DNA of 50,200 bases from a virus. Lineage: Duplodnaviria; Heunggongvirae; Uroviricota; Caudoviricetes. The stretch lies in the IMG/VR virus record IMGVR_UViG_3300021399_000001, positions 133,905-184,104 of that record. One strand, given 5' to 3'. The notes under the pieces were generated by a model. It saw only the letters and a list, made by a program, of their open reading frames with translations, was not told the DNA's origin and ran no database searches. The position numbers and the translations under genes are program-made. Positions 1-50,200 of this stretch are shown piece by piece (position 1 is the first letter of the stretch; every line of letters starts with the position of its first letter).

Positions 1-2
1 AT

Positions 3-116
3 ATAAAAGATTCATTATATGATATAGCAGATAGCATAGATAACCGTGCAGATAATATTATTTATTTTCCATATATGTGTGAATGTGAAATTAAAGAAAT
101 TGAAGAAAATAATTAA
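3..116 (+). CDS. 3' end of a hypothetical protein, truncated by the window start (...IKDSLYDIADSIDNRADNIIYFPYMCECEIKEIEENN*)
   Basis: The frame is open from base 3 to TAA at 114-116; translated manually. Confidence 0.5.
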   Translation: MKDSLYDIADSIDNRADNIIYFPYMCECEIKEIEENN

Positions 117-183
117 AGAATAAATTAGAAATAATACCTATCTTATGATAGGATTATTTCTTTATATCGGAGGTGTGGGAATA

Positions 184-372
184 TTGATTGAAGAAATTAT
201 AAACAAATATATTAAATTTTATCCAAAATATTTTAAAAATCAAGGAGAGGCGGCAGAAGCACTTAATATCAGCCGTTCTCATTTTAACAAAATAATTCAT
301 AAAAGGGACAAGCCATCTTTATCCTTATTAATGCGAATGGAAGAAAAAATGAAGGAGTATAATTATGAATGA
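184..372 (+). CDS. XRE/Cro-type helix-turn-helix protein
   Basis: HTH pattern NQGEAAEALNISRSHFNKII...PSL. Likely start is TTG at 184, after GGAGG at 169-173 (ORF track starts at 145). Confidence 0.75.
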   Translation: MIEEIINKYIKFYPKYFKNQGEAAEALNISRSHFNKIIHKRDKPSLSLLMRMEEKMKEYNYE

Positions 373-547
373 TAAACTTTATATAATCTATATGCCAAGA
401 GTTGCAGCCGCATTACGCGATTTAGGATTTAAACTAATAAAAACTACTGCTAATATAAAAAAACCTCAATATGATGTTTATTGGTTTGAAGATACACCAG
501 AATTACGCGCGGCCATTCCATTAGCTGTTAAAAGAGCTAAACGTTAA
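365..547 (+). CDS. small DUF5659-like protein
   Basis: Pattern A..L...GF.LIKT..N.KKPQYDVYWFEDTPELR.AI resembles DUF5659 (recalled by eye). Overlaps the upstream stop. Confidence 0.55.
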   Translation: MNDKLYIIYMPRVAAALRDLGFKLIKTTANIKKPQYDVYWFEDTPELRAAIPLAVKRAKR

Positions 548-577
548 TATACAGGTTATTATTCAGGAGGAAGCAGT

Positions 578-940
578 ATGAATTATAAAAATCAAAAAAG
601 AATTGAAATCAAATTATTTGATTCAATTACTCATAAAGAAGGGACTAATGATAGTTTTTTACAGCCAATTAATTGGAAATACTATGAAATCGCTCTACAA
701 AGTCTTAGCGGCAATGCCTTTAAACTATGGCTATATCTTCTAAAATGGCAAGGTAAGGGATACTATGATTTTTCACCCGTTCATCTTTGTGAAGCATTGG
801 GGATAGGAAGCAAGAATACGATAAGAACAATAAAAGACGAACTTATTCAAAAAAAGTATATGGTAGAAGTTTCACAAAATGTATATTACTTTTATCCTTG
901 CGGCCATGCCGATTTAATATACCAAAAATTGACTTCATGA
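578..940 (+). CDS. winged helix-turn-helix protein, Rep/replication-initiator-like
   Basis: LSGNAFKLWLYL...FSPVHLCEALGIGSKNTIRTIKDELIQKKYM followed by a beta-wing (VEVSQNVYYF). RBS GGAGG upstream. Lies directly before a repeat array. Confidence 0.6.
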   Translation: MNYKNQKRIEIKLFDSITHKEGTNDSFLQPINWKYYEIALQSLSGNAFKLWLYLLKWQGKGYYDFSPVHLCEALGIGSKNTIRTIKDELIQKKYMVEVSQNVYYFYPCGHADLIYQKLTS

Positions 941-1109
941 ATAACCCAAAAATTGACTGTTGGAAACTACCAAAAATTGGTAGTTTTCCCCAATAACCCA
1001 ATTTTTGGTAGTTTCAATGGTCAAAATTGGTATATTGAAAGTCAATTTTTGGTAGTTTCAAAAATCTATATATCAAAAATTGGTATATTCACGGTCAAAT
1101 TTTGGTATA
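921..1109. repeat. iteron-like array: 8 direct and inverted copies of a CAA-(A/T)n-TTG-cored 13-20 bp motif
   Basis: accaaaaattgac 921-933; cccaaaaattgac 945-957; aaactacca-aaaat-tggtagttt palindrome 964-986; caatttttggtagtttca 999-1016 and 1043-1060; ggtcaaaattggtatatt 1019-1036; tcaaaaattggtatatt 1073-1089; ggtcaaattttggtata 1093-1109. Confidence 0.85.
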
Positions 1110-1164
1110 GTAATATAAATATATATAAATATGTAAAAATAAAAATATATAGAAAAAAAAATAT
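1110..1164. other. AT-rich tract next to the repeat array (possible DNA-unwinding element)
   Basis: Almost entirely A/T for about 55 bp, then a GC clamp ggcgcgaacgcgcgc at 1165-1179. Confidence 0.5.
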
Positions 1165-1184
1165 GGCGCGAACGCGCGCAATAT

Positions 1185-1213
1185 TTGACATAATTTAAAA
1201 ATTATGTTATAAT
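1185..1213 (+). promoter_or_regulatory. SigA/sigma70 consensus promoter with extended -10
   Basis: TTGACA (1185-1190), 17 bp spacer, TG-T-TATAAT (-10 at 1208-1213). RBS AAGGAG and ATG 1234 follow. Confidence 0.9.
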
Positions 1214-1233
1214 AAAGAAAAAGGAGAAATAAA

Positions 1234-1641
1234 ATGTATAAACGAGAAAAGAGATGGCGCTCAAAGTATAAAGCCAAAGAATTAAATCCAAATTTCCCAT
1301 TAGATATGAAAGTATTAAAAAACCAAGAAGAGGCAACGGAAAAACTTAATTTAATTTATAAAGAAATTGATACAGAAGAACTAGGCGGAGGAGGCTTACA
1401 TTATCATCTTTGTACTTTTAAAATGTTAAGTAATGACAAAAGCAGACAACGACATGAATGTAAAGAATGGTTAAAGAAGCACCCAATAGAATATCCAGAA
1501 AATAATGAGTTTTTAGATGCTTGTGATTTATGTCCTATGATGAATTACATTGCATTAGATGATGAAGGCAAAATTATGTATGTGTCAAGAACATTTCCAA
1601 AAGAAATTCTAGCATGGGAAAGGAAGAGAAATAATAAATGA
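1234..1641 (+). CDS. hypothetical protein
   Basis: 135-aa ORF with promoter and strong RBS. Confidence 0.75.
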   Translation: MYKREKRWRSKYKAKELNPNFPLDMKVLKNQEEATEKLNLIYKEIDTEELGGGGLHYHLCTFKMLSNDKSRQRHECKEWLKKHPIEYPENNEFLDACDLCPMMNYIALDDEGKIMYVSRTFPKEILAWERKRNNK

Positions 1642-2009
1642 ATATTCAGGGAATAAACGTTTTAAGTCAAAAAATTATTTATTCGCCGCAATGGTTTGGT
1701 ACAGCTGTTTGTGTTTGTGCTATGGTTTTAGGATTTTTCTTTTTTATAATTTTAATTGAAGGATATGAAGTGTGGGCTATAATTCCTGCTACTATAAGTT
1801 TTATTCTATTTATAACTTTTATTGCTATTGCTTACGAAGATAATCATAGCACTTTTTTAAATAAGCCATCTAAAATTCAATATGAAATAGAAATTACAGA
1901 TGATAACGCTTGGAAAGAATTAGGACCAAATTATGATATTCTAAAAAAACTTTATGAAAATAAAGAAATCTATCGTATTGAAGGAGATTATATAGATGAC
2001 AATACTTGA
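1638..2009 (+). CDS. two-TM membrane protein (paralogue A)
   Basis: Two hydrophobic segments, then a soluble C-terminal QYEIEITDD...YDIL...IYRIE. ATGA overlap with upstream gene. Confidence 0.7.
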   Translation: MNIQGINVLSQKIIYSPQWFGTAVCVCAMVLGFFFFIILIEGYEVWAIIPATISFILFITFIAIAYEDNHSTFLNKPSKIQYEIEITDDNAWKELGPNYDILKKLYENKEIYRIEGDYIDDNT

Positions 2010-2349
2010 AACTATTCCAATTATGGCGCGACCAGGTAATTATGACTGGATGATAATAGAAGGTATTTTAGGAACTTTTCTATTTTTACTATTGTCTCTT
2101 TTTCTTTATGAGCACGACTATGATATTGCTGGATCAATTCTACTTATATTAGCTATTTGTGAATTATTATTTTTTGGTTTAGGAATAGCTATGGCTTCAA
2201 TGGAACCTAAAATTGATACCGGTCGTAAGCAATATATTATAAGAGTAAATGAAGATACATCAATAAATGACATCTATGACCATTATAAAATCATAGATCA
2301 TACAAAATACACTGATGTCTATACGGTGGAGGAATTAGAAAATGATTAA
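1996..2349 (+). CDS. two-TM membrane protein (paralogue B)
   Basis: Two hydrophobic segments, then QYIIRVNED...YKII...VYTVE, similar to paralogue A. Confidence 0.7.
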   Translation: MTILETIPIMARPGNYDWMIIEGILGTFLFLLLSLFLYEHDYDIAGSILLILAICELLFFGLGIAMASMEPKIDTGRKQYIIRVNEDTSINDIYDHYKIIDHTKYTDVYTVEELEND

Positions 2350-2647
2350 GGTTATTGGTCCTCGCGGCACGGGAAAGACAACCAAACTTTTTGAACTCGC
2401 GCGCAAAAACAACGCTATGATTCTTACTTCAAATTCTCGCGCTATGCGCGAAAAAGCGCGAAGTCGTGGATATGAAGATGTAGAAATTATCGGCTATGGT
2501 GATTTAGATAATGATAATTATTCACTAAATAAAGATGTTTTAGTAGATAACGCTGATGATGTTCTTAATTCCCTAATGAATAAATTTTATAGTATCAGAG
2601 TAATTGGATATACAGCCACAATAGATGAAAATGAAACGAGGAACTGA
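2342..2647 (+). CDS. small P-loop NTPase-like protein
   Basis: Walker A GPRGTGKT at the N-terminus and Walker-B-like VLVDNAD in only 101 aa. Confidence 0.6.
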   Translation: MIKVIGPRGTGKTTKLFELARKNNAMILTSNSRAMREKARSRGYEDVEIIGYGDLDNDNYSLNKDVLVDNADDVLNSLMNKFYSIRVIGYTATIDENETRN

Positions 2648-2864
2648 TCATTGGTGGGAAGTGCGGCGCTATAAAGGAGATGGCGCACTTTATGCACATT
2701 GTAAATGTGGTTTTCAATATAATTGTTCTTCATTTGAAAAAGATGAAGAAGGCTATTGGAAATCAAAAATAAAATGTATTTATCTTTATTGTCCATATTG
2801 CGGTGCTCGCAAGAAATGGTACAATGATGAACCAGAGAAAATAGAAAAATACTCATGGGAGTGA
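2625..2864 (+). CDS. small zinc-ribbon protein
   Basis: HCKCG...YCPYCG cysteine pairs. Confidence 0.6.
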   Translation: MKMKRGTDHWWEVRRYKGDGALYAHCKCGFQYNCSSFEKDEEGYWKSKIKCIYLYCPYCGARKKWYNDEPEKIEKYSWE

Positions 2865-2870
2865 TTACTT

Positions 2871-3134
2871 ATGATGGAATATGATGAAACAAAGCAACCT
2901 GATATTAATATTGTTGCTAATTTAGATTTAGATAGTACCAATGCTAATGAACATATTAAAGAAGTTAAAGAAAATCTTGAAGAACTTGCTGAAATTTTAG
3001 AAGAAATTGAATTACCAGATATTCGTCCAATTATTAATTTCTATGGTTGTTCTTTTAATTTCGCCGATGACGGCTGCGCAGAAGCACGATATTATAATGG
3101 CGATGAAGTTTATAACCAAAGAAAGGAAAATTAA
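2871..3134 (+). CDS. acidic hypothetical protein
   Basis: 87-aa ORF packed within the operon. Confidence 0.6.
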   Translation: MMEYDETKQPDINIVANLDLDSTNANEHIKEVKENLEELAEILEEIELPDIRPIINFYGCSFNFADDGCAEARYYNGDEVYNQRKEN

Positions 3135-3135
3135 G

Positions 3136-3855
3136 ATGAGCAGAACATTCATTACTGGTGATATTCATCTTGAAGTAGATATTCAAAAACTAAGTTTTAA
3201 AAATTGGCCTTCTTCGCGCGAATTAAATAAAGAAGATACACTTATTATTTGCGGTGATGCTGGTTTTACTTGGAATAATTCTAAAGAAGTAAATTATTGG
3301 TGTGATTGGCTCGAAAATAGACCATATACGGTAGTCTCTATATTAGGTAATCATGAAAATTATGATACACTTCGCGCAATTCCGCTCACCGAATGGCATG
3401 GCACCAAGGCTCGTAGAATACGACCACATGTTATGTATATAGAAAATGGTGAAATTTTTACACTTAACAATCAAACCTTTTTCTGTATGGGTGGGGCGAC
3501 TTCTGTTGATAAAGTTTACCGTAAAGAAGGTATATCATGGTGGCCACAAGAAATACCTACTTGGAATGAAATGGATTATGCCGCAAATAATCTTCGCGCG
3601 CGTAATTTCCAAGTAGATAATATCATCACTCATTGTGGTCCAAATTATATTGTAGACAAACTTTTTCCATATGAACGAGCACATGACGATATTACTAATT
3701 TTCTTGAAAAATTTGTAAGGATGACCACTACTTTTAACAAGTGGTATATGGGCCATTATCATGTTGATCGTTGTTATGATAATCAAAAATTTAATATTCT
3801 CTATCAGGACATATTAGAGATTATGCCTAATGGAAAATGGGAGATAGTAGCATGA
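3136..3855 (+). CDS. calcineurin-like metallophosphoesterase
   Basis: GDIH, CGDAG, LGNHENY, THCGP and GHYH motifs. Start placed at ATG 3136 (MSRTFITGDIH), after the RBS. Confidence 0.9.
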   Translation: MSRTFITGDIHLEVDIQKLSFKNWPSSRELNKEDTLIICGDAGFTWNNSKEVNYWCDWLENRPYTVVSILGNHENYDTLRAIPLTEWHGTKARRIRPHVMYIENGEIFTLNNQTFFCMGGATSVDKVYRKEGISWWPQEIPTWNEMDYAANNLRARNFQVDNIITHCGPNYIVDKLFPYERAHDDITNFLEKFVRMTTTFNKWYMGHYHVDRCYDNQKFNILYQDILEIMPNGKWEIVA

Positions 3856-4223
3856 GCTATGATTATAGAACAGAAATGAAACAAGATATATTAGATTATA
3901 TTAATCGTAATATTACATTAGATGACTGGGAATTTCGTACTGACCTTGAAGATGATTTGTATAACGAATTATGGGCAGACGATTCTATTACTGGTAATGG
4001 TGGTAATTATTATAGTCTTGAATTTATTTGTAGTAATTGTCTTGCTTATAATTTAGAACTTATTATGGAAGCCTGTGAAGAGTTTTGTATAGATATGAAA
4101 ACACTTTTACAGCACTATCATGATGGAGATTTAGCTAGATATTTAGATTGTGCTATACGGTGTTATTTACTTGGAGAAGTTCTTCATACGGTTTTAAATG
4201 AAATTTGGAAGGAGCAATTATGA
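3852..4223 (+). CDS. acidic protein, Ocr-like DNA-mimic candidate
   Basis: About 26 D/E against about 8 K/R. By-eye match to T7 Ocr at NITLDD...DLEDDL and D..R.L...I...L. ATGA overlap with upstream gene. Confidence 0.5.
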   Translation: MSYDYRTEMKQDILDYINRNITLDDWEFRTDLEDDLYNELWADDSITGNGGNYYSLEFICSNCLAYNLELIMEACEEFCIDMKTLLQHYHDGDLARYLDCAIRCYLLGEVLHTVLNEIWKEQL

Positions 4224-4678
4224 GAATCTATCTTGCCGGTCCATGTGATACCGAAAATCGCTACGATATGGTTCAAATAGCAAAAATTTTCCGCGAATAT
4301 GGAAAACATGAAGTGTATTGTCCTTGGGAACTTAAAATTGAAAATGCTTGGGATATGACGCAAGAAAATTGGGCGCAAGCTGTTTTTGAAGCAGATATTA
4401 AAGCAATTCAAGAATGCGATGTTTTCTTTATGATTTCTCAAGGAAGAAAATCAACTGCTGGTACTAATTGGGAAAATGGATATGCTTATGCTTTAGATAA
4501 AAGAATTATTATTCTTCAAATTACAGATGAACCAGCTTCATTAATGACTTATTGTAGTGCAGATGAATTTTTCGTCTGTAATAAAAATAAGGATACTTAT
4601 TATAATATGTTACAATTTATTACTGATACGCTTGAAGTAAGAAGTAAAAAAACACAATGTAGAACGGTATTAACATAA
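4220..4678 (+). CDS. nucleoside 2-deoxyribosyltransferase / RCL(DNPH1)-like N-glycosidase
   Basis: IYLAGP, DIKAIQECD and GTNWENGYAYALDK motifs. ATGA overlap with upstream gene. Confidence 0.85.
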   Translation: MRIYLAGPCDTENRYDMVQIAKIFREYGKHEVYCPWELKIENAWDMTQENWAQAVFEADIKAIQECDVFFMISQGRKSTAGTNWENGYAYALDKRIIILQITDEPASLMTYCSADEFFVCNKNKDTYYNMLQFITDTLEVRSKKTQCRTVLT

Positions 4679-4836
4679 TGTGGAAAATATTTAAACAGCT
4701 ACAAAGCTATTGGTCTTTTTACAATTATTGTTATAATTGGGGACCTTGGCCAAAAGCAGAATGGGTTTATACAAATAGAATTAAACCATTAGAAAAAGAA
4801 CATCCAATATTAAATTTTATTGCGATGATAATATAA
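4678..4836 (+). CDS. 52-aa Trp/Tyr-rich small protein (below the ORF-track cutoff)
   Basis: MWKIFKQLQSYWSFYNYCYNWGPWPKAEWVYTNRIKPLEKEHPILNFIAMII*. TAATG overlap with the upstream stop; fills the gap exactly. Confidence 0.45.
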   Translation: MWKIFKQLQSYWSFYNYCYNWGPWPKAEWVYTNRIKPLEKEHPILNFIAMII

Positions 4837-4848
4837 AGGTGAAAGGGT

Positions 4849-5688
4849 ATGAGAGAAGTAACAGATAAAATGCGACTCGCGGCAAAAAAATATATTACCA
4901 GTCAATGGCGTGAAAAATATGGATTTTTAGAACCATTCGATATAGATGAAGAGAAAATTCAAGAAACGTCTGGAGGTATTTATTTAAAATGTATTTGCCA
5001 TTTTCCAGATTGCCCTACAATGAAAGACCCTAATCATCCTTATGCTAGTGTACGCGGTAGCAAACTAAATGGACGCACTCAAATTTCATGCGGGGCCTGC
5101 GCGAAAAAAGCTCGCCAATTAGGTGAATATAAATTTGAGCAAATGAAAGTAGGAGATACTATTGGTTGTTGGCATTTAGACGAAGAATTAAAAAATAAGG
5201 AACTTAAACAAAAAATGGGATGGTCTGGCCATAGCAAATATTATAAGGCGCATTGTATTTATTGTGGTATAGCTGATTATAAAAGTTCAGACCACTTAAA
5301 AGTTGGAGATAGTAGTTGTGTTTGCCGTAGTGGTAGCGCGAATGAAAAACGATTAAATAGTTTATTAAAAAGAATTTTTAATAATACTGATTTCTTTTAT
5401 ACATCAGAATATGCTTTTGATAAACAAAGAATTGACTTTGCTATATTCAATAAAAATGAAGAACCATTATTATTTATAGAATATGATGGAGAATTTCATG
5501 ATAAAGCTGAGATGCATGAAGGAGAATTGGAATTAAACAAACAGCGCGATAAAAATAAAAATCTCCGTGCGGAACAACTTAATATTCCATTAATAAGAAT
5601 TAATTATAAAGAGCAAAATCATATTACAGAACCTTGGTTGCGGCATCATATAGAAGAAATTATAGGACAAATAAAGGAGAAAGAATAA
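4849..5688 (+). CDS. Zn-finger plus Vsr/DUF559-like (EDxHD-type) endonuclease, homing-endonuclease-like
   Basis: Cys pairs (CGAC, CIYC, CVC), then RIDFAIF...FIEYDGEFHD...RDKNKN...IPLIRINY. Confidence 0.75.
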   Translation: MREVTDKMRLAAKKYITSQWREKYGFLEPFDIDEEKIQETSGGIYLKCICHFPDCPTMKDPNHPYASVRGSKLNGRTQISCGACAKKARQLGEYKFEQMKVGDTIGCWHLDEELKNKELKQKMGWSGHSKYYKAHCIYCGIADYKSSDHLKVGDSSCVCRSGSANEKRLNSLLKRIFNNTDFFYTSEYAFDKQRIDFAIFNKNEEPLLFIEYDGEFHDKAEMHEGELELNKQRDKNKNLRAEQLNIPLIRINYKEQNHITEPWLRHHIEEIIGQIKEKE

Positions 5689-5897
5689 TGGGATATGTAA
5701 CTACAACAATTACTACATGCGATAGATGTGGTAAAGAATTAGAAAATTATAAACGTGAAAGAAAATGGAAATTATATAAAAAGTTGTTTCGTTTAAATGA
5801 TATTGATACTATAGATTGGTATGAAAAAAGTGAATTTATTTTATGTCCTGAATGTCATAAACAATTAAGAGAATGGTTAAAGTCAACTAATAATTAA
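5688..5897 (+). CDS. small Zn-finger protein
   Basis: CDRC...CPEC. Start ATG 5688 overlaps the upstream TAA. Confidence 0.65.
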   Translation: MGYVTTTITTCDRCGKELENYKRERKWKLYKKLFRLNDIDTIDWYEKSEFILCPECHKQLREWLKSTNN

Positions 5898-5964
5898 TTT
5901 TTCTTTTAATTTGTGAAAAATATTTATATGGCAAAATTATTAATAAAGATTGGAGAAACTTAAA

Positions 5965-6744
5965 ATGTCTAAAATTGATAAAACTGGACAAATAATTGGC
6001 ATTTATCATGTAGATAGTATAAATGAAGAAGCTACTCGATATTTTAATGATGGCACCCGTTATAATGTTACTTGTATAAATTGTGGAATAAAAAATCCTG
6101 GAAAAAATAAAAGAAATCCTTTTGGAGCGGTTCGTAGTGATAATTTAAGTAAGCGCGCATGCCCTAAATGTCATCATGGCGGGAAACCAAAATTGCAACT
6201 TAAAGAAGGATTGACTATTAATAATTGTATTTTAATAAAACAATTAAATTATACTATTCCTAAACAAGGAAGGGCTTGGCTTCTTAAAAATAATAATAAA
6301 GTCTTTATCCGCGGTGAAAGTGCTTTAAAACTTGGCGAAGGATGGCATATAAATGAAGAATCAGAAGAATATGAATCTCCTTTAGCTAAAAAAGGAAGAG
6401 CTTTATTAGATGAAAATGGCATTTATCATTGTCAAGATTACTCAATTGATAATTTAAAACTCGAAGAAAATAGTACTAGACAATTAAGATTTGATGATTT
6501 TTTACCAGCATTTCATGCTTTTATTGAATGGGATGGTGCTCAACATGCGGCTACAACATTACAATGGGGTAGAGATCCAGAAAAAATTAAACAATCTGAT
6601 AAAGTAAAACTAGAATGGTGTGAAAAACATCATATGAATTTAATTAGAATTAAAGAAGATGATATTAATAATTTAAAAATTGAAGATTTAATTCCAGGGC
6701 CTTCAAAATATCAAGTTAATTCTAAATTTTATATTGGGCAATAG
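5965..6744 (+). CDS. second Zn-finger plus Vsr/DUF559-like endonuclease
   Basis: N-terminal IDKTGQIIG (DLTGxxFG-like), CINC and CPKC, then LRFDDF...FIEWDGAQH...DKVKLEWCEKHHMNLIRI. Confidence 0.75.
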   Translation: MSKIDKTGQIIGIYHVDSINEEATRYFNDGTRYNVTCINCGIKNPGKNKRNPFGAVRSDNLSKRACPKCHHGGKPKLQLKEGLTINNCILIKQLNYTIPKQGRAWLLKNNNKVFIRGESALKLGEGWHINEESEEYESPLAKKGRALLDENGIYHCQDYSIDNLKLEENSTRQLRFDDFLPAFHAFIEWDGAQHAATTLQWGRDPEKIKQSDKVKLEWCEKHHMNLIRIKEDDINNLKIEDLIPGPSKYQVNSKFYIGQ

Positions 6745-6770
6745 TCAAACCTATTGGTTTGACTTTTTCT
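6743..6770 (+). terminator. intrinsic terminator overlapping the gyrB -35 element
   Basis: agtcaaac-ctattg-gtttgact stem followed by a T run. Confidence 0.6.
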
Positions 6771-6787
6771 TTATTTTATGTTATAAT
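6759..6787 (+). promoter_or_regulatory. SigA-type promoter for gyrB
   Basis: TTGACT, 17 bp spacer, TG-T-TATAAT. Confidence 0.85.
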
Positions 6788-6813
6788 TAAATGTAAAGAA
6801 AAGGAGGGATAAT

Positions 6814-8676
6814 GTGACTCAAAATTATGACATTAACTCCATTGAAAGTTTAGACTTTCGGACTGGCGTTCGTACCCGCATACAAATGTATTTAGGTTCA
6901 GACGATATAGAAGGAACTTATCAGGCTTTAAAGGAAATTATAAATAATAGCACTGATGAAGCTCTTGCGGGTTTTGGCAAGCGTATTGAAATTGATGTAG
7001 ATGAAAAAGAAAATGCTGTTATGGTGCGCGATTATGGCCGTGGCGTTCCTTTTGGTATTCGTGAGAATGGTGAAAATGTATTAGTTTCCGTCTACACTCA
7101 ATCTCATACCGGTGGCAAGTTTAATCATAATGCCTATAAAAATTCTAGTGGTCTTAATGGCTTGGGTGCAAGCTGTACTTGTCTATCTTCTGAAAAATTT
7201 GAAGTTCAAAGTAATCGTGATGGCAAATGTGCCTGTGCTTTCTTTGAAAAAGGTAATCTAGTTACCTATAAAGAAGGAACTACAAAAGATGCCAATGGTA
7301 CTTATGTGCGCTTTAAGCCTGACCCAGAAGTATTTTCTAATGGAGAAATTGGATATTCTTATGAGCGCATTTGCGCGGACATCAAAGATATTTCATATCT
7401 ATATCCTGGCATTGAATTTATAGTTTCTTGCGGAAAAGAAACTAAAACTTATTGTGCCAAAGAAGGAATTGTAGATTTCGTAAAGGAAATGGTTCAAAAG
7501 CCACTACAAAAACATATTATTACCGGTTCTGCTACTGATGGAACAGACACGGTAGAAATCGCTTTTCAATGGGGAACTAAGCATGAAACTCCATATGTAT
7601 TTGTAAATGGTCTTCGTTGTCCTGAATTGGGGACTCCTGTTACTGGCGCTCGCGCAGCTATAACCAAGACTTTTAATAATCTATCTGGCCAGAATTTTGA
7701 AGGAGAATATATTCGTAAGAATTTATTTTATGTAGTTAATTGTAAAGTAGAAAATCCTTCATTTGCTAACCAAACAAAAACCAAGATTAATAATCCTTCT
7801 CTACGCACACTAGCTACAACTGCTTTTACCGCCGCCTTAAAAGAAATGAACATTAAATATAATAGTGAATTTACCACTATTGTAGAAATGTTAAAGAAAA
7901 TTGAAAAGGCAGAAGCTGCGGCTGAAAAAGCTCGTAATGCTGTCCTTAACATGGAAAAGAAGGAGACGGAGCATAAGAAACAAAAGATTACTTCTTCTGA
8001 TAAGTTTAAGGATTGTGAAAAGCATGGACAGGATTCTATGCTAATTGTATGCGAGGGTAATTCTGCTCTCGGTGGACTTCTTCCCGCACGAGATGTCAAT
8101 ACAGAAGCACTATATGCCGTTCGCGGAAAAGTCAAAAATCTTTTGAAGCATCCACTCGACGAGTGTCTTGAAAATCAAGAAGTGTCTGATATTATTATGG
8201 CACTTGGATGTGGCATCCAAAATCGTTATAATAGTAAGAAATTAAATTATGGTAAGGTTGCTATCGCAGTTGACGCTGATGTTGACGGTTATAATATTAT
8301 GTGTCTCGTAGCAACAATGTTCTATGTATTGATGCCAGAGTTTATTCTTGAGAATAGACTTTGTTGGCTACGTGCACCACTTTATCGTCTTACTAAGGGT
8401 GAAAAGAGAATATTTGCTTATACAGAAGAAGAAGCAGCTGAATTAAGAAAGAAGTATCCTACTTGGGAGCAAGGTTATAATAAAGGCTTGGGTGAAATGA
8501 GCGCTCTTGATATGGAAAATTCTATGATGCATCCTACTGAACGCAGGCTTGAGGTGTTAAGTATTAAAGATGCTGAAGCCGCGGCGGATAGTCTTAAAAT
8601 GCTGATGGGCGAAGATGTAGAAGGCAGAAAAGAATTTCTTTTTGAAAATGTAGATTTTTCTATACTTAATAGATAA
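6814..8676 (+). CDS. gyrB: type IIA topoisomerase subunit B (GyrB/ParE)
   Basis: GHKL motifs EIINNSTDE, DYGRGVP, HTGGKF and GLNGLG. TOPRIM motifs EGNSA, RGK, DADVDG. Also YNKGLGEM. Confidence 0.95.
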   Translation: MTQNYDINSIESLDFRTGVRTRIQMYLGSDDIEGTYQALKEIINNSTDEALAGFGKRIEIDVDEKENAVMVRDYGRGVPFGIRENGENVLVSVYTQSHTGGKFNHNAYKNSSGLNGLGASCTCLSSEKFEVQSNRDGKCACAFFEKGNLVTYKEGTTKDANGTYVRFKPDPEVFSNGEIGYSYERICADIKDISYLYPGIEFIVSCGKETKTYCAKEGIVDFVKEMVQKPLQKHIITGSATDGTDTVEIAFQWGTKHETPYVFVNGLRCPELGTPVTGARAAITKTFNNLSGQNFEGEYIRKNLFYVVNCKVENPSFANQTKTKINNPSLRTLATTAFTAALKEMNIKYNSEFTTIVEMLKKIEKAEAAAEKARNAVLNMEKKETEHKKQKITSSDKFKDCEKHGQDSMLIVCEGNSALGGLLPARDVNTEALYAVRGKVKNLLKHPLDECLENQEVSDIIMALGCGIQNRYNSKKLNYGKVAIAVDADVDGYNIMCLVATMFYVLMPEFILENRLCWLRAPLYRLTKGEKRIFAYTEEEAAELRKKYPTWEQGYNKGLGEMSALDMENSMMHPTERRLEVLSIKDAEAAADSLKMLMGEDVEGRKEFLFENVDFSILNR

Positions 8677-8685
8677 AATATAATT

Positions 8686-8811
8686 ATGAATATAGAAACA
8701 ATAATTTTTTTAATTTTACATTTAACAATTGCTTTAGTTTATTTTGGATTTTCTATTTGGTATTACAAAGAAATAAATAAAATTTATTTAAAATATAAAA
8801 ATAGTAAATAA
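8686..8811 (+). CDS. 41-aa single-TM small protein between gyrB and gyrA
   Basis: MNIETIIFLILHLTIALVYFGFSIWYYKEINKIYLKYKNSK*. No obvious RBS. Confidence 0.35.
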   Translation: MNIETIIFLILHLTIALVYFGFSIWYYKEINKIYLKYKNSK

Positions 8812-8840
8812 TTGACTTCTCTCCAAATCTATGCTATAAT
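8812..8840 (+). promoter_or_regulatory. SigA-type promoter for gyrA
   Basis: TTGACT, 17 bp spacer, TG-C-TATAAT. Confidence 0.85.
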
Positions 8841-8860
8841 ATAATAAATAAGAAAAGGAA

Positions 8861-11248
8861 GTGAACAATTTGATTTACGAAACCGATTTTCAAAAACAAA
8901 TTGAAGGAGCTTTCTTGACTTACGCCGCTTCGGTGGCACAGGAACGTGCAATACCGGATGCTAGAGACTTTCTAAAAATTGGCTTACGTCAAGGATTGTA
9001 CGCTCAATTTTCTAATAAAATAACACATAAAGACAAATTTCAGAAAGCGCAGAAGTCAGTTGCCGCGGCAATGTCTCAATCATATGTTCATGGCGATGTA
9101 GCAATGTATGATACTTTCATACGAACTGCTCGTCCTTGGTCGTATCGTTATCCTATTGAAGAAGTACAAGGTAACTATGGCAATCCATCTTCTCCAGATA
9201 GTCACGCGGCTGCGCGCTATGTTGAAATGCGTGCTGGCGAAATAGCAGATTATTTCTTTACTGGTCTAAAGAAAAATGCAATTGGAAAACAATGGTATTC
9301 CAATTATGACGATACAGATATGATTCCTTCTGTATTTCCTTCAATTGGATTTTGGAATATCGTAAATGGATGTTCTGGTATTGCTGTTGCGATGGCGACT
9401 TCAGTTCCGCAATTTAATTTACGTGAAGTTAATGAAGCGTTAATTAAGATCATTCAAAATCCTGATGTAAGTTTTAATGAAATTTATTGCGCTCCTGATT
9501 TTGCGACTGGTGGAACAATTACAAATGCCAAAGCGGTGCGCGAAAGCTTAAAAAATGGTAAGGGCGAATCTATTCGTTTAAAGGCAAAACTTGAATACTT
9601 CCCTGACCAGAATATGATTCAGGCTACTGAATTACCTTATGGTGTCTTTACAAACACTGTTATTGATCAATTAGCCGCCCTGACAAATGAAAATGAAAAT
9701 TATGGAATAGAACGAGTTGTAGACCATACCAAGAAAATGGCTGATATTCGTATTTATCTTTCAAAAGGCGCAAATCCAAAGCGAATGATAGCTAAACTTT
9801 ATAAGGATACAAGCCTTGAGAATTGGTATGCTATTAATATGATTCTACTGGATAATGGACGCTTTCCAAAGGTGTTTGGTTGGCGCGAAGCGTGCGATGC
9901 TTATATCACTCATATTCGTGATTGTAAGCGAAATATGATTCAATTTGATTTGGATAAGGCACTTGCGCGCGAAAATGTAGTAGAGGGACTTATACTCGCG
10001 GCAGCCTCTATTGATGAAGTTGTAGCAATTATTCGCTCTTCTCAAAATCCAGCAGAAGCATCAGAAAAACTTATTGCTCGTTTTAAGTTTAATGAGGAGC
10101 AGACAAAAGCAATTCTTGCTATGAAACTTTCCTCATTAACAAAAATAGATGCTATCAAATTAAATGATGAACTAGAAGAACTTAAAAGAAAAATAGAGGA
10201 GTATCGCCACTTATTATCTGATACTACCGCTTTGAATAATGAATTAATTAAAATACTACAAGTAGTGGCTGATAAATATGGCGACGCTCGTCGTACAAAG
10301 ATTCTAAATATTGTAGAAAATGAAGATAACGAGGAACAGCAGACTCAAGAAGAAGAAGTTGGCGTAATGTTATTTGATAACAATATGCTACGTCTTGTTA
10401 AGAAAGAAGATTTACAAGGTGGCAAGCGCGGTCGAAAGGGTGTAAATATTAAGCCTCCAAAGAACGCGAACTTGATTAATACTTTGTATACAACCAACCT
10501 TGGAGTTGTTGCCGCATTCACTAACGCTGGGCGTATGTATAATTTTTCTTTGGCTGATTTAGATTATGGGAAGGACTATTCTGTTTATGAACTAATTGTT
10601 CTACAAGACAATGAAAAAGTCCTACTACTAATAGATACGACTTCCTTCAACGCATATCATAATTTAGTAACCATAAGTAAGAAAGGTTATATTAAAAAGA
10701 CCGCTACTCGTGAATATAACGTTAGAGCAAAGAAGGGCACCGCTGTTATGAAGTTAGATACTGATGACAGGCTAGTAGGTGTGTATCTTTCTATGAGTGA
10801 TGAAGATAAGATTTTTATCACTAGTAGTGCTGGCAATTATAACTTCTATGAAATTGGTGAAGTTTCTGCTACTGGAAGAATGACTAAGGGTGTTAAAGCT
10901 ATTAAATTAGGAGCAACTGAAACTATTTGCGCGGCGACTCTATTCAAAAAAAATATAAGCTATCGTGGTCTTCTAACTGTTACTACTACTGGTAAAGGCA
11001 AGATTACCAAAATAGAAGATTTCAATACAACTAGTCGTGCGATTAAAGGCTCGCAAGTAATGGATTTAAAAACAGAAACTTTAGCAACAGTATTTGCTGT
11101 ACCAGAAACACAAGAAAAGATATTTATTACTACTAACAATAAAGCGGTTTTATTAAATGTTGATTCTATTCCCATTCAAAACCGTATAACTAGTGGAGTT
11201 CGCATTATTGACGCGCGAGGAGTAGAGAGTGGAATAGAGATTATGTAA
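8861..11248 (+). CDS. gyrA: type IIA topoisomerase subunit A (GyrA/ParC) with C-terminal beta-pinwheel
   Basis: RAIPDARD..K...R, HGD, AAARYVE (catalytic Tyr), GIAVAMATS, PDFATGG, and repeated pinwheel blades in the CTD. Confidence 0.95.
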   Translation: MNNLIYETDFQKQIEGAFLTYAASVAQERAIPDARDFLKIGLRQGLYAQFSNKITHKDKFQKAQKSVAAAMSQSYVHGDVAMYDTFIRTARPWSYRYPIEEVQGNYGNPSSPDSHAAARYVEMRAGEIADYFFTGLKKNAIGKQWYSNYDDTDMIPSVFPSIGFWNIVNGCSGIAVAMATSVPQFNLREVNEALIKIIQNPDVSFNEIYCAPDFATGGTITNAKAVRESLKNGKGESIRLKAKLEYFPDQNMIQATELPYGVFTNTVIDQLAALTNENENYGIERVVDHTKKMADIRIYLSKGANPKRMIAKLYKDTSLENWYAINMILLDNGRFPKVFGWREACDAYITHIRDCKRNMIQFDLDKALARENVVEGLILAAASIDEVVAIIRSSQNPAEASEKLIARFKFNEEQTKAILAMKLSSLTKIDAIKLNDELEELKRKIEEYRHLLSDTTALNNELIKILQVVADKYGDARRTKILNIVENEDNEEQQTQEEEVGVMLFDNNMLRLVKKEDLQGGKRGRKGVNIKPPKNANLINTLYTTNLGVVAAFTNAGRMYNFSLADLDYGKDYSVYELIVLQDNEKVLLLIDTTSFNAYHNLVTISKKGYIKKTATREYNVRAKKGTAVMKLDTDDRLVGVYLSMSDEDKIFITSSAGNYNFYEIGEVSATGRMTKGVKAIKLGATETICAATLFKKNISYRGLLTVTTTGKGKITKIEDFNTTSRAIKGSQVMDLKTETLATVFAVPETQEKIFITTNNKAVLLNVDSIPIQNRITSGVRIIDARGVESGIEIM

Positions 11249-11260
11249 TGGAGAAATAAT

Positions 11261-11662
11261 ATGGATAAAAGATATGTAGATTTATTTACTTTAATTGCTC
11301 AAACTACTGCTAATATAGCAGAACAAGTAATGGAAGAGCATAAGAAGAATAATGAAGAAAAGGGTTATCATACCGCAGAAACAATGCGAAATGATTTTCT
11401 TGATTTGCATGACAAGCTTGGAACTGATGAAGCATTAAACAAAGCTGATTATGCTCGTTTACTTGTAGGTACAATTATTGTTACCAATCAATTGAATGCT
11501 CGTATTGAAAATGAAAAGAAAGCGTTACATGGTTATAAGATGGATATTATTCCAAAATTAGATCAAATTAATAACGCTGATGCATCTGAAACTGAAAAGC
11601 TAGCAGAAAGTTTATTTGAAATTAAAGAAGATACAGAATCAAATGAAAAAGATTCTGAATAA
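11261..11662 (+). CDS. hypothetical helical protein
   Basis: 133-aa ORF with GGAG RBS. Confidence 0.75.
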   Translation: MDKRYVDLFTLIAQTTANIAEQVMEEHKKNNEEKGYHTAETMRNDFLDLHDKLGTDEALNKADYARLLVGTIIVTNQLNARIENEKKALHGYKMDIIPKLDQINNADASETEKLAESLFEIKEDTESNEKDSE

Positions 11663-11663
11663 T

Positions 11664-11692
11664 TTGACTTTTTTCTAAATTTATAATATAAT
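11664..11692 (+). promoter_or_regulatory. SigA-type promoter upstream of the GIY-YIG gene
   Basis: TTGACT, 17 bp spacer, TATAAT. Confidence 0.75.
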
Positions 11693-11700
11693 TATTACAG

Positions 11701-11790
11701 TAAGAGGGAAGCAAAGAATTAGCTACTCTTTGAGATAATGTGCTCCCACACAAGCCTCTTATATAATCAATATCCTGGGAGGGATTATGA
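11701..11790 (+). other. structured 5' leader RNA with an RBS-sequestering hairpin
   Basis: taagagg/cctctta (11701-07/11755-61); caaaga/tctttg (11712-17/11727-32); taatc..atcc/ggat..gatta pairing across GGAGG and the start region. Confidence 0.5.
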
Positions 11791-12476
11791 TGGGATATAT
11801 TTACAAAATCACAAATGATGTGAATGACAAAGTTTATATTGGTCAAACTACGTTATCTATTGAAACTCGCTTTAAACAACATTTATATAATTCTAATAAC
11901 AATATTAAAAACAAATTTTATAATGCTATTCGTTTAATAGGCCAAGAAATGTTTCACGTTTCTTTAATAGAAGAAATTTCAGATTCTTTATTAGATGAAA
12001 GAGAAATATATTGGATTAATTATTATAATAGTTATTATAATGGTTATAATTCTACATTAGGTGGTTGTGGCAATAAACGATTAAACGAGGGCATTGAAAA
12101 ACAAGTTTTAATATTACGGCAACAAAATAAAAAGATTTTTGAAATTTGTCAAGAATTAAAATGTAGTAGAGAAACAGTAGTTGATATTTTAAAAAATCAT
12201 AATTTAAATACCGCTCACGCTAAAGACGCTTTAATTTGTGAAATGAAAGAGGCTGGATACGGCACTGTATTAATAGCTAGTATTTTAAATTGTGGAACAA
12301 CTACAATAAATAGAGTTTTGCAGCGACTACGACCTGATTTATTAACAACAAATCAACGAGAAAATAATAAAACAAGAGCCCGCGAGCTTAGACAGCAGGG
12401 ATATACTTTAAATGAAATAGGAAAAGAATTAAAAATTTCTCGTCAAACAGTAGCAAAATATTTAACTAATATTTGA
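11787..12476 (+). CDS. free-standing GIY-YIG homing endonuclease with C-terminal HTH repeats
   Basis: GYIYKITN...VYIGQT, RFKQH, LLDEREIYWI, GYNST.GG, followed by three HTH-like segments. Confidence 0.9.
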   Translation: MMGYIYKITNDVNDKVYIGQTTLSIETRFKQHLYNSNNNIKNKFYNAIRLIGQEMFHVSLIEEISDSLLDEREIYWINYYNSYYNGYNSTLGGCGNKRLNEGIEKQVLILRQQNKKIFEICQELKCSRETVVDILKNHNLNTAHAKDALICEMKEAGYGTVLIASILNCGTTTINRVLQRLRPDLLTTNQRENNKTRARELRQQGYTLNEIGKELKISRQTVAKYLTNI

Positions 12477-12501
12477 CTTTTATATAAAAATCTGATATAA
12501 T
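12473..12501 (+). promoter_or_regulatory. SigA-type promoter
   Basis: TTGACT, 17 bp spacer, TG-A-TATAAT. Confidence 0.85.
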
Positions 12502-12584
12502 AAGATTGTAAAGAGGAAAAGGAGTAAAATTCCTGCCGCTTACAAATATAAAAACAATTATTTAATAAAGGAGATTGATGTTTT

Positions 12585-12944
12585 ATGATTACACCCAATT
12601 CAGAGCTAGTATTAAATTTTCTCAAGAAGCATTTTGGCCAGGAGTTTACCAAGAATGAGATTGCAGAGACCCTAGGTATTTCCATTCCCGCCGTTACCGG
12701 TTCTATTAATGGCCTAGTTAAGAAGGGCTATGTTACTGAGCGTCTAGAAGAGAAGGTTGTTGAGGATGCTACCGAGACTCGTAAGGCGAAGGTAAAGACT
12801 ATTCGTCATGAGACTCTAACTGAAGCTGGCCTAGCTTATGATCCAGTAGCCGAGGAAGAGGCCAAGCAGGCTGCTAAGGCTGCTGAGAAGGAGCGCAAGG
12901 CTGCTGAGCGTGCTGCTGCTAAGGCTGCCAAGGAGAACGCCTAA
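12585..12944 (+). CDS. wHTH DNA-binding protein with Ala/Lys-rich tail (nucleoid-protein-like)
   Basis: FTKNEIAETLGISIPAVTGSINGLVKKGYV wHTH and a C-terminal AAKAAEKERKAAERAAAKAAKENA tail. Strong codon bias. Confidence 0.75.
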   Translation: MITPNSELVLNFLKKHFGQEFTKNEIAETLGISIPAVTGSINGLVKKGYVTERLEEKVVEDATETRKAKVKTIRHETLTEAGLAYDPVAEEEAKQAAKAAEKERKAAERAAAKAAKENA

Positions 12945-12956
12945 TAGAATAAATGA

Positions 12957-12990
12957 GGGCGATTCCCTCGTGGAATCGCCCGTGTTTTAT
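12957..12990 (+). terminator. intrinsic terminator
   Basis: gggcgattcc-ctcgt-ggaatcgccc 10-bp stem followed by gtgttttat. Confidence 0.8.
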
Positions 12991-12991
12991 C

Positions 12992-13020
12992 TTGACAACA
13001 TATAAAAAATATGATATAAT
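12992..13020 (+). promoter_or_regulatory. SigA-type promoter for the SSB gene
   Basis: TTGACA, 17 bp spacer, TG-A-TATAAT. Confidence 0.9.
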
Positions 13021-13052
13021 AAATATAAAAGAAAAGATAAGGAGAAATAAAT

Positions 13053-13958
13053 ATGAGTAAAGATATTATGACACAAGCAAATAACAGAATTAATGTTGTT
13101 GGTAAGCTACTAGACGCAGTTATTGTTGATGATAAACTAAGCGATGGCCGCAAGTATAAGCGTGCGAATCTAACAATTCGTGTAACCCAGACTTACGGTG
13201 GACGTGAGGAAACAAGTGAGATTCCAGTAAGTATGTTCGCCGCTCAATATACTAAGCAGGATAAGCTCAATCCTGGTTATACTCAGATTGAGAATCTAGC
13301 TGAAATGAAGACAGCCCAAATGGTTGGTATCGACAATGCGGATGTTGTTCGTATATCTGGCGCAAATCTACGTGAGAACAACTTTGTTTCTCGTAATAGT
13401 GGACAGCTAATTCATGGCTGGCAGATTAATTCTAGTTTCATTAATGCTGGAGGTTCAGCAGATGTCGCTTCTTTCGTAATCGACGTTTATATTATGGATA
13501 TGAAGCCTGAAACTGACCGTGAAGGTGAAGAGACTGGTCGTCTAATTATCAAGGGTGGTATTGTTCAGTATCAGGGCAAGCTTGATGTAGTTGATTTCAT
13601 TGTAGAGAATCAGGATACCGCAGATTATATTGAGCGTAACTGGAATATTGATGACACTGTAGAGGTTCGTGGTCGTATTCGTGTTACTGCGATTGAAGAT
13701 AAGCCAAAGGCTACTGAAAGTTCTTGGGGCGAAGATGTACCCGAAGCAACAACTCGCACAGTACGTGAGCTAATTATTACCAAGGGTAGCGATGAGCCCA
13801 AGGAAGAAGAGTTCGCTTACGATAAGACTGACATCAAGAAGGCTTTCAATGTTCGTAAGGCAATGATTGAGCAGCTACAAATTGATGCCAAGAAGGGTAA
13901 TGCTCCCAAGGCTGCTAAAGAGCCAGCTAAGGCTGCTAAATCCTATGATTGGGAATAA
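13053..13958 (+). CDS. single-stranded DNA-binding protein (tandem OB-fold-like)
   Basis: Beta-rich NRINVVGKL... and TVEVRGRI segments, a flexible tail ending SYDWE, high-expression codon bias, and position before a Sak4-like gene. Confidence 0.65.
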   Translation: MSKDIMTQANNRINVVGKLLDAVIVDDKLSDGRKYKRANLTIRVTQTYGGREETSEIPVSMFAAQYTKQDKLNPGYTQIENLAEMKTAQMVGIDNADVVRISGANLRENNFVSRNSGQLIHGWQINSSFINAGGSADVASFVIDVYIMDMKPETDREGEETGRLIIKGGIVQYQGKLDVVDFIVENQDTADYIERNWNIDDTVEVRGRIRVTAIEDKPKATESSWGEDVPEATTRTVRELIITKGSDEPKEEEFAYDKTDIKKAFNVRKAMIEQLQIDAKKGNAPKAAKEPAKAAKSYDWE

Positions 13959-13982
13959 GGTGAAAACCTTATTCTCATTTTC
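13951..13982 (+). terminator. GAAA-tetraloop hairpin between the SSB and Sak4-like genes (terminator or stabiliser)
   Basis: gaataaggt-gaaa-accttattc stem followed by tcatttt. Confidence 0.55.
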
Positions 13983-13998
13983 TAAGGAGGAATAGCAT

Positions 13999-15003
13999 AT
14001 GGCAAATGATATTGATATTTTCTCTCTTGAGCCAAGTAAGATTTCTCGAGACCTAAAGGGTAAGTTCCTTTTAATTTATGGACAGCCAAAGACTGGTAAG
14101 TCTACATTTGGTTCTCAGCTACCACGTTCATTGTTCCTAAACTTTGAACAAGGCACTAATGCATTAGCTGGTATTCGTAGCGTTCCAATTCTTCGTTGGA
14201 GCGATTTCCGTAAGGTATTAACACAGTTACGTAAGCCACAGGCACGAGAAATGTATGATAGTATCGTAGTAGATACTGTCTCTATCGCCTGGCAGCTTTG
14301 TGAGAAATATATTTGTCAGCGTGAGAGCGTTGATTCTATCAGAGAAGTCCCTTGGGGCCAAGGATGGGGTATGCTACGAAATGAATTCTCAGAATGCTGG
14401 CGCGAAATTACACTTCTTGGTTTTGGTATTTTATTTATCGCGCATAGCAAGGAAAAGTCAACTGAGATGCGGGATGAAGAAGGCAATGAAATTACCGCTG
14501 TTGCCCCAGACCTTCCAAACCAGTGTTATCAGATTGTAAATAGTATTGTAGATATTATTGGATATTTACAAGTTCAAATGAACAATGATGGCACGTCTGA
14601 ACGCTACCTATATACTCGTTCTACACCAACAGTATTCGCCGGTAGTCGCTATCAATACTTGGCACCAAAGATTAAGTTTGGTTATCAAGAACTAGTCGAT
14701 GCAATTGGTGATGCAATTGACCAAGCCGTTGAAAAAGATGGAGCAGAAGTAACTGATCACACGGTTATCGCGCAGATTAAAGCTCGTCCATTTAATGAAA
14801 TCATGGAAGAAGCTAAGGCGATTTGGCAAGCTTATATTAATGAAGCTGAATCAGAAGAAGTACAGGAACAGCATTTTAATATCGCTAAAGACGTTATTAA
14901 GCGTGTATTTGGTACAGAGGCCTTTAAACTTAGTCAAGCGGTTCCCTCACAGAGTGATCTTGTTGAATTATTCATAGATGAAATGAAAGAAATCATGGAA
15001 TAA
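13999..15003 (+). CDS. AAA_24 / Sak4-like ATPase (phage recombinase or nucleotide-binding protein)
   Basis: LIYGQPKTGKSTF Walker A, IVVDTVS Walker B, ILFIAHSKE, VDIIGY. Confidence 0.8.
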   Translation: MANDIDIFSLEPSKISRDLKGKFLLIYGQPKTGKSTFGSQLPRSLFLNFEQGTNALAGIRSVPILRWSDFRKVLTQLRKPQAREMYDSIVVDTVSIAWQLCEKYICQRESVDSIREVPWGQGWGMLRNEFSECWREITLLGFGILFIAHSKEKSTEMRDEEGNEITAVAPDLPNQCYQIVNSIVDIIGYLQVQMNNDGTSERYLYTRSTPTVFAGSRYQYLAPKIKFGYQELVDAIGDAIDQAVEKDGAEVTDHTVIAQIKARPFNEIMEEAKAIWQAYINEAESEEVQEQHFNIAKDVIKRVFGTEAFKLSQAVPSQSDLVELFIDEMKEIME

Positions 15004-15004
15004 G

Positions 15005-15030
15005 AAAAGACCTGTATAGGTCTTTTTTTA
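15005..15030 (+). terminator. intrinsic terminator
   Basis: aaaagacct-gtat-aggtctttt followed by a T run. Confidence 0.8.
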
Positions 15031-15059
15031 TTGACTTTTTTACAAATCTGTGATATACT
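15031..15059 (+). promoter_or_regulatory. SigA-type promoter for the replisome operon
   Basis: TTGACT, 17 bp spacer, TG-A-TATACT. Confidence 0.8.
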
Positions 15060-15080
15060 AAATAGTAGGAGGGATGGTAT

Positions 15081-15584
15081 ATGGCAAAAGCAACATTACA
15101 ATGTTTTAAATGTAAACAACAATTTTTACGAAATGAATTGGTCGAATATGCTGGACCACGTTCAACTACATTTCATAAATATTGTCCTAATTGTTTAAAA
15201 GAACAACAATCACGTGATAAGTTTTCAGAAAGTGTTTGTAATATTTTTGGTTTAAAGGCACCAGGACCTCGTATATGGGCCGAACGTAAGCGTCTTATGG
15301 ATACTTATGGTTATACTGATCAAACAATTATTGACTGTTTAAATTATATTTATTTAGTAGAAAAAACACAAAAATTATCAGAGTCTCTATGCCTTGTTAA
15401 TCCGCCAACTGTTGAAAGAATGATGAAATATAAGCGGCGTCAAGAATATGAACAAAATAAATTAGCACATGCTTTTGCAGAAAGTATTAATTCTAATGTT
15501 AAACCACGATTAGTAAAAATTAAAGAAAATACTTCTACAGTAGGAAAAAAGAATTGGAGCCTTGATGATTTTTTTGATGATTAA
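15081..15584 (+). CDS. Zn-finger protein preceding the helicase (possible loader or accessory factor)
   Basis: CFKC...CPNC and an acidic/aromatic tail LDDFFDD. Confidence 0.65.
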   Translation: MAKATLQCFKCKQQFLRNELVEYAGPRSTTFHKYCPNCLKEQQSRDKFSESVCNIFGLKAPGPRIWAERKRLMDTYGYTDQTIIDCLNYIYLVEKTQKLSESLCLVNPPTVERMMKYKRRQEYEQNKLAHAFAESINSNVKPRLVKIKENTSTVGKKNWSLDDFFDD

Positions 15585-15596
15585 GGAGAGATGTAA

Positions 15597-17216
15597 ATGA
15601 CACTATCAGATAAGACGGCATATCGTCAGATAGTAGGAAGTTTAATGCATAATCTTCTTTTGTTTGTAGAATATCCAGATATAAATCCTTATGACTTTGT
15701 AGAGGCAAAAGTAGATAGAGCCTGCTTTCTAATAATAAGAGGTATGTATGAAGCAGGAGCAAAAAGTTTAAGTGTATATGAAGTAGATAAGGAATTTGAA
15801 AATCAAAAAGGAACTGCGGCCGCATCTCAATATTTTAGTAATGGCGGTTTAGAGTATTTAAAAAATGCATATGAATTTGCTGAACCAAGCAATTTTCAAA
15901 TGTATTATAACAGATTAAAAAAATATTCATTACTTTATCAATTAAAAAAAGCACATTATGATATTAGTAATTTTTATATAGAAGATAAAGATGCGGATGA
16001 TCCATTAAAAGCAAGTGAAGTTCAAAAGCATTGCGAAGAATCTAGTCTTGATGATATTCTTGCAGAAGTAGAAGGAAAATTTAATGAAATTAGAAATGAT
16101 TTCGTTAATGGTGAAAAAAGAAATGGAGACCCGGCAAATAGTATTTTTGAACTTATTGATAATTTACAAAAAACTCCAAATATCGGTCCTGACCTTGAAG
16201 GAGATATTTTTAGTTCAGTTTGCCGTGGAGCAAGAGAAGGGTGCTTTTTTTTAAAGTCAGCAAGTACAAATGCTGGTAAAAGTAGAACATCAGTTTTTGA
16301 TGCGTGCCGTTTAGCATATCCGAAAAGGTGGTCACATGAAAAAGGAACATTTATTCATGAAATAAATTTTGATGAACCACGGCAACCTCGTAAAGTTTTA
16401 TTTATTGTAACAGAGATGGATGTAGAAGAAATTCAAACAATGATGCTGGCGTATCTATCTGGTGTAGATGAGGCACATATCCTTACTGGTAGATATGAAC
16501 CAGGAGAACTTCAACGAGTAAAATTTGCAGCAACAATAATGCAAGAATATCAAGGTTATTTTTTAATTGAAGAAATTAGTGAACCGAATCTTGTGAATGT
16601 TGAAGCAACAATAAAAAAGTATGCGACAGTAGATGGAGTAAAATATGTGTTCTTTGATTATATCCATTCAACCGCAAGTATGATGAATCAATTTGCGAAA
16701 AATGGTTTGCGCGAAGATGTTATTCTTATGATGATGGCAAATCAATTAAAACAAATAGCAAAAGATTATAATGTTTTTATTTTTTCTGCAACACAAGTAA
16801 ATGCAAAAGGTATGGAAACTGATGGAGAATTTAAAGATGAATCTTGTATTCGTGGCTCAAAAGCAGTAGCAGATAAATGCGATATGGGTTGCGTAATGAG
16901 TAGAGTAGATAATAAAATGTGGGATGATTTAATTCCAAAACTAAGACCTTATGTAAGGGATGGTCTTATCGACGCGGTATATCTAGAAAATCCCGATTAT
17001 CGTCCAACTCATATCATAGATATTTATAAAATGCGTCGTGGACGTTATCGTGGCATAAGAATTTGGTCACATATCCATCTTGGTACAGGAAGAAGAGTTG
17101 ATTTATTTATGACTTCTTCAAATAATTCGCCAATAGAATGGAACGCCGATATTTTTCAAACTACAATAGAAGAAATGATAAGTAATTGGCGTGAAATGAT
17201 AAAGGAGGGCACATAA
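15597..17216 (+). CDS. dnaB: DnaB-like (SF4) replicative helicase
   Basis: ASTNAGKS Walker A, VTEM, VFFDYIH, FSATQVN, RGSKAVADKCD, KMRRG. Confidence 0.9.
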   Translation: MTLSDKTAYRQIVGSLMHNLLLFVEYPDINPYDFVEAKVDRACFLIIRGMYEAGAKSLSVYEVDKEFENQKGTAAASQYFSNGGLEYLKNAYEFAEPSNFQMYYNRLKKYSLLYQLKKAHYDISNFYIEDKDADDPLKASEVQKHCEESSLDDILAEVEGKFNEIRNDFVNGEKRNGDPANSIFELIDNLQKTPNIGPDLEGDIFSSVCRGAREGCFFLKSASTNAGKSRTSVFDACRLAYPKRWSHEKGTFIHEINFDEPRQPRKVLFIVTEMDVEEIQTMMLAYLSGVDEAHILTGRYEPGELQRVKFAATIMQEYQGYFLIEEISEPNLVNVEATIKKYATVDGVKYVFFDYIHSTASMMNQFAKNGLREDVILMMMANQLKQIAKDYNVFIFSATQVNAKGMETDGEFKDESCIRGSKAVADKCDMGCVMSRVDNKMWDDLIPKLRPYVRDGLIDAVYLENPDYRPTHIIDIYKMRRGRYRGIRIWSHIHLGTGRRVDLFMTSSNNSPIEWNADIFQTTIEEMISNWREMIKEGT

Positions 17217-18341
17217 TTGCTAACAACATTACAAAATCAAGATAGCGAACTTGATTTAGCAATAGCAAATAAAAAAGATATTATAGATTCTATAACCCTT
17301 CAAGATGTAAAAAATTTTCTTGAAAGTCTGGGTGTAACTCAGATTATGGTTAATGAAGAAAAACAATATCTTGTATGTCCCACTATTTGTCATAACCCCA
17401 TTAATGAAGCTGAATCTATGAAATTGTATTGGTATCAAAATAATAAAATATTTAGATGCTATACTGAATGTAATGAAGCAATGTCTATATTTAGATTATA
17501 TCAAAAATATATGGCATTAAATCATTATCCAGTTACTATAGAAGAAGCTGAAGATTATGTAAAACAATGTCTAAAACATATTGTTATAAATACAAATAAA
17601 GTATCATATAACTATGAATTAGATTTAAACAAATATCAATTTAATAATAATATTCCAATTCTTGATGAATATCCAAAAGAAGTTTTATCATATTTTACGC
17701 ATTATTATCATCCAACTTGGTTACGAGATGGAATAACTCCAGAAGCTATGGATAGATTTCATATTGGTTTTTCATTAGGACAAAATAAAATTATTATCCC
17801 ACACTTCGATATAAATGGAAGACTAATTGGTATTCGCGGGCGAACTTTAGATAAAAAAGAAGCTGAAGCATATGGAAAATACCGACCATTACAAATCGGT
17901 AAAATAACCTATGCTCATCCATTACAATTTAATTTATATGGGATACACGAACATCAAAATGGAATTAAAACGCGGCGACAAGCAATCATAGCAGAAGCTG
18001 AAAAATCAGTGCTATTAGATGATGGATATTATGGAGATTTAAGTAATTGTGTCGCGTGTTGTGGTTCGACTTTTAATAAATATCATATCAGTTTATTAAC
18101 TAATGTTTTAGGCGCAAATGAAATTATTGTAGCATTAGATAAAGAATATACTGATTGGAAAAGTGAAAAAGCCCGTAAATATAAAGAACGAATTGTATCT
18201 ATGTGTCGTAAATATAGTAATCAAGCAATTTTTTCTTATATTTGGGATTATGATAATGTATTAGAAGAAAAAGATTCTCCTTTTGATAAAGGAAAAGAAG
18301 TTTTTGAACATTTATATAAAACAAGAGTAAAAGTGAGGTAG
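17217..18341 (+). CDS. dnaG: DNA primase (Zn-binding domain plus TOPRIM)
   Basis: CPTICH...CYTEC Zn domain, IIIPHFD..GRLIGIRGR, IAEAEKS, VALDKE. Confidence 0.9.
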   Translation: MLTTLQNQDSELDLAIANKKDIIDSITLQDVKNFLESLGVTQIMVNEEKQYLVCPTICHNPINEAESMKLYWYQNNKIFRCYTECNEAMSIFRLYQKYMALNHYPVTIEEAEDYVKQCLKHIVINTNKVSYNYELDLNKYQFNNNIPILDEYPKEVLSYFTHYYHPTWLRDGITPEAMDRFHIGFSLGQNKIIIPHFDINGRLIGIRGRTLDKKEAEAYGKYRPLQIGKITYAHPLQFNLYGIHEHQNGIKTRRQAIIAEAEKSVLLDDGYYGDLSNCVACCGSTFNKYHISLLTNVLGANEIIVALDKEYTDWKSEKARKYKERIVSMCRKYSNQAIFSYIWDYDNVLEEKDSPFDKGKEVFEHLYKTRVKVR

Positions 18342-18343
18342 TT

Positions 18344-18835
18344 ATGGCTCAAATTATTACAGCACCAAATATAGAAATTCCAAAATTTTCTTCTGTATTT
18401 TTAGCCGGCGGTATTACTAAATGTAAAAACTGGCAAGAGAAAACAATAAAAGAATTAGAATTTGAAGAAATTTCTATTTTTAATCCTCGTCAAGAAAACT
18501 TTAATATAAAAGATAAAACCGCATCATTAAAACAAATAACTTGGGAATTTGAAAGATTAGAACAAATGGATATATTTAGTATGTACTTTTGTGAAAGTGA
18601 ATCTGATCAACCAATTTGTATGTATGAATTAGGACGTAATATAGTACGTATGCAAAACAGATTCCCAGTTGATTGGCAAAAAAGAATTATTATTAGTATT
18701 GAAAGAAATTATATACGAAAACAAGACGTCATTGTACAAACTAGTTTATGCGCTCCTCAATTATTTATTGATAGTAATGCCGATCCAATAGCTCATGCTT
18801 ATTATATTAAAAATAGTTTAAGAAAGATAAGGTGA
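18344..18835 (+). CDS. nucleoside 2-deoxyribosyltransferase-like protein (second NDT-fold type)
   Basis: SVFLAGGIT...NWQ, FNPR, QITWEF..L, QPICMYELG. Confidence 0.8.
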   Translation: MAQIITAPNIEIPKFSSVFLAGGITKCKNWQEKTIKELEFEEISIFNPRQENFNIKDKTASLKQITWEFERLEQMDIFSMYFCESESDQPICMYELGRNIVRMQNRFPVDWQKRIIISIERNYIRKQDVIVQTSLCAPQLFIDSNADPIAHAYYIKNSLRKIR

Positions 18836-18842
18836 ATAAATT

Positions 18843-20615
18843 ATGCAATATAGATTAAGAAATTATTATACAACAAATCCAGAATACGCTCTACAAGAAA
18901 TTCTTAGAGATCGTGGTGTAAAAGATATTGAAAATTTTTTATATCCAACTTCAAAATGCGAATTAGATCCATATGGTCTTGAAAATATTGATTTAGCCGC
19001 GGATATGCTCTTGCGACATTTACGCGCTGACAGTAAAATTATGTTTGTAGTGGATTCAGATTGCGATGGATTCACTTCTTCTTCCATTTTATGGCTTTAT
19101 ATTAAACATATTTTTCCAAAAGCTAATTTAAATTTTACTTTACATGAACATAAACAGCATGGACTAGATGATAAAATTGATTGGTTAGAAACATTGAATG
19201 ATATTGATTTGGTTATTTGTCCTGATTCTGCTAGTTATGATGTAGAAGAACATCAACGGCTTGCTGATTTAGGAATTGATTGCCTTGTGCTTGACCATCA
19301 CGAGCAGCTATATGATACAGACGGCAATCCAGTAATCTCAACAGCTCCAAATACAATTATTGTAAACAATCAGCTTTCGCCGCATTATGAAAACAAATCA
19401 CTTTGCGGTGCCGGTGTAGTATATAAATTCTGTGAAGTATTAGATGAAGTTCTTGGTATTCATCAAGCACAAGAATATATGGATTTAGTAGCTCTTGGAG
19501 AAATTGCGGATGTTATGGATAGGACAACAGCTGAAACTAATTATTTAATGTTAGAAGGATTATCTAATATTCAAAATAAAGGTTTCCAAACTCTATTAGC
19601 TTCTCAATCTTATTCCTTAAAAGAGAAAGCAACATTTCCTTGGTATGGTTTAACTCCAATTGATATTGCCTTTTATATTGCGCCACTGATTAACGCTCTT
19701 ACTCGCGTTGGTTCTATGAAAGAAAAAGAAGCAATGTTTTATTGTTTTGTAGAACCTGATTTAGTTCTCCCAAGCACAAAACGCGGAGCAAAAGTTGGAG
19801 ACACTGAGACTGCCGCAGAACAAACCGCGCGAGTAGGTAAAAATGCAAAGGCTCGCCAAGATAAATTAAAGGAAAAGGCTATTGACCTTATTGATTTTAA
19901 AATCCAAAAAAATGACCTAGCAAACAATAATATTATTCTTGTAGAAATTGAACCAGAAGATAATATTCCACAAGAATTAACTGGATTAGTTGCAATGGCT
20001 ATTGTAAATAAATATAATAAGCCAGTTATGATTGGCCGCCGAAATGATAATGGTGAAATTAATGGAAGTATTCGTAGTAGTGGAAATTTCGCAGGCCTAC
20101 CTAGTTTTAAACAATTTCTTGAAGAAAGTAATTTAATGAACTACGTTGCAGGCCATGACGCAGCGGCCGGCTTTGGAATTAATAGCACATTAGATGAACG
20201 GCTATTAAATTATAGCAATGAAGTTCTTAATGACGATGATTTTAAAAAGTGCTACACTGTAGATTATATACTTGACGCTAACGATAATAATACTGAATTA
20301 CTTACGGTGCTAGCCTCACATCCAGAATTTTTTGGTAATCATATAGATGAAATTAAATTTGTAATTAAAAATATTACACTTTCAAATGTTATGGCTATGG
20401 GCGCGAATAAAGATAGCATGAAGATTTCTTGCAATGGTGTTGATTATGTAAGGTTCAAGGATATGGATTTTGTTGACGCTGTTATGAATAATAGAACTGA
20501 TAAACTTACAGTTTATGGGCGCGCGAACCTAAACACTTTTGCTGGCCGTACATCTATTCAAATATTTATTGATGATTATGAAATTATAAAGGATGAAAAT
20601 AAATATGAATTCTGA
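18843..20615 (+). CDS. recJ: RecJ-like ssDNA exonuclease (DHH/DHHA1)
   Basis: DSDCDG, PDSA, LDHH, LCGAGV, ALGEIADVM, GSIRS, GHDAAAG. Confidence 0.93.
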   Translation: MQYRLRNYYTTNPEYALQEILRDRGVKDIENFLYPTSKCELDPYGLENIDLAADMLLRHLRADSKIMFVVDSDCDGFTSSSILWLYIKHIFPKANLNFTLHEHKQHGLDDKIDWLETLNDIDLVICPDSASYDVEEHQRLADLGIDCLVLDHHEQLYDTDGNPVISTAPNTIIVNNQLSPHYENKSLCGAGVVYKFCEVLDEVLGIHQAQEYMDLVALGEIADVMDRTTAETNYLMLEGLSNIQNKGFQTLLASQSYSLKEKATFPWYGLTPIDIAFYIAPLINALTRVGSMKEKEAMFYCFVEPDLVLPSTKRGAKVGDTETAAEQTARVGKNAKARQDKLKEKAIDLIDFKIQKNDLANNNIILVEIEPEDNIPQELTGLVAMAIVNKYNKPVMIGRRNDNGEINGSIRSSGNFAGLPSFKQFLEESNLMNYVAGHDAAAGFGINSTLDERLLNYSNEVLNDDDFKKCYTVDYILDANDNNTELLTVLASHPEFFGNHIDEIKFVIKNITLSNVMAMGANKDSMKISCNGVDYVRFKDMDFVDAVMNNRTDKLTVYGRANLNTFAGRTSIQIFIDDYEIIKDENKYEF

Positions 20616-20949
20616 TATTATTTATTTTGAATTAAATGATTGGGAACCCAATGAAGATTATCCTAATGAAGAACCCTTTAAAACATGGATGGAAGCTTTG
20701 CCTTTTCCTCTAATAGATGATAAGTGGGCAAAAGAAAATAAATTATGCATAGTTTACGAACTCGTTGATCAATCTATGAATTATTGTATTACTGCTAATA
20801 GAAATTGGGTTGAAAAAAATTGTCCTCGATTATTGACACACTATCAACGATTTTTACGAGAGCCTGAAAATAATGAAACATATGGGCATTGGGGAACAAA
20901 ATTCTTGGAATATAAACCTGAAAATTTTGGAAGTAATTATCAGAGATAA
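20605..20949 (+). CDS. hypothetical protein
   Basis: Overlaps the recJ stop. An alternative ATG lies at 20593. Confidence 0.65.
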   Translation: MNSDIIYFELNDWEPNEDYPNEEPFKTWMEALPFPLIDDKWAKENKLCIVYELVDQSMNYCITANRNWVEKNCPRLLTHYQRFLREPENNETYGHWGTKFLEYKPENFGSNYQR

Positions 20950-20950
20950 T

Positions 20951-20979
20951 TTGACAAAATTATGATTCTATGATATAAT
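20951..20979 (+). promoter_or_regulatory. SigA-type promoter for dnaE
   Basis: TTGACA, 17 bp spacer, TG-A-TATAAT. Confidence 0.9.
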
Positions 20980-21009
20980 AATTATAGAATAAAGAAAGGA
21001 AGTGATTGT

Positions 21010-24000
21010 GTGAGTAAATACCCAGGTAGTCTTCATAATCACACAGATTATAGCAATGAGACTTTACGAGATTGTATTAATAAAGTAAATTCTCTGATTG
21101 ATACAGCAATTAATTTGAATCATGAATGTGTAGCAATTACAGATCATGAAACCATTTCAAGTTATATTAAAGCTGAAAAATATTATAATAAAATTAAAAA
21201 GGAACATCCAAATTTTAAACTTATTCGTGGCAATGAAATTTATCTTACACGGAATGATTTAAACGCGACAAATTATGACAAGAATAAAGATAGGTATTTC
21301 CACTTTATTCTTCTTTGTCGTGATTTGGAAGGTTATCATCAGATTTGTGAACTTTCTACTCGCGCGTGGCGTCGTTCTTATATTAGTCGTAGATTAAGGA
21401 GACGTCCAACTTATTATCGAGATTTAAAGGAAGTTGTAAAACCAAACCAGGGACATTTAATTGCATCATCAGCATGTCTTGGATCACAGCTAGATAAATT
21501 TCTTTTAAGATATATGGATACTGGCGATGAAGAATTTTATAAGACAGCTAAAAGCTGGTGTTTATATATTGAAGATATATTTGGTCGCGGTAATTTTTAT
21601 CTTGAATTACAGCCATCTAATAATAAAGAGCAAATATTTGTTAATCAACATCTTATCAAGATAGCAAATGAATTAAAGCTACCATATATTATCACAACTG
21701 ATAGCCATTATTTGCGGCCAGAAGATTCATTTATTCATGAATCTTTTCTTAACGCCCAAGATGGTGAGCGCGAAGTAAGAAGTTTCTATGAAACAACCTA
21801 CATGATGAGTGATGAAGAAATTCGTTCATTTTTTCCTTATCTTGAAGAAGAAGAAATTGAAATAGCATTTGATTATATTAGAGAAATTAAAGATAGATGC
21901 GAAGATTTCTCAATACTAAAGCCGCTAGAAATTCCTAATCTACCTTGGCGAGATTATAATGACCCTGGAGATGAAAGAATTTTATGGGGCATTAAGCAAA
22001 TGCCAGCCCTAGAAAAATTTGTATATTCTCAATATAATGCTGATAACATTCTATCATGGGCTGTATTGGATGGAATTGAAAGACATAGAGATTTACAGAA
22101 TAATAAAGCGTATAACGCATTAAATGAATGTCTTGAAATGACATGGGAATCAAGCGAAGTAAATAAAGCACGTTGGTCCGCCTATTTCTTAAATCTTCAA
22201 AAGATTATTGATGAATGCTGGAACGCTGGTACTTTAGTTATGCCCGCGCGTGGCTCTGGTGGTGGCTTTCTACTTCTATATGCACTAGACATTATTCAAA
22301 TTAATGCTCTGCGTGAAAAGACTGCTATGTATCCTTGGCGTTTCCTCAATCCAGCTCGTGTATCTGTTCTTGATATTGATGTAGACATTTCTGGTATTAA
22401 GCGCGCGCAAGTATTAGAGCATTTGAGAAAGTATTATGGCGAGAACCGAGTATCAAATGTTGCGACATTTAAAGTAGAGAAATCAAAATCTGCAATTCTT
22501 ACCGCATGTCGTGGACTAGGAATTGATGTAGATAATGCCCAGTATATTTCTTCTCTAATAACACAAGAACGTGGTCAAGCATATACATTGCATCAAATGT
22601 ATTATGGTGATGAAGAAAATGGTATAAAACCAAATCCAACATTTGTTGAAGAAATAAATAAGTATGACAAATTATGGGAAGTCGCAAGTAAAATTGAAGG
22701 TCTAATTTGTGGTTATGGTATTCACGCTGGTGGCGTAGTATTTAAAGATAAGGATTTCACTGAATCTAGTGCGCTTATGCGTGCGCCCGATGGAACAATT
22801 ATTACTCAGTTTGAGCTTCACGATTTGGAAGATGTTTCAGAAATCAAAATGGACCTTCTATCAGTTGAAGCAGCAGATAAAATTCAAACTTGTCTTGAAC
22901 TGCTAATTAAAGATGGATATATTAAACAATATCCTACTTTGCGTGAAACTTATGAAAACGCGCTTGGCGTTTATAATATTCTTCGTGATGATGAAGAAAT
23001 GTGGAAGTTAGTAGACGAGCATAAAATCGTTAGTCTTTTTCAAATGGAAAAAGCGAGCGGTATCCGCGGCATTTCATTAACTCACCCTAAGAATGTTGAT
23101 GACCTAGCCACTTTAAATTCTGTTATTCGTCTAATGGCTTCTGAAAAGGGCGCTGAAGCGCCACTAGATAAATATGCTCGTTTTCGTAAACATCCTAATG
23201 ATTGGGAAATCGAAATGATCCAATATGGTCTTTCAAATAAGGAACGAGAATTGCTTCATGAGCAATTAGATGTTTCAGACGGTTTGTCAATTACACAGGA
23301 ACAATTTATGAAATTGGTTCAGCTACCTGAATGCGGCGGCTGGGACTTGCAATGGGCAGATAGGCTTCGTAAAAGTATTGCAAAGAAGAATCCAAAAGAA
23401 TATGAGCAATTAACAAAAGAATTTTATGAGCGAGTAGAGGAAAAAAATCTTAGCAAAAGATTTTGTCATTATGTTTGGGACATTCAGATAGCATTAAGTC
23501 GCGGATATGGTTTTAATGCGAGTCATACTTATGCTTATTCCATTATTGCTCTTCAAGAAATGAACTTAGCATATAGATATCCAATTGTGTATTGGAATAC
23601 AGCCAATTTAATTGTAGACAGTGGTGGCGTTCAAGCGGAAGATATTGATGAAGAAGATGAAGATGAAATTCAAGCTGTCTTATTAGAAAATAGCGTTGAA
23701 TATATGAACACTTGTGAATATTTAGATGAGGAAGACGAAGAAGAGTGGGAAGAAGCAAATGAAGAAACAACCGAAGCAACGGCAGATAAAAAGAAGAAAA
23801 AGAATAAAGTCGTTGATTATGGACGCATCGCCTCTATTATTGGTAAAATGGGGGATTACGGAATTAAAGTATCTCCACCTGACATCAACCAATCTTCTTT
23901 TACATTTACACCCATTGCAAAAGATAATGTTATTCTTTATGGGCTACGCGGCATCACTCGCGTCTCCACGGACAAGATTAATGAAATTATGGCTATGCGA

Positions 24001-24999
24001 CCATATGAGTCATTGAAGGATTTCTTAATGAAAATTAAAGTAAATAAACTTCAAATGATAAATTTAATTAAGTCTGGCGCATTTGATAATATTGAAAATA
24101 TTCCACGCGAACAAATCATGGCAAAGTATATTGACATGATTGCAGATAAGAAGCAAAGATTGACTCTTCAAAATATGTCAATGTTGATTGCGAAAAATCA
24201 GATACCAGCTGATATGCAATTCTATGCGAAGTTATTTTCATTCAATAAGTTTCTAAAGACCTGCAAAAATGGAATTTATTATGAGTTAAATGAAGCCGCG
24301 ATTAACTTTATTGACAATCATTTTGATATAGATATAGTTGAAGATGGTACAAGGGTTTTACAAAAAACTTGGGATAACATCTATAAGAAGGCAATGGAAC
24401 CAATGCGTCAGTATTTAAAAGATAATAAAGAAGAGGCGTTGGCTAAGTTAAATAAGGCTTTATACGATGAAATTGCTGATAAGTATGCTGATGGTAATAT
24501 TAGTAAGTGGGAAATGGATAGTATCTCATTCTATTATCATGAACATGAATTAGCAAAAGCTAAAAATGACTTTGATGATTTCTTCAAATTATCAGAAGAA
24601 CCTGAAATTGAATATAGTTTTTCTGGAAACAATGGACAAGAAATAAAAGTATATAAGTTATTTAAAATAATTGGAACTGTAATTGATAAGGATAAGAATC
24701 GCAATACTGTTACACTTTTAACTCCAACAGGCGTTGTAAATGTAAAGGTTTATAAGAATCAATATGCGATTTATGACAAACAATTAAGTCAGCGCGGCGA
24801 TGATGGCAAAAAACATGTTATTGAAAAGAGCTGGTTCTCGCGCGGGACAAAACTAATGGTTCAAGGTATTCGTCGCGGAAACGACTTTATTCCAAAGAAA
24901 AAGAAACAATCAATCTATCCAATTATTTCAAAAATAACAAATATAGACGAATATGGAAACTTAACTTTCCAATATGAGCGCGCGGAGGTAGAAGAATGA
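21010..24999 (+). CDS. dnaE: DNA polymerase III alpha subunit (family C, PHP domain, C-terminal OB fold)
   Basis: HNHTDYS, ITDHE, GNEIY, SACLGS, TTDSHY, RGSGGG, DIDVD, GIHAGG, KMDLL, GYGFNASH..AYS. Confidence 0.95.
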   Translation: MSKYPGSLHNHTDYSNETLRDCINKVNSLIDTAINLNHECVAITDHETISSYIKAEKYYNKIKKEHPNFKLIRGNEIYLTRNDLNATNYDKNKDRYFHFILLCRDLEGYHQICELSTRAWRRSYISRRLRRRPTYYRDLKEVVKPNQGHLIASSACLGSQLDKFLLRYMDTGDEEFYKTAKSWCLYIEDIFGRGNFYLELQPSNNKEQIFVNQHLIKIANELKLPYIITTDSHYLRPEDSFIHESFLNAQDGEREVRSFYETTYMMSDEEIRSFFPYLEEEEIEIAFDYIREIKDRCEDFSILKPLEIPNLPWRDYNDPGDERILWGIKQMPALEKFVYSQYNADNILSWAVLDGIERHRDLQNNKAYNALNECLEMTWESSEVNKARWSAYFLNLQKIIDECWNAGTLVMPARGSGGGFLLLYALDIIQINALREKTAMYPWRFLNPARVSVLDIDVDISGIKRAQVLEHLRKYYGENRVSNVATFKVEKSKSAILTACRGLGIDVDNAQYISSLITQERGQAYTLHQMYYGDEENGIKPNPTFVEEINKYDKLWEVASKIEGLICGYGIHAGGVVFKDKDFTESSALMRAPDGTIITQFELHDLEDVSEIKMDLLSVEAADKIQTCLELLIKDGYIKQYPTLRETYENALGVYNILRDDEEMWKLVDEHKIVSLFQMEKASGIRGISLTHPKNVDDLATLNSVIRLMASEKGAEAPLDKYARFRKHPNDWEIEMIQYGLSNKERELLHEQLDVSDGLSITQEQFMKLVQLPECGGWDLQWADRLRKSIAKKNPKEYEQLTKEFYERVEEKNLSKRFCHYVWDIQIALSRGYGFNASHTYAYSIIALQEMNLAYRYPIVYWNTANLIVDSGGVQAEDIDEEDEDEIQAVLLENSVEYMNTCEYLDEEDEEEWEEANEETTEATADKKKKKNKVVDYGRIASIIGKMGDYGIKVSPPDINQSSFTFTPIAKDNVILYGLRGITRVSTDKINEIMAMRPYESLKDFLMKIKVNKLQMINLIKSGAFDNIENIPREQIMAKYIDMIADKKQRLTLQNMSMLIAKNQIPADMQFYAKLFSFNKFLKTCKNGIYYELNEAAINFIDNHFDIDIVEDGTRVLQKTWDNIYKKAMEPMRQYLKDNKEEALAKLNKALYDEIADKYADGNISKWEMDSISFYYHEHELAKAKNDFDDFFKLSEEPEIEYSFSGNNGQEIKVYKLFKIIGTVIDKDKNRNTVTLLTPTGVVNVKVYKNQYAIYDKQLSQRGDDGKKHVIEKSWFSRGTKLMVQGIRRGNDFIPKKKKQSIYPIISKITNIDEYGNLTFQYERAEVEE

Positions 25000-26075
25000 T
25001 AGGACTAGTTGATTATGATATATCTAATTTTTCTTCCTCCAAATTTATTATTCCTAATCTTGAAATAATGAAATTAGCAACTTACTACAAAACCGAAGAA
25101 AATCGGTTTTGTAGATTGTTGTCTTTGGATGAAGAAGATTTATCTGGATATGAAAAGATTTATTTTTTTAGTGAAGGACACGCAGTTCCAAAAGTGCCAG
25201 AGCAATTCTTGCGCTCGCCTGTTGTAGAATATGGCGGCACAGCTTTTACAAATGGAAAATATATTCCATTTGAAAATTCGATTATAGATTTTACTATCCC
25301 GCGACCGGCAATCTATAAAGAATATCTTAAAGGAAAATATGATGATGGTATAAAGGCGAAAGTCATAGCTAATGTATTGGATAATAGCTATTATCGTTGT
25401 TATGCAGGCGAAGAAAAATTACCAGTTCCGCCAATTATGTCAAATAAACGATTAATAATGTATGATCGTGAATTTTTCTATCCAAATTGGCGTGACATAT
25501 TAGAAGATATTAGTAATAGAAAGCCATCGTCTATTGTAAGAATACATCCAATTATTTGTAAAAAGTTATCCGAATTTTTTGAAATAAGAAATTATCCAAA
25601 AATGACCCGTTCAAATACCATTATATTTGATTTAGATATACCATTAGATGAAGTATATTACATGACTAATAAATATAAAAATTATTTAAAAGCCGATATT
25701 ACTCCTTATTCTAATGTTTATATACAACTTGGCGGAAATTTCGCTACAAATTTTCAATACTTTCAAGACATGATATATAAAATGAATTTATTGTATTGTC
25801 TTTGGAGTGTTGATATACCAATAAAAATTTTATATGAACCACCGTTTATAGGTTATAAAAATCCATTGGCGAATTTATCTATTCGTATTGAACGATGGGC
25901 GGATTTAACCCGTAAAGATAATTATTCTGTTGTACTTAATGACAGGATAAATACAAAGAAAAAAAATCCTGCGATGGATGAAAGAGAGTTATTATTAAAA
26001 TTTTATCCATCTGCAAAAAGTTTGTTCATGCAATCGCATGAAATGATTATAAAAGGAGGAAGATGGAGAATATGA
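24996..26075 (+). CDS. degenerate radical-SAM-like protein lacking CX3CX2C
   Basis: N-terminal IGLVDYD...PNLEIMKLA...GGTAF resembles a phage-associated radical-SAM family (IGLIDVD..FPNLALMK...GGTG). No cysteine triad. ATGA-coupled to dnaE. Confidence 0.5.
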   Translation: MIGLVDYDISNFSSSKFIIPNLEIMKLATYYKTEENRFCRLLSLDEEDLSGYEKIYFFSEGHAVPKVPEQFLRSPVVEYGGTAFTNGKYIPFENSIIDFTIPRPAIYKEYLKGKYDDGIKAKVIANVLDNSYYRCYAGEEKLPVPPIMSNKRLIMYDREFFYPNWRDILEDISNRKPSSIVRIHPIICKKLSEFFEIRNYPKMTRSNTIIFDLDIPLDEVYYMTNKYKNYLKADITPYSNVYIQLGGNFATNFQYFQDMIYKMNLLYCLWSVDIPIKILYEPPFIGYKNPLANLSIRIERWADLTRKDNYSVVLNDRINTKKKNPAMDERELLLKFYPSAKSLFMQSHEMIIKGGRWRI

Positions 26076-26320
26076 GGATTGATGATATTATTCAAACTCG
26101 TGAACAACTTAATAAAGAATTGAGAATGGCTCTTTCCACTATGGAGAGAAAAGATACCATACAAAAAATAAAGCTTGCTATTATTGATAATCAAAAACAT
26201 TGTCCGCACGCAAGCGCAAAATATAATTGGGAAATTACAAATGATACCTGTCCCTATTGTGGTTTCCATTTTAGCACTGGTGGTATTTGGAGGGAAGATG
26301 AAAATGATAAGAGTTATTAA
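26072..26320 (+). CDS. small Zn-ribbon protein
   Basis: CPH...CPYC. ATGA overlap with upstream gene. Confidence 0.6.
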   Translation: MRIDDIIQTREQLNKELRMALSTMERKDTIQKIKLAIIDNQKHCPHASAKYNWEITNDTCPYCGFHFSTGGIWREDENDKSY

Positions 26321-28631
26321 AAGAAATGGTTCAGAAGTTGATTTTGATAAATCTAAAATTATAAATGCGATTAGAAAGGCTTGGATTCAAGTGTATAATG
26401 ATTCTACGCGCGAGGACCCAGAATATTTTACTATTATAGCAGATAGTATTGAGCGTGTAGCTAATCAAACCTTCACTGATAGTGGGAAATATCTTACTGT
26501 TGAAAATATTCAAGAATTAGTTGAAGACGATTTAGCAGCTTTTGACCGTCTTGTAGAAAAGGCCTACATTCGTTATCGTTATAAGAGAGGCGTAATGCGT
26601 TCTTGCTCTGATGAATTTATCCGTTCCATCAGCGAGAAACTAACTGCTTCTAATGTTCAAAATCAAAATGCTAATGTTGACGAACATTCATTTGGTGGCC
26701 GCGTAGGTGAAGCGTCAGATGAAATGATGAAGCAGTATGCTCTTGACTTTTGTATGTCTGAAATGGCAAAGAACAATCATTTAAATAATGAAATTTATAT
26801 TCATGATTTAAGTGCTTATGCGGTTGGTATGCACAATTGTTTATCTATTCCTTTTGATAAGTTATTAGCAGAAGGTTTCAATACTAGACAGACGGATGTG
26901 CGGCCGGCTAATTCCATTAATACTGCTTTCCAGCTTGTTGCTGTTATTTTCCAGCTTCAATCATTGATGCAGTTTGGCGGCGTTTCCGCAACTCATTTAG
27001 ATTGGACTATGGTGCCTTATGTAAGGAAGAGTTTTTGGAAGCATTTTAAAGATGGATTAAAATGGTTTGGAGAGGGCAATGAAAATCTTTATTTCTTAAA
27101 TGTAGATATTTCTAAAATGCCTATTGAGCCTTATCATAATTTAACAGTTGATGAAGGTGTGCTTCCTTTAGTGCAAACAGCAAAAGTAACCAAAGCTTAT
27201 AAATATGCAATGGAAATGACGGAGCGTGAACTTAGTCAAGCAGTAGAAGGAATGTATCATAATCTCAATACACTTCAGTCCCGTAGCGGCAATCAGCTAC
27301 CATTCACTTCAATTAATTATGGAACTTGTATACTACCAGAAGGCCGCATGGTAATTCGTGCGCTACTTGAAGGTTCTATTAAAGGCGTAGGTAAATTACA
27401 TAAAACGCCTATTTTCCCTTGTGGTATTTTTCAATTAGGTAAAGGTATCAATCGTGAACCTGGCGATCCAAATTATGACTTATATCAATTAGCTTTGGAG
27501 TCAACAGCGCAGCGTATTTATCCTAATTACGCAAACATTGATTGGTCTGGTAATGCCGGATATGATAAGAATGACCCAAAAACTTATTTTTCTACAATGG
27601 GCTGCCGTACAGCAAATGGTGCTGACATTAATGCTGAAGAAGGCACTAATCCTCAGACTAAGGATGGACGCGGAAATATCTGTCCCGTAACCATTATTAT
27701 GCCGACTCTTGCTATGGAAGCAAAAGAGGCATATAAAAAAATAAATATTGATTTTAATAGAAATAATATTACAGTAGCTGATAGTTGCGCACTTGGTTGT
27801 CGATCGGTTGAAGGAACTTTTTTAAATTTACTTGATAGAAAAATTCACGAAGCCAAAGATATGCTATTAGAACGCTTTGAATGGATTTGCGGCCAAAGCC
27901 CTGCATCTGCCAAGTTTATGTATGAGAATGGAACAATGCTTGGTTATCATCCAGAAGAAGGTATTCGTTCTGCTTTAAAACATGGAACAATTGTAATCGG
28001 GCAGCTTGGCCTAGCAGAAACTCTTCAAATTTTAATTGGCTGTGACCATACAACAGAAAAAGGTATGGAACTAGCAAAGCGCATTGAACAGCTATTTAAA
28101 GACAGATGTGCTGAATTTAAGAAAGAGTATAAGTTAAACTTCGGTGTATATTATACTCCTGCTGAAAATCTCTGCTACACCGCTATGAAGAAATTCCAAA
28201 AAAAATATGGCGAAATTAAAAATGTAAGCGACCACGAATATTTCACCAATAGTATTCATGTTCCTGTATGGCATGATATTTCTGTATTTGATAAAATTGA
28301 TATTGAAAGCCAGCTTACAGGGTATTCTAGTGCTGGATGTATTACTTATGTAGAATTACCTTCTGGTGTAAAGAATAATCTTGAAGCACTTGAAACTATT
28401 GTTAATTATGCGATGGATCACGACATTCCATATTTCGCTGTAAATGTACCTCTTGATACATGTATGGACTGCGGCTATGCCGATGAAATTAATGATACCT
28501 GCCCACAATGCGGTAGCCATAATATTCAGCATTTACGTCGCGTAACGGGTTATTTGACAGGCGATTATAAAACCGCCTTTAATTGGGGCAAACAAAAAGA
28601 AACAGAAGCGCGTGTAAAGCACGCTCATTAA
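26304..28631 (+). CDS. nrdD: anaerobic (class III) ribonucleoside-triphosphate reductase with ATP cone
   Basis: ATP cone VIKRNG..V.FDKSKI, IYIHDL, MHNC, MGCRT, Zn ribbon CMDC...CPQC, glycyl-radical loop RRVTGYL. Confidence 0.96.
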   Translation: MIRVIKRNGSEVDFDKSKIINAIRKAWIQVYNDSTREDPEYFTIIADSIERVANQTFTDSGKYLTVENIQELVEDDLAAFDRLVEKAYIRYRYKRGVMRSCSDEFIRSISEKLTASNVQNQNANVDEHSFGGRVGEASDEMMKQYALDFCMSEMAKNNHLNNEIYIHDLSAYAVGMHNCLSIPFDKLLAEGFNTRQTDVRPANSINTAFQLVAVIFQLQSLMQFGGVSATHLDWTMVPYVRKSFWKHFKDGLKWFGEGNENLYFLNVDISKMPIEPYHNLTVDEGVLPLVQTAKVTKAYKYAMEMTERELSQAVEGMYHNLNTLQSRSGNQLPFTSINYGTCILPEGRMVIRALLEGSIKGVGKLHKTPIFPCGIFQLGKGINREPGDPNYDLYQLALESTAQRIYPNYANIDWSGNAGYDKNDPKTYFSTMGCRTANGADINAEEGTNPQTKDGRGNICPVTIIMPTLAMEAKEAYKKINIDFNRNNITVADSCALGCRSVEGTFLNLLDRKIHEAKDMLLERFEWICGQSPASAKFMYENGTMLGYHPEEGIRSALKHGTIVIGQLGLAETLQILIGCDHTTEKGMELAKRIEQLFKDRCAEFKKEYKLNFGVYYTPAENLCYTAMKKFQKKYGEIKNVSDHEYFTNSIHVPVWHDISVFDKIDIESQLTGYSSAGCITYVELPSGVKNNLEALETIVNYAMDHDIPYFAVNVPLDTCMDCGYADEINDTCPQCGSHNIQHLRRVTGYLTGDYKTAFNWGKQKETEARVKHAH

Positions 28632-28655
28632 AATAAAATTATATGAGGTTGCAAT

Positions 28656-28856
28656 ATGAGTAAACGAAAATTAAGAAAGAAAATTGCCAAACAAGTTGCA
28701 GATAAAATGATGTATATGAATACTTGTCCAAACGAAAGAGATATTATTCTTAATATTATTTTATCTAAAGAAGATACTTTTAAATGGCATATACATTGTA
28801 ATGAGTGTAATAATAAAAATTGTGCCTCATATGCTGGAGAAGATAAAAATGAGTAA
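28656..28856 (+). CDS. small Cys-containing hypothetical protein
   Basis: 66-aa ORF with GAGG RBS, between nrdD and nrdG. Confidence 0.55.
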   Translation: MSKRKLRKKIAKQVADKMMYMNTCPNERDIILNIILSKEDTFKWHIHCNECNNKNCASYAGEDKNE

Positions 28857-29334
28857 AATTGCTGGAATCTATTGGGACGATACCGCGGCCGCGCCCGGTA
28901 TCTCCCTCTCAGTATATTTTTCTGGATGCCACTTCCATTGCCCCGGTTGTCATAATCCAGAAGCACAAGATTTTAATTTTGGAGAAGAATTTACTCCAGA
29001 AACAATTCGTGAAATACTTACTAAACTTAAAAAGAATGGCGTAGAGCGTAGACTTTCTATTCTTGGTGGCGAACCTCTATGTCATGAAAATCGTAGAGCA
29101 GTATATGATTTAATTAGTATTTGCCGCAAAGTTTATCCACAAATAAAAATATATATTTGGACTGGATATACTATTGAAGAATTATTTGAAGAAGGAGACG
29201 AAATTATTAATATGATTTTTAAACATACTGATTGTATTATTGATGGTCGTTATGAGCAGGACAAACGCGATATTACCCTCCCTCTTCGTGGTTCTTCTAA
29301 TCAAAGAATTATTTACTTACATGAGCAGGCGTAA
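28849..29334 (+). CDS. nrdG: anaerobic RNR activating enzyme (radical SAM)
   Basis: PGISLSVYFSGCHFHCPGCHN, ILGGEP, IYIWTGY, IIDGRY, RGSSNQR. Confidence 0.95.
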   Translation: MSKIAGIYWDDTAAAPGISLSVYFSGCHFHCPGCHNPEAQDFNFGEEFTPETIREILTKLKKNGVERRLSILGGEPLCHENRRAVYDLISICRKVYPQIKIYIWTGYTIEELFEEGDEIINMIFKHTDCIIDGRYEQDKRDITLPLRGSSNQRIIYLHEQA

Positions 29335-29350
29335 GCCTGCTCTTTTCTTT
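29323..29350 (+). terminator. intrinsic terminator
   Basis: gagcaggc-gtaa-gcctgctc followed by ttttctttt. Confidence 0.85.
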
Positions 29351-29379
29351 TTGACAAATATTTTAATTTATGATATAAT
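29351..29379 (+). promoter_or_regulatory. SigA-type promoter
   Basis: TTGACA, 17 bp spacer, TG-A-TATAAT. Confidence 0.9.
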
Positions 29380-29405
29380 AAAGAAAAAAGAAAGGAATTT
29401 ATTTT

Positions 29406-29684
29406 ATGTGCGAAATTATTCAGTTTCCTATAAATTACACACAATATAAATTTTTATATTTTAAAGGAAAAAGAAAAGAACCAGTTTTTGAAATTTGGTA
29501 TAAAGATTTTATGTCTAATGAAAGTAAAACCATTACAAACTATTTGTTAAATAAATATCAAAAAGAATATTGCGTTTGGCTCAATTCATCAAATGGCGTT
29601 CTAAAAAAGTTTGCTCCTATTCCTAATCCATATCAGCAGCAAAATGATGGATATTACCATGCTTATGTAATATTAACCAATTAA
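29406..29684 (+). CDS. hypothetical protein
   Basis: Has its own promoter and an AAGGA RBS. Confidence 0.7.
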   Translation: MCEIIQFPINYTQYKFLYFKGKRKEPVFEIWYKDFMSNESKTITNYLLNKYQKEYCVWLNSSNGVLKKFAPIPNPYQQQNDGYYHAYVILTN

Positions 29685-29693
29685 GTAGATTAC

Positions 29694-29722
29694 TTGACTT
29701 TTTCAAAAAACCATGATATAAT
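29694..29722 (+). promoter_or_regulatory. SigA-type promoter
   Basis: TTGACT, 17 bp spacer, TG-A-TATAAT. Confidence 0.85.
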
Positions 29723-29755
29723 TAATTGTAAAGTAAAGGAGTGGTTGTGATGTAG

Positions 29756-30769
29756 ATGTTGTATGGAATAATAGGAATACTTACGATTGTAATAATTGTA
29801 TTAGGTGTAAAACTAAAACAAAAAATTTCAATTGACAATAAGCAATTAGAAGTTTATAAGAAAGAAATTTCTGAAGCAGAAGGAAGAGTTGAAAAACTTC
29901 GTTTTCAAAAAGATGAGTTAACAAAAGATATTAAAACACAAACTGATTTAGTCAGTGAATATAATGATAAATTAATTGAAATTCAGAACAAATATAAACG
30001 AGAATTAAATAAGAAAACGGCAGATTTAGATTTATATTTTGAAAACCAAAAACTTACGCGTCAATCAGAAATGGATACAGATTTTGAACGATTATGGCGC
30101 GAAAAAGAAGAAAATCTCAAATCTAAATATGCGCAGTTTGAGCGCGAAGAATTAGAACGAGAACATAAATTTTGTCAAGAAACTCAATCAGTAATTGATG
30201 CCGCGCGCGAAAGCCAAGAAAATATTCTAGCAGAGACTCACGCGCAACAAGAACGCTTTGAGGGATTATTACTCCCTTTACGGCAATATGAAATGGAACA
30301 ACAGGAACGCCTATTTTATACAATACAAGTTCCCGATGAATATAAAGAAGATATTAACTTTTTAATTACTACTGTTTCTCAAAAAGTTCAGCATCCTGAT
30401 ATTATAAATAAACTTGTATGGGCTGAATATGTGAAGCCTTATATAGATGGGACTTTTAAGCGGGTTGGCGTTGAAGATAAACCTGGCATTTATAAAATTA
30501 CAAATCTTGATACTGGTAAATGCTATATTGGTAAAAGTACCAATGTTAAGAAACGAATATCTGACCATTTTAAAAGTTCAATAGGTATAAAAACGATTGC
30601 CGATCAAGCCGTTCATCATGAAATATGGAAAACAGGATTTTGGAATTGGACAATTGAAGTAATTATTTATTGTGAAAAAGAACAATTAAATGAATTAGAA
30701 AAATATTATATAGATTTCTTTAAAAGCCAAGAATTTGGATATAATAAAAATGTAGGCGGTGGTGGCTAA
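29756..30769 (+). CDS. membrane-anchored coiled-coil protein with a C-terminal GIY-YIG nuclease domain
   Basis: N-terminal TM LYGIIGILTIVIIVLGV, about 170 aa of E/K/Q-rich coiled coil, then PGIYKITN...CYIGKS..VKKRISDH...LNELEKYYI...GYN. Confidence 0.8.
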   Translation: MLYGIIGILTIVIIVLGVKLKQKISIDNKQLEVYKKEISEAEGRVEKLRFQKDELTKDIKTQTDLVSEYNDKLIEIQNKYKRELNKKTADLDLYFENQKLTRQSEMDTDFERLWREKEENLKSKYAQFEREELEREHKFCQETQSVIDAARESQENILAETHAQQERFEGLLLPLRQYEMEQQERLFYTIQVPDEYKEDINFLITTVSQKVQHPDIINKLVWAEYVKPYIDGTFKRVGVEDKPGIYKITNLDTGKCYIGKSTNVKKRISDHFKSSIGIKTIADQAVHHEIWKTGFWNWTIEVIIYCEKEQLNELEKYYIDFFKSQEFGYNKNVGGGG

Positions 30770-31062
30770 TGGAAATTATTAAATATGAAGGTAATTCAAA
30801 TTATATAATTATTTTATATAAAGAAGAAGAAAAATTATATGTTTTTTATGCGCGCACTGGCTCGTTGGTACTAAATAGCGAAGTTGAAGATGCTAGTTTT
30901 TTAGATGATTATAAAGATCTAAGAACTAGATTTAGTTTCAAAAGAGATTTTACAATTAATATTCCTCTTCTTCAAAGAGGAAATAAAGTATTCTCCATTA
31001 TTCAAGTAGATGGTGAAAAAGCATACGATTTAATTAAAACAGTAGTGGAGGATTTACTATGA
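30769..31062 (+). CDS. hypothetical protein
   Basis: TAATG overlap with upstream gene. Confidence 0.65.
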   Translation: MEIIKYEGNSNYIIILYKEEEKLYVFYARTGSLVLNSEVEDASFLDDYKDLRTRFSFKRDFTINIPLLQRGNKVFSIIQVDGEKAYDLIKTVVEDLL

Positions 31063-31367
31063 ATACAGAAACAAATAAAGAAGTTTTTGTGACTGGATTA
31101 ACTACTGATACAGAAGATCCGATAAATTTAGAAGAAATTGAAACTACCGTAGCACAACAAATGAAAGAAAGAACACAATATCAGCCTAGAAATCGCGCTG
31201 AACGAAGAGCATTAGCAAAAAAACTTGGCAAACGAGGACGCGCTAGCATGGGCTCTATTTCAGAGACAGCTAAAAAGCTTAATTATATAAATCTAATTGA
31301 AAATCTACGAGAACTAAATGAAAAAAAGGAGAATGAAAATTATGAAGATGCTACTAAAGACAGTTGA
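31059..31367 (+). CDS. hypothetical protein
   Basis: ATGA overlap, GGAGG RBS, and the NRAERRA motif common in small phage proteins. Confidence 0.65.
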   Translation: MNTETNKEVFVTGLTTDTEDPINLEEIETTVAQQMKERTQYQPRNRAERRALAKKLGKRGRASMGSISETAKKLNYINLIENLRELNEKKENENYEDATKDS

Positions 31368-31548
31368 TACATTTCGTGTTGAGGACGAAGAAGAAGCTGT
31401 TCGTCTAATTGAAGAATATAAGAATAACCAAAATACTGAAGGTTACTCTCTAACAAAGTCCGGCTATGTTCTAAAGAACAAGAAATCCAAGGGTGAAATT
31501 ATTGATAGTTGGGCTATTGTAACTGTAGAGAGAACTTTCACAGAATAA
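31342..31548 (+). CDS. hypothetical protein
   Basis: GGAG RBS 10 nt upstream. CTA/AAG-biased codons. Confidence 0.65.
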   Translation: MKMLLKTVDTFRVEDEEEAVRLIEEYKNNQNTEGYSLTKSGYVLKNKKSKGEIIDSWAIVTVERTFTE

Positions 31549-31560
31549 GGAGAGAATAAA

Positions 31561-32373
31561 ATGGAAAATGATTTTTCTAATCTAGCAGATATACTTACTA
31601 GCGATGCTAATTTACAACCAGTAATGGATGCCATTGAACAAATTATGGGTATCCCAGAAGAAAACCTAACTGATGAAAATATAGATGTTATTGTTGGAAT
31701 GATTACCGGCGCATTTACTGATAAGATTCGTAACGAGTCTGTTAAAGAGATGCTAAAAAACTTTGATGAAGAAGGACTTACGCGCTCCGCCGCGAAGGAA
31801 ATGGTTGAATCCTCTAAGATTGCTATTAATGAAGCAATTGATGAACTAAAGGCTTCTGAACGTAAGCGTAAGATTTTTGATGGTATCTTTTCAATTTTTT
31901 ATGATATTTTTGATAAGGCACTAGAACAATATCATAATTATAATATTGTTCTTCCAATTAAGTTAGATGAAGGTGCAATCGTTCCAACTTACGCGCATGA
32001 AACAGACGCTTGCGCAGACCTTTATGCTGCGGATGATATAACTATTCCGGCGCGTACATTTAGTAATATGATTCGTACTGGAGTTCATATCGCTCTTCCA
32101 GAAGGTTGGATGGCTATGATTTTTCCACGTTCTAGTATCGGAGCTAAGACACGACTCCGTTTATCAAACAGTGTAGGTATTATTGACAGTGAGTATCGCG
32201 GCCAGTTGGGCGTATTATATGACAATCTTTCTGATTCTGATTATGAAATTAAAGCTGGAGACCGTGTGGCTCAAATATTAGTTATGCCTTCTTATAAGTT
32301 CAAGGCTGATGTAGTTGATATTCTACCTGCTAGTGATCGTGGAGAGGGCGGGTTTGGTTCCACCGGTAAATAA
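31561..32373 (+). CDS. dut: trimeric dUTPase with a ~125-aa N-terminal extension
   Basis: ACADL, RSSIG, GIIDSEYRG, GDRVAQ, RGEGGFGSTG (motifs I-V). Confidence 0.93.
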   Translation: MENDFSNLADILTSDANLQPVMDAIEQIMGIPEENLTDENIDVIVGMITGAFTDKIRNESVKEMLKNFDEEGLTRSAAKEMVESSKIAINEAIDELKASERKRKIFDGIFSIFYDIFDKALEQYHNYNIVLPIKLDEGAIVPTYAHETDACADLYAADDITIPARTFSNMIRTGVHIALPEGWMAMIFPRSSIGAKTRLRLSNSVGIIDSEYRGQLGVLYDNLSDSDYEIKAGDRVAQILVMPSYKFKADVVDILPASDRGEGGFGSTGK

Positions 32374-32376
32374 TTT

Positions 32377-33120
32377 ATGGCAATAAATGTCTATTCAGTT
32401 TCCAATCATCTTGAAGAAGAAGGCTGGAAACTGATTAGCACTTCTTATAAAAACTTAAATACAGAATTAGAAATGAGGTGTCCAGAAGGTCACACGCAAT
32501 TTATTAGTTATGGGCAATGGAGAAAGCATCCTGTCTGTGAAGAGTGTCTCGCGGGTGACCCATACAAAGTAAAAAAAAATAAAGTGCCAATCAAGAAGAT
32601 TGACACATATCGTATTCTTGCGCTTGATGCCGCAACAAAAATTAGTGGTTATTCCATCTATGATAATGGAACATTAGTAAGTTATGGAACTTACCACGCT
32701 GATGAAAACAAAGACGCAACCGATCGCATTAATGAAATTAAACATTGGCTTGAAGCCGCGCTAGAAGCATGGGAACCTGATTTTGTAGGAGTAGAAAATA
32801 TACAACTCCAATCCTTTGGTAGCAATGGAAAATACCAGGTTGAAATGTACCGCGTACTCGCTAATTTACAAGGAGTAATTTTAGATACTTTATTTGAAAA
32901 AGGTATCGAGCACGATTTATGCTATTCAAGTGAATGGCGCAAATATTGCGGCGTCGGCGATGGGAAAGGCCGCGAAAATAAAAAACGTCAGGCGCAAGAC
33001 AAGGTTGAATTATGGTACAAACAAAAATGTACACAAGATGAAGCAGATGCTATCTGTATCGGCAAATATTTTTGTAATTATGTTAAATCCAAGCAATCTA
33101 CTTGGGGTGAAGATATATGA
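32377..33120 (+). CDS. ruvC: RuvC-like Holliday junction resolvase with an N-terminal Zn-binding domain
   Basis: ILALDAATKISGY, VGVENI, DEADAICIG. N-terminal CPEGH...CEEC. Confidence 0.8.
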   Translation: MAINVYSVSNHLEEEGWKLISTSYKNLNTELEMRCPEGHTQFISYGQWRKHPVCEECLAGDPYKVKKNKVPIKKIDTYRILALDAATKISGYSIYDNGTLVSYGTYHADENKDATDRINEIKHWLEAALEAWEPDFVGVENIQLQSFGSNGKYQVEMYRVLANLQGVILDTLFEKGIEHDLCYSSEWRKYCGVGDGKGRENKKRQAQDKVELWYKQKCTQDEADAICIGKYFCNYVKSKQSTWGEDI

Positions 33121-33497
33121 TTAAAGTTAGTTTAAGCGACATAATTAACAGCGCTTCTACTTTTAGAGAATTAAGTGAAAAACAACTCCCCATAAGAGCT
33201 GCTTTTAGAATTGCCCGCTTAATAAGGGAGTTAGATAAAGAAAATGCTACTTTTGAAAGTTCAAGAAGAGCTATTATTGAAAAATATGCTATGCGTGATG
33301 AAACTGGAAAAGTAGCACAAGCTGATAATGGTAATATAATTTTACAGCAAGATAAAATTGAAGATTGTAATAACGAATTAAACGAGTTATTTTCTACAGA
33401 AGTAGAGATTAATGCTGATAAAATTAGTATTGAAGATTTAGAAAAAATTGAAATGACGCCTGCACAAGTATATAATATTGAAGCGTTTATTGAATAA
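33117..33497 (+). CDS. DUF1617-like protein
   Basis: L.EKQLPIRAAFRIAR...LDKE..TFE..R..IIEKYA.RDE.G pattern (recalled by eye). Confidence 0.5.
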   Translation: MIKVSLSDIINSASTFRELSEKQLPIRAAFRIARLIRELDKENATFESSRRAIIEKYAMRDETGKVAQADNGNIILQQDKIEDCNNELNELFSTEVEINADKISIEDLEKIEMTPAQVYNIEAFIE

Positions 33498-33531
33498 AAA
33501 GAAAAGAGCCCCTCTTACGAGGGGCTTTTAT
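33498..33531. terminator. bidirectional intrinsic terminator between the convergent modules
   Basis: A-rich run, agcccctc-ttac-gaggggct stem (33507-33526), then ttttattta. Confidence 0.85.
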
Positions 33532-33729
33532 TTATTCTGGAATACTTTCGGTCGCGTAATCTAAAATATCATTTGCTTTATTTTTAATTTCTGAATTTGT
33601 AATTACACGATCAAAACGTTGATTATCTTTAATAATTCTTCCGGTTGTTTCGTCTACTTCGCTATAAGTAGCAGACATACGCATTCCTACTGCGTCATTA
33701 AAAAAAGTTACACTTGTAATAATTTTCAT
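33532..33729 (-). CDS. small tail-region protein
   Basis: 65 aa, RBS GGAGG on the - strand, overlaps the stop of the tail gene. Confidence 0.7.
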   Translation of the reverse strand: MKIITSVTFFNDAVGMRMSATYSEVDETTGRIIKDNQRFDRVITNSEIKNKANDILDYATESIPE

Positions 33730-36700
33730 TCTAGTATCCTCCCTTGTTTAAGGTTATTAATATATGATTCAGCTTCTTCGCCATAATTTTGTTCCGGTAA
33801 CTTAAATGGTTCTTCCTCATATTTTTCAAGTCGTAATTGATCATAATCTCGTTGCTTAGCTTTTACTTCCCAACCAAATTTTAAATTAGGAGTACCCTGA
33901 ACTATAAAATAAGAGCCATAACGTTCTAGTATCCAACAATCTCCTTCGCCATATTTTTGAAGAGAAACTTGATATTGGTCTGTCGTAATAGTTCGTGCGA
34001 ATATCGGATCAAATGAAACATAGCAATATCCATCTTCTCCTATAATGCCTTCTCCTATGTCGCCAAACATCGGGGTTGGAGTTTCATAACAATATAATAA
34101 TCTATTAAAATATTGTTCCGTGTTAACAACGCGACTTTTACTACCAGTTACTACCGCTGAACCATTAATTGTAAAATTAGTCCCATTATTTAAATTTATA
34201 TATCCAAGTCCAAGTTTCATATGCCCCTGTTGCTGGCTATTTATATTTAAAAACCATTCGATATAATCCGGATAAATTGTAGTAATATTTTGTTGTACTT
34301 GATTTGCGCCATTAAGTTTTTTATTTACAGTAGTTATAAAATCTGTCCCTAATTTAGTATAATACTCATTAGGCTGTTCTAGTAAAATTCCATCAATTCC
34401 TATCTGAGTGTAACCATTTTCATTATTATTTTGATTGCTATGTTCAATTTTTATTTTATTAGAACTAATTTTAGTTTTACTAAGAGAATTAAATCCCGAT
34501 ATTTGATTGTTATAAGAATTTAATTCAATCCACCCTTCATTACTGATAGATAACTTAGCAACATTATTATCTGTTAAAAATCCTGTTAAAAAATTATTTA
34601 TAGAAACTTCTTGTCCACTAGAATCTTGAGCAGTTAAAATAGTTAAACCAGTAGCAACAATATTACCACGTAAGGTTAAATTTCCAGTATCTGGATCAGC
34701 ATAGAATGTGTCCTTTCCTTCATTATTTCTTAATGTTAATCCATTCCAAGAAATTTCTACTCGTTTTACAGTCCGTGTTAAAGGCTCAGAATAATTACTA
34801 TTATTTTTATTAAAAATTCTAGCGCCTTTTTCAGCTATTAAAAACAACCCTTCAGAATTTAAAGTCACGTATTGGTTTGGATCCAATTCTTTTTGCTGGT
34901 CTGTCAAATTATTAATAACAGTCTCAGCTGTGCTATTTTCACTAATATCATCTGTTAAAAATGATTTATAAGCAAATAATCCATCAGCATTCAACTGAAA
35001 TCTCTTCTGATCTCCCGCAAAAATACTAACATTATTAGTATCAATCTGACCTACCATAACATTTTTCATATTTATTCCTGCGGGCGTAATAAGAGTCTTC
35101 CAATTCCAATCAGTGCTTGATTCCAGAGTTGCCTCTGGCTCTGTCCCCAATAACCTTTTAGACATTAAGTTTCGTGTCGGTCCAGCAGTATTTGTAGAAT
35201 AATTAGTTACCTTTTTTGTAGCACCAAATAACCCGCCATCACGTAGCGCTAAAATACCTTCATCATTTTGAAATATAATACCATGTGCAGGATCAATACT
35301 AAAAGTAGTTTTACCATTTTTATAATTAGTTTGTAAATTATTTAAAACTGATTGCATAGCATTAGCTTGTAATGATCCATCTGCGGAAAAAGCATTAGAA
35401 ACAATTCCTGCCACATATGATTGTTTTTTCATTGCTTCTGTAGAAGCGACTATTTTTGTAAATAAATCTTCAAATTTAGTCTTATAATTTTTAATTTCTA
35501 TACTATCTTCCCAAGGTTTATCTAAATTTAAAGTTACTTCTGATACATAACCTTGAACATTTTCAAATTTAAGTTCAGGATCATTTATATGAACTATGCG
35601 ATTAAGCATACGATGCACTTGTAAAATATAATCTTTTTGTACCGCGGCGACATCTACTGAATATGATACTTGCGGTTGTGAACTATCTTTCATAACTTCA
35701 ATTGCGTCAAGATAAATAGAAACATTCGCATTAGATAGAGTATAAAGAATATCTAATTTTTTATCTAATCCGTTCTCTAATAGAGCCTTTGCATCTAAAG
35801 TAATATAATATCCTTCTTCGCCTTCATTAGTTCTAGTTAAAACTGAATAATCTTCATAGGCTTCTAATTTTTCCCCATTATATAATAAGGAAAGCTGATC
35901 AGTGCTATTTTTTACCGCTAATGAATCTATTTTTATTCGCGGATAAATAATATCATAATTATTCATCATTGACTCTTGAGTAATAAAAATATCTCCGTCT
36001 AAAATATTTGAAGCTATATAATCTTCTTCATTGACTTGTAATTGCACGTTTGCCCCTTCACCAATAACTTCTGTTTTTAAAATTCCAATAGCGCAATCAT
36101 ATTTTATACTATTTTCAAGTTCATTACAACCATCAATAATTGTTCGATCAGCTAAAGGTAAATTTTTAAATCCAGTAAGAAGTAATGCTGGTTTAATAGT
36201 ACCATCCGCGCGCGTTTTTAGAAAGACTAATTGAGCTTGCGAACCAGCCACCATACTTTTTTTAAATTTCGCTGATTTTTGTTCTTCACTAGCAATAAAA
36301 TCATAATAAATGAAAGCAATTTTATCCCATTCTATTTTTTCCTCTTGATTTAAAAGACTATCTAATAAAATACCTGGATAATATTGTTGATCTTGTTGTG
36401 TTCCAACTTCATAGTAAAGTTCTTGCTCTTCATCAAACAATTCTGTATCCCAAATATATGACGCTTTTTCAGTTTGTCCTTTTATTACTTCGCCTGTTTG
36501 ATTAATTTGAAAACTATCAGTATAAATATCTCCATAATCATTATAGTCTTCTGGTTGCCAATAACCCTCTCGTAAAGCAGGACCCATTAATAATTCAAAA
36601 TCTTTTATTAATTTTTCCTTTTCTTTTTGTTTTTCATCAATTGAATTTTGACATACTTCAATTTGAGAATTAATATCTTCTATTAACTGTTTTTGAGCTT

Positions 36701-38351
36701 TTTCTTTTTCTTGATTTTCAGCTAATATAGTAGCATAAGTGTCTACAACTGATTGATGATAGGTAGCTGGAGAATAATTATATATAGCATAACAAAAATT
36801 TGAATTACCATAATTAGATAAATTAGTAGCTTTTATCACATTACCAAACTCATCGTATTCAAATTTTCCTATATTAATTTGTCCACTTAATTGTTTGTTA
36901 ACAGCACTATATGTTGTATAAAGTTTAAAAGAGTCCACTTTAACGCCTTTTTCAGTAATATCAACATACCGAACACCATTTAAAGTTTTAATAAAAGGCT
37001 GACGAGGCATTAAGTTAGTTATTTCTATTGTGTCATCATCACCAGTTAAACTGTTAATATAGGCTAAACTTTCATCGTGAGTTTCTTGCGCTTTTATAAT
37101 ACTATTAGAATAAATAGTTAATTTAGCTTCTTCTTCTGGTAATTTACTTTCCAAAGTAATCAATTTATTTTGTAAAGGTATAATTACATTATTAAGTCTA
37201 TGCATTTCTTTTTCATATGTTTCAATATAATTATATGCTTCATCATCAATAGCACCAACCGCATGAACATAATCAAAATTTAACAAATAATCTTCCTTAC
37301 TCTTATTTGCTTCAACATCCATAATAGTGATTTTACCAGATTCAGACAAGTCATCATCCACAGCTTTAATATACATTTTAGTAACTAAATCAGTACAATC
37401 CATTTCGCGCGAAATAGAAGAAGTATGATATTTATAAGTAATATCTATAGGACCTTTATCTTCTTCTATAAAGTTATTATAAAAAATTACTCTGCGCGCG
37501 GTAATTCTATAATTTTTATCATGCTCATAAACATATTTACAATAAACTCCAAATTTTTCAGCTAAATCTTGAGTTAAGTTATATTTATTACTTTCCTCTA
37601 CTTCCATTGGACGCCATTTTTCTTTATATCCTTCCACCTGGCGTGGATATAAAGTATCATTTGAATCATTAAATTCCCAAGATGCAACATATTCATCTTC
37701 ATAAATTTTATTAGAATCACGCGGGACCATTGCTTTTCCATTAAATTGTGTATATGAAGACCAGTCCATTTCAATAGAATAATACCAAGTTGCCGCATCA
37801 ATAAACTCGTTGTCATCTGGATATGGCTCCATAAATTTATCTAGCCAATATTGTATATTTTCTTGCGGCTCATCTTCCTCTTTTCTTTCCTCATCTTCAA
37901 ACCATTCTCTATATTCCTCTTCAAAATCATCAGGTGATAATGAAATCTTATAGCCAGTTTTTCCTAGCTCATGAAATGCGAGGCCTTCGCACTCAACTTC
38001 ACAATATAATTCTCCTTTATCATGTTTTTCAGTTACTTTAATAATAAGAAATTCAAATACATCTTCATATTCAGTATTCTTATTTAAAATAACTTTTATT
38101 TTACGCATATTCGCTATTAAAGCGCCATGTTTATAGCTATACCAACTAGGATTTTCAATTCTATTAACACCATCATAAATATACATAGGAATAGAAAAAG
38201 ATAATTCTTGCGTGCCATCAACATTAAGTTTTAATTCGCCTTCTTCTGTTTGTCCTTTTCTCTGTATATTAGCCGCCTTCAGGACGGTAATAAAATCGTC
38301 CTGAAGGGTCCAAACAGAGATTTCATAGTTCCGAACTTCTTCTTGAACCAT
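33726..38351 (-). CDS. minor tail protein (Tal/baseplate-hub-like, with a C-terminal receptor-binding/chaperone-like region)
   Basis: Follows Dit-like and TMP genes. N-terminal hub-like region (ELSFSIPMY...FEFLIIKVTE...VECEGLAF), coiled coils, and a C-terminal LYCYETPTPMFGDIGEG...YQV...FGWEVKAKQ domain typical of Firmicutes phage tail proteins. Confidence 0.75.
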   Translation of the reverse strand: MVQEEVRNYEISVWTLQDDFITVLKAANIQRKGQTEEGELKLNVDGTQELSFSIPMYIYDGVNRIENPSWYSYKHGALIANMRKIKVILNKNTEYEDVFEFLIIKVTEKHDKGELYCEVECEGLAFHELGKTGYKISLSPDDFEEEYREWFEDEERKEEDEPQENIQYWLDKFMEPYPDDNEFIDAATWYYSIEMDWSSYTQFNGKAMVPRDSNKIYEDEYVASWEFNDSNDTLYPRQVEGYKEKWRPMEVEESNKYNLTQDLAEKFGVYCKYVYEHDKNYRITARRVIFYNNFIEEDKGPIDITYKYHTSSISREMDCTDLVTKMYIKAVDDDLSESGKITIMDVEANKSKEDYLLNFDYVHAVGAIDDEAYNYIETYEKEMHRLNNVIIPLQNKLITLESKLPEEEAKLTIYSNSIIKAQETHDESLAYINSLTGDDDTIEITNLMPRQPFIKTLNGVRYVDITEKGVKVDSFKLYTTYSAVNKQLSGQINIGKFEYDEFGNVIKATNLSNYGNSNFCYAIYNYSPATYHQSVVDTYATILAENQEKEKAQKQLIEDINSQIEVCQNSIDEKQKEKEKLIKDFELLMGPALREGYWQPEDYNDYGDIYTDSFQINQTGEVIKGQTEKASYIWDTELFDEEQELYYEVGTQQDQQYYPGILLDSLLNQEEKIEWDKIAFIYYDFIASEEQKSAKFKKSMVAGSQAQLVFLKTRADGTIKPALLLTGFKNLPLADRTIIDGCNELENSIKYDCAIGILKTEVIGEGANVQLQVNEEDYIASNILDGDIFITQESMMNNYDIIYPRIKIDSLAVKNSTDQLSLLYNGEKLEAYEDYSVLTRTNEGEEGYYITLDAKALLENGLDKKLDILYTLSNANVSIYLDAIEVMKDSSQPQVSYSVDVAAVQKDYILQVHRMLNRIVHINDPELKFENVQGYVSEVTLNLDKPWEDSIEIKNYKTKFEDLFTKIVASTEAMKKQSYVAGIVSNAFSADGSLQANAMQSVLNNLQTNYKNGKTTFSIDPAHGIIFQNDEGILALRDGGLFGATKKVTNYSTNTAGPTRNLMSKRLLGTEPEATLESSTDWNWKTLITPAGINMKNVMVGQIDTNNVSIFAGDQKRFQLNADGLFAYKSFLTDDISENSTAETVINNLTDQQKELDPNQYVTLNSEGLFLIAEKGARIFNKNNSNYSEPLTRTVKRVEISWNGLTLRNNEGKDTFYADPDTGNLTLRGNIVATGLTILTAQDSSGQEVSINNFLTGFLTDNNVAKLSISNEGWIELNSYNNQISGFNSLSKTKISSNKIKIEHSNQNNNENGYTQIGIDGILLEQPNEYYTKLGTDFITTVNKKLNGANQVQQNITTIYPDYIEWFLNINSQQQGHMKLGLGYINLNNGTNFTINGSAVVTGSKSRVVNTEQYFNRLLYCYETPTPMFGDIGEGIIGEDGYCYVSFDPIFARTITTDQYQVSLQKYGEGDCWILERYGSYFIVQGTPNLKFGWEVKAKQRDYDQLRLEKYEEEPFKLPEQNYGEEAESYINNLKQGRILE

Positions 38352-38372
38352 TCTATCTCCCTCCTTTAACTC

Positions 38373-40070
38373 TTAATAATACATATATTTATAATTAACT
38401 TTGAAATTTTTTAACCCATTTTCTGCATCAGTCCAAATTTTATAGCTAGAATTTGGATGAGACTCATCCCAAGGTTGTATCTCTCCGTTATTGTTTAATT
38501 CATTTTTATCCTTTAATTTTAAGTAGGCAGAACGAAACATATCTCCAGCATCTTCCACCCTACTTTCATCAGGTTTACCAAAAAAATAAAAACTATGTGT
38601 ATCTTGAGGTATCATTTTTCCAGAGTGAGATAAAGTAGTTTGTGGAGCACTATCAGCTGTGTCGCCTTCATTTCCTACTTGATATTTATCATCGCTTTGT
38701 TCTTCATTTTCATATACCAAAGAGCGCTCAATATCTCGATCATTTTCATCCGGAGTTATATCATCATTTGTAAAACTTCTATAACCACCATTGCATGAAG
38801 CTAAACCAGTTTTAGAATCTACTTCTACTGTCATAGAGGAAATATCAGCTTCATTTTCATCATATAAAAAGAATTTCATTCTTTCTTTTGCTTGTTCTAA
38901 TTTATTACTATCCATTATCATTGAGGTATCTTTATTACCAATAGTATCTATTGTCATTAAAGCCCATGCGCGCGCATGCTTGTCTGTAATATTATCTCTT
39001 AATAATCGTCTTAATTCAACATAACTAATATCAGCCTTTACGGTATTAAAAATTCTTATAGCTTGATTATATCCCACATAAGGCCCAGGTAATGAATAAA
39101 GAAGCTCATACTTATTAATACTTTCAAATATAATTTTATCATAAGGCACATCGTCTATTCCAGTATTAGTAAAACTATTTTTAGGACTAGAAATATATCC
39201 ATCATCATTTACAATTGGAGTAAATGTAAATGAAATTTTTGGTTCTACTGGCGCATTGCCTGGATAATATAAATATTGCAATTGTTTTTCATTTAATGTT
39301 AATCCTTCATTTTCCTTTATTTCATTATTAGAATAAATTTTATTATCTCCTATCATAATTTGAGTCGAAAACATCTCTTTTACTGGTACTCCATCTTCCG
39401 CAATAATTTTAATAGCATCTTTACTTTCTAATGTGGCAACAGAATTATTATTAGCATCTATAAAAGTAGAATCAAAGTACTGCTCTTTAGAATACCAAAA
39501 TGGTTCATCCATTACAAAACGAATATTAATTTCACCTTTATAAATTGTAGTGCTTGTCTCATATTCTTGTCCTAAAATATTAATACTTGCTTTTTCTTCA
39601 AAAGGCAAAACATTAATATTTACTGGCTCTCCAATTCTAGCTATAATGCCTCTATTTGGATGCTCTGATAATACTAATTCAGCCATATGCCCCGCGCTGA
39701 ACCAATGCCTAAAATCATCTAATTCTTTTTGCGTAATTCTATCTGTAGCTAAAATAAAACTCAATTCATTAGCATTATAATGTGTTCCCCAATAAAATTG
39801 TCCATCAGCTACATCGTATGTAGATACTAAATCTTCAAAATTTGCTGAGCCAGCTCGCTGCATTCTATCTCCATCTATCGTGGCGACTAATCCCCAATCA
39901 TCTATCCATCGTCCTCCGAAAGAAAAGCTTATAAAAGAACGATTCATATAACTGGTATGGCTCCAACTAGTGTTGCCACTAGTTGGAGCAATATGTGTTG
40001 CCATATATCCTTGTGAATGCGGAGCGTATACTGGAGATAAGGTCTCCTGTCCTATAAGTTCATTTGCCAT
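38373..40070 (-). CDS. distal tail (Dit)-like protein
   Basis: Lies between TMP and Tal. SFSFGG...DG.FYWGTHY...LSF.LATD...FRHWF...ELVL...F.M.EPFWYS pattern. Confidence 0.7.
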   Translation of the reverse strand: MANELIGQETLSPVYAPHSQGYMATHIAPTSGNTSWSHTSYMNRSFISFSFGGRWIDDWGLVATIDGDRMQRAGSANFEDLVSTYDVADGQFYWGTHYNANELSFILATDRITQKELDDFRHWFSAGHMAELVLSEHPNRGIIARIGEPVNINVLPFEEKASINILGQEYETSTTIYKGEINIRFVMDEPFWYSKEQYFDSTFIDANNNSVATLESKDAIKIIAEDGVPVKEMFSTQIMIGDNKIYSNNEIKENEGLTLNEKQLQYLYYPGNAPVEPKISFTFTPIVNDDGYISSPKNSFTNTGIDDVPYDKIIFESINKYELLYSLPGPYVGYNQAIRIFNTVKADISYVELRRLLRDNITDKHARAWALMTIDTIGNKDTSMIMDSNKLEQAKERMKFFLYDENEADISSMTVEVDSKTGLASCNGGYRSFTNDDITPDENDRDIERSLVYENEEQSDDKYQVGNEGDTADSAPQTTLSHSGKMIPQDTHSFYFFGKPDESRVEDAGDMFRSAYLKLKDKNELNNNGEIQPWDESHPNSSYKIWTDAENGLKNFKVNYKYMYY

Positions 40071-40076
40071 ACTCCA

Positions 40077-43000
40077 TTACCTCCTTGTTATCGCGCGAGT
40101 ACCGCTTTTATTTGCAATTTTAAGCATTTCAGCCATAACTTCTTGTCCTGCGCGATGTGCACCATAATCATCATTAATTTGAGATATATTCATATTTACT
40201 TCTGCTTTCTCAATTATTACAGATTCATTAGAATTATTAGAAATATTATTAACAACCTGTTCTCTAAATTCATCCCAGCCTGCGCGCAAATTATCTATTG
40301 ATGCAGTTGCCAATTCAGTATTAAATAAGCCTTTTTTAAGTGAAGCAGTTTGTTCTGCGTTTAAGAACGCTTCAGGTTTCTTTTTAGTGCCATCAACCCA
40401 AGCCGGTCCAGTGAAATCTACTAAGCCACCTTTTTTAAATTGAATACCAGTAAAGGATCCCTTTGGATTAAGTATTGTTTTTTGATAACTAGACTTTTTA
40501 AATTTGCTTTGTGGGACATAATACTCTTTTCCATTATATCTAATTTGGACCATTGCTCCTAATTTTTTATTTTTACCAGCATTATCTTTAATAATTTCAA
40601 CGCGTTCATTCTTTTTGTTAGCCAAATTGCCAGCCTTTTTTGTAGAACTTACTTTACTATAATATGGAACTTTTGCTGAAGATAATTCAGCTGACCAAAC
40701 AGAAGTTGGCTGTGTAGGGGTCGGAGTTGATTTAACTGTTCCAGAAGATTGTTGTGCATTAGAAGAATTATTTCCATCCTTAGAAGGGAATAATTGTGCT
40801 CGTTTTATTTCTGCCGCATTTCCTGCGCTTTGAGCATTTTTAGTAGTATCATAATTGTTATAAAAGCTTTCTCTTATATCATTACGAGCCTGTGCATTTT
40901 CATCCTTTTCTAATTCTGGATGCTGCGCTAAATATGATTTCCACGCAGTAGCCTTTTCATTTTCTAATCCACGATCACTATCAAACATTTGAGCAGATTG
41001 TAATAAATCAGTCCAATATTTTTGATATTCAGTAGCTCCCATACTTTGTGCGCTTTCATCGTACCGCGCAACAAAATCAGCAATTGCTACAGCATCTTGA
41101 CTCATAATCTGACTGACTTCGTCCCATAATAATCCATTCTTTTTTTGATATTCCAATGTTTCTGTCATTATATCAATTTGAGCATCAAGCCTTTCGATTT
41201 GTAAATCAGATGCTTCTTGTATAGCATTTATTTGATCTTCTTGAGAGGTAAAATAAGAATCCCTTTGTTTTTGATTTATTTGATCTTGTAAACTACGAAT
41301 TTGAGAAGCAGAACCGCCCGAACGTTGTAAAATCGCTAATTGACGCTGCAATTTATTTAATTCTTGAGAATCTTGATTACGTTGATATAAATCACGTTCT
41401 TTTTGTAAAGAATCATTTAATCCATCTAAGAATTTTTGATTAGCTTTTTCTAAAGCGTCTCGTTCATCTTGAGCGTCATCTATTCGTTGCTGCTCACGCG
41501 CAACAATAGCATCAAGGACTTTATTTTCTAGCTCGATTTGATTATCACGTATTTTATCAAGAATTTCATTCATTTTAGATTCAAGTTCAATAATCTTTTG
41601 ATTTGCTTCATCTATAGCTTCTTGATGGCTATCAATTTCATCCATTTTAGATTGAACCATATTGAAGAAATTTTCAACCATAGAAACCTTAAGATCATTT
41701 TCTTCTTGTTTTGTTAACTTTTTACCAGTTTGGGCATTTACATATTTACCTTTTTTATTTTTAGTAGCTAACATAGAGCCATCATCATTTACTAGAAAAT
41801 CATCAACATTAAAACCTAAACTAGCTATATATGATAATTGTTGAGCAGCATTTTTTACGGGTCTGCCTTTTTCATCTCGTCTATTTAATTCTTCTAAAAT
41901 ATCTAAGCCTAAACGACTATTGGGCGCATCATTACCCCTATATGTTAATAATTTTGTATCGGAGTTATATTCAAAAATGTCCCATAATGGATTATGTTGG
42001 CCATTACTGTATGTTTTTTTATTAACTTTTGCTCCTTGTTTATCAACCCACATTTGCTGTAAATCAAGTGTTTTTTGCTGTAATGTAATTTCATCTCTTA
42101 AATTTTTTAAATTTTGCTTATAACTGCTCATGATTTTTTGGCCATTAGCAATTCTATCATTAAGCATTTCATTTTGTTTAGCATCTTCTAATGATATATC
42201 TTGCTCTAGCCTATAAATCTTCCTAAGCCATGTATACCAACGTTCAATTTCTTCCGCGGCAGATGATGGATTTAGGCGGTCTTCATCACCGCCGCCTCCA
42301 CCGCCGCCTCCTCCGCCACCGCCACTTCCAGCGAGCGCGCCAAGGTCTTTAGCAGAAGCTCCGAGCATACTTTGCCACATTGCTCTAATTTGTTTTAAAG
42401 CGGCTAAAGCAGCAGCGGCACTAGCCATTGCGGGACCAGAAATATTACCAGTAGCAAAAGCAAGAGCAGCGTTTTCAGATTTTACTGGAGTACCACGGCT
42501 TCCACCTGTTGTAGCTTTTTTACTACCTAATAAACGACGAGTTTGTTTGTGGTTAAATACAATGGCATCATCAGGCAAATCAACAAATTCAGCGCCATTA
42601 TTACCTACTGTATAATAGCGACCACCAGATACTACTAATTCTGGGCCAAGCTCTCCCATAAGCGTTTTTCGGCCTTTTGCTAGGGCTACATTACCTTTTG
42701 CTTTAACAGCATAATCAATGTGAGGATTAAATTTTTGTACTCCAGAAGGGGTCGTAGTGACTCCCTTAACAGTTCCTGGGCCAGTAACGCTATTTATCTC
42801 TACATCTATTTTTGCTTTTAAAGTAATTCCATTTGTTGGAGTATTTACATTAACAGTAACAGTCTTATCTTTTAATTTATTAATAGCATCAGCAGTATTT
42901 CTAACCGCTTGTGCTTTATCAGTAGGAATTGCTCCAATGGCACCAGATAATAAACTAATAGCAGAAGTACCACTACTTAAAGCGCTATTTAAATTTGATA

Positions 43001-46000
43001 TTGCATTAGTAATACCAGAAACATCTAAATCACCAGTTTCTCCATCATTATTATTATTTCCACCAGAACTCGCACTAGCAATATTTACAGGACTACCACT
43101 AACATTAATAGCACCAGAAGTAGTAATGGAAGAAATATTAGAGTTATTATTTTCTTCTCCTTTTTCACCGCCAGTGTTACCAGTATTGATAGAAGCACCG
43201 CTTGCGTCAATTGTAGCACCAGTAGCTTCAACCTTTTCAGCCTTTACACCTTCTAATTTAATAGGTTGATTCGTATTACCGTATTGTGTGGGTTTATCAT
43301 GGCCGGTAATGCCAGTATCACGATCATGAGGATTTCTTCCACCTTCACCGTCATCCCCACCATTACCGCCATTCTGCGCATTAGTAATAGCGCGAATGCC
43401 GGCAACAATAGTATCCCAAGGAATAGCTTTTAATCTTTCACCTTGCGTTGCAACTTGACCTAACGCAGACGCAACTTCAGGAAGTTGACCGGGAGTAATT
43501 TCAGTAAGACCACTTAAGCCTTCTGTTATGCCACTCATTATAGCCTTACCAATTGCTGTTCCATTTTCTCCAGTAAGGGCATTAGTAATACCAACAGTAA
43601 TATTATCAACTAAATTACTGTCAACACCCAATGACGCTTTAATGGCTCTTAACATTGTTTCTGCGGGAGATTCGCCATCTACGGTATCAATCTCAATATC
43701 GCCAACACCCTCTAAATGAACTTTAGTTCTACCATTACCCATATCAACTACAATATTATCTTCGCCATTATCTTGTATATATTGTTCTAAACCTTCTTTT
43801 CCTTTGTCTAAAAATTCTTGCAATTTACTTTTAATTTGAGGATTATTTTGAGGATTAAGAGTATCGCCTTCAGGACTAGTAAAATTAACTTCGCCTTGAC
43901 GAACAGTAACATTATAATGTTGATACATAAACATTTCATAAGTATATTCTTTTTTAGCTTGTTCAGGTGTATATGCTTCCCCTTGTTGAGCTTTTTCTTC
44001 TATTAATTTACCTATAATTTGCTCATAGGCTGCTTTTTGTAATTCATCAAGAGTTTTATATGTTCCTGCTACACCATCTTCACTATATTCCATATCACCG
44101 TTTTTATTTCGTTTAACTTTTACTTTAGTATTTTCTGTATATATTATTTCAGTTGTAACAGAGCCATCTTCATTTATAACAATATTTTCAATCTCTTGAT
44201 TAGTTAAATCAGCCAATGCTGCGGCATTTAAAGCGTTTTCATAGCCAGTTTTATCTTTATCTTTACTAGTATATGTTTTACCATCAGGGCCAACCACTTG
44301 TTTTACACCATTTTTTAAAGTTATTTTATCATTTAATAATAAAACAGATTCAATGTTTAATGGTTCTCCATCTTCGGTTATACTATTACCAGCATAATAA
44401 GCATTTAATTGTTTTTGTAATTCATCTTTCGCTTCTTGTGTATAACCATCTTTTCCTTTTTTATTACCTAAAGCATCCATTGCAGCTTTAGTAGAATCAG
44501 AAGTCCAATCAATTTCATATACTTGATTTCCACTTACTCCAATAGTATAGTCTCCTATATCTATTGTAGTTCCTTCCATTAGCCCTAATTCAGAAAGCGT
44601 TTGCCATACGCTACTTTCTATATTATCTAAATTAAAATCACCGTTTTTCGCAGCATTTACAAAGCCATTTAAAATATTAAAGTATGTTTCTGGATCTAGT
44701 CCCTTTAACTTCTCGCCATCTTTTAATATACTATATAAAGTATTACCATTTATTCTAATATTATTTAATGCTTTTGTTAAATCTTCATTATCTTTACTAT
44801 CTGCTAATTCAAGTAAATCAGTACGCCATTTATCGTATTCTGCTGTAAATTTATTAATTGTGCTACCATTATCATCGCCTATATAAGCCTCGAATATATC
44901 TCCAATACTGAATCCAACAACATCATCAACATTTATATCGCCAAGCTTTTCCATAGCAACAATAGCTTCAAGCATCTGTATAGCAGCATCAAGCATAGCA
45001 ATTTGACCACGAGCCATTTCATGAACTCCATCTTCAATACCAGATTTCATATCGGCAGCGCCAACTTGCATATCAAGCCCTATATTGCCTAAAGCAATCT
45101 TTGCTCCTTCGCCATCAACATTTTTTAATGCACCCATACCAGCTTCAATTAATTCAGCAGCACGTTGTTCTGCATTAGAAGCATTCATGCCCATCCATTC
45201 AAGATTATTAGAACTCATTTGTACAAGATTAGCCATTTCATTAATAATATTAACATAATCTTGTACTTCCATATATCCTGTTTTTCCAGCGGTATTAATT
45301 GCTTTATATGCTTTTCCAACGGAATCCCAATAATTTAGTGGGCCTTGTAAACTATCGGGTAATTTGCGGTCCATAAAATTAAATTGGTCTGGATCTGCAG
45401 ATTGAGTTGTAGCAATTTTATTCAAAAGTCCTAATTGCTCTCGTAATTTAGAATTCTGTGCTTCTAAATTTTGAATACGCTCATTAGAATCATCCGCACC
45501 ATAATGACGAGCTAACGCTATTTCATTCTCATTTTGTGCCAATTCTTTTTGCAATTTAGCCATCTCAGCCATAGTATCTGATATATGTTCATATTGACCG
45601 CCAGTATCAGAACTTAAAGATTCAACTAATTGATCAAACACTAAATTGCCTTGAATTGAATCTATTTGAGACAATACGTTATATAATTCAATAGCGCTAT
45701 TAGTAGCTAATTTTAATCCTTCAACAGTAGGAGTAAAATCTAATTCGCCAACTCCCTGCTGATTAGCCCATTCTTGTAATGATTCAGCTTGAACATTAGT
45801 TAATGTGCCTTGAATACCACCACTAATTAAGTCAGTATATCCTTTTAACACATTAGTTAAAACATCAGCCAATTCAGCCATTTCACCACTTAATAAACCG
45901 CCATACTGTTGTGCGGCATTAGAAATTTCTTGAATTATAGCTGGTAGATTAGCATCCGCGCCAATAGTTAAAATACCATCTTGTAATTCAGCACCATATT

Positions 46001-49000
46001 GTTGTAATTTATCAGACAATACTTGTAAAGGATTATACGCACCTGTAATAGAAGAAGAAGCTGATATATTCTTTTTATACGCTTCATTTAATTCAGCACT
46101 CAATTGCGTTAAATTAAATTGATCGCCAGCTTTAGCATTTTCAAGATTCTTTGCTTCTTCTAAAATATTCTTTTCTGCTTTTCTATTCATGTCAATCAAA
46201 GCATCATTATAACTCTTAAAAGCAGAAACATATTCTTCAGAATCAGCATCCCAACCCATTAAATCAGCGAAAGCAGAGAAATCAGCAATTTGCATCTTAC
46301 TGCCGCCAAGTTGTTTTACAATGCCAGCAGAAGTAAGTTGATTCATTAGTTCTTCTGATAATTCATATCCAGCTTGTGCAAGAATTTCACCAAACCGTGT
46401 ATAAGTCATGCCAGCAGCGTCGCCAAGAGCATCAATGGCTTGTTGCTCACCATCTTTATTTTCTAAAGCTAAAGCAGCAACTTTATTAATATCTGCTAAT
46501 GTAGCTTCGCCAGTAGCCTTTAAATCAGATAATATCTTGTTATAGGCTTTATATAAGTTTGCCGCAGTTTCAACTACATATTGACCCGTTCCAGCAAGTT
46601 CTGTAGCTTTTCCACCAGCAGTATTAATAATACTGGCAGTAGTAGCATCAATTATTGCACCAGGGCCTGCAGTAATTGTATCTATTGCATTAACAAATCG
46701 ACTTACTTGTGCACGATACAAAGATTCAATGTCTTGTGCAGATAATTCTTGTCCAGCTTCCGCGGCAATTTGTTCTATTATTTGAACAGCTCCAACGCCA
46801 CCTTGTGCCATAATGTCTCTTAATTTTAAAATATTAAACGACACATCTTTGCCCAGGCTTTGCATTGCATCTTTATACTCATTTATTGCAGTATTTAATG
46901 CACGTGCATCCGCTAATGATTCATTACCATCTGCAATATTTTCAGAATAAGTAACAAAGGCTGCTGTCATATTAGAAGTAATTTCAGACATTCGTGTCAT
47001 ATATGCCTTACTAACTTCTTTATCGCTGCGGTTGAAATCTAATGAATTATATAAAGCATTAGCATTAAAAGTCTTATCACCATTATCTTTAGTTAACGCT
47101 TTAACTGCATTAACTGTCATGTCAAACGTCTCTGCAATTTGTCCAATTTGTGCATAACTAAGTTTATCTAAATTAGGAATTAAAGAAGCCATTAAAGCTT
47201 CTTTTGCATTTGGAGCAACATTTGCTTTACTATCAAGCCAACCAATATAAGAATTAATATATTCAGAAGTTGTCTGATCTAACTTACGTCCTAAAGCGGC
47301 TTCAGCCTGTGTTATATATTTATTCCAGTCTTTAATTTGATAAGTTTCAAGCCCGGTTCTTTCAATACTATTTTGCCAACCATTAATGACATCACCATTT
47401 CTATCTAGCATAGACTCTAATCTGAATCCCATTGAAGTCATAAAATTATTCAATGTATCTGTAGATAGATTAGCTGCAGAACTAAGCATAGCATTCACAG
47501 CAGCGTCCTCGCTAGTAGACGCTTTAATAATAGTAGCATAAGCATTATTTAAAGTTTGTAAATCTGATTTATCATTTTCAAAAGACTCTTTAATAGCCGC
47601 GTAAACATCAATAGCAGCAGTATATAAATCATCAGCTGATTCTAAGACAGCTGTACCATCAAACCTAATTTTATTAGTCCAGAATCCATTATAAGATGCT
47701 AGAACAGAAGCGGTTTCGGCACTTAAAGTTCCGCCTATAGAAGCTGAAGAAATTTCACTTTGAGCTGTTGATAAAAACTCATTAAGCATTTCATCAATAG
47801 CAAAAGTGTCTTTTCCTTGAGTCTCTAATGTTTCGCGTATACCTTTTAAATAACCAAAAAGACGCTCTTTAACTACACCATTAACAGTAAGTATACCATC
47901 TGTTACACTACTACCAAGAATATCACCAAGCGTTTTTTCTTCTACATTAAGCAAATCAAGCAAATATTGAACATTAACTTTTTGCCCAACTTTCGCAGAA
48001 GAAATATCAGAAAGTTGTTCAGCTACTGCATTGCTATATTCTCCCATATACTCAATAGAAGAATCAGTATAAGCGCTCAATAATTTTGTATATTCTTGGC
48101 TAGCTTTTGGAAGCATACCATTTAAATATTTATCAGAAAACGCTTTAAAATCAACAATATTAATACCACCGAAACCGTTACTTACAACACCAGATTTAGA
48201 ATCTTTTAAAACAGTTTCAAAATCTATACCAAGATTACCAATAATATTTCCAAACTCTTCATAAGCCATTCCATAAGCGCCAGAAAGAAGTGAAGAAATA
48301 TCACTATTGGTCTTATCTCGTGTAGTTAAATAATCAGAATAAGCTTTATTAATTTGAGTTGTAGTAGATTCACCACTTGTTTTAATTGCTTTATAAACAT
48401 CTTGCACGCCTTCAATTAAATTACCAATAGTAGTAACTACGCCATTAGCATCAAACTCAAAGCCATGTTGTGCGAGAATATTACGAATTTCTTTATCTGC
48501 TACTATAGAATTGATTTGTAGCCCTTCTGATAGTTGTTCCATACCCTCTTGATAACGATTTACTTGGGCGTAGAAAACTTCTTCAATTTGTTCTTGAGTG
48601 GCTTCAGGATTAATAGTTTTAAGAACAGCAGTTCCTAATCTTCCACCACCGCGCAGCGCTTGTAATTGTCCTTGAGTTATACTTTCAAGAATCGTACTTC
48701 CTACATTAGGAAACTTTACAGAATTTAATTCATATAATTGCTTATGTAATTTTTGTCCAGCTTTTCCGCTAATACCTTCCGCATCAGAAACAAATCCACT
48801 AATATCCATAGATTCAATGATAGAATCACGAGCAGTTTCTAATATAGCTTCTGCTTCTTCTGCATTGGCTGCACCTGCGGCTAAAGCATGAACATATGTT
48901 GTATATGCTTCTGCGCTAAGAGTGAAAGCATTTAAATCAGCATCCCAATTCCAAGCATCTTCGCTCAAAGTGGTTCCAACAAATTCTTTATAAGAATCAG

Positions 49001-50200
49001 CTATTTTATTTCTATCTTCTTTGCTTTGAACGCCATCTGTTAGAGCTTTAGTGGCTTCTGTGGCTTCATTCTGAATACTATCAATGAGTAGTTGTTGGTA
49101 TGCTTCAGAAAAGTCACCGTTTCTATTTTTAATTTCTTCTTTTAAAGCTGCTAAATCTAATGTGAATGTACCATCGCCATTATCTTTAAATAAATGAGCA
49201 ATTTCTTTTGTTGTCGCCTTTAAACCATCTGCTAAAGCTTTTTGATCATCTTCGGTTAAAGCCGTTCTATTTTTAATAGCATTTTCAAGAGCACTTTTAG
49301 TATCTCGTTTTGGTTTATTTGTTAAACTAGCCAATTGAGCCGCGTATTTATTATACTCTTTCTTTTCTTCTTCTGTTAAAGTAGAAATATCTGAATATCG
49401 AGATAATTGTTCATTTATTTCAGAAATATCATTAATAACATCGTTTAAATTAGCTGCTGTTCCAGGACCATAATGTTCGCTTAATTTATTTGTTAATTCT
49501 TTTTTCTGTTCTTCTAATTGATTTTTTCTCACTTCAGCACGTTTCTTTAAAATTTCTAAAGGATCTAAACTAATATCGCCTTCTAATGAAGTGCGCTCAT
49601 AAGCCCCTAAACTTTTTCTAAATTGTAAATTAAATAATTTTGCAGTTTCTTCAACTTTACTTGCGTCACCAAAAATTAATTCAGCAATTTTTGTAATTGA
49701 TTCAACTGTAATCGTGCCTTCAGTTACTAATGCATCCATAACTTCATATGGATTTTTATAGGCTTCATCAAAAGCTTTTTGAATCTGAGAAGCTTTTTCT
49801 TCATTAGATAGATTCTTATCATCTTGAATCATTTGAAGCAATTCATTAATATTGCTATTTGTAATTTGAATTGTCTTATAAACTGCTTCCGCGCCCGCAC
49901 CGGAAATTTTCTGTAACAAACCTTTTTGCTCTAAAGCCGCAAGTTTAGCCGCATTAAATTGATTTGCTTCAACATATTCACCCGCGCCAGAAGTTATAGA
50001 ATTATAAATTTCATTATTGATGTTTTGATAATTTTTAATAATTTCACTAGCATATTCTGGGAATTGTTTAGCTAAAGAGTCTATATCTCCGACTTCTAAT
50101 GCTTTCTGTGCAGCTTTTCCACCATCTAATGGTTTTACAATCTCTAAAAATTTATCAAAATTACCACTAGCTAAAGCAGAGCGAGCAGTAGCATCTGCTA
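40077..50200 (-). CDS. tail tape measure protein, 5'-truncated by the window (more than 3370 aa)
   Basis: I checked that the frame stays open from 49919 to the window end. Long helical/coiled-coil Ala-rich composition, GELGPELV and FKKGGLVDFTGPAWVDG motifs typical of TMP C-termini, located upstream of Dit and Tal. Confidence 0.88.
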   Translation of the reverse strand, partial: ADATARSALASGNFDKFLEIVKPLDGGKAAQKALEVGDIDSLAKQFPEYASEIIKNYQNINNEIYNSITSGAGEYVEANQFNAAKLAALEQKGLLQKISGAGAEAVYKTIQITNSNINELLQMIQDDKNLSNEEKASQIQKAFDEAYKNPYEVMDALVTEGTITVESITKIAELIFGDASKVEETAKLFNLQFRKSLGAYERTSLEGDISLDPLEILKKRAEVRKNQLEEQKKELTNKLSEHYGPGTAANLNDVINDISEINEQLSRYSDISTLTEEEKKEYNKYAAQLASLTNKPKRDTKSALENAIKNRTALTEDDQKALADGLKATTKEIAHLFKDNGDGTFTLDLAALKEEIKNRNGDFSEAYQQLLIDSIQNEATEATKALTDGVQSKEDRNKIADSYKEFVGTTLSEDAWNWDADLNAFTLSAEAYTTYVHALAAGAANAEEAEAILETARDSIIESMDISGFVSDAEGISGKAGQKLHKQLYELNSVKFPNVGSTILESITQGQLQALRGGGRLGTAVLKTINPEATQEQIEEVFYAQVNRYQEGMEQLSEGLQINSIVADKEIRNILAQHGFEFDANGVVTTIGNLIEGVQDVYKAIKTSGESTTTQINKAYSDYLTTRDKTNSDISSLLSGAYGMAYEEFGNIIGNLGIDFETVLKDSKSGVVSNGFGGINIVDFKAFSDKYLNGMLPKASQEYTKLLSAYTDSSIEYMGEYSNAVAEQLSDISSAKVGQKVNVQYLLDLLNVEEKTLGDILGSSVTDGILTVNGVVKERLFGYLKGIRETLETQGKDTFAIDEMLNEFLSTAQSEISSASIGGTLSAETASVLASYNGFWTNKIRFDGTAVLESADDLYTAAIDVYAAIKESFENDKSDLQTLNNAYATIIKASTSEDAAVNAMLSSAANLSTDTLNNFMTSMGFRLESMLDRNGDVINGWQNSIERTGLETYQIKDWNKYITQAEAALGRKLDQTTSEYINSYIGWLDSKANVAPNAKEALMASLIPNLDKLSYAQIGQIAETFDMTVNAVKALTKDNGDKTFNANALYNSLDFNRSDKEVSKAYMTRMSEITSNMTAAFVTYSENIADGNESLADARALNTAINEYKDAMQSLGKDVSFNILKLRDIMAQGGVGAVQIIEQIAAEAGQELSAQDIESLYRAQVSRFVNAIDTITAGPGAIIDATTASIINTAGGKATELAGTGQYVVETAANLYKAYNKILSDLKATGEATLADINKVAALALENKDGEQQAIDALGDAAGMTYTRFGEILAQAGYELSEELMNQLTSAGIVKQLGGSKMQIADFSAFADLMGWDADSEEYVSAFKSYNDALIDMNRKAEKNILEEAKNLENAKAGDQFNLTQLSAELNEAYKKNISASSSITGAYNPLQVLSDKLQQYGAELQDGILTIGADANLPAIIQEISNAAQQYGGLLSGEMAELADVLTNVLKGYTDLISGGIQGTLTNVQAESLQEWANQQGVGELDFTPTVEGLKLATNSAIELYNVLSQIDSIQGNLVFDQLVESLSSDTGGQYEHISDTMAEMAKLQKELAQNENEIALARHYGADDSNERIQNLEAQNSKLREQLGLLNKIATTQSADPDQFNFMDRKLPDSLQGPLNYWDSVGKAYKAINTAGKTGYMEVQDYVNIINEMANLVQMSSNNLEWMGMNASNAEQRAAELIEAGMGALKNVDGEGAKIALGNIGLDMQVGAADMKSGIEDGVHEMARGQIAMLDAAIQMLEAIVAMEKLGDINVDDVVGFSIGDIFEAYIGDDNGSTINKFTAEYDKWRTDLLELADSKDNEDLTKALNNIRINGNTLYSILKDGEKLKGLDPETYFNILNGFVNAAKNGDFNLDNIESSVWQTLSELGLMEGTTIDIGDYTIGVSGNQVYEIDWTSDSTKAAMDALGNKKGKDGYTQEAKDELQKQLNAYYAGNSITEDGEPLNIESVLLLNDKITLKNGVKQVVGPDGKTYTSKDKDKTGYENALNAAALADLTNQEIENIVINEDGSVTTEIIYTENTKVKVKRNKNGDMEYSEDGVAGTYKTLDELQKAAYEQIIGKLIEEKAQQGEAYTPEQAKKEYTYEMFMYQHYNVTVRQGEVNFTSPEGDTLNPQNNPQIKSKLQEFLDKGKEGLEQYIQDNGEDNIVVDMGNGRTKVHLEGVGDIEIDTVDGESPAETMLRAIKASLGVDSNLVDNITVGITNALTGENGTAIGKAIMSGITEGLSGLTEITPGQLPEVASALGQVATQGERLKAIPWDTIVAGIRAITNAQNGGNGGDDGEGGRNPHDRDTGITGHDKPTQYGNTNQPIKLEGVKAEKVEATGATIDASGASINTGNTGGEKGEENNNSNISSITTSGAINVSGSPVNIASASSGGNNNNDGETGDLDVSGITNAISNLNSALSSGTSAISLLSGAIGAIPTDKAQAVRNTADAINKLKDKTVTVNVNTPTNGITLKAKIDVEINSVTGPGTVKGVTTTPSGVQKFNPHIDYAVKAKGNVALAKGRKTLMGELGPELVVSGGRYYTVGNNGAEFVDLPDDAIVFNHKQTRRLLGSKKATTGGSRGTPVKSENAALAFATGNISGPAMASAAAALAALKQIRAMWQSMLGASAKDLGALAGSGGGGGGGGGGGGDEDRLNPSSAAEEIERWYTWLRKIYRLEQDISLEDAKQNEMLNDRIANGQKIMSSYKQNLKNLRDEITLQQKTLDLQQMWVDKQGAKVNKKTYSNGQHNPLWDIFEYNSDTKLLTYRGNDAPNSRLGLDILEELNRRDEKGRPVKNAAQQLSYIASLGFNVDDFLVNDDGSMLATKNKKGKYVNAQTGKKLTKQEENDLKVSMVENFFNMVQSKMDEIDSHQEAIDEANQKIIELESKMNEILDKIRDNQIELENKVLDAIVAREQQRIDDAQDERDALEKANQKFLDGLNDSLQKERDLYQRNQDSQELNKLQRQLAILQRSGGSASQIRSLQDQINQKQRDSYFTSQEDQINAIQEASDLQIERLDAQIDIMTETLEYQKKNGLLWDEVSQIMSQDAVAIADFVARYDESAQSMGATEYQKYWTDLLQSAQMFDSDRGLENEKATAWKSYLAQHPELEKDENAQARNDIRESFYNNYDTTKNAQSAGNAAEIKRAQLFPSKDGNNSSNAQQSSGTVKSTPTPTQPTSVWSAELSSAKVPYYSKVSSTKKAGNLANKKNERVEIIKDNAGKNKKLGAMVQIRYNGKEYYVPQSKFKKSSYQKTILNPKGSFTGIQFKKGGLVDFTGPAWVDGTKKKPEAFLNAEQTASLKKGLFNTELATASIDNLRAGWDEFREQVVNNISNNSNESVIIEKAEVNMNISQINDDYGAHRAGQEVMAEMLKIANKSGTRAITRR

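What the first reader, a model, noticed from the sequence alone, without database searches (positions are those of the whole stretch)
184..1180. Plasmid-style Rep-iteron-DUE cassette (XRE-HTH / DUF5659-like / wHTH) inside a phage with its own full replisome
Seen: three coupled small genes end in a wHTH protein. Its last codons already hold the first of 8 direct or inverted CAA-(A/T)n-TTG motifs (921-1109, centres about 21-32 bp apart). A ~55-bp AT-only tract and a GC clamp follow, then a separate promoter for the next operon. Known: initiator plus iterons plus an AT-rich element is the layout of theta origins (plasmid Rep/iteron systems, lambda O). Inference: this is the phage origin, recognised by a 120-aa stand-alone wHTH initiator that recruits the phage DnaB/DnaG/DnaE. 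It could instead be a relic origin for a plasmid-like prophage state. The mixed-orientation, quasi-palindromic units suggest dimer binding.
Basis: partly seen in the sequence, partly recalled or inferred. Interest (0 to 1): 0.72.

Follow-up and report, generated by a model that had tools for sequence, protein, structure and literature searches.

The report
Candidate replication origin of rumen jumbo phage
A 184-kb uncultured rumen phage carries, at the head of its DNA-replication genes, a small DNA-binding protein gene followed by eight copies of its probable binding site, the most easily melted DNA in the genome and a conserved hairpin; this is very probably the phage's replication origin, a familiar design run by an unusually small, unnamed starter protein.

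Summary
Eight quasi-palindromic units (core CAA-W4-5-TTG) lie at 920-1107. The first overlaps the last codons of a 120-aa winged-helix gene. A 55-bp A+T tract, a GC hairpin and a consensus promoter follow.

- **Uniqueness:** the array occurs once in the 184-kb genome.
- **Conservation:** about 25 related loci keep gene, array, AT element and hairpin. No relative with enough downstream DNA lacks the array.
- **Co-variation:** below about 46% protein identity the unit sequence usually changes, while the AT element stays nearly invariant and the hairpin keeps its pairing.
- **Melting:** the AT element is the least stable 40-bp and 60-bp duplex of the genome.
- **Protein family:** it resembles only the origin-binding N-terminal domain of phage DnaD-like/O-like initiators. 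It has no helicase-recruiting domain.
- **Not found in the genome:** the partition and integrase families searched (ParA AAA_31, ParB, tubulin, tyrosine integrase), DnaA, and a DnaD C-domain.

Best reading, at about 0.6: a lambda/SPP1-type theta origin with a minimal, dimeric initiator. Function is not shown. Skew evidence is ambiguous, and no raw reads were available for a coverage test. The relic plasmid-prophage idea is not supported.

This scan has reported iteron origins in other phages, but not this protein family. I class it as a new variant of a known kind, of moderate interest.

The parts
137..152 (+). Terminator-like hairpin followed by a T-run, just upstream of the three-gene cassette
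   Evidence: It suggests the cassette is its own transcription unit. No consensus promoter was found between 116 and 184.
184..372 (+). Small XRE-type HTH protein (62 aa from TTG 184; alternative ATG at 145)
   Evidence: HTH_3 E 0.0014, below the cut-off. Homologues of 63-65 aa with HTH_3 sit at the same place in L020, L023 and L016.
365..547 (+). DUF5659 protein (60 aa), function unknown, overlapping the previous gene by 8 nt
   Evidence: PF18903 at 28 bits against a 23.6-bit cut-off. It sits directly upstream of the wHTH gene in L018, L019, L020 and the remote relative L033. It is absent in L016 and L021.
578..940 (+). 120-aa stand-alone winged-helix protein, the presumed origin-binding initiator
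   Evidence: HTH_36 at 22.7 bits. PHROG 186 DnaD-like loader N-terminus at 3e-6 and PHROG 270 at 3e-4. It is the only match to these families in the genome. The AF2 model has pLDDT 77.7 and a wHTH fold. The homodimer model scores 0.59 against a best control of 0.00.
920..1107 (.). Array of 8 quasi-palindromic units (GGT/TAC-CAA-W3-TTG-GTA). Cores at 923-931, 947-955, 971-979, 999-1007, 1022-1029, 1043-1051, 1074-1082 and 1096-1104.
   Evidence: The array is unique in the genome. It is conserved after the wHTH gene in all relatives, and the unit changes with the protein.
1110..1134 (.). Near-invariant A+T element (GTAATATAAATAT... holding two tandem ATATAAATAT 10-mers) abutting the last unit
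   Evidence: It is present in all close relatives and in recognisable form in remote ones. It is 23 of 23 identical in L036 beside unrelated units. It occurs once in the genome.
1108..1163 (.). A+T-rich tract, the presumed DNA unwinding element
   Evidence: By nearest-neighbour energies it holds the least stable 40-bp and 60-bp duplex windows of the whole 184-kb genome.
1160..1179 (.). Invariant AATATG anchor plus a GC hairpin (stem 1166-1170 / 1175-1179)
   Evidence: The anchor is invariant. 14 of 16 distinct relatives keep a stem of at least 4 bp at the same offset with different sequences. Mean stem is 4.9 bp against 2.8 +/- 0.2 in shuffles. On the - strand it reads as an intrinsic terminator. 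It is unique in the genome.
1179..1187 (.). Ninth core-like site (CAATATTTG) overlapping the -35 hexamer
   Evidence: It is kept only in the closest relatives (L001, L002, L010), so a role as an operator is uncertain.
1185..1213 (+). Consensus host-type promoter, TTGACA-17-TGnTATAAT
   Evidence: It is one of about 58 such promoters on the + strand of this genome. It is absent between the hairpin and the next gene in L009, L016, L018, L032 and L033.
1234..1641 (+). First downstream gene (135 aa, no family); not part of the module
   Evidence: The downstream genes differ among relatives while the module is kept.
15597..17216 (+). DnaB-like replicative helicase, the presumed client of the origin (inferred)
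   Evidence: DnaB_C at 1.5e-13 and PHROG 19 at 3e-45.
17217..18341 (+). DNA primase (inferred client)
   Evidence: PHROG 47 at 8e-34.
21010..24999 (+). Pol III alpha (DnaE-type) polymerase (inferred client)
   Evidence: PHP, DNA_pol3_alpha, finger and HHH_6 domains.

Best explanation
The stretch 578-1180 is the phage's theta-type replication origin together with its initiator gene.

Proposed mechanism, with what is shown and what is inferred:
1. Dimers of the 120-aa winged-helix protein bind the eight dyad-symmetric units. The dimer is supported only by a model, and binding is inferred. The units lie two or three helical turns apart, so all sit on one face of the DNA.
2. They would form a lambda O-some-like nucleoprotein complex right against the conserved TA-rich element at 1110-1134.
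3. Torsional stress from this complex would open the 1108-1163 tract. Negative supercoiling from the phage gyrase, and from the strong promoter that fires away from the tract, would help. This step is inferred. What is shown is that the tract is the easiest DNA to melt in the genome.
4. The GC hairpin at 1166-1179 bounds the bubble. It may also act as a structural signal on the unwound strand or on a transcript. Its structure is shown to be conserved, but its role is unknown.
5. The phage DnaB-like helicase, primase and DnaE then assemble there (inferred).

The protein consists of little more than the DNA-binding head. Helicase recruitment must therefore use another surface or partner. Candidates are its nearly invariant N-terminal M-(A)-N-Y-x-N-Q motif, the co-transcribed DUF5659 protein, or the conserved AT element and hairpin themselves.
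For: 1. The units are real, clustered and unique in 184 kb.
2. Every relative with enough downstream DNA keeps the order gene, array, AT element, AATATG plus hairpin. That is about 25 loci at 33-97% protein identity. The genes further downstream vary.
3. The unit sequence changes with the protein. Relatives at 63% identity or more keep CAA-W-TTG. Remote relatives carry other units:
   - AACCAAAATGGTT in L016
   - GCCAAATAATTTGGC in L029
   - AGGAAAATTTCCT in L032
   - GGCACGATTTTCGTGCC in L033
   - GTATGAAAAAATCATAC in L036
   The AT element stays nearly identical throughout.
4. The first unit overlaps the stop codon or last codons of the gene in most lineages. This recalls origins embedded in lambda O and SPP1 gene 38 (PMC3349717, PMC5737612).
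5. The spacing of the DUE-proximal units, 22-31-22 bp, is conserved across relatives.
6. The AT tract ranks first for duplex instability at 40 and 60 bp in the whole genome.
7. Of 54 family members, 39 hit PHROG 186 (DnaD-like loader, N-terminus), 28 hit PHROG 270 and 13 hit the O-like PHROG 678. Pfam matches are HTH_36 in 22, DnaD_N in 3 and RepL in 1. HTH_36 is reported in plasmid Rep proteins and in proteins of Stx-phage replication regions (PMC3832669, PMC8951638).
8. This gene is the only match to those initiator families in the genome, and there is no DnaA.
9. The module heads the replication gene block and lies 0-6 kb upstream of gyrB in all relatives examined.
10. The homodimer model scores 0.59 against a best control of 0.00. 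Twenty of 30 solved homodimers and 1 of 23 monomers reached the mark, the three runs agree in at least 94% of contacts, and partner pLDDT is at least 75. This fits dyad-symmetric sites.
11. Third-codon-position GC skew of same-strand genes changes from -0.06 on the left to +0.13 on the right at this locus, with no change of gene orientation (+/-15 kb, Mann-Whitney p 0.006).
Against: - No experiment has been done: binding, unwinding and replication are all untested.
- The protein lacks any recognisable helicase- or loader-interacting domain. No DnaD C-domain, DnaC/IstB or DnaA is encoded anywhere in the genome. A bare wHTH could simply be a regulator.
- Total GC skew has no sign change here. 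Its extremes, near 42 kb and 168 kb, follow the change of gene strand.
- The GC3 step at 135 kb is only the second largest. A similar one lies at 97-101 kb, and the global minimum is at 41.9 kb.
- The step is not reproduced in the remote relative G001.
- The HTH_36 score is below Pfam's cut-off.
- Fold search returns only generic wHTH proteins (MarR, CRP, TubR, ORC), with a best E of 0.017.
- In five relatives the next gene follows the hairpin with no promoter. The array must then be transcribed through, or a promoter hides in the AT tract.
Confidence: 0.6

Rival explanations
1. It is a transcriptional control region. The wHTH protein would be a regulator (repressor, activator or roadblock) whose multiple operators, with curved A+T DNA, control the strong downstream promoter or autoregulate its own operon. 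This could time the early-to-middle switch for the replication genes.
For: - The sites are palindromic and the protein is a small dimeric wHTH, which is typical of repressors.
- Fold neighbours are mostly MarR/CRP-type regulators.
- A ninth core-like site overlaps the -35 hexamer in the window and its closest relatives.
- Units 1 and 2 contain TTGAC.
Against: - The eight main units lie 80-260 bp upstream of the promoter, at a distance that varies among relatives.
- Five relatives have no promoter after the hairpin at all, yet keep the array, AT element and hairpin.
- The downstream genes vary while the module is constant.
- The family hits initiator PHROGs, not repressor PHROGs.
- The site overlapping the -35 is not conserved beyond the closest relatives.
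- This reading does not explain an invariant, maximally unstable AT element beside units that change.
Confidence: 0.2
2. It is a functional origin, but one used only in a plasmid-like prophage state, or a decaying relic of one.
For: The layout of iterons, AT tract and GC element resembles iteron plasmids such as RK2 oriV (my own knowledge). An XRE-type HTH gene heads the cassette.
Against: - No ParA (AAA_31), ParB, tubulin/TubZ or tyrosine integrase is found in a record rated 100% complete.
- There is no plasmid homologue.
- The units, their spacing, the AT element and the hairpin pairing are all maintained across divergent relatives, which is the opposite of a relic.
- The module sits at the head of the lytic replication genes.
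Confidence: 0.05
3. It is a partition centromere or a packaging (pac) site. The repeats would be bound by a small centromere-binding protein (ParR/TubR-like) or by a small-terminase-like HTH protein.
For: Iterated sites next to the gene of a small dimeric DNA-binding protein are the layout of parC/tubC centromeres and of some pac sites (my own knowledge). TubR and AspA appear among weak fold matches, at E 0.3-0.4.
Against: - No tubulin, ParA or ParB is present in the genome.
- The gene lies in the replication block, not beside structural or terminase genes.
- There is no PHROG match to terminase or partition families.
- A conserved, maximally unstable AT element has no role in either model.
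Confidence: 0.05

Closest known systems
Phage lambda ori with O protein
   Same: - Repeated initiator sites, each with internal dyad symmetry, are bound by initiator dimers through an N-terminal winged-helix domain.
- An A+T-rich unwinding region lies directly beside the last repeat. Lambda has four 18-bp iterons plus a 38-bp AT-rich stretch inside gene O (PMC3349717).
- By my own recollection, not checked here, a palindrome follows the AT region in lambda as well.
- The origin overlaps the initiator's coding sequence.
- 13 of 54 family members hit O-like PHROGs.
   Different: - Here the gene ends at the first unit, so the protein corresponds only to an O-like head. There is no C-terminal domain to bind a P-like loader, and no P/DnaC-like gene.
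- There are eight units rather than four.
- The phage brings its own DnaB-like helicase, primase and DnaE.
- There was no significant sequence match to any solved structure.
Bacillus phage SPP1 oriL with replisome organizer G38P
   Same: The initiator gene carries its own binding repeats (AB boxes) next to an AT-rich DUE. The initiator is not an AAA+ protein. Supercoiling is required (PMC5737612). The best family-level matches here are to DnaD-like organizer families (PHROG 186).
   Different: G38P has a C-terminal part that works with the loader G39P and the helicase G40P. The protein here matches only positions 19-100 of the 308-position profile, and no DnaD C-domain (PF07261) exists in the genome. 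SPP1 has a second G38P site, oriR, whereas here the array is unique.
Iteron plasmid origins (RK2 oriV/TrfA, pPS10 RepA, F RepE)
   Same: The order is iterons, then an AT-rich region with short repeats, then a GC-rich element (my own knowledge). The initiators are wHTH proteins. HTH_36-type Rep proteins exist on plasmids (PMC3832669).
   Different: Plasmid Rep proteins have two winged-helix domains, and monomers bind direct repeats. Here a single wHTH is predicted to dimerise on dyad-symmetric units. There is no plasmid homologue and no partition system.
Satellite and phage origins with swappable iterons, reported earlier in this scan (e1-469825, e1-1611428)
   Same: A DNA-binding head and its repeats change together next to an AT-rich block, in uncultured or poorly studied elements.
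   Different: Here the AT element and hairpin are conserved far beyond the iterons.

Membership tests
Iteron-type theta origin (lambda ori / SPP1 oriL / iteron plasmids) | Four or more repeated sites, helically phased, next to or inside the initiator gene | tested here: met
   There are 8 units with centre spacings of 21.5-31 bp, and the first lies in the last codons of the wHTH gene.
Iteron-type theta origin (lambda ori / SPP1 oriL / iteron plasmids) | A+T-rich DNA unwinding element directly beside the repeats | tested here: met
   The tract 1108-1163 holds the least stable 40-bp and 60-bp duplex of the 184-kb genome.
Iteron-type theta origin (lambda ori / SPP1 oriL / iteron plasmids) | Repeats are the cognate sites of the adjacent initiator | tested here: inconclusive
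   The unit sequence changes with the protein across relatives. That is co-variation, not a binding assay.
Iteron-type theta origin (lambda ori / SPP1 oriL / iteron plasmids) | Supports initiation of replication (autonomous replication, a bubble, or a marker-frequency peak) | not testable with these tools
   Only assembled contigs of public runs were on offer, with no raw reads. GC3 skew shows a local step here, but it is not unique and is not reproduced in G001.
Iteron-type theta origin (lambda ori / SPP1 oriL / iteron plasmids) | Initiator carries or recruits a helicase-loading function | tested here: not met
   The 120-aa protein is a single wHTH plus one helix. No longer fused forms were found. 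PF07261, IstB/DnaC and DnaA are absent from the genome.
Pfam HTH_36 (PF13730) | Score at or above the gathering cut-off of 25 bits | tested here: not met
   The score is 22.7 bits. 22 of 54 relatives match at E of 0.001 or better.
PHROG 186 DnaD-like helicase loader / PHROG 270 replication initiation protein | Full-length match including the C-terminal DnaD-like part | tested here: not met
   Only profile positions 19-100 of 308 and 28-103 of 383 are matched. The protein resembles the N-terminal DNA-binding head only.
Pfam DUF5659 (PF18903), for ORF 365..547 | Score at or above the gathering cut-off of 23.6 bits | tested here: met
   The score is 28 bits.
Type I/II/III partition centromere with a small centromere-binding protein | Cognate motor NTPase (ParA, ParM or TubZ) encoded with it | tested here: not met
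   AAA_31 ParA, ParB_N and tubulin are not found in the genome. ParM was not searched.
Repressor-operator array | Operators overlap or abut the regulated promoter in a conserved geometry | tested here: inconclusive
   One core-like site overlaps the -35 in the window and its closest relatives only. The distance from array to promoter varies, and the promoter is absent in five relatives.

The most novel reading that the evidence does not exclude
The origin would be built from two separately evolving halves.
- A swappable 'address' module: a minimal, head-only wHTH dimer with its co-varying iterons.
- A conserved 'engine' module: the near-invariant TA-rich element plus the AATATG-anchored hairpin. 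The phage's own helicase/primase would read this directly, with no loader protein and no initiator domain for helicase recruitment.

The invariant N-terminal M-(A)-N-Y-x-N-Q motif or the DUF5659 protein would provide the only protein bridge. If so, this would be the smallest known replication initiator and a new way of coupling origin recognition to helicase entry in large phages.
Probability: 0.25. Interest if true: 0.65.

Novelty: new variant of a known kind. Interest (0 to 1): 0.45.

Why it matters
Origins of large uncultured phages are almost never mapped. Here comparative data define one to the base pair, and they separate what varies (the binding sites, together with the protein) from what does not (the melting element and a structural hairpin).

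If the reading holds, a 120-aa single winged-helix protein would be enough to mark an origin for a phage-encoded DnaB/primase/DnaE replisome. That raises a testable question: how does the helicase get in without a loader or a recruiting domain?

The module gives ready reagents for in-vitro work, a 300-bp fragment and a small soluble-looking protein. It also gives a search signature for annotating origins in related rumen phages. The overall design itself is familiar, so the finding refines known biology rather than overturning it.

Tried and rejected
- **PDB sequence search** with the family profile found no match even at E 10.
- **Foldseek against PDB** gave only generic wHTH folds, best E 0.017, so it cannot discriminate between readings.
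- **Nucleotide and protein searches** of GenBank phages and PLSDB plasmids found no match.
- **NCBIfam** gave nothing meaningful.
- **Rfam** on 1-2000 gave only sub-threshold chance hits caused by the inverted repeats. An RNA reading of the array was dropped because the central W-tract flips orientation freely between relatives without compensation.
- **RNAalifold** on a MAFFT alignment of the hairpins predicted nothing, because stems of different length were misaligned. It was replaced by a stem count at fixed offset with shuffles.
- **The search for related loci** with the remote-family alignment failed for lack of a conserved stretch.
- **Search for longer fused forms** found none, which is weak evidence.
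- **Sequencing runs:** no RNA holder was listed, and all 20 holders are kept as Logan contigs. No depth or marker-frequency test was possible.
- **Host DnaA boxes:** none in the array, and no GATC in 900-1250.
- **Total GC skew** was rejected as a test because it follows gene orientation.
- **GC3 skew in relatives:** G001 shows no inflection, and G002 has too little DNA on one side.
- **Pattern search for the AT element** in viral contigs returned one chance hit, L037, with no wHTH gene and no repeats. This shows that the 23-mer alone is not diagnostic.
- **The 42.75-kb repeat cluster and the 40.3-kb AT block** were considered as alternative origins. Neither combines an initiator-like gene, repeats and an adjacent unwinding tract.
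Full report
**Setting**

The window is bases 133,905-184,104 of a 184,104-bp IMG/VR virus record. The record is rated 100% complete, and its ends overlap by 127 bp, which indicates a circular assembly. G+C is about 33%. Public runs that hold the stretch are ruminant gut metagenomes. The + strand block of the window is a replication and nucleotide-metabolism module:
- GyrB at 6814 and GyrA at 8861
- an AAA_24 ATPase at 13999
- a DnaB-like helicase at 15597 and a primase at 17217
- RecJ at 18843
- Pol III alpha (DnaE-type) at 21010
- NrdD/NrdG, dUTPase and a RuvC-like nuclease

The finding sits at the head of this block.

Three small genes end in a 120-aa protein (578..940). The AlphaFold model, at pLDDT 77.7, is a classical winged helix followed by one C-terminal helix. 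Eight units with the core CAA-W(4-5)-TTG occupy 920-1107, and the first encodes the last residues (Y-Q-K-L) of the protein.

The full unit is about 15 bp and quasi-palindromic. One half-site reads GGTCAA or TACCAA, the centre is three A/T bases, and the other half reads TTGGTA. Centre spacings are 24, 24, 28, 22.5, 21.5, 31 and 22 bp. That is two or three helical turns, so all sites face the same side of the DNA.

In the whole genome, 7 of the 13 YCAAWWWTTGR matches fall in this 190-bp stretch. No other 300-bp window has as many copies of any non-trivial 9-mer.

The elements that follow are:
- a 93% A+T tract at 1108-1163
- the invariant word AATATG
- a 5-bp GC hairpin at 1166-1179
- a 12-of-12 consensus promoter at 1185-1213

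**Comparative evidence**

I collected about 25 related loci from IMG/VR, JGI, ENA and Logan assemblies. Every locus with enough downstream DNA keeps the same order: wHTH gene, then 4-9 units, then an A+T element beginning (A)GTAATA..., then AAATATG(G) plus a GC hairpin. Five points stand out.

1. **The units change with the protein.** Relatives at 63% identity or more keep CAA-W-TTG. Two of the remote relatives (44-46% identity) keep that core with new flanks. The others have quite different dyad-symmetric units, all with an A/T centre:
   - AACCAAAATGGTT
   - GCCAAATAATTTGGC
   - AGGAAAATTTCCT
   - GGCACGATTTTCGTGCC
   - GTATGAAAAAATCATAC
2. **The A+T element does not change.** A 23-nt word from it is identical in L036, whose units and protein are unrelated in sequence to the window's.
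3. **The hairpin changes in sequence but keeps its pairing.** 14 of 16 distinct versions have a stem of 4 bp or more starting 4-6 nt after AATATG. The mean stem is 4.9 bp against 2.8 +/- 0.2 in shuffles.
4. **The spacing of the last units, 22-31-22 bp, is conserved**.
5. **The genes after the module differ between relatives.** Five relatives have no promoter between the hairpin and the next gene.

In the centre of the units, A-runs and T-runs replace each other freely at homologous positions. Only A/T-richness is selected there, as expected for the uncontacted middle of a dimer site. This argues against an RNA structure.

**The melting element**

By nearest-neighbour energies, the 40-bp and 60-bp windows starting at window positions 1111 and 1105 are the least stable duplexes of the entire 184-kb genome. 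Neither the AT element nor the AATATG-hairpin motif recurs elsewhere in the genome, so they are not generic promoters or terminators.

**The protein**

- Pfam gives only a sub-threshold HTH_36 match (22.7 bits against a 25-bit cut-off).
- PHROGs align it to the N-terminal 80-100 positions of 'DnaD-like helicase loader' (phrog_186) and 'replication initiation protein' (phrog_270).
- An exhaustive profile search found 272 cluster representatives, nearly all 100-150 aa long.
- Of 54 of these, 39 hit phrog_186, 28 hit phrog_270 and 13 hit an O-like family. Pfam gives HTH_36 (22), DnaD_N (3) and RepL (1). MarR/TrmB-type matches are few.
- Protein-language-model neighbours point the same way, to HTH_36, RepL, RepA_N and WHD_DnaB, but these are leads only.
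- This gene is the only match to these initiator families in the genome. There is no DnaA, no DnaD C-domain and no DnaC/IstB.
- A homodimer model passes its controls:
  - Score 0.59 against a best control of 0.00.
  - The mark was reached by 20 of 30 solved homodimers and 1 of 23 monomers.
  - The runs agree in at least 94% of contacts, and pLDDT is at least 75.
  - The interface is formed by helices 33-56, which hold many invariant residues.
  - The model supports binding but does not show it.
- The extreme N-terminus, M-(A)-N-Y-x-N-Q, is nearly invariant even at 30% overall identity. It is modelled with low confidence, which makes it a candidate contact motif.

**What it most likely is**

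The anatomy matches experimentally defined phage origins. Lambda ori has four 18-bp iterons joined to a 38-bp AT-rich stretch inside gene O (PMC3349717). SPP1 oriL has G38P-bound AB boxes next to an AT-rich DUE inside gene 38 and depends on supercoiling (PMC5737612).

I therefore read 578-1180 as initiator gene plus origin. Dimers load onto phased sites, distort the DNA and open the adjacent TA-rich element. The phage helicase, primase and DnaE then enter. The steps shown here are the existence, uniqueness, conservation, co-variation and physical instability of the elements. Binding, opening and recruitment are inferred.

The main difficulty is that the protein is only a DNA-binding head. How a helicase would be brought in is unknown.

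**Skew**

Total GC skew simply follows gene orientation, with extremes near 42 kb and 168 kb, so it cannot test the idea.

Third-codon-position skew of genes that all lie on the + strand changes from -0.06 to +0.13 at the locus (+/-15 kb, p 0.006). This gives a local minimum of the cumulative curve at 133.9-135.0 kb. However, an equally large step lies at 97-101 kb and the global minimum is at 41.9 kb. A remote relative, G001, shows no step. I count this as weak, mixed evidence.

**Rivals**

- **Regulator with operators (0.2).** This fits the dimeric wHTH and the one core-like site over the -35. It does not explain the variable or missing promoter, the variable downstream genes, or the invariant melting element.
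- **Partition centromere or pac site (0.05).** There is no motor or terminase partner nearby.
- **Relic plasmid-prophage origin (0.05).** This is contradicted by strong constraint on every element and by the lack of matches to the partition and integrase families searched.

**Novelty**

Iteron origins beside or inside initiator genes are textbook, and this scan has already reported several in other phages. It has not reported this protein family. Three things are new here:
- a large, unnamed family of head-only wHTH proteins
- the clean split between a variable recognition part and a conserved melting and hairpin part
- the occurrence in about 180-kb rumen phages that carry their own DnaB/primase/DnaE

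I class it as a new variant of a known kind.

Noticed in passing
genome 42,750-42,890 (L025:4749-4891), outside the window: Five copies of GGAATTTCATTTT-like repeats lie in an intergenic gap. The cluster is almost exactly antipodal, on the 184-kb circle, to the array at 134.9 kb. It is also next to the global minimum of cumulative GC and GC3 skew (about 41.9 kb). It could be a terminus, a second origin or an operator cluster.
   Followed up: partly
genome 40,300-40,430 (L025:2300-2430), outside the window: About 130 bp of nearly pure A+T (96% over 100 bp) with three tandem 10-bp AATAATTTAA repeats lies in the divergent gap where the gene strand switches, upstream of a 416-aa gene. It is the least stable 80-bp window of the genome.
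   Followed up: partly
L020:3363-3790: One relative carries two tandem modules after a single wHTH gene. The usual array and AT element come first. A second array with different flanks (CAAAAATTGCAGGAG units) follows, with a second AT element, a weak hairpin and a promoter. It may be an orphan origin copy of different specificity.
   Followed up: no
proteins P0044 (2580 aa) and fused forms in alignment A2: A 2580-aa representative matches the N-terminal part of the family in 13 separate stretches. Two to four of 54 remote relatives fuse the wHTH head to GIY-YIG or HNH homing-endonuclease domains, which recalls origin-directed nucleases.
   Followed up: no
whole genome, + strand: About 58 near-perfect TTGAC(A/T)-17-TATAAT promoters, most with an extended TG, are present. 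The phage appears to rely heavily on the host sigma-70-type polymerase. Many at 23-37 kb are preceded by a GTTAATTAGA...TCTAATTAAC palindrome and TTAAC.
   Followed up: partly
window 5950-6744, 11787-12476, 29756-30769: Three homing-endonuclease-like genes (one HNH and two GIY-YIG, one of them with a resolvase-type HTH_7) are interspersed in the replication and nucleotide-metabolism block.
   Followed up: no
window 12585-12944: A second small wHTH protein (119 aa) lies inside the replication block. It gives weak MarR-like PHROG matches and the only other, very weak, HTH_36 hit in the genome.
   Followed up: no
window 33726-50198, - strand: Three very large ORFs of 1541 aa, 565 aa and more than 3373 aa (the last runs off the window end) lie on the opposite strand. 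They were not examined.
   Followed up: no
window 1166-1179 and homologous sites in relatives: Read on the - strand, the conserved GC hairpin followed by CCATATTTTT looks like an intrinsic terminator, yet no - strand gene or promoter lies nearby. In five relatives the hairpin sits 6-10 nt before the next gene's ribosome-binding site.
   Followed up: partly
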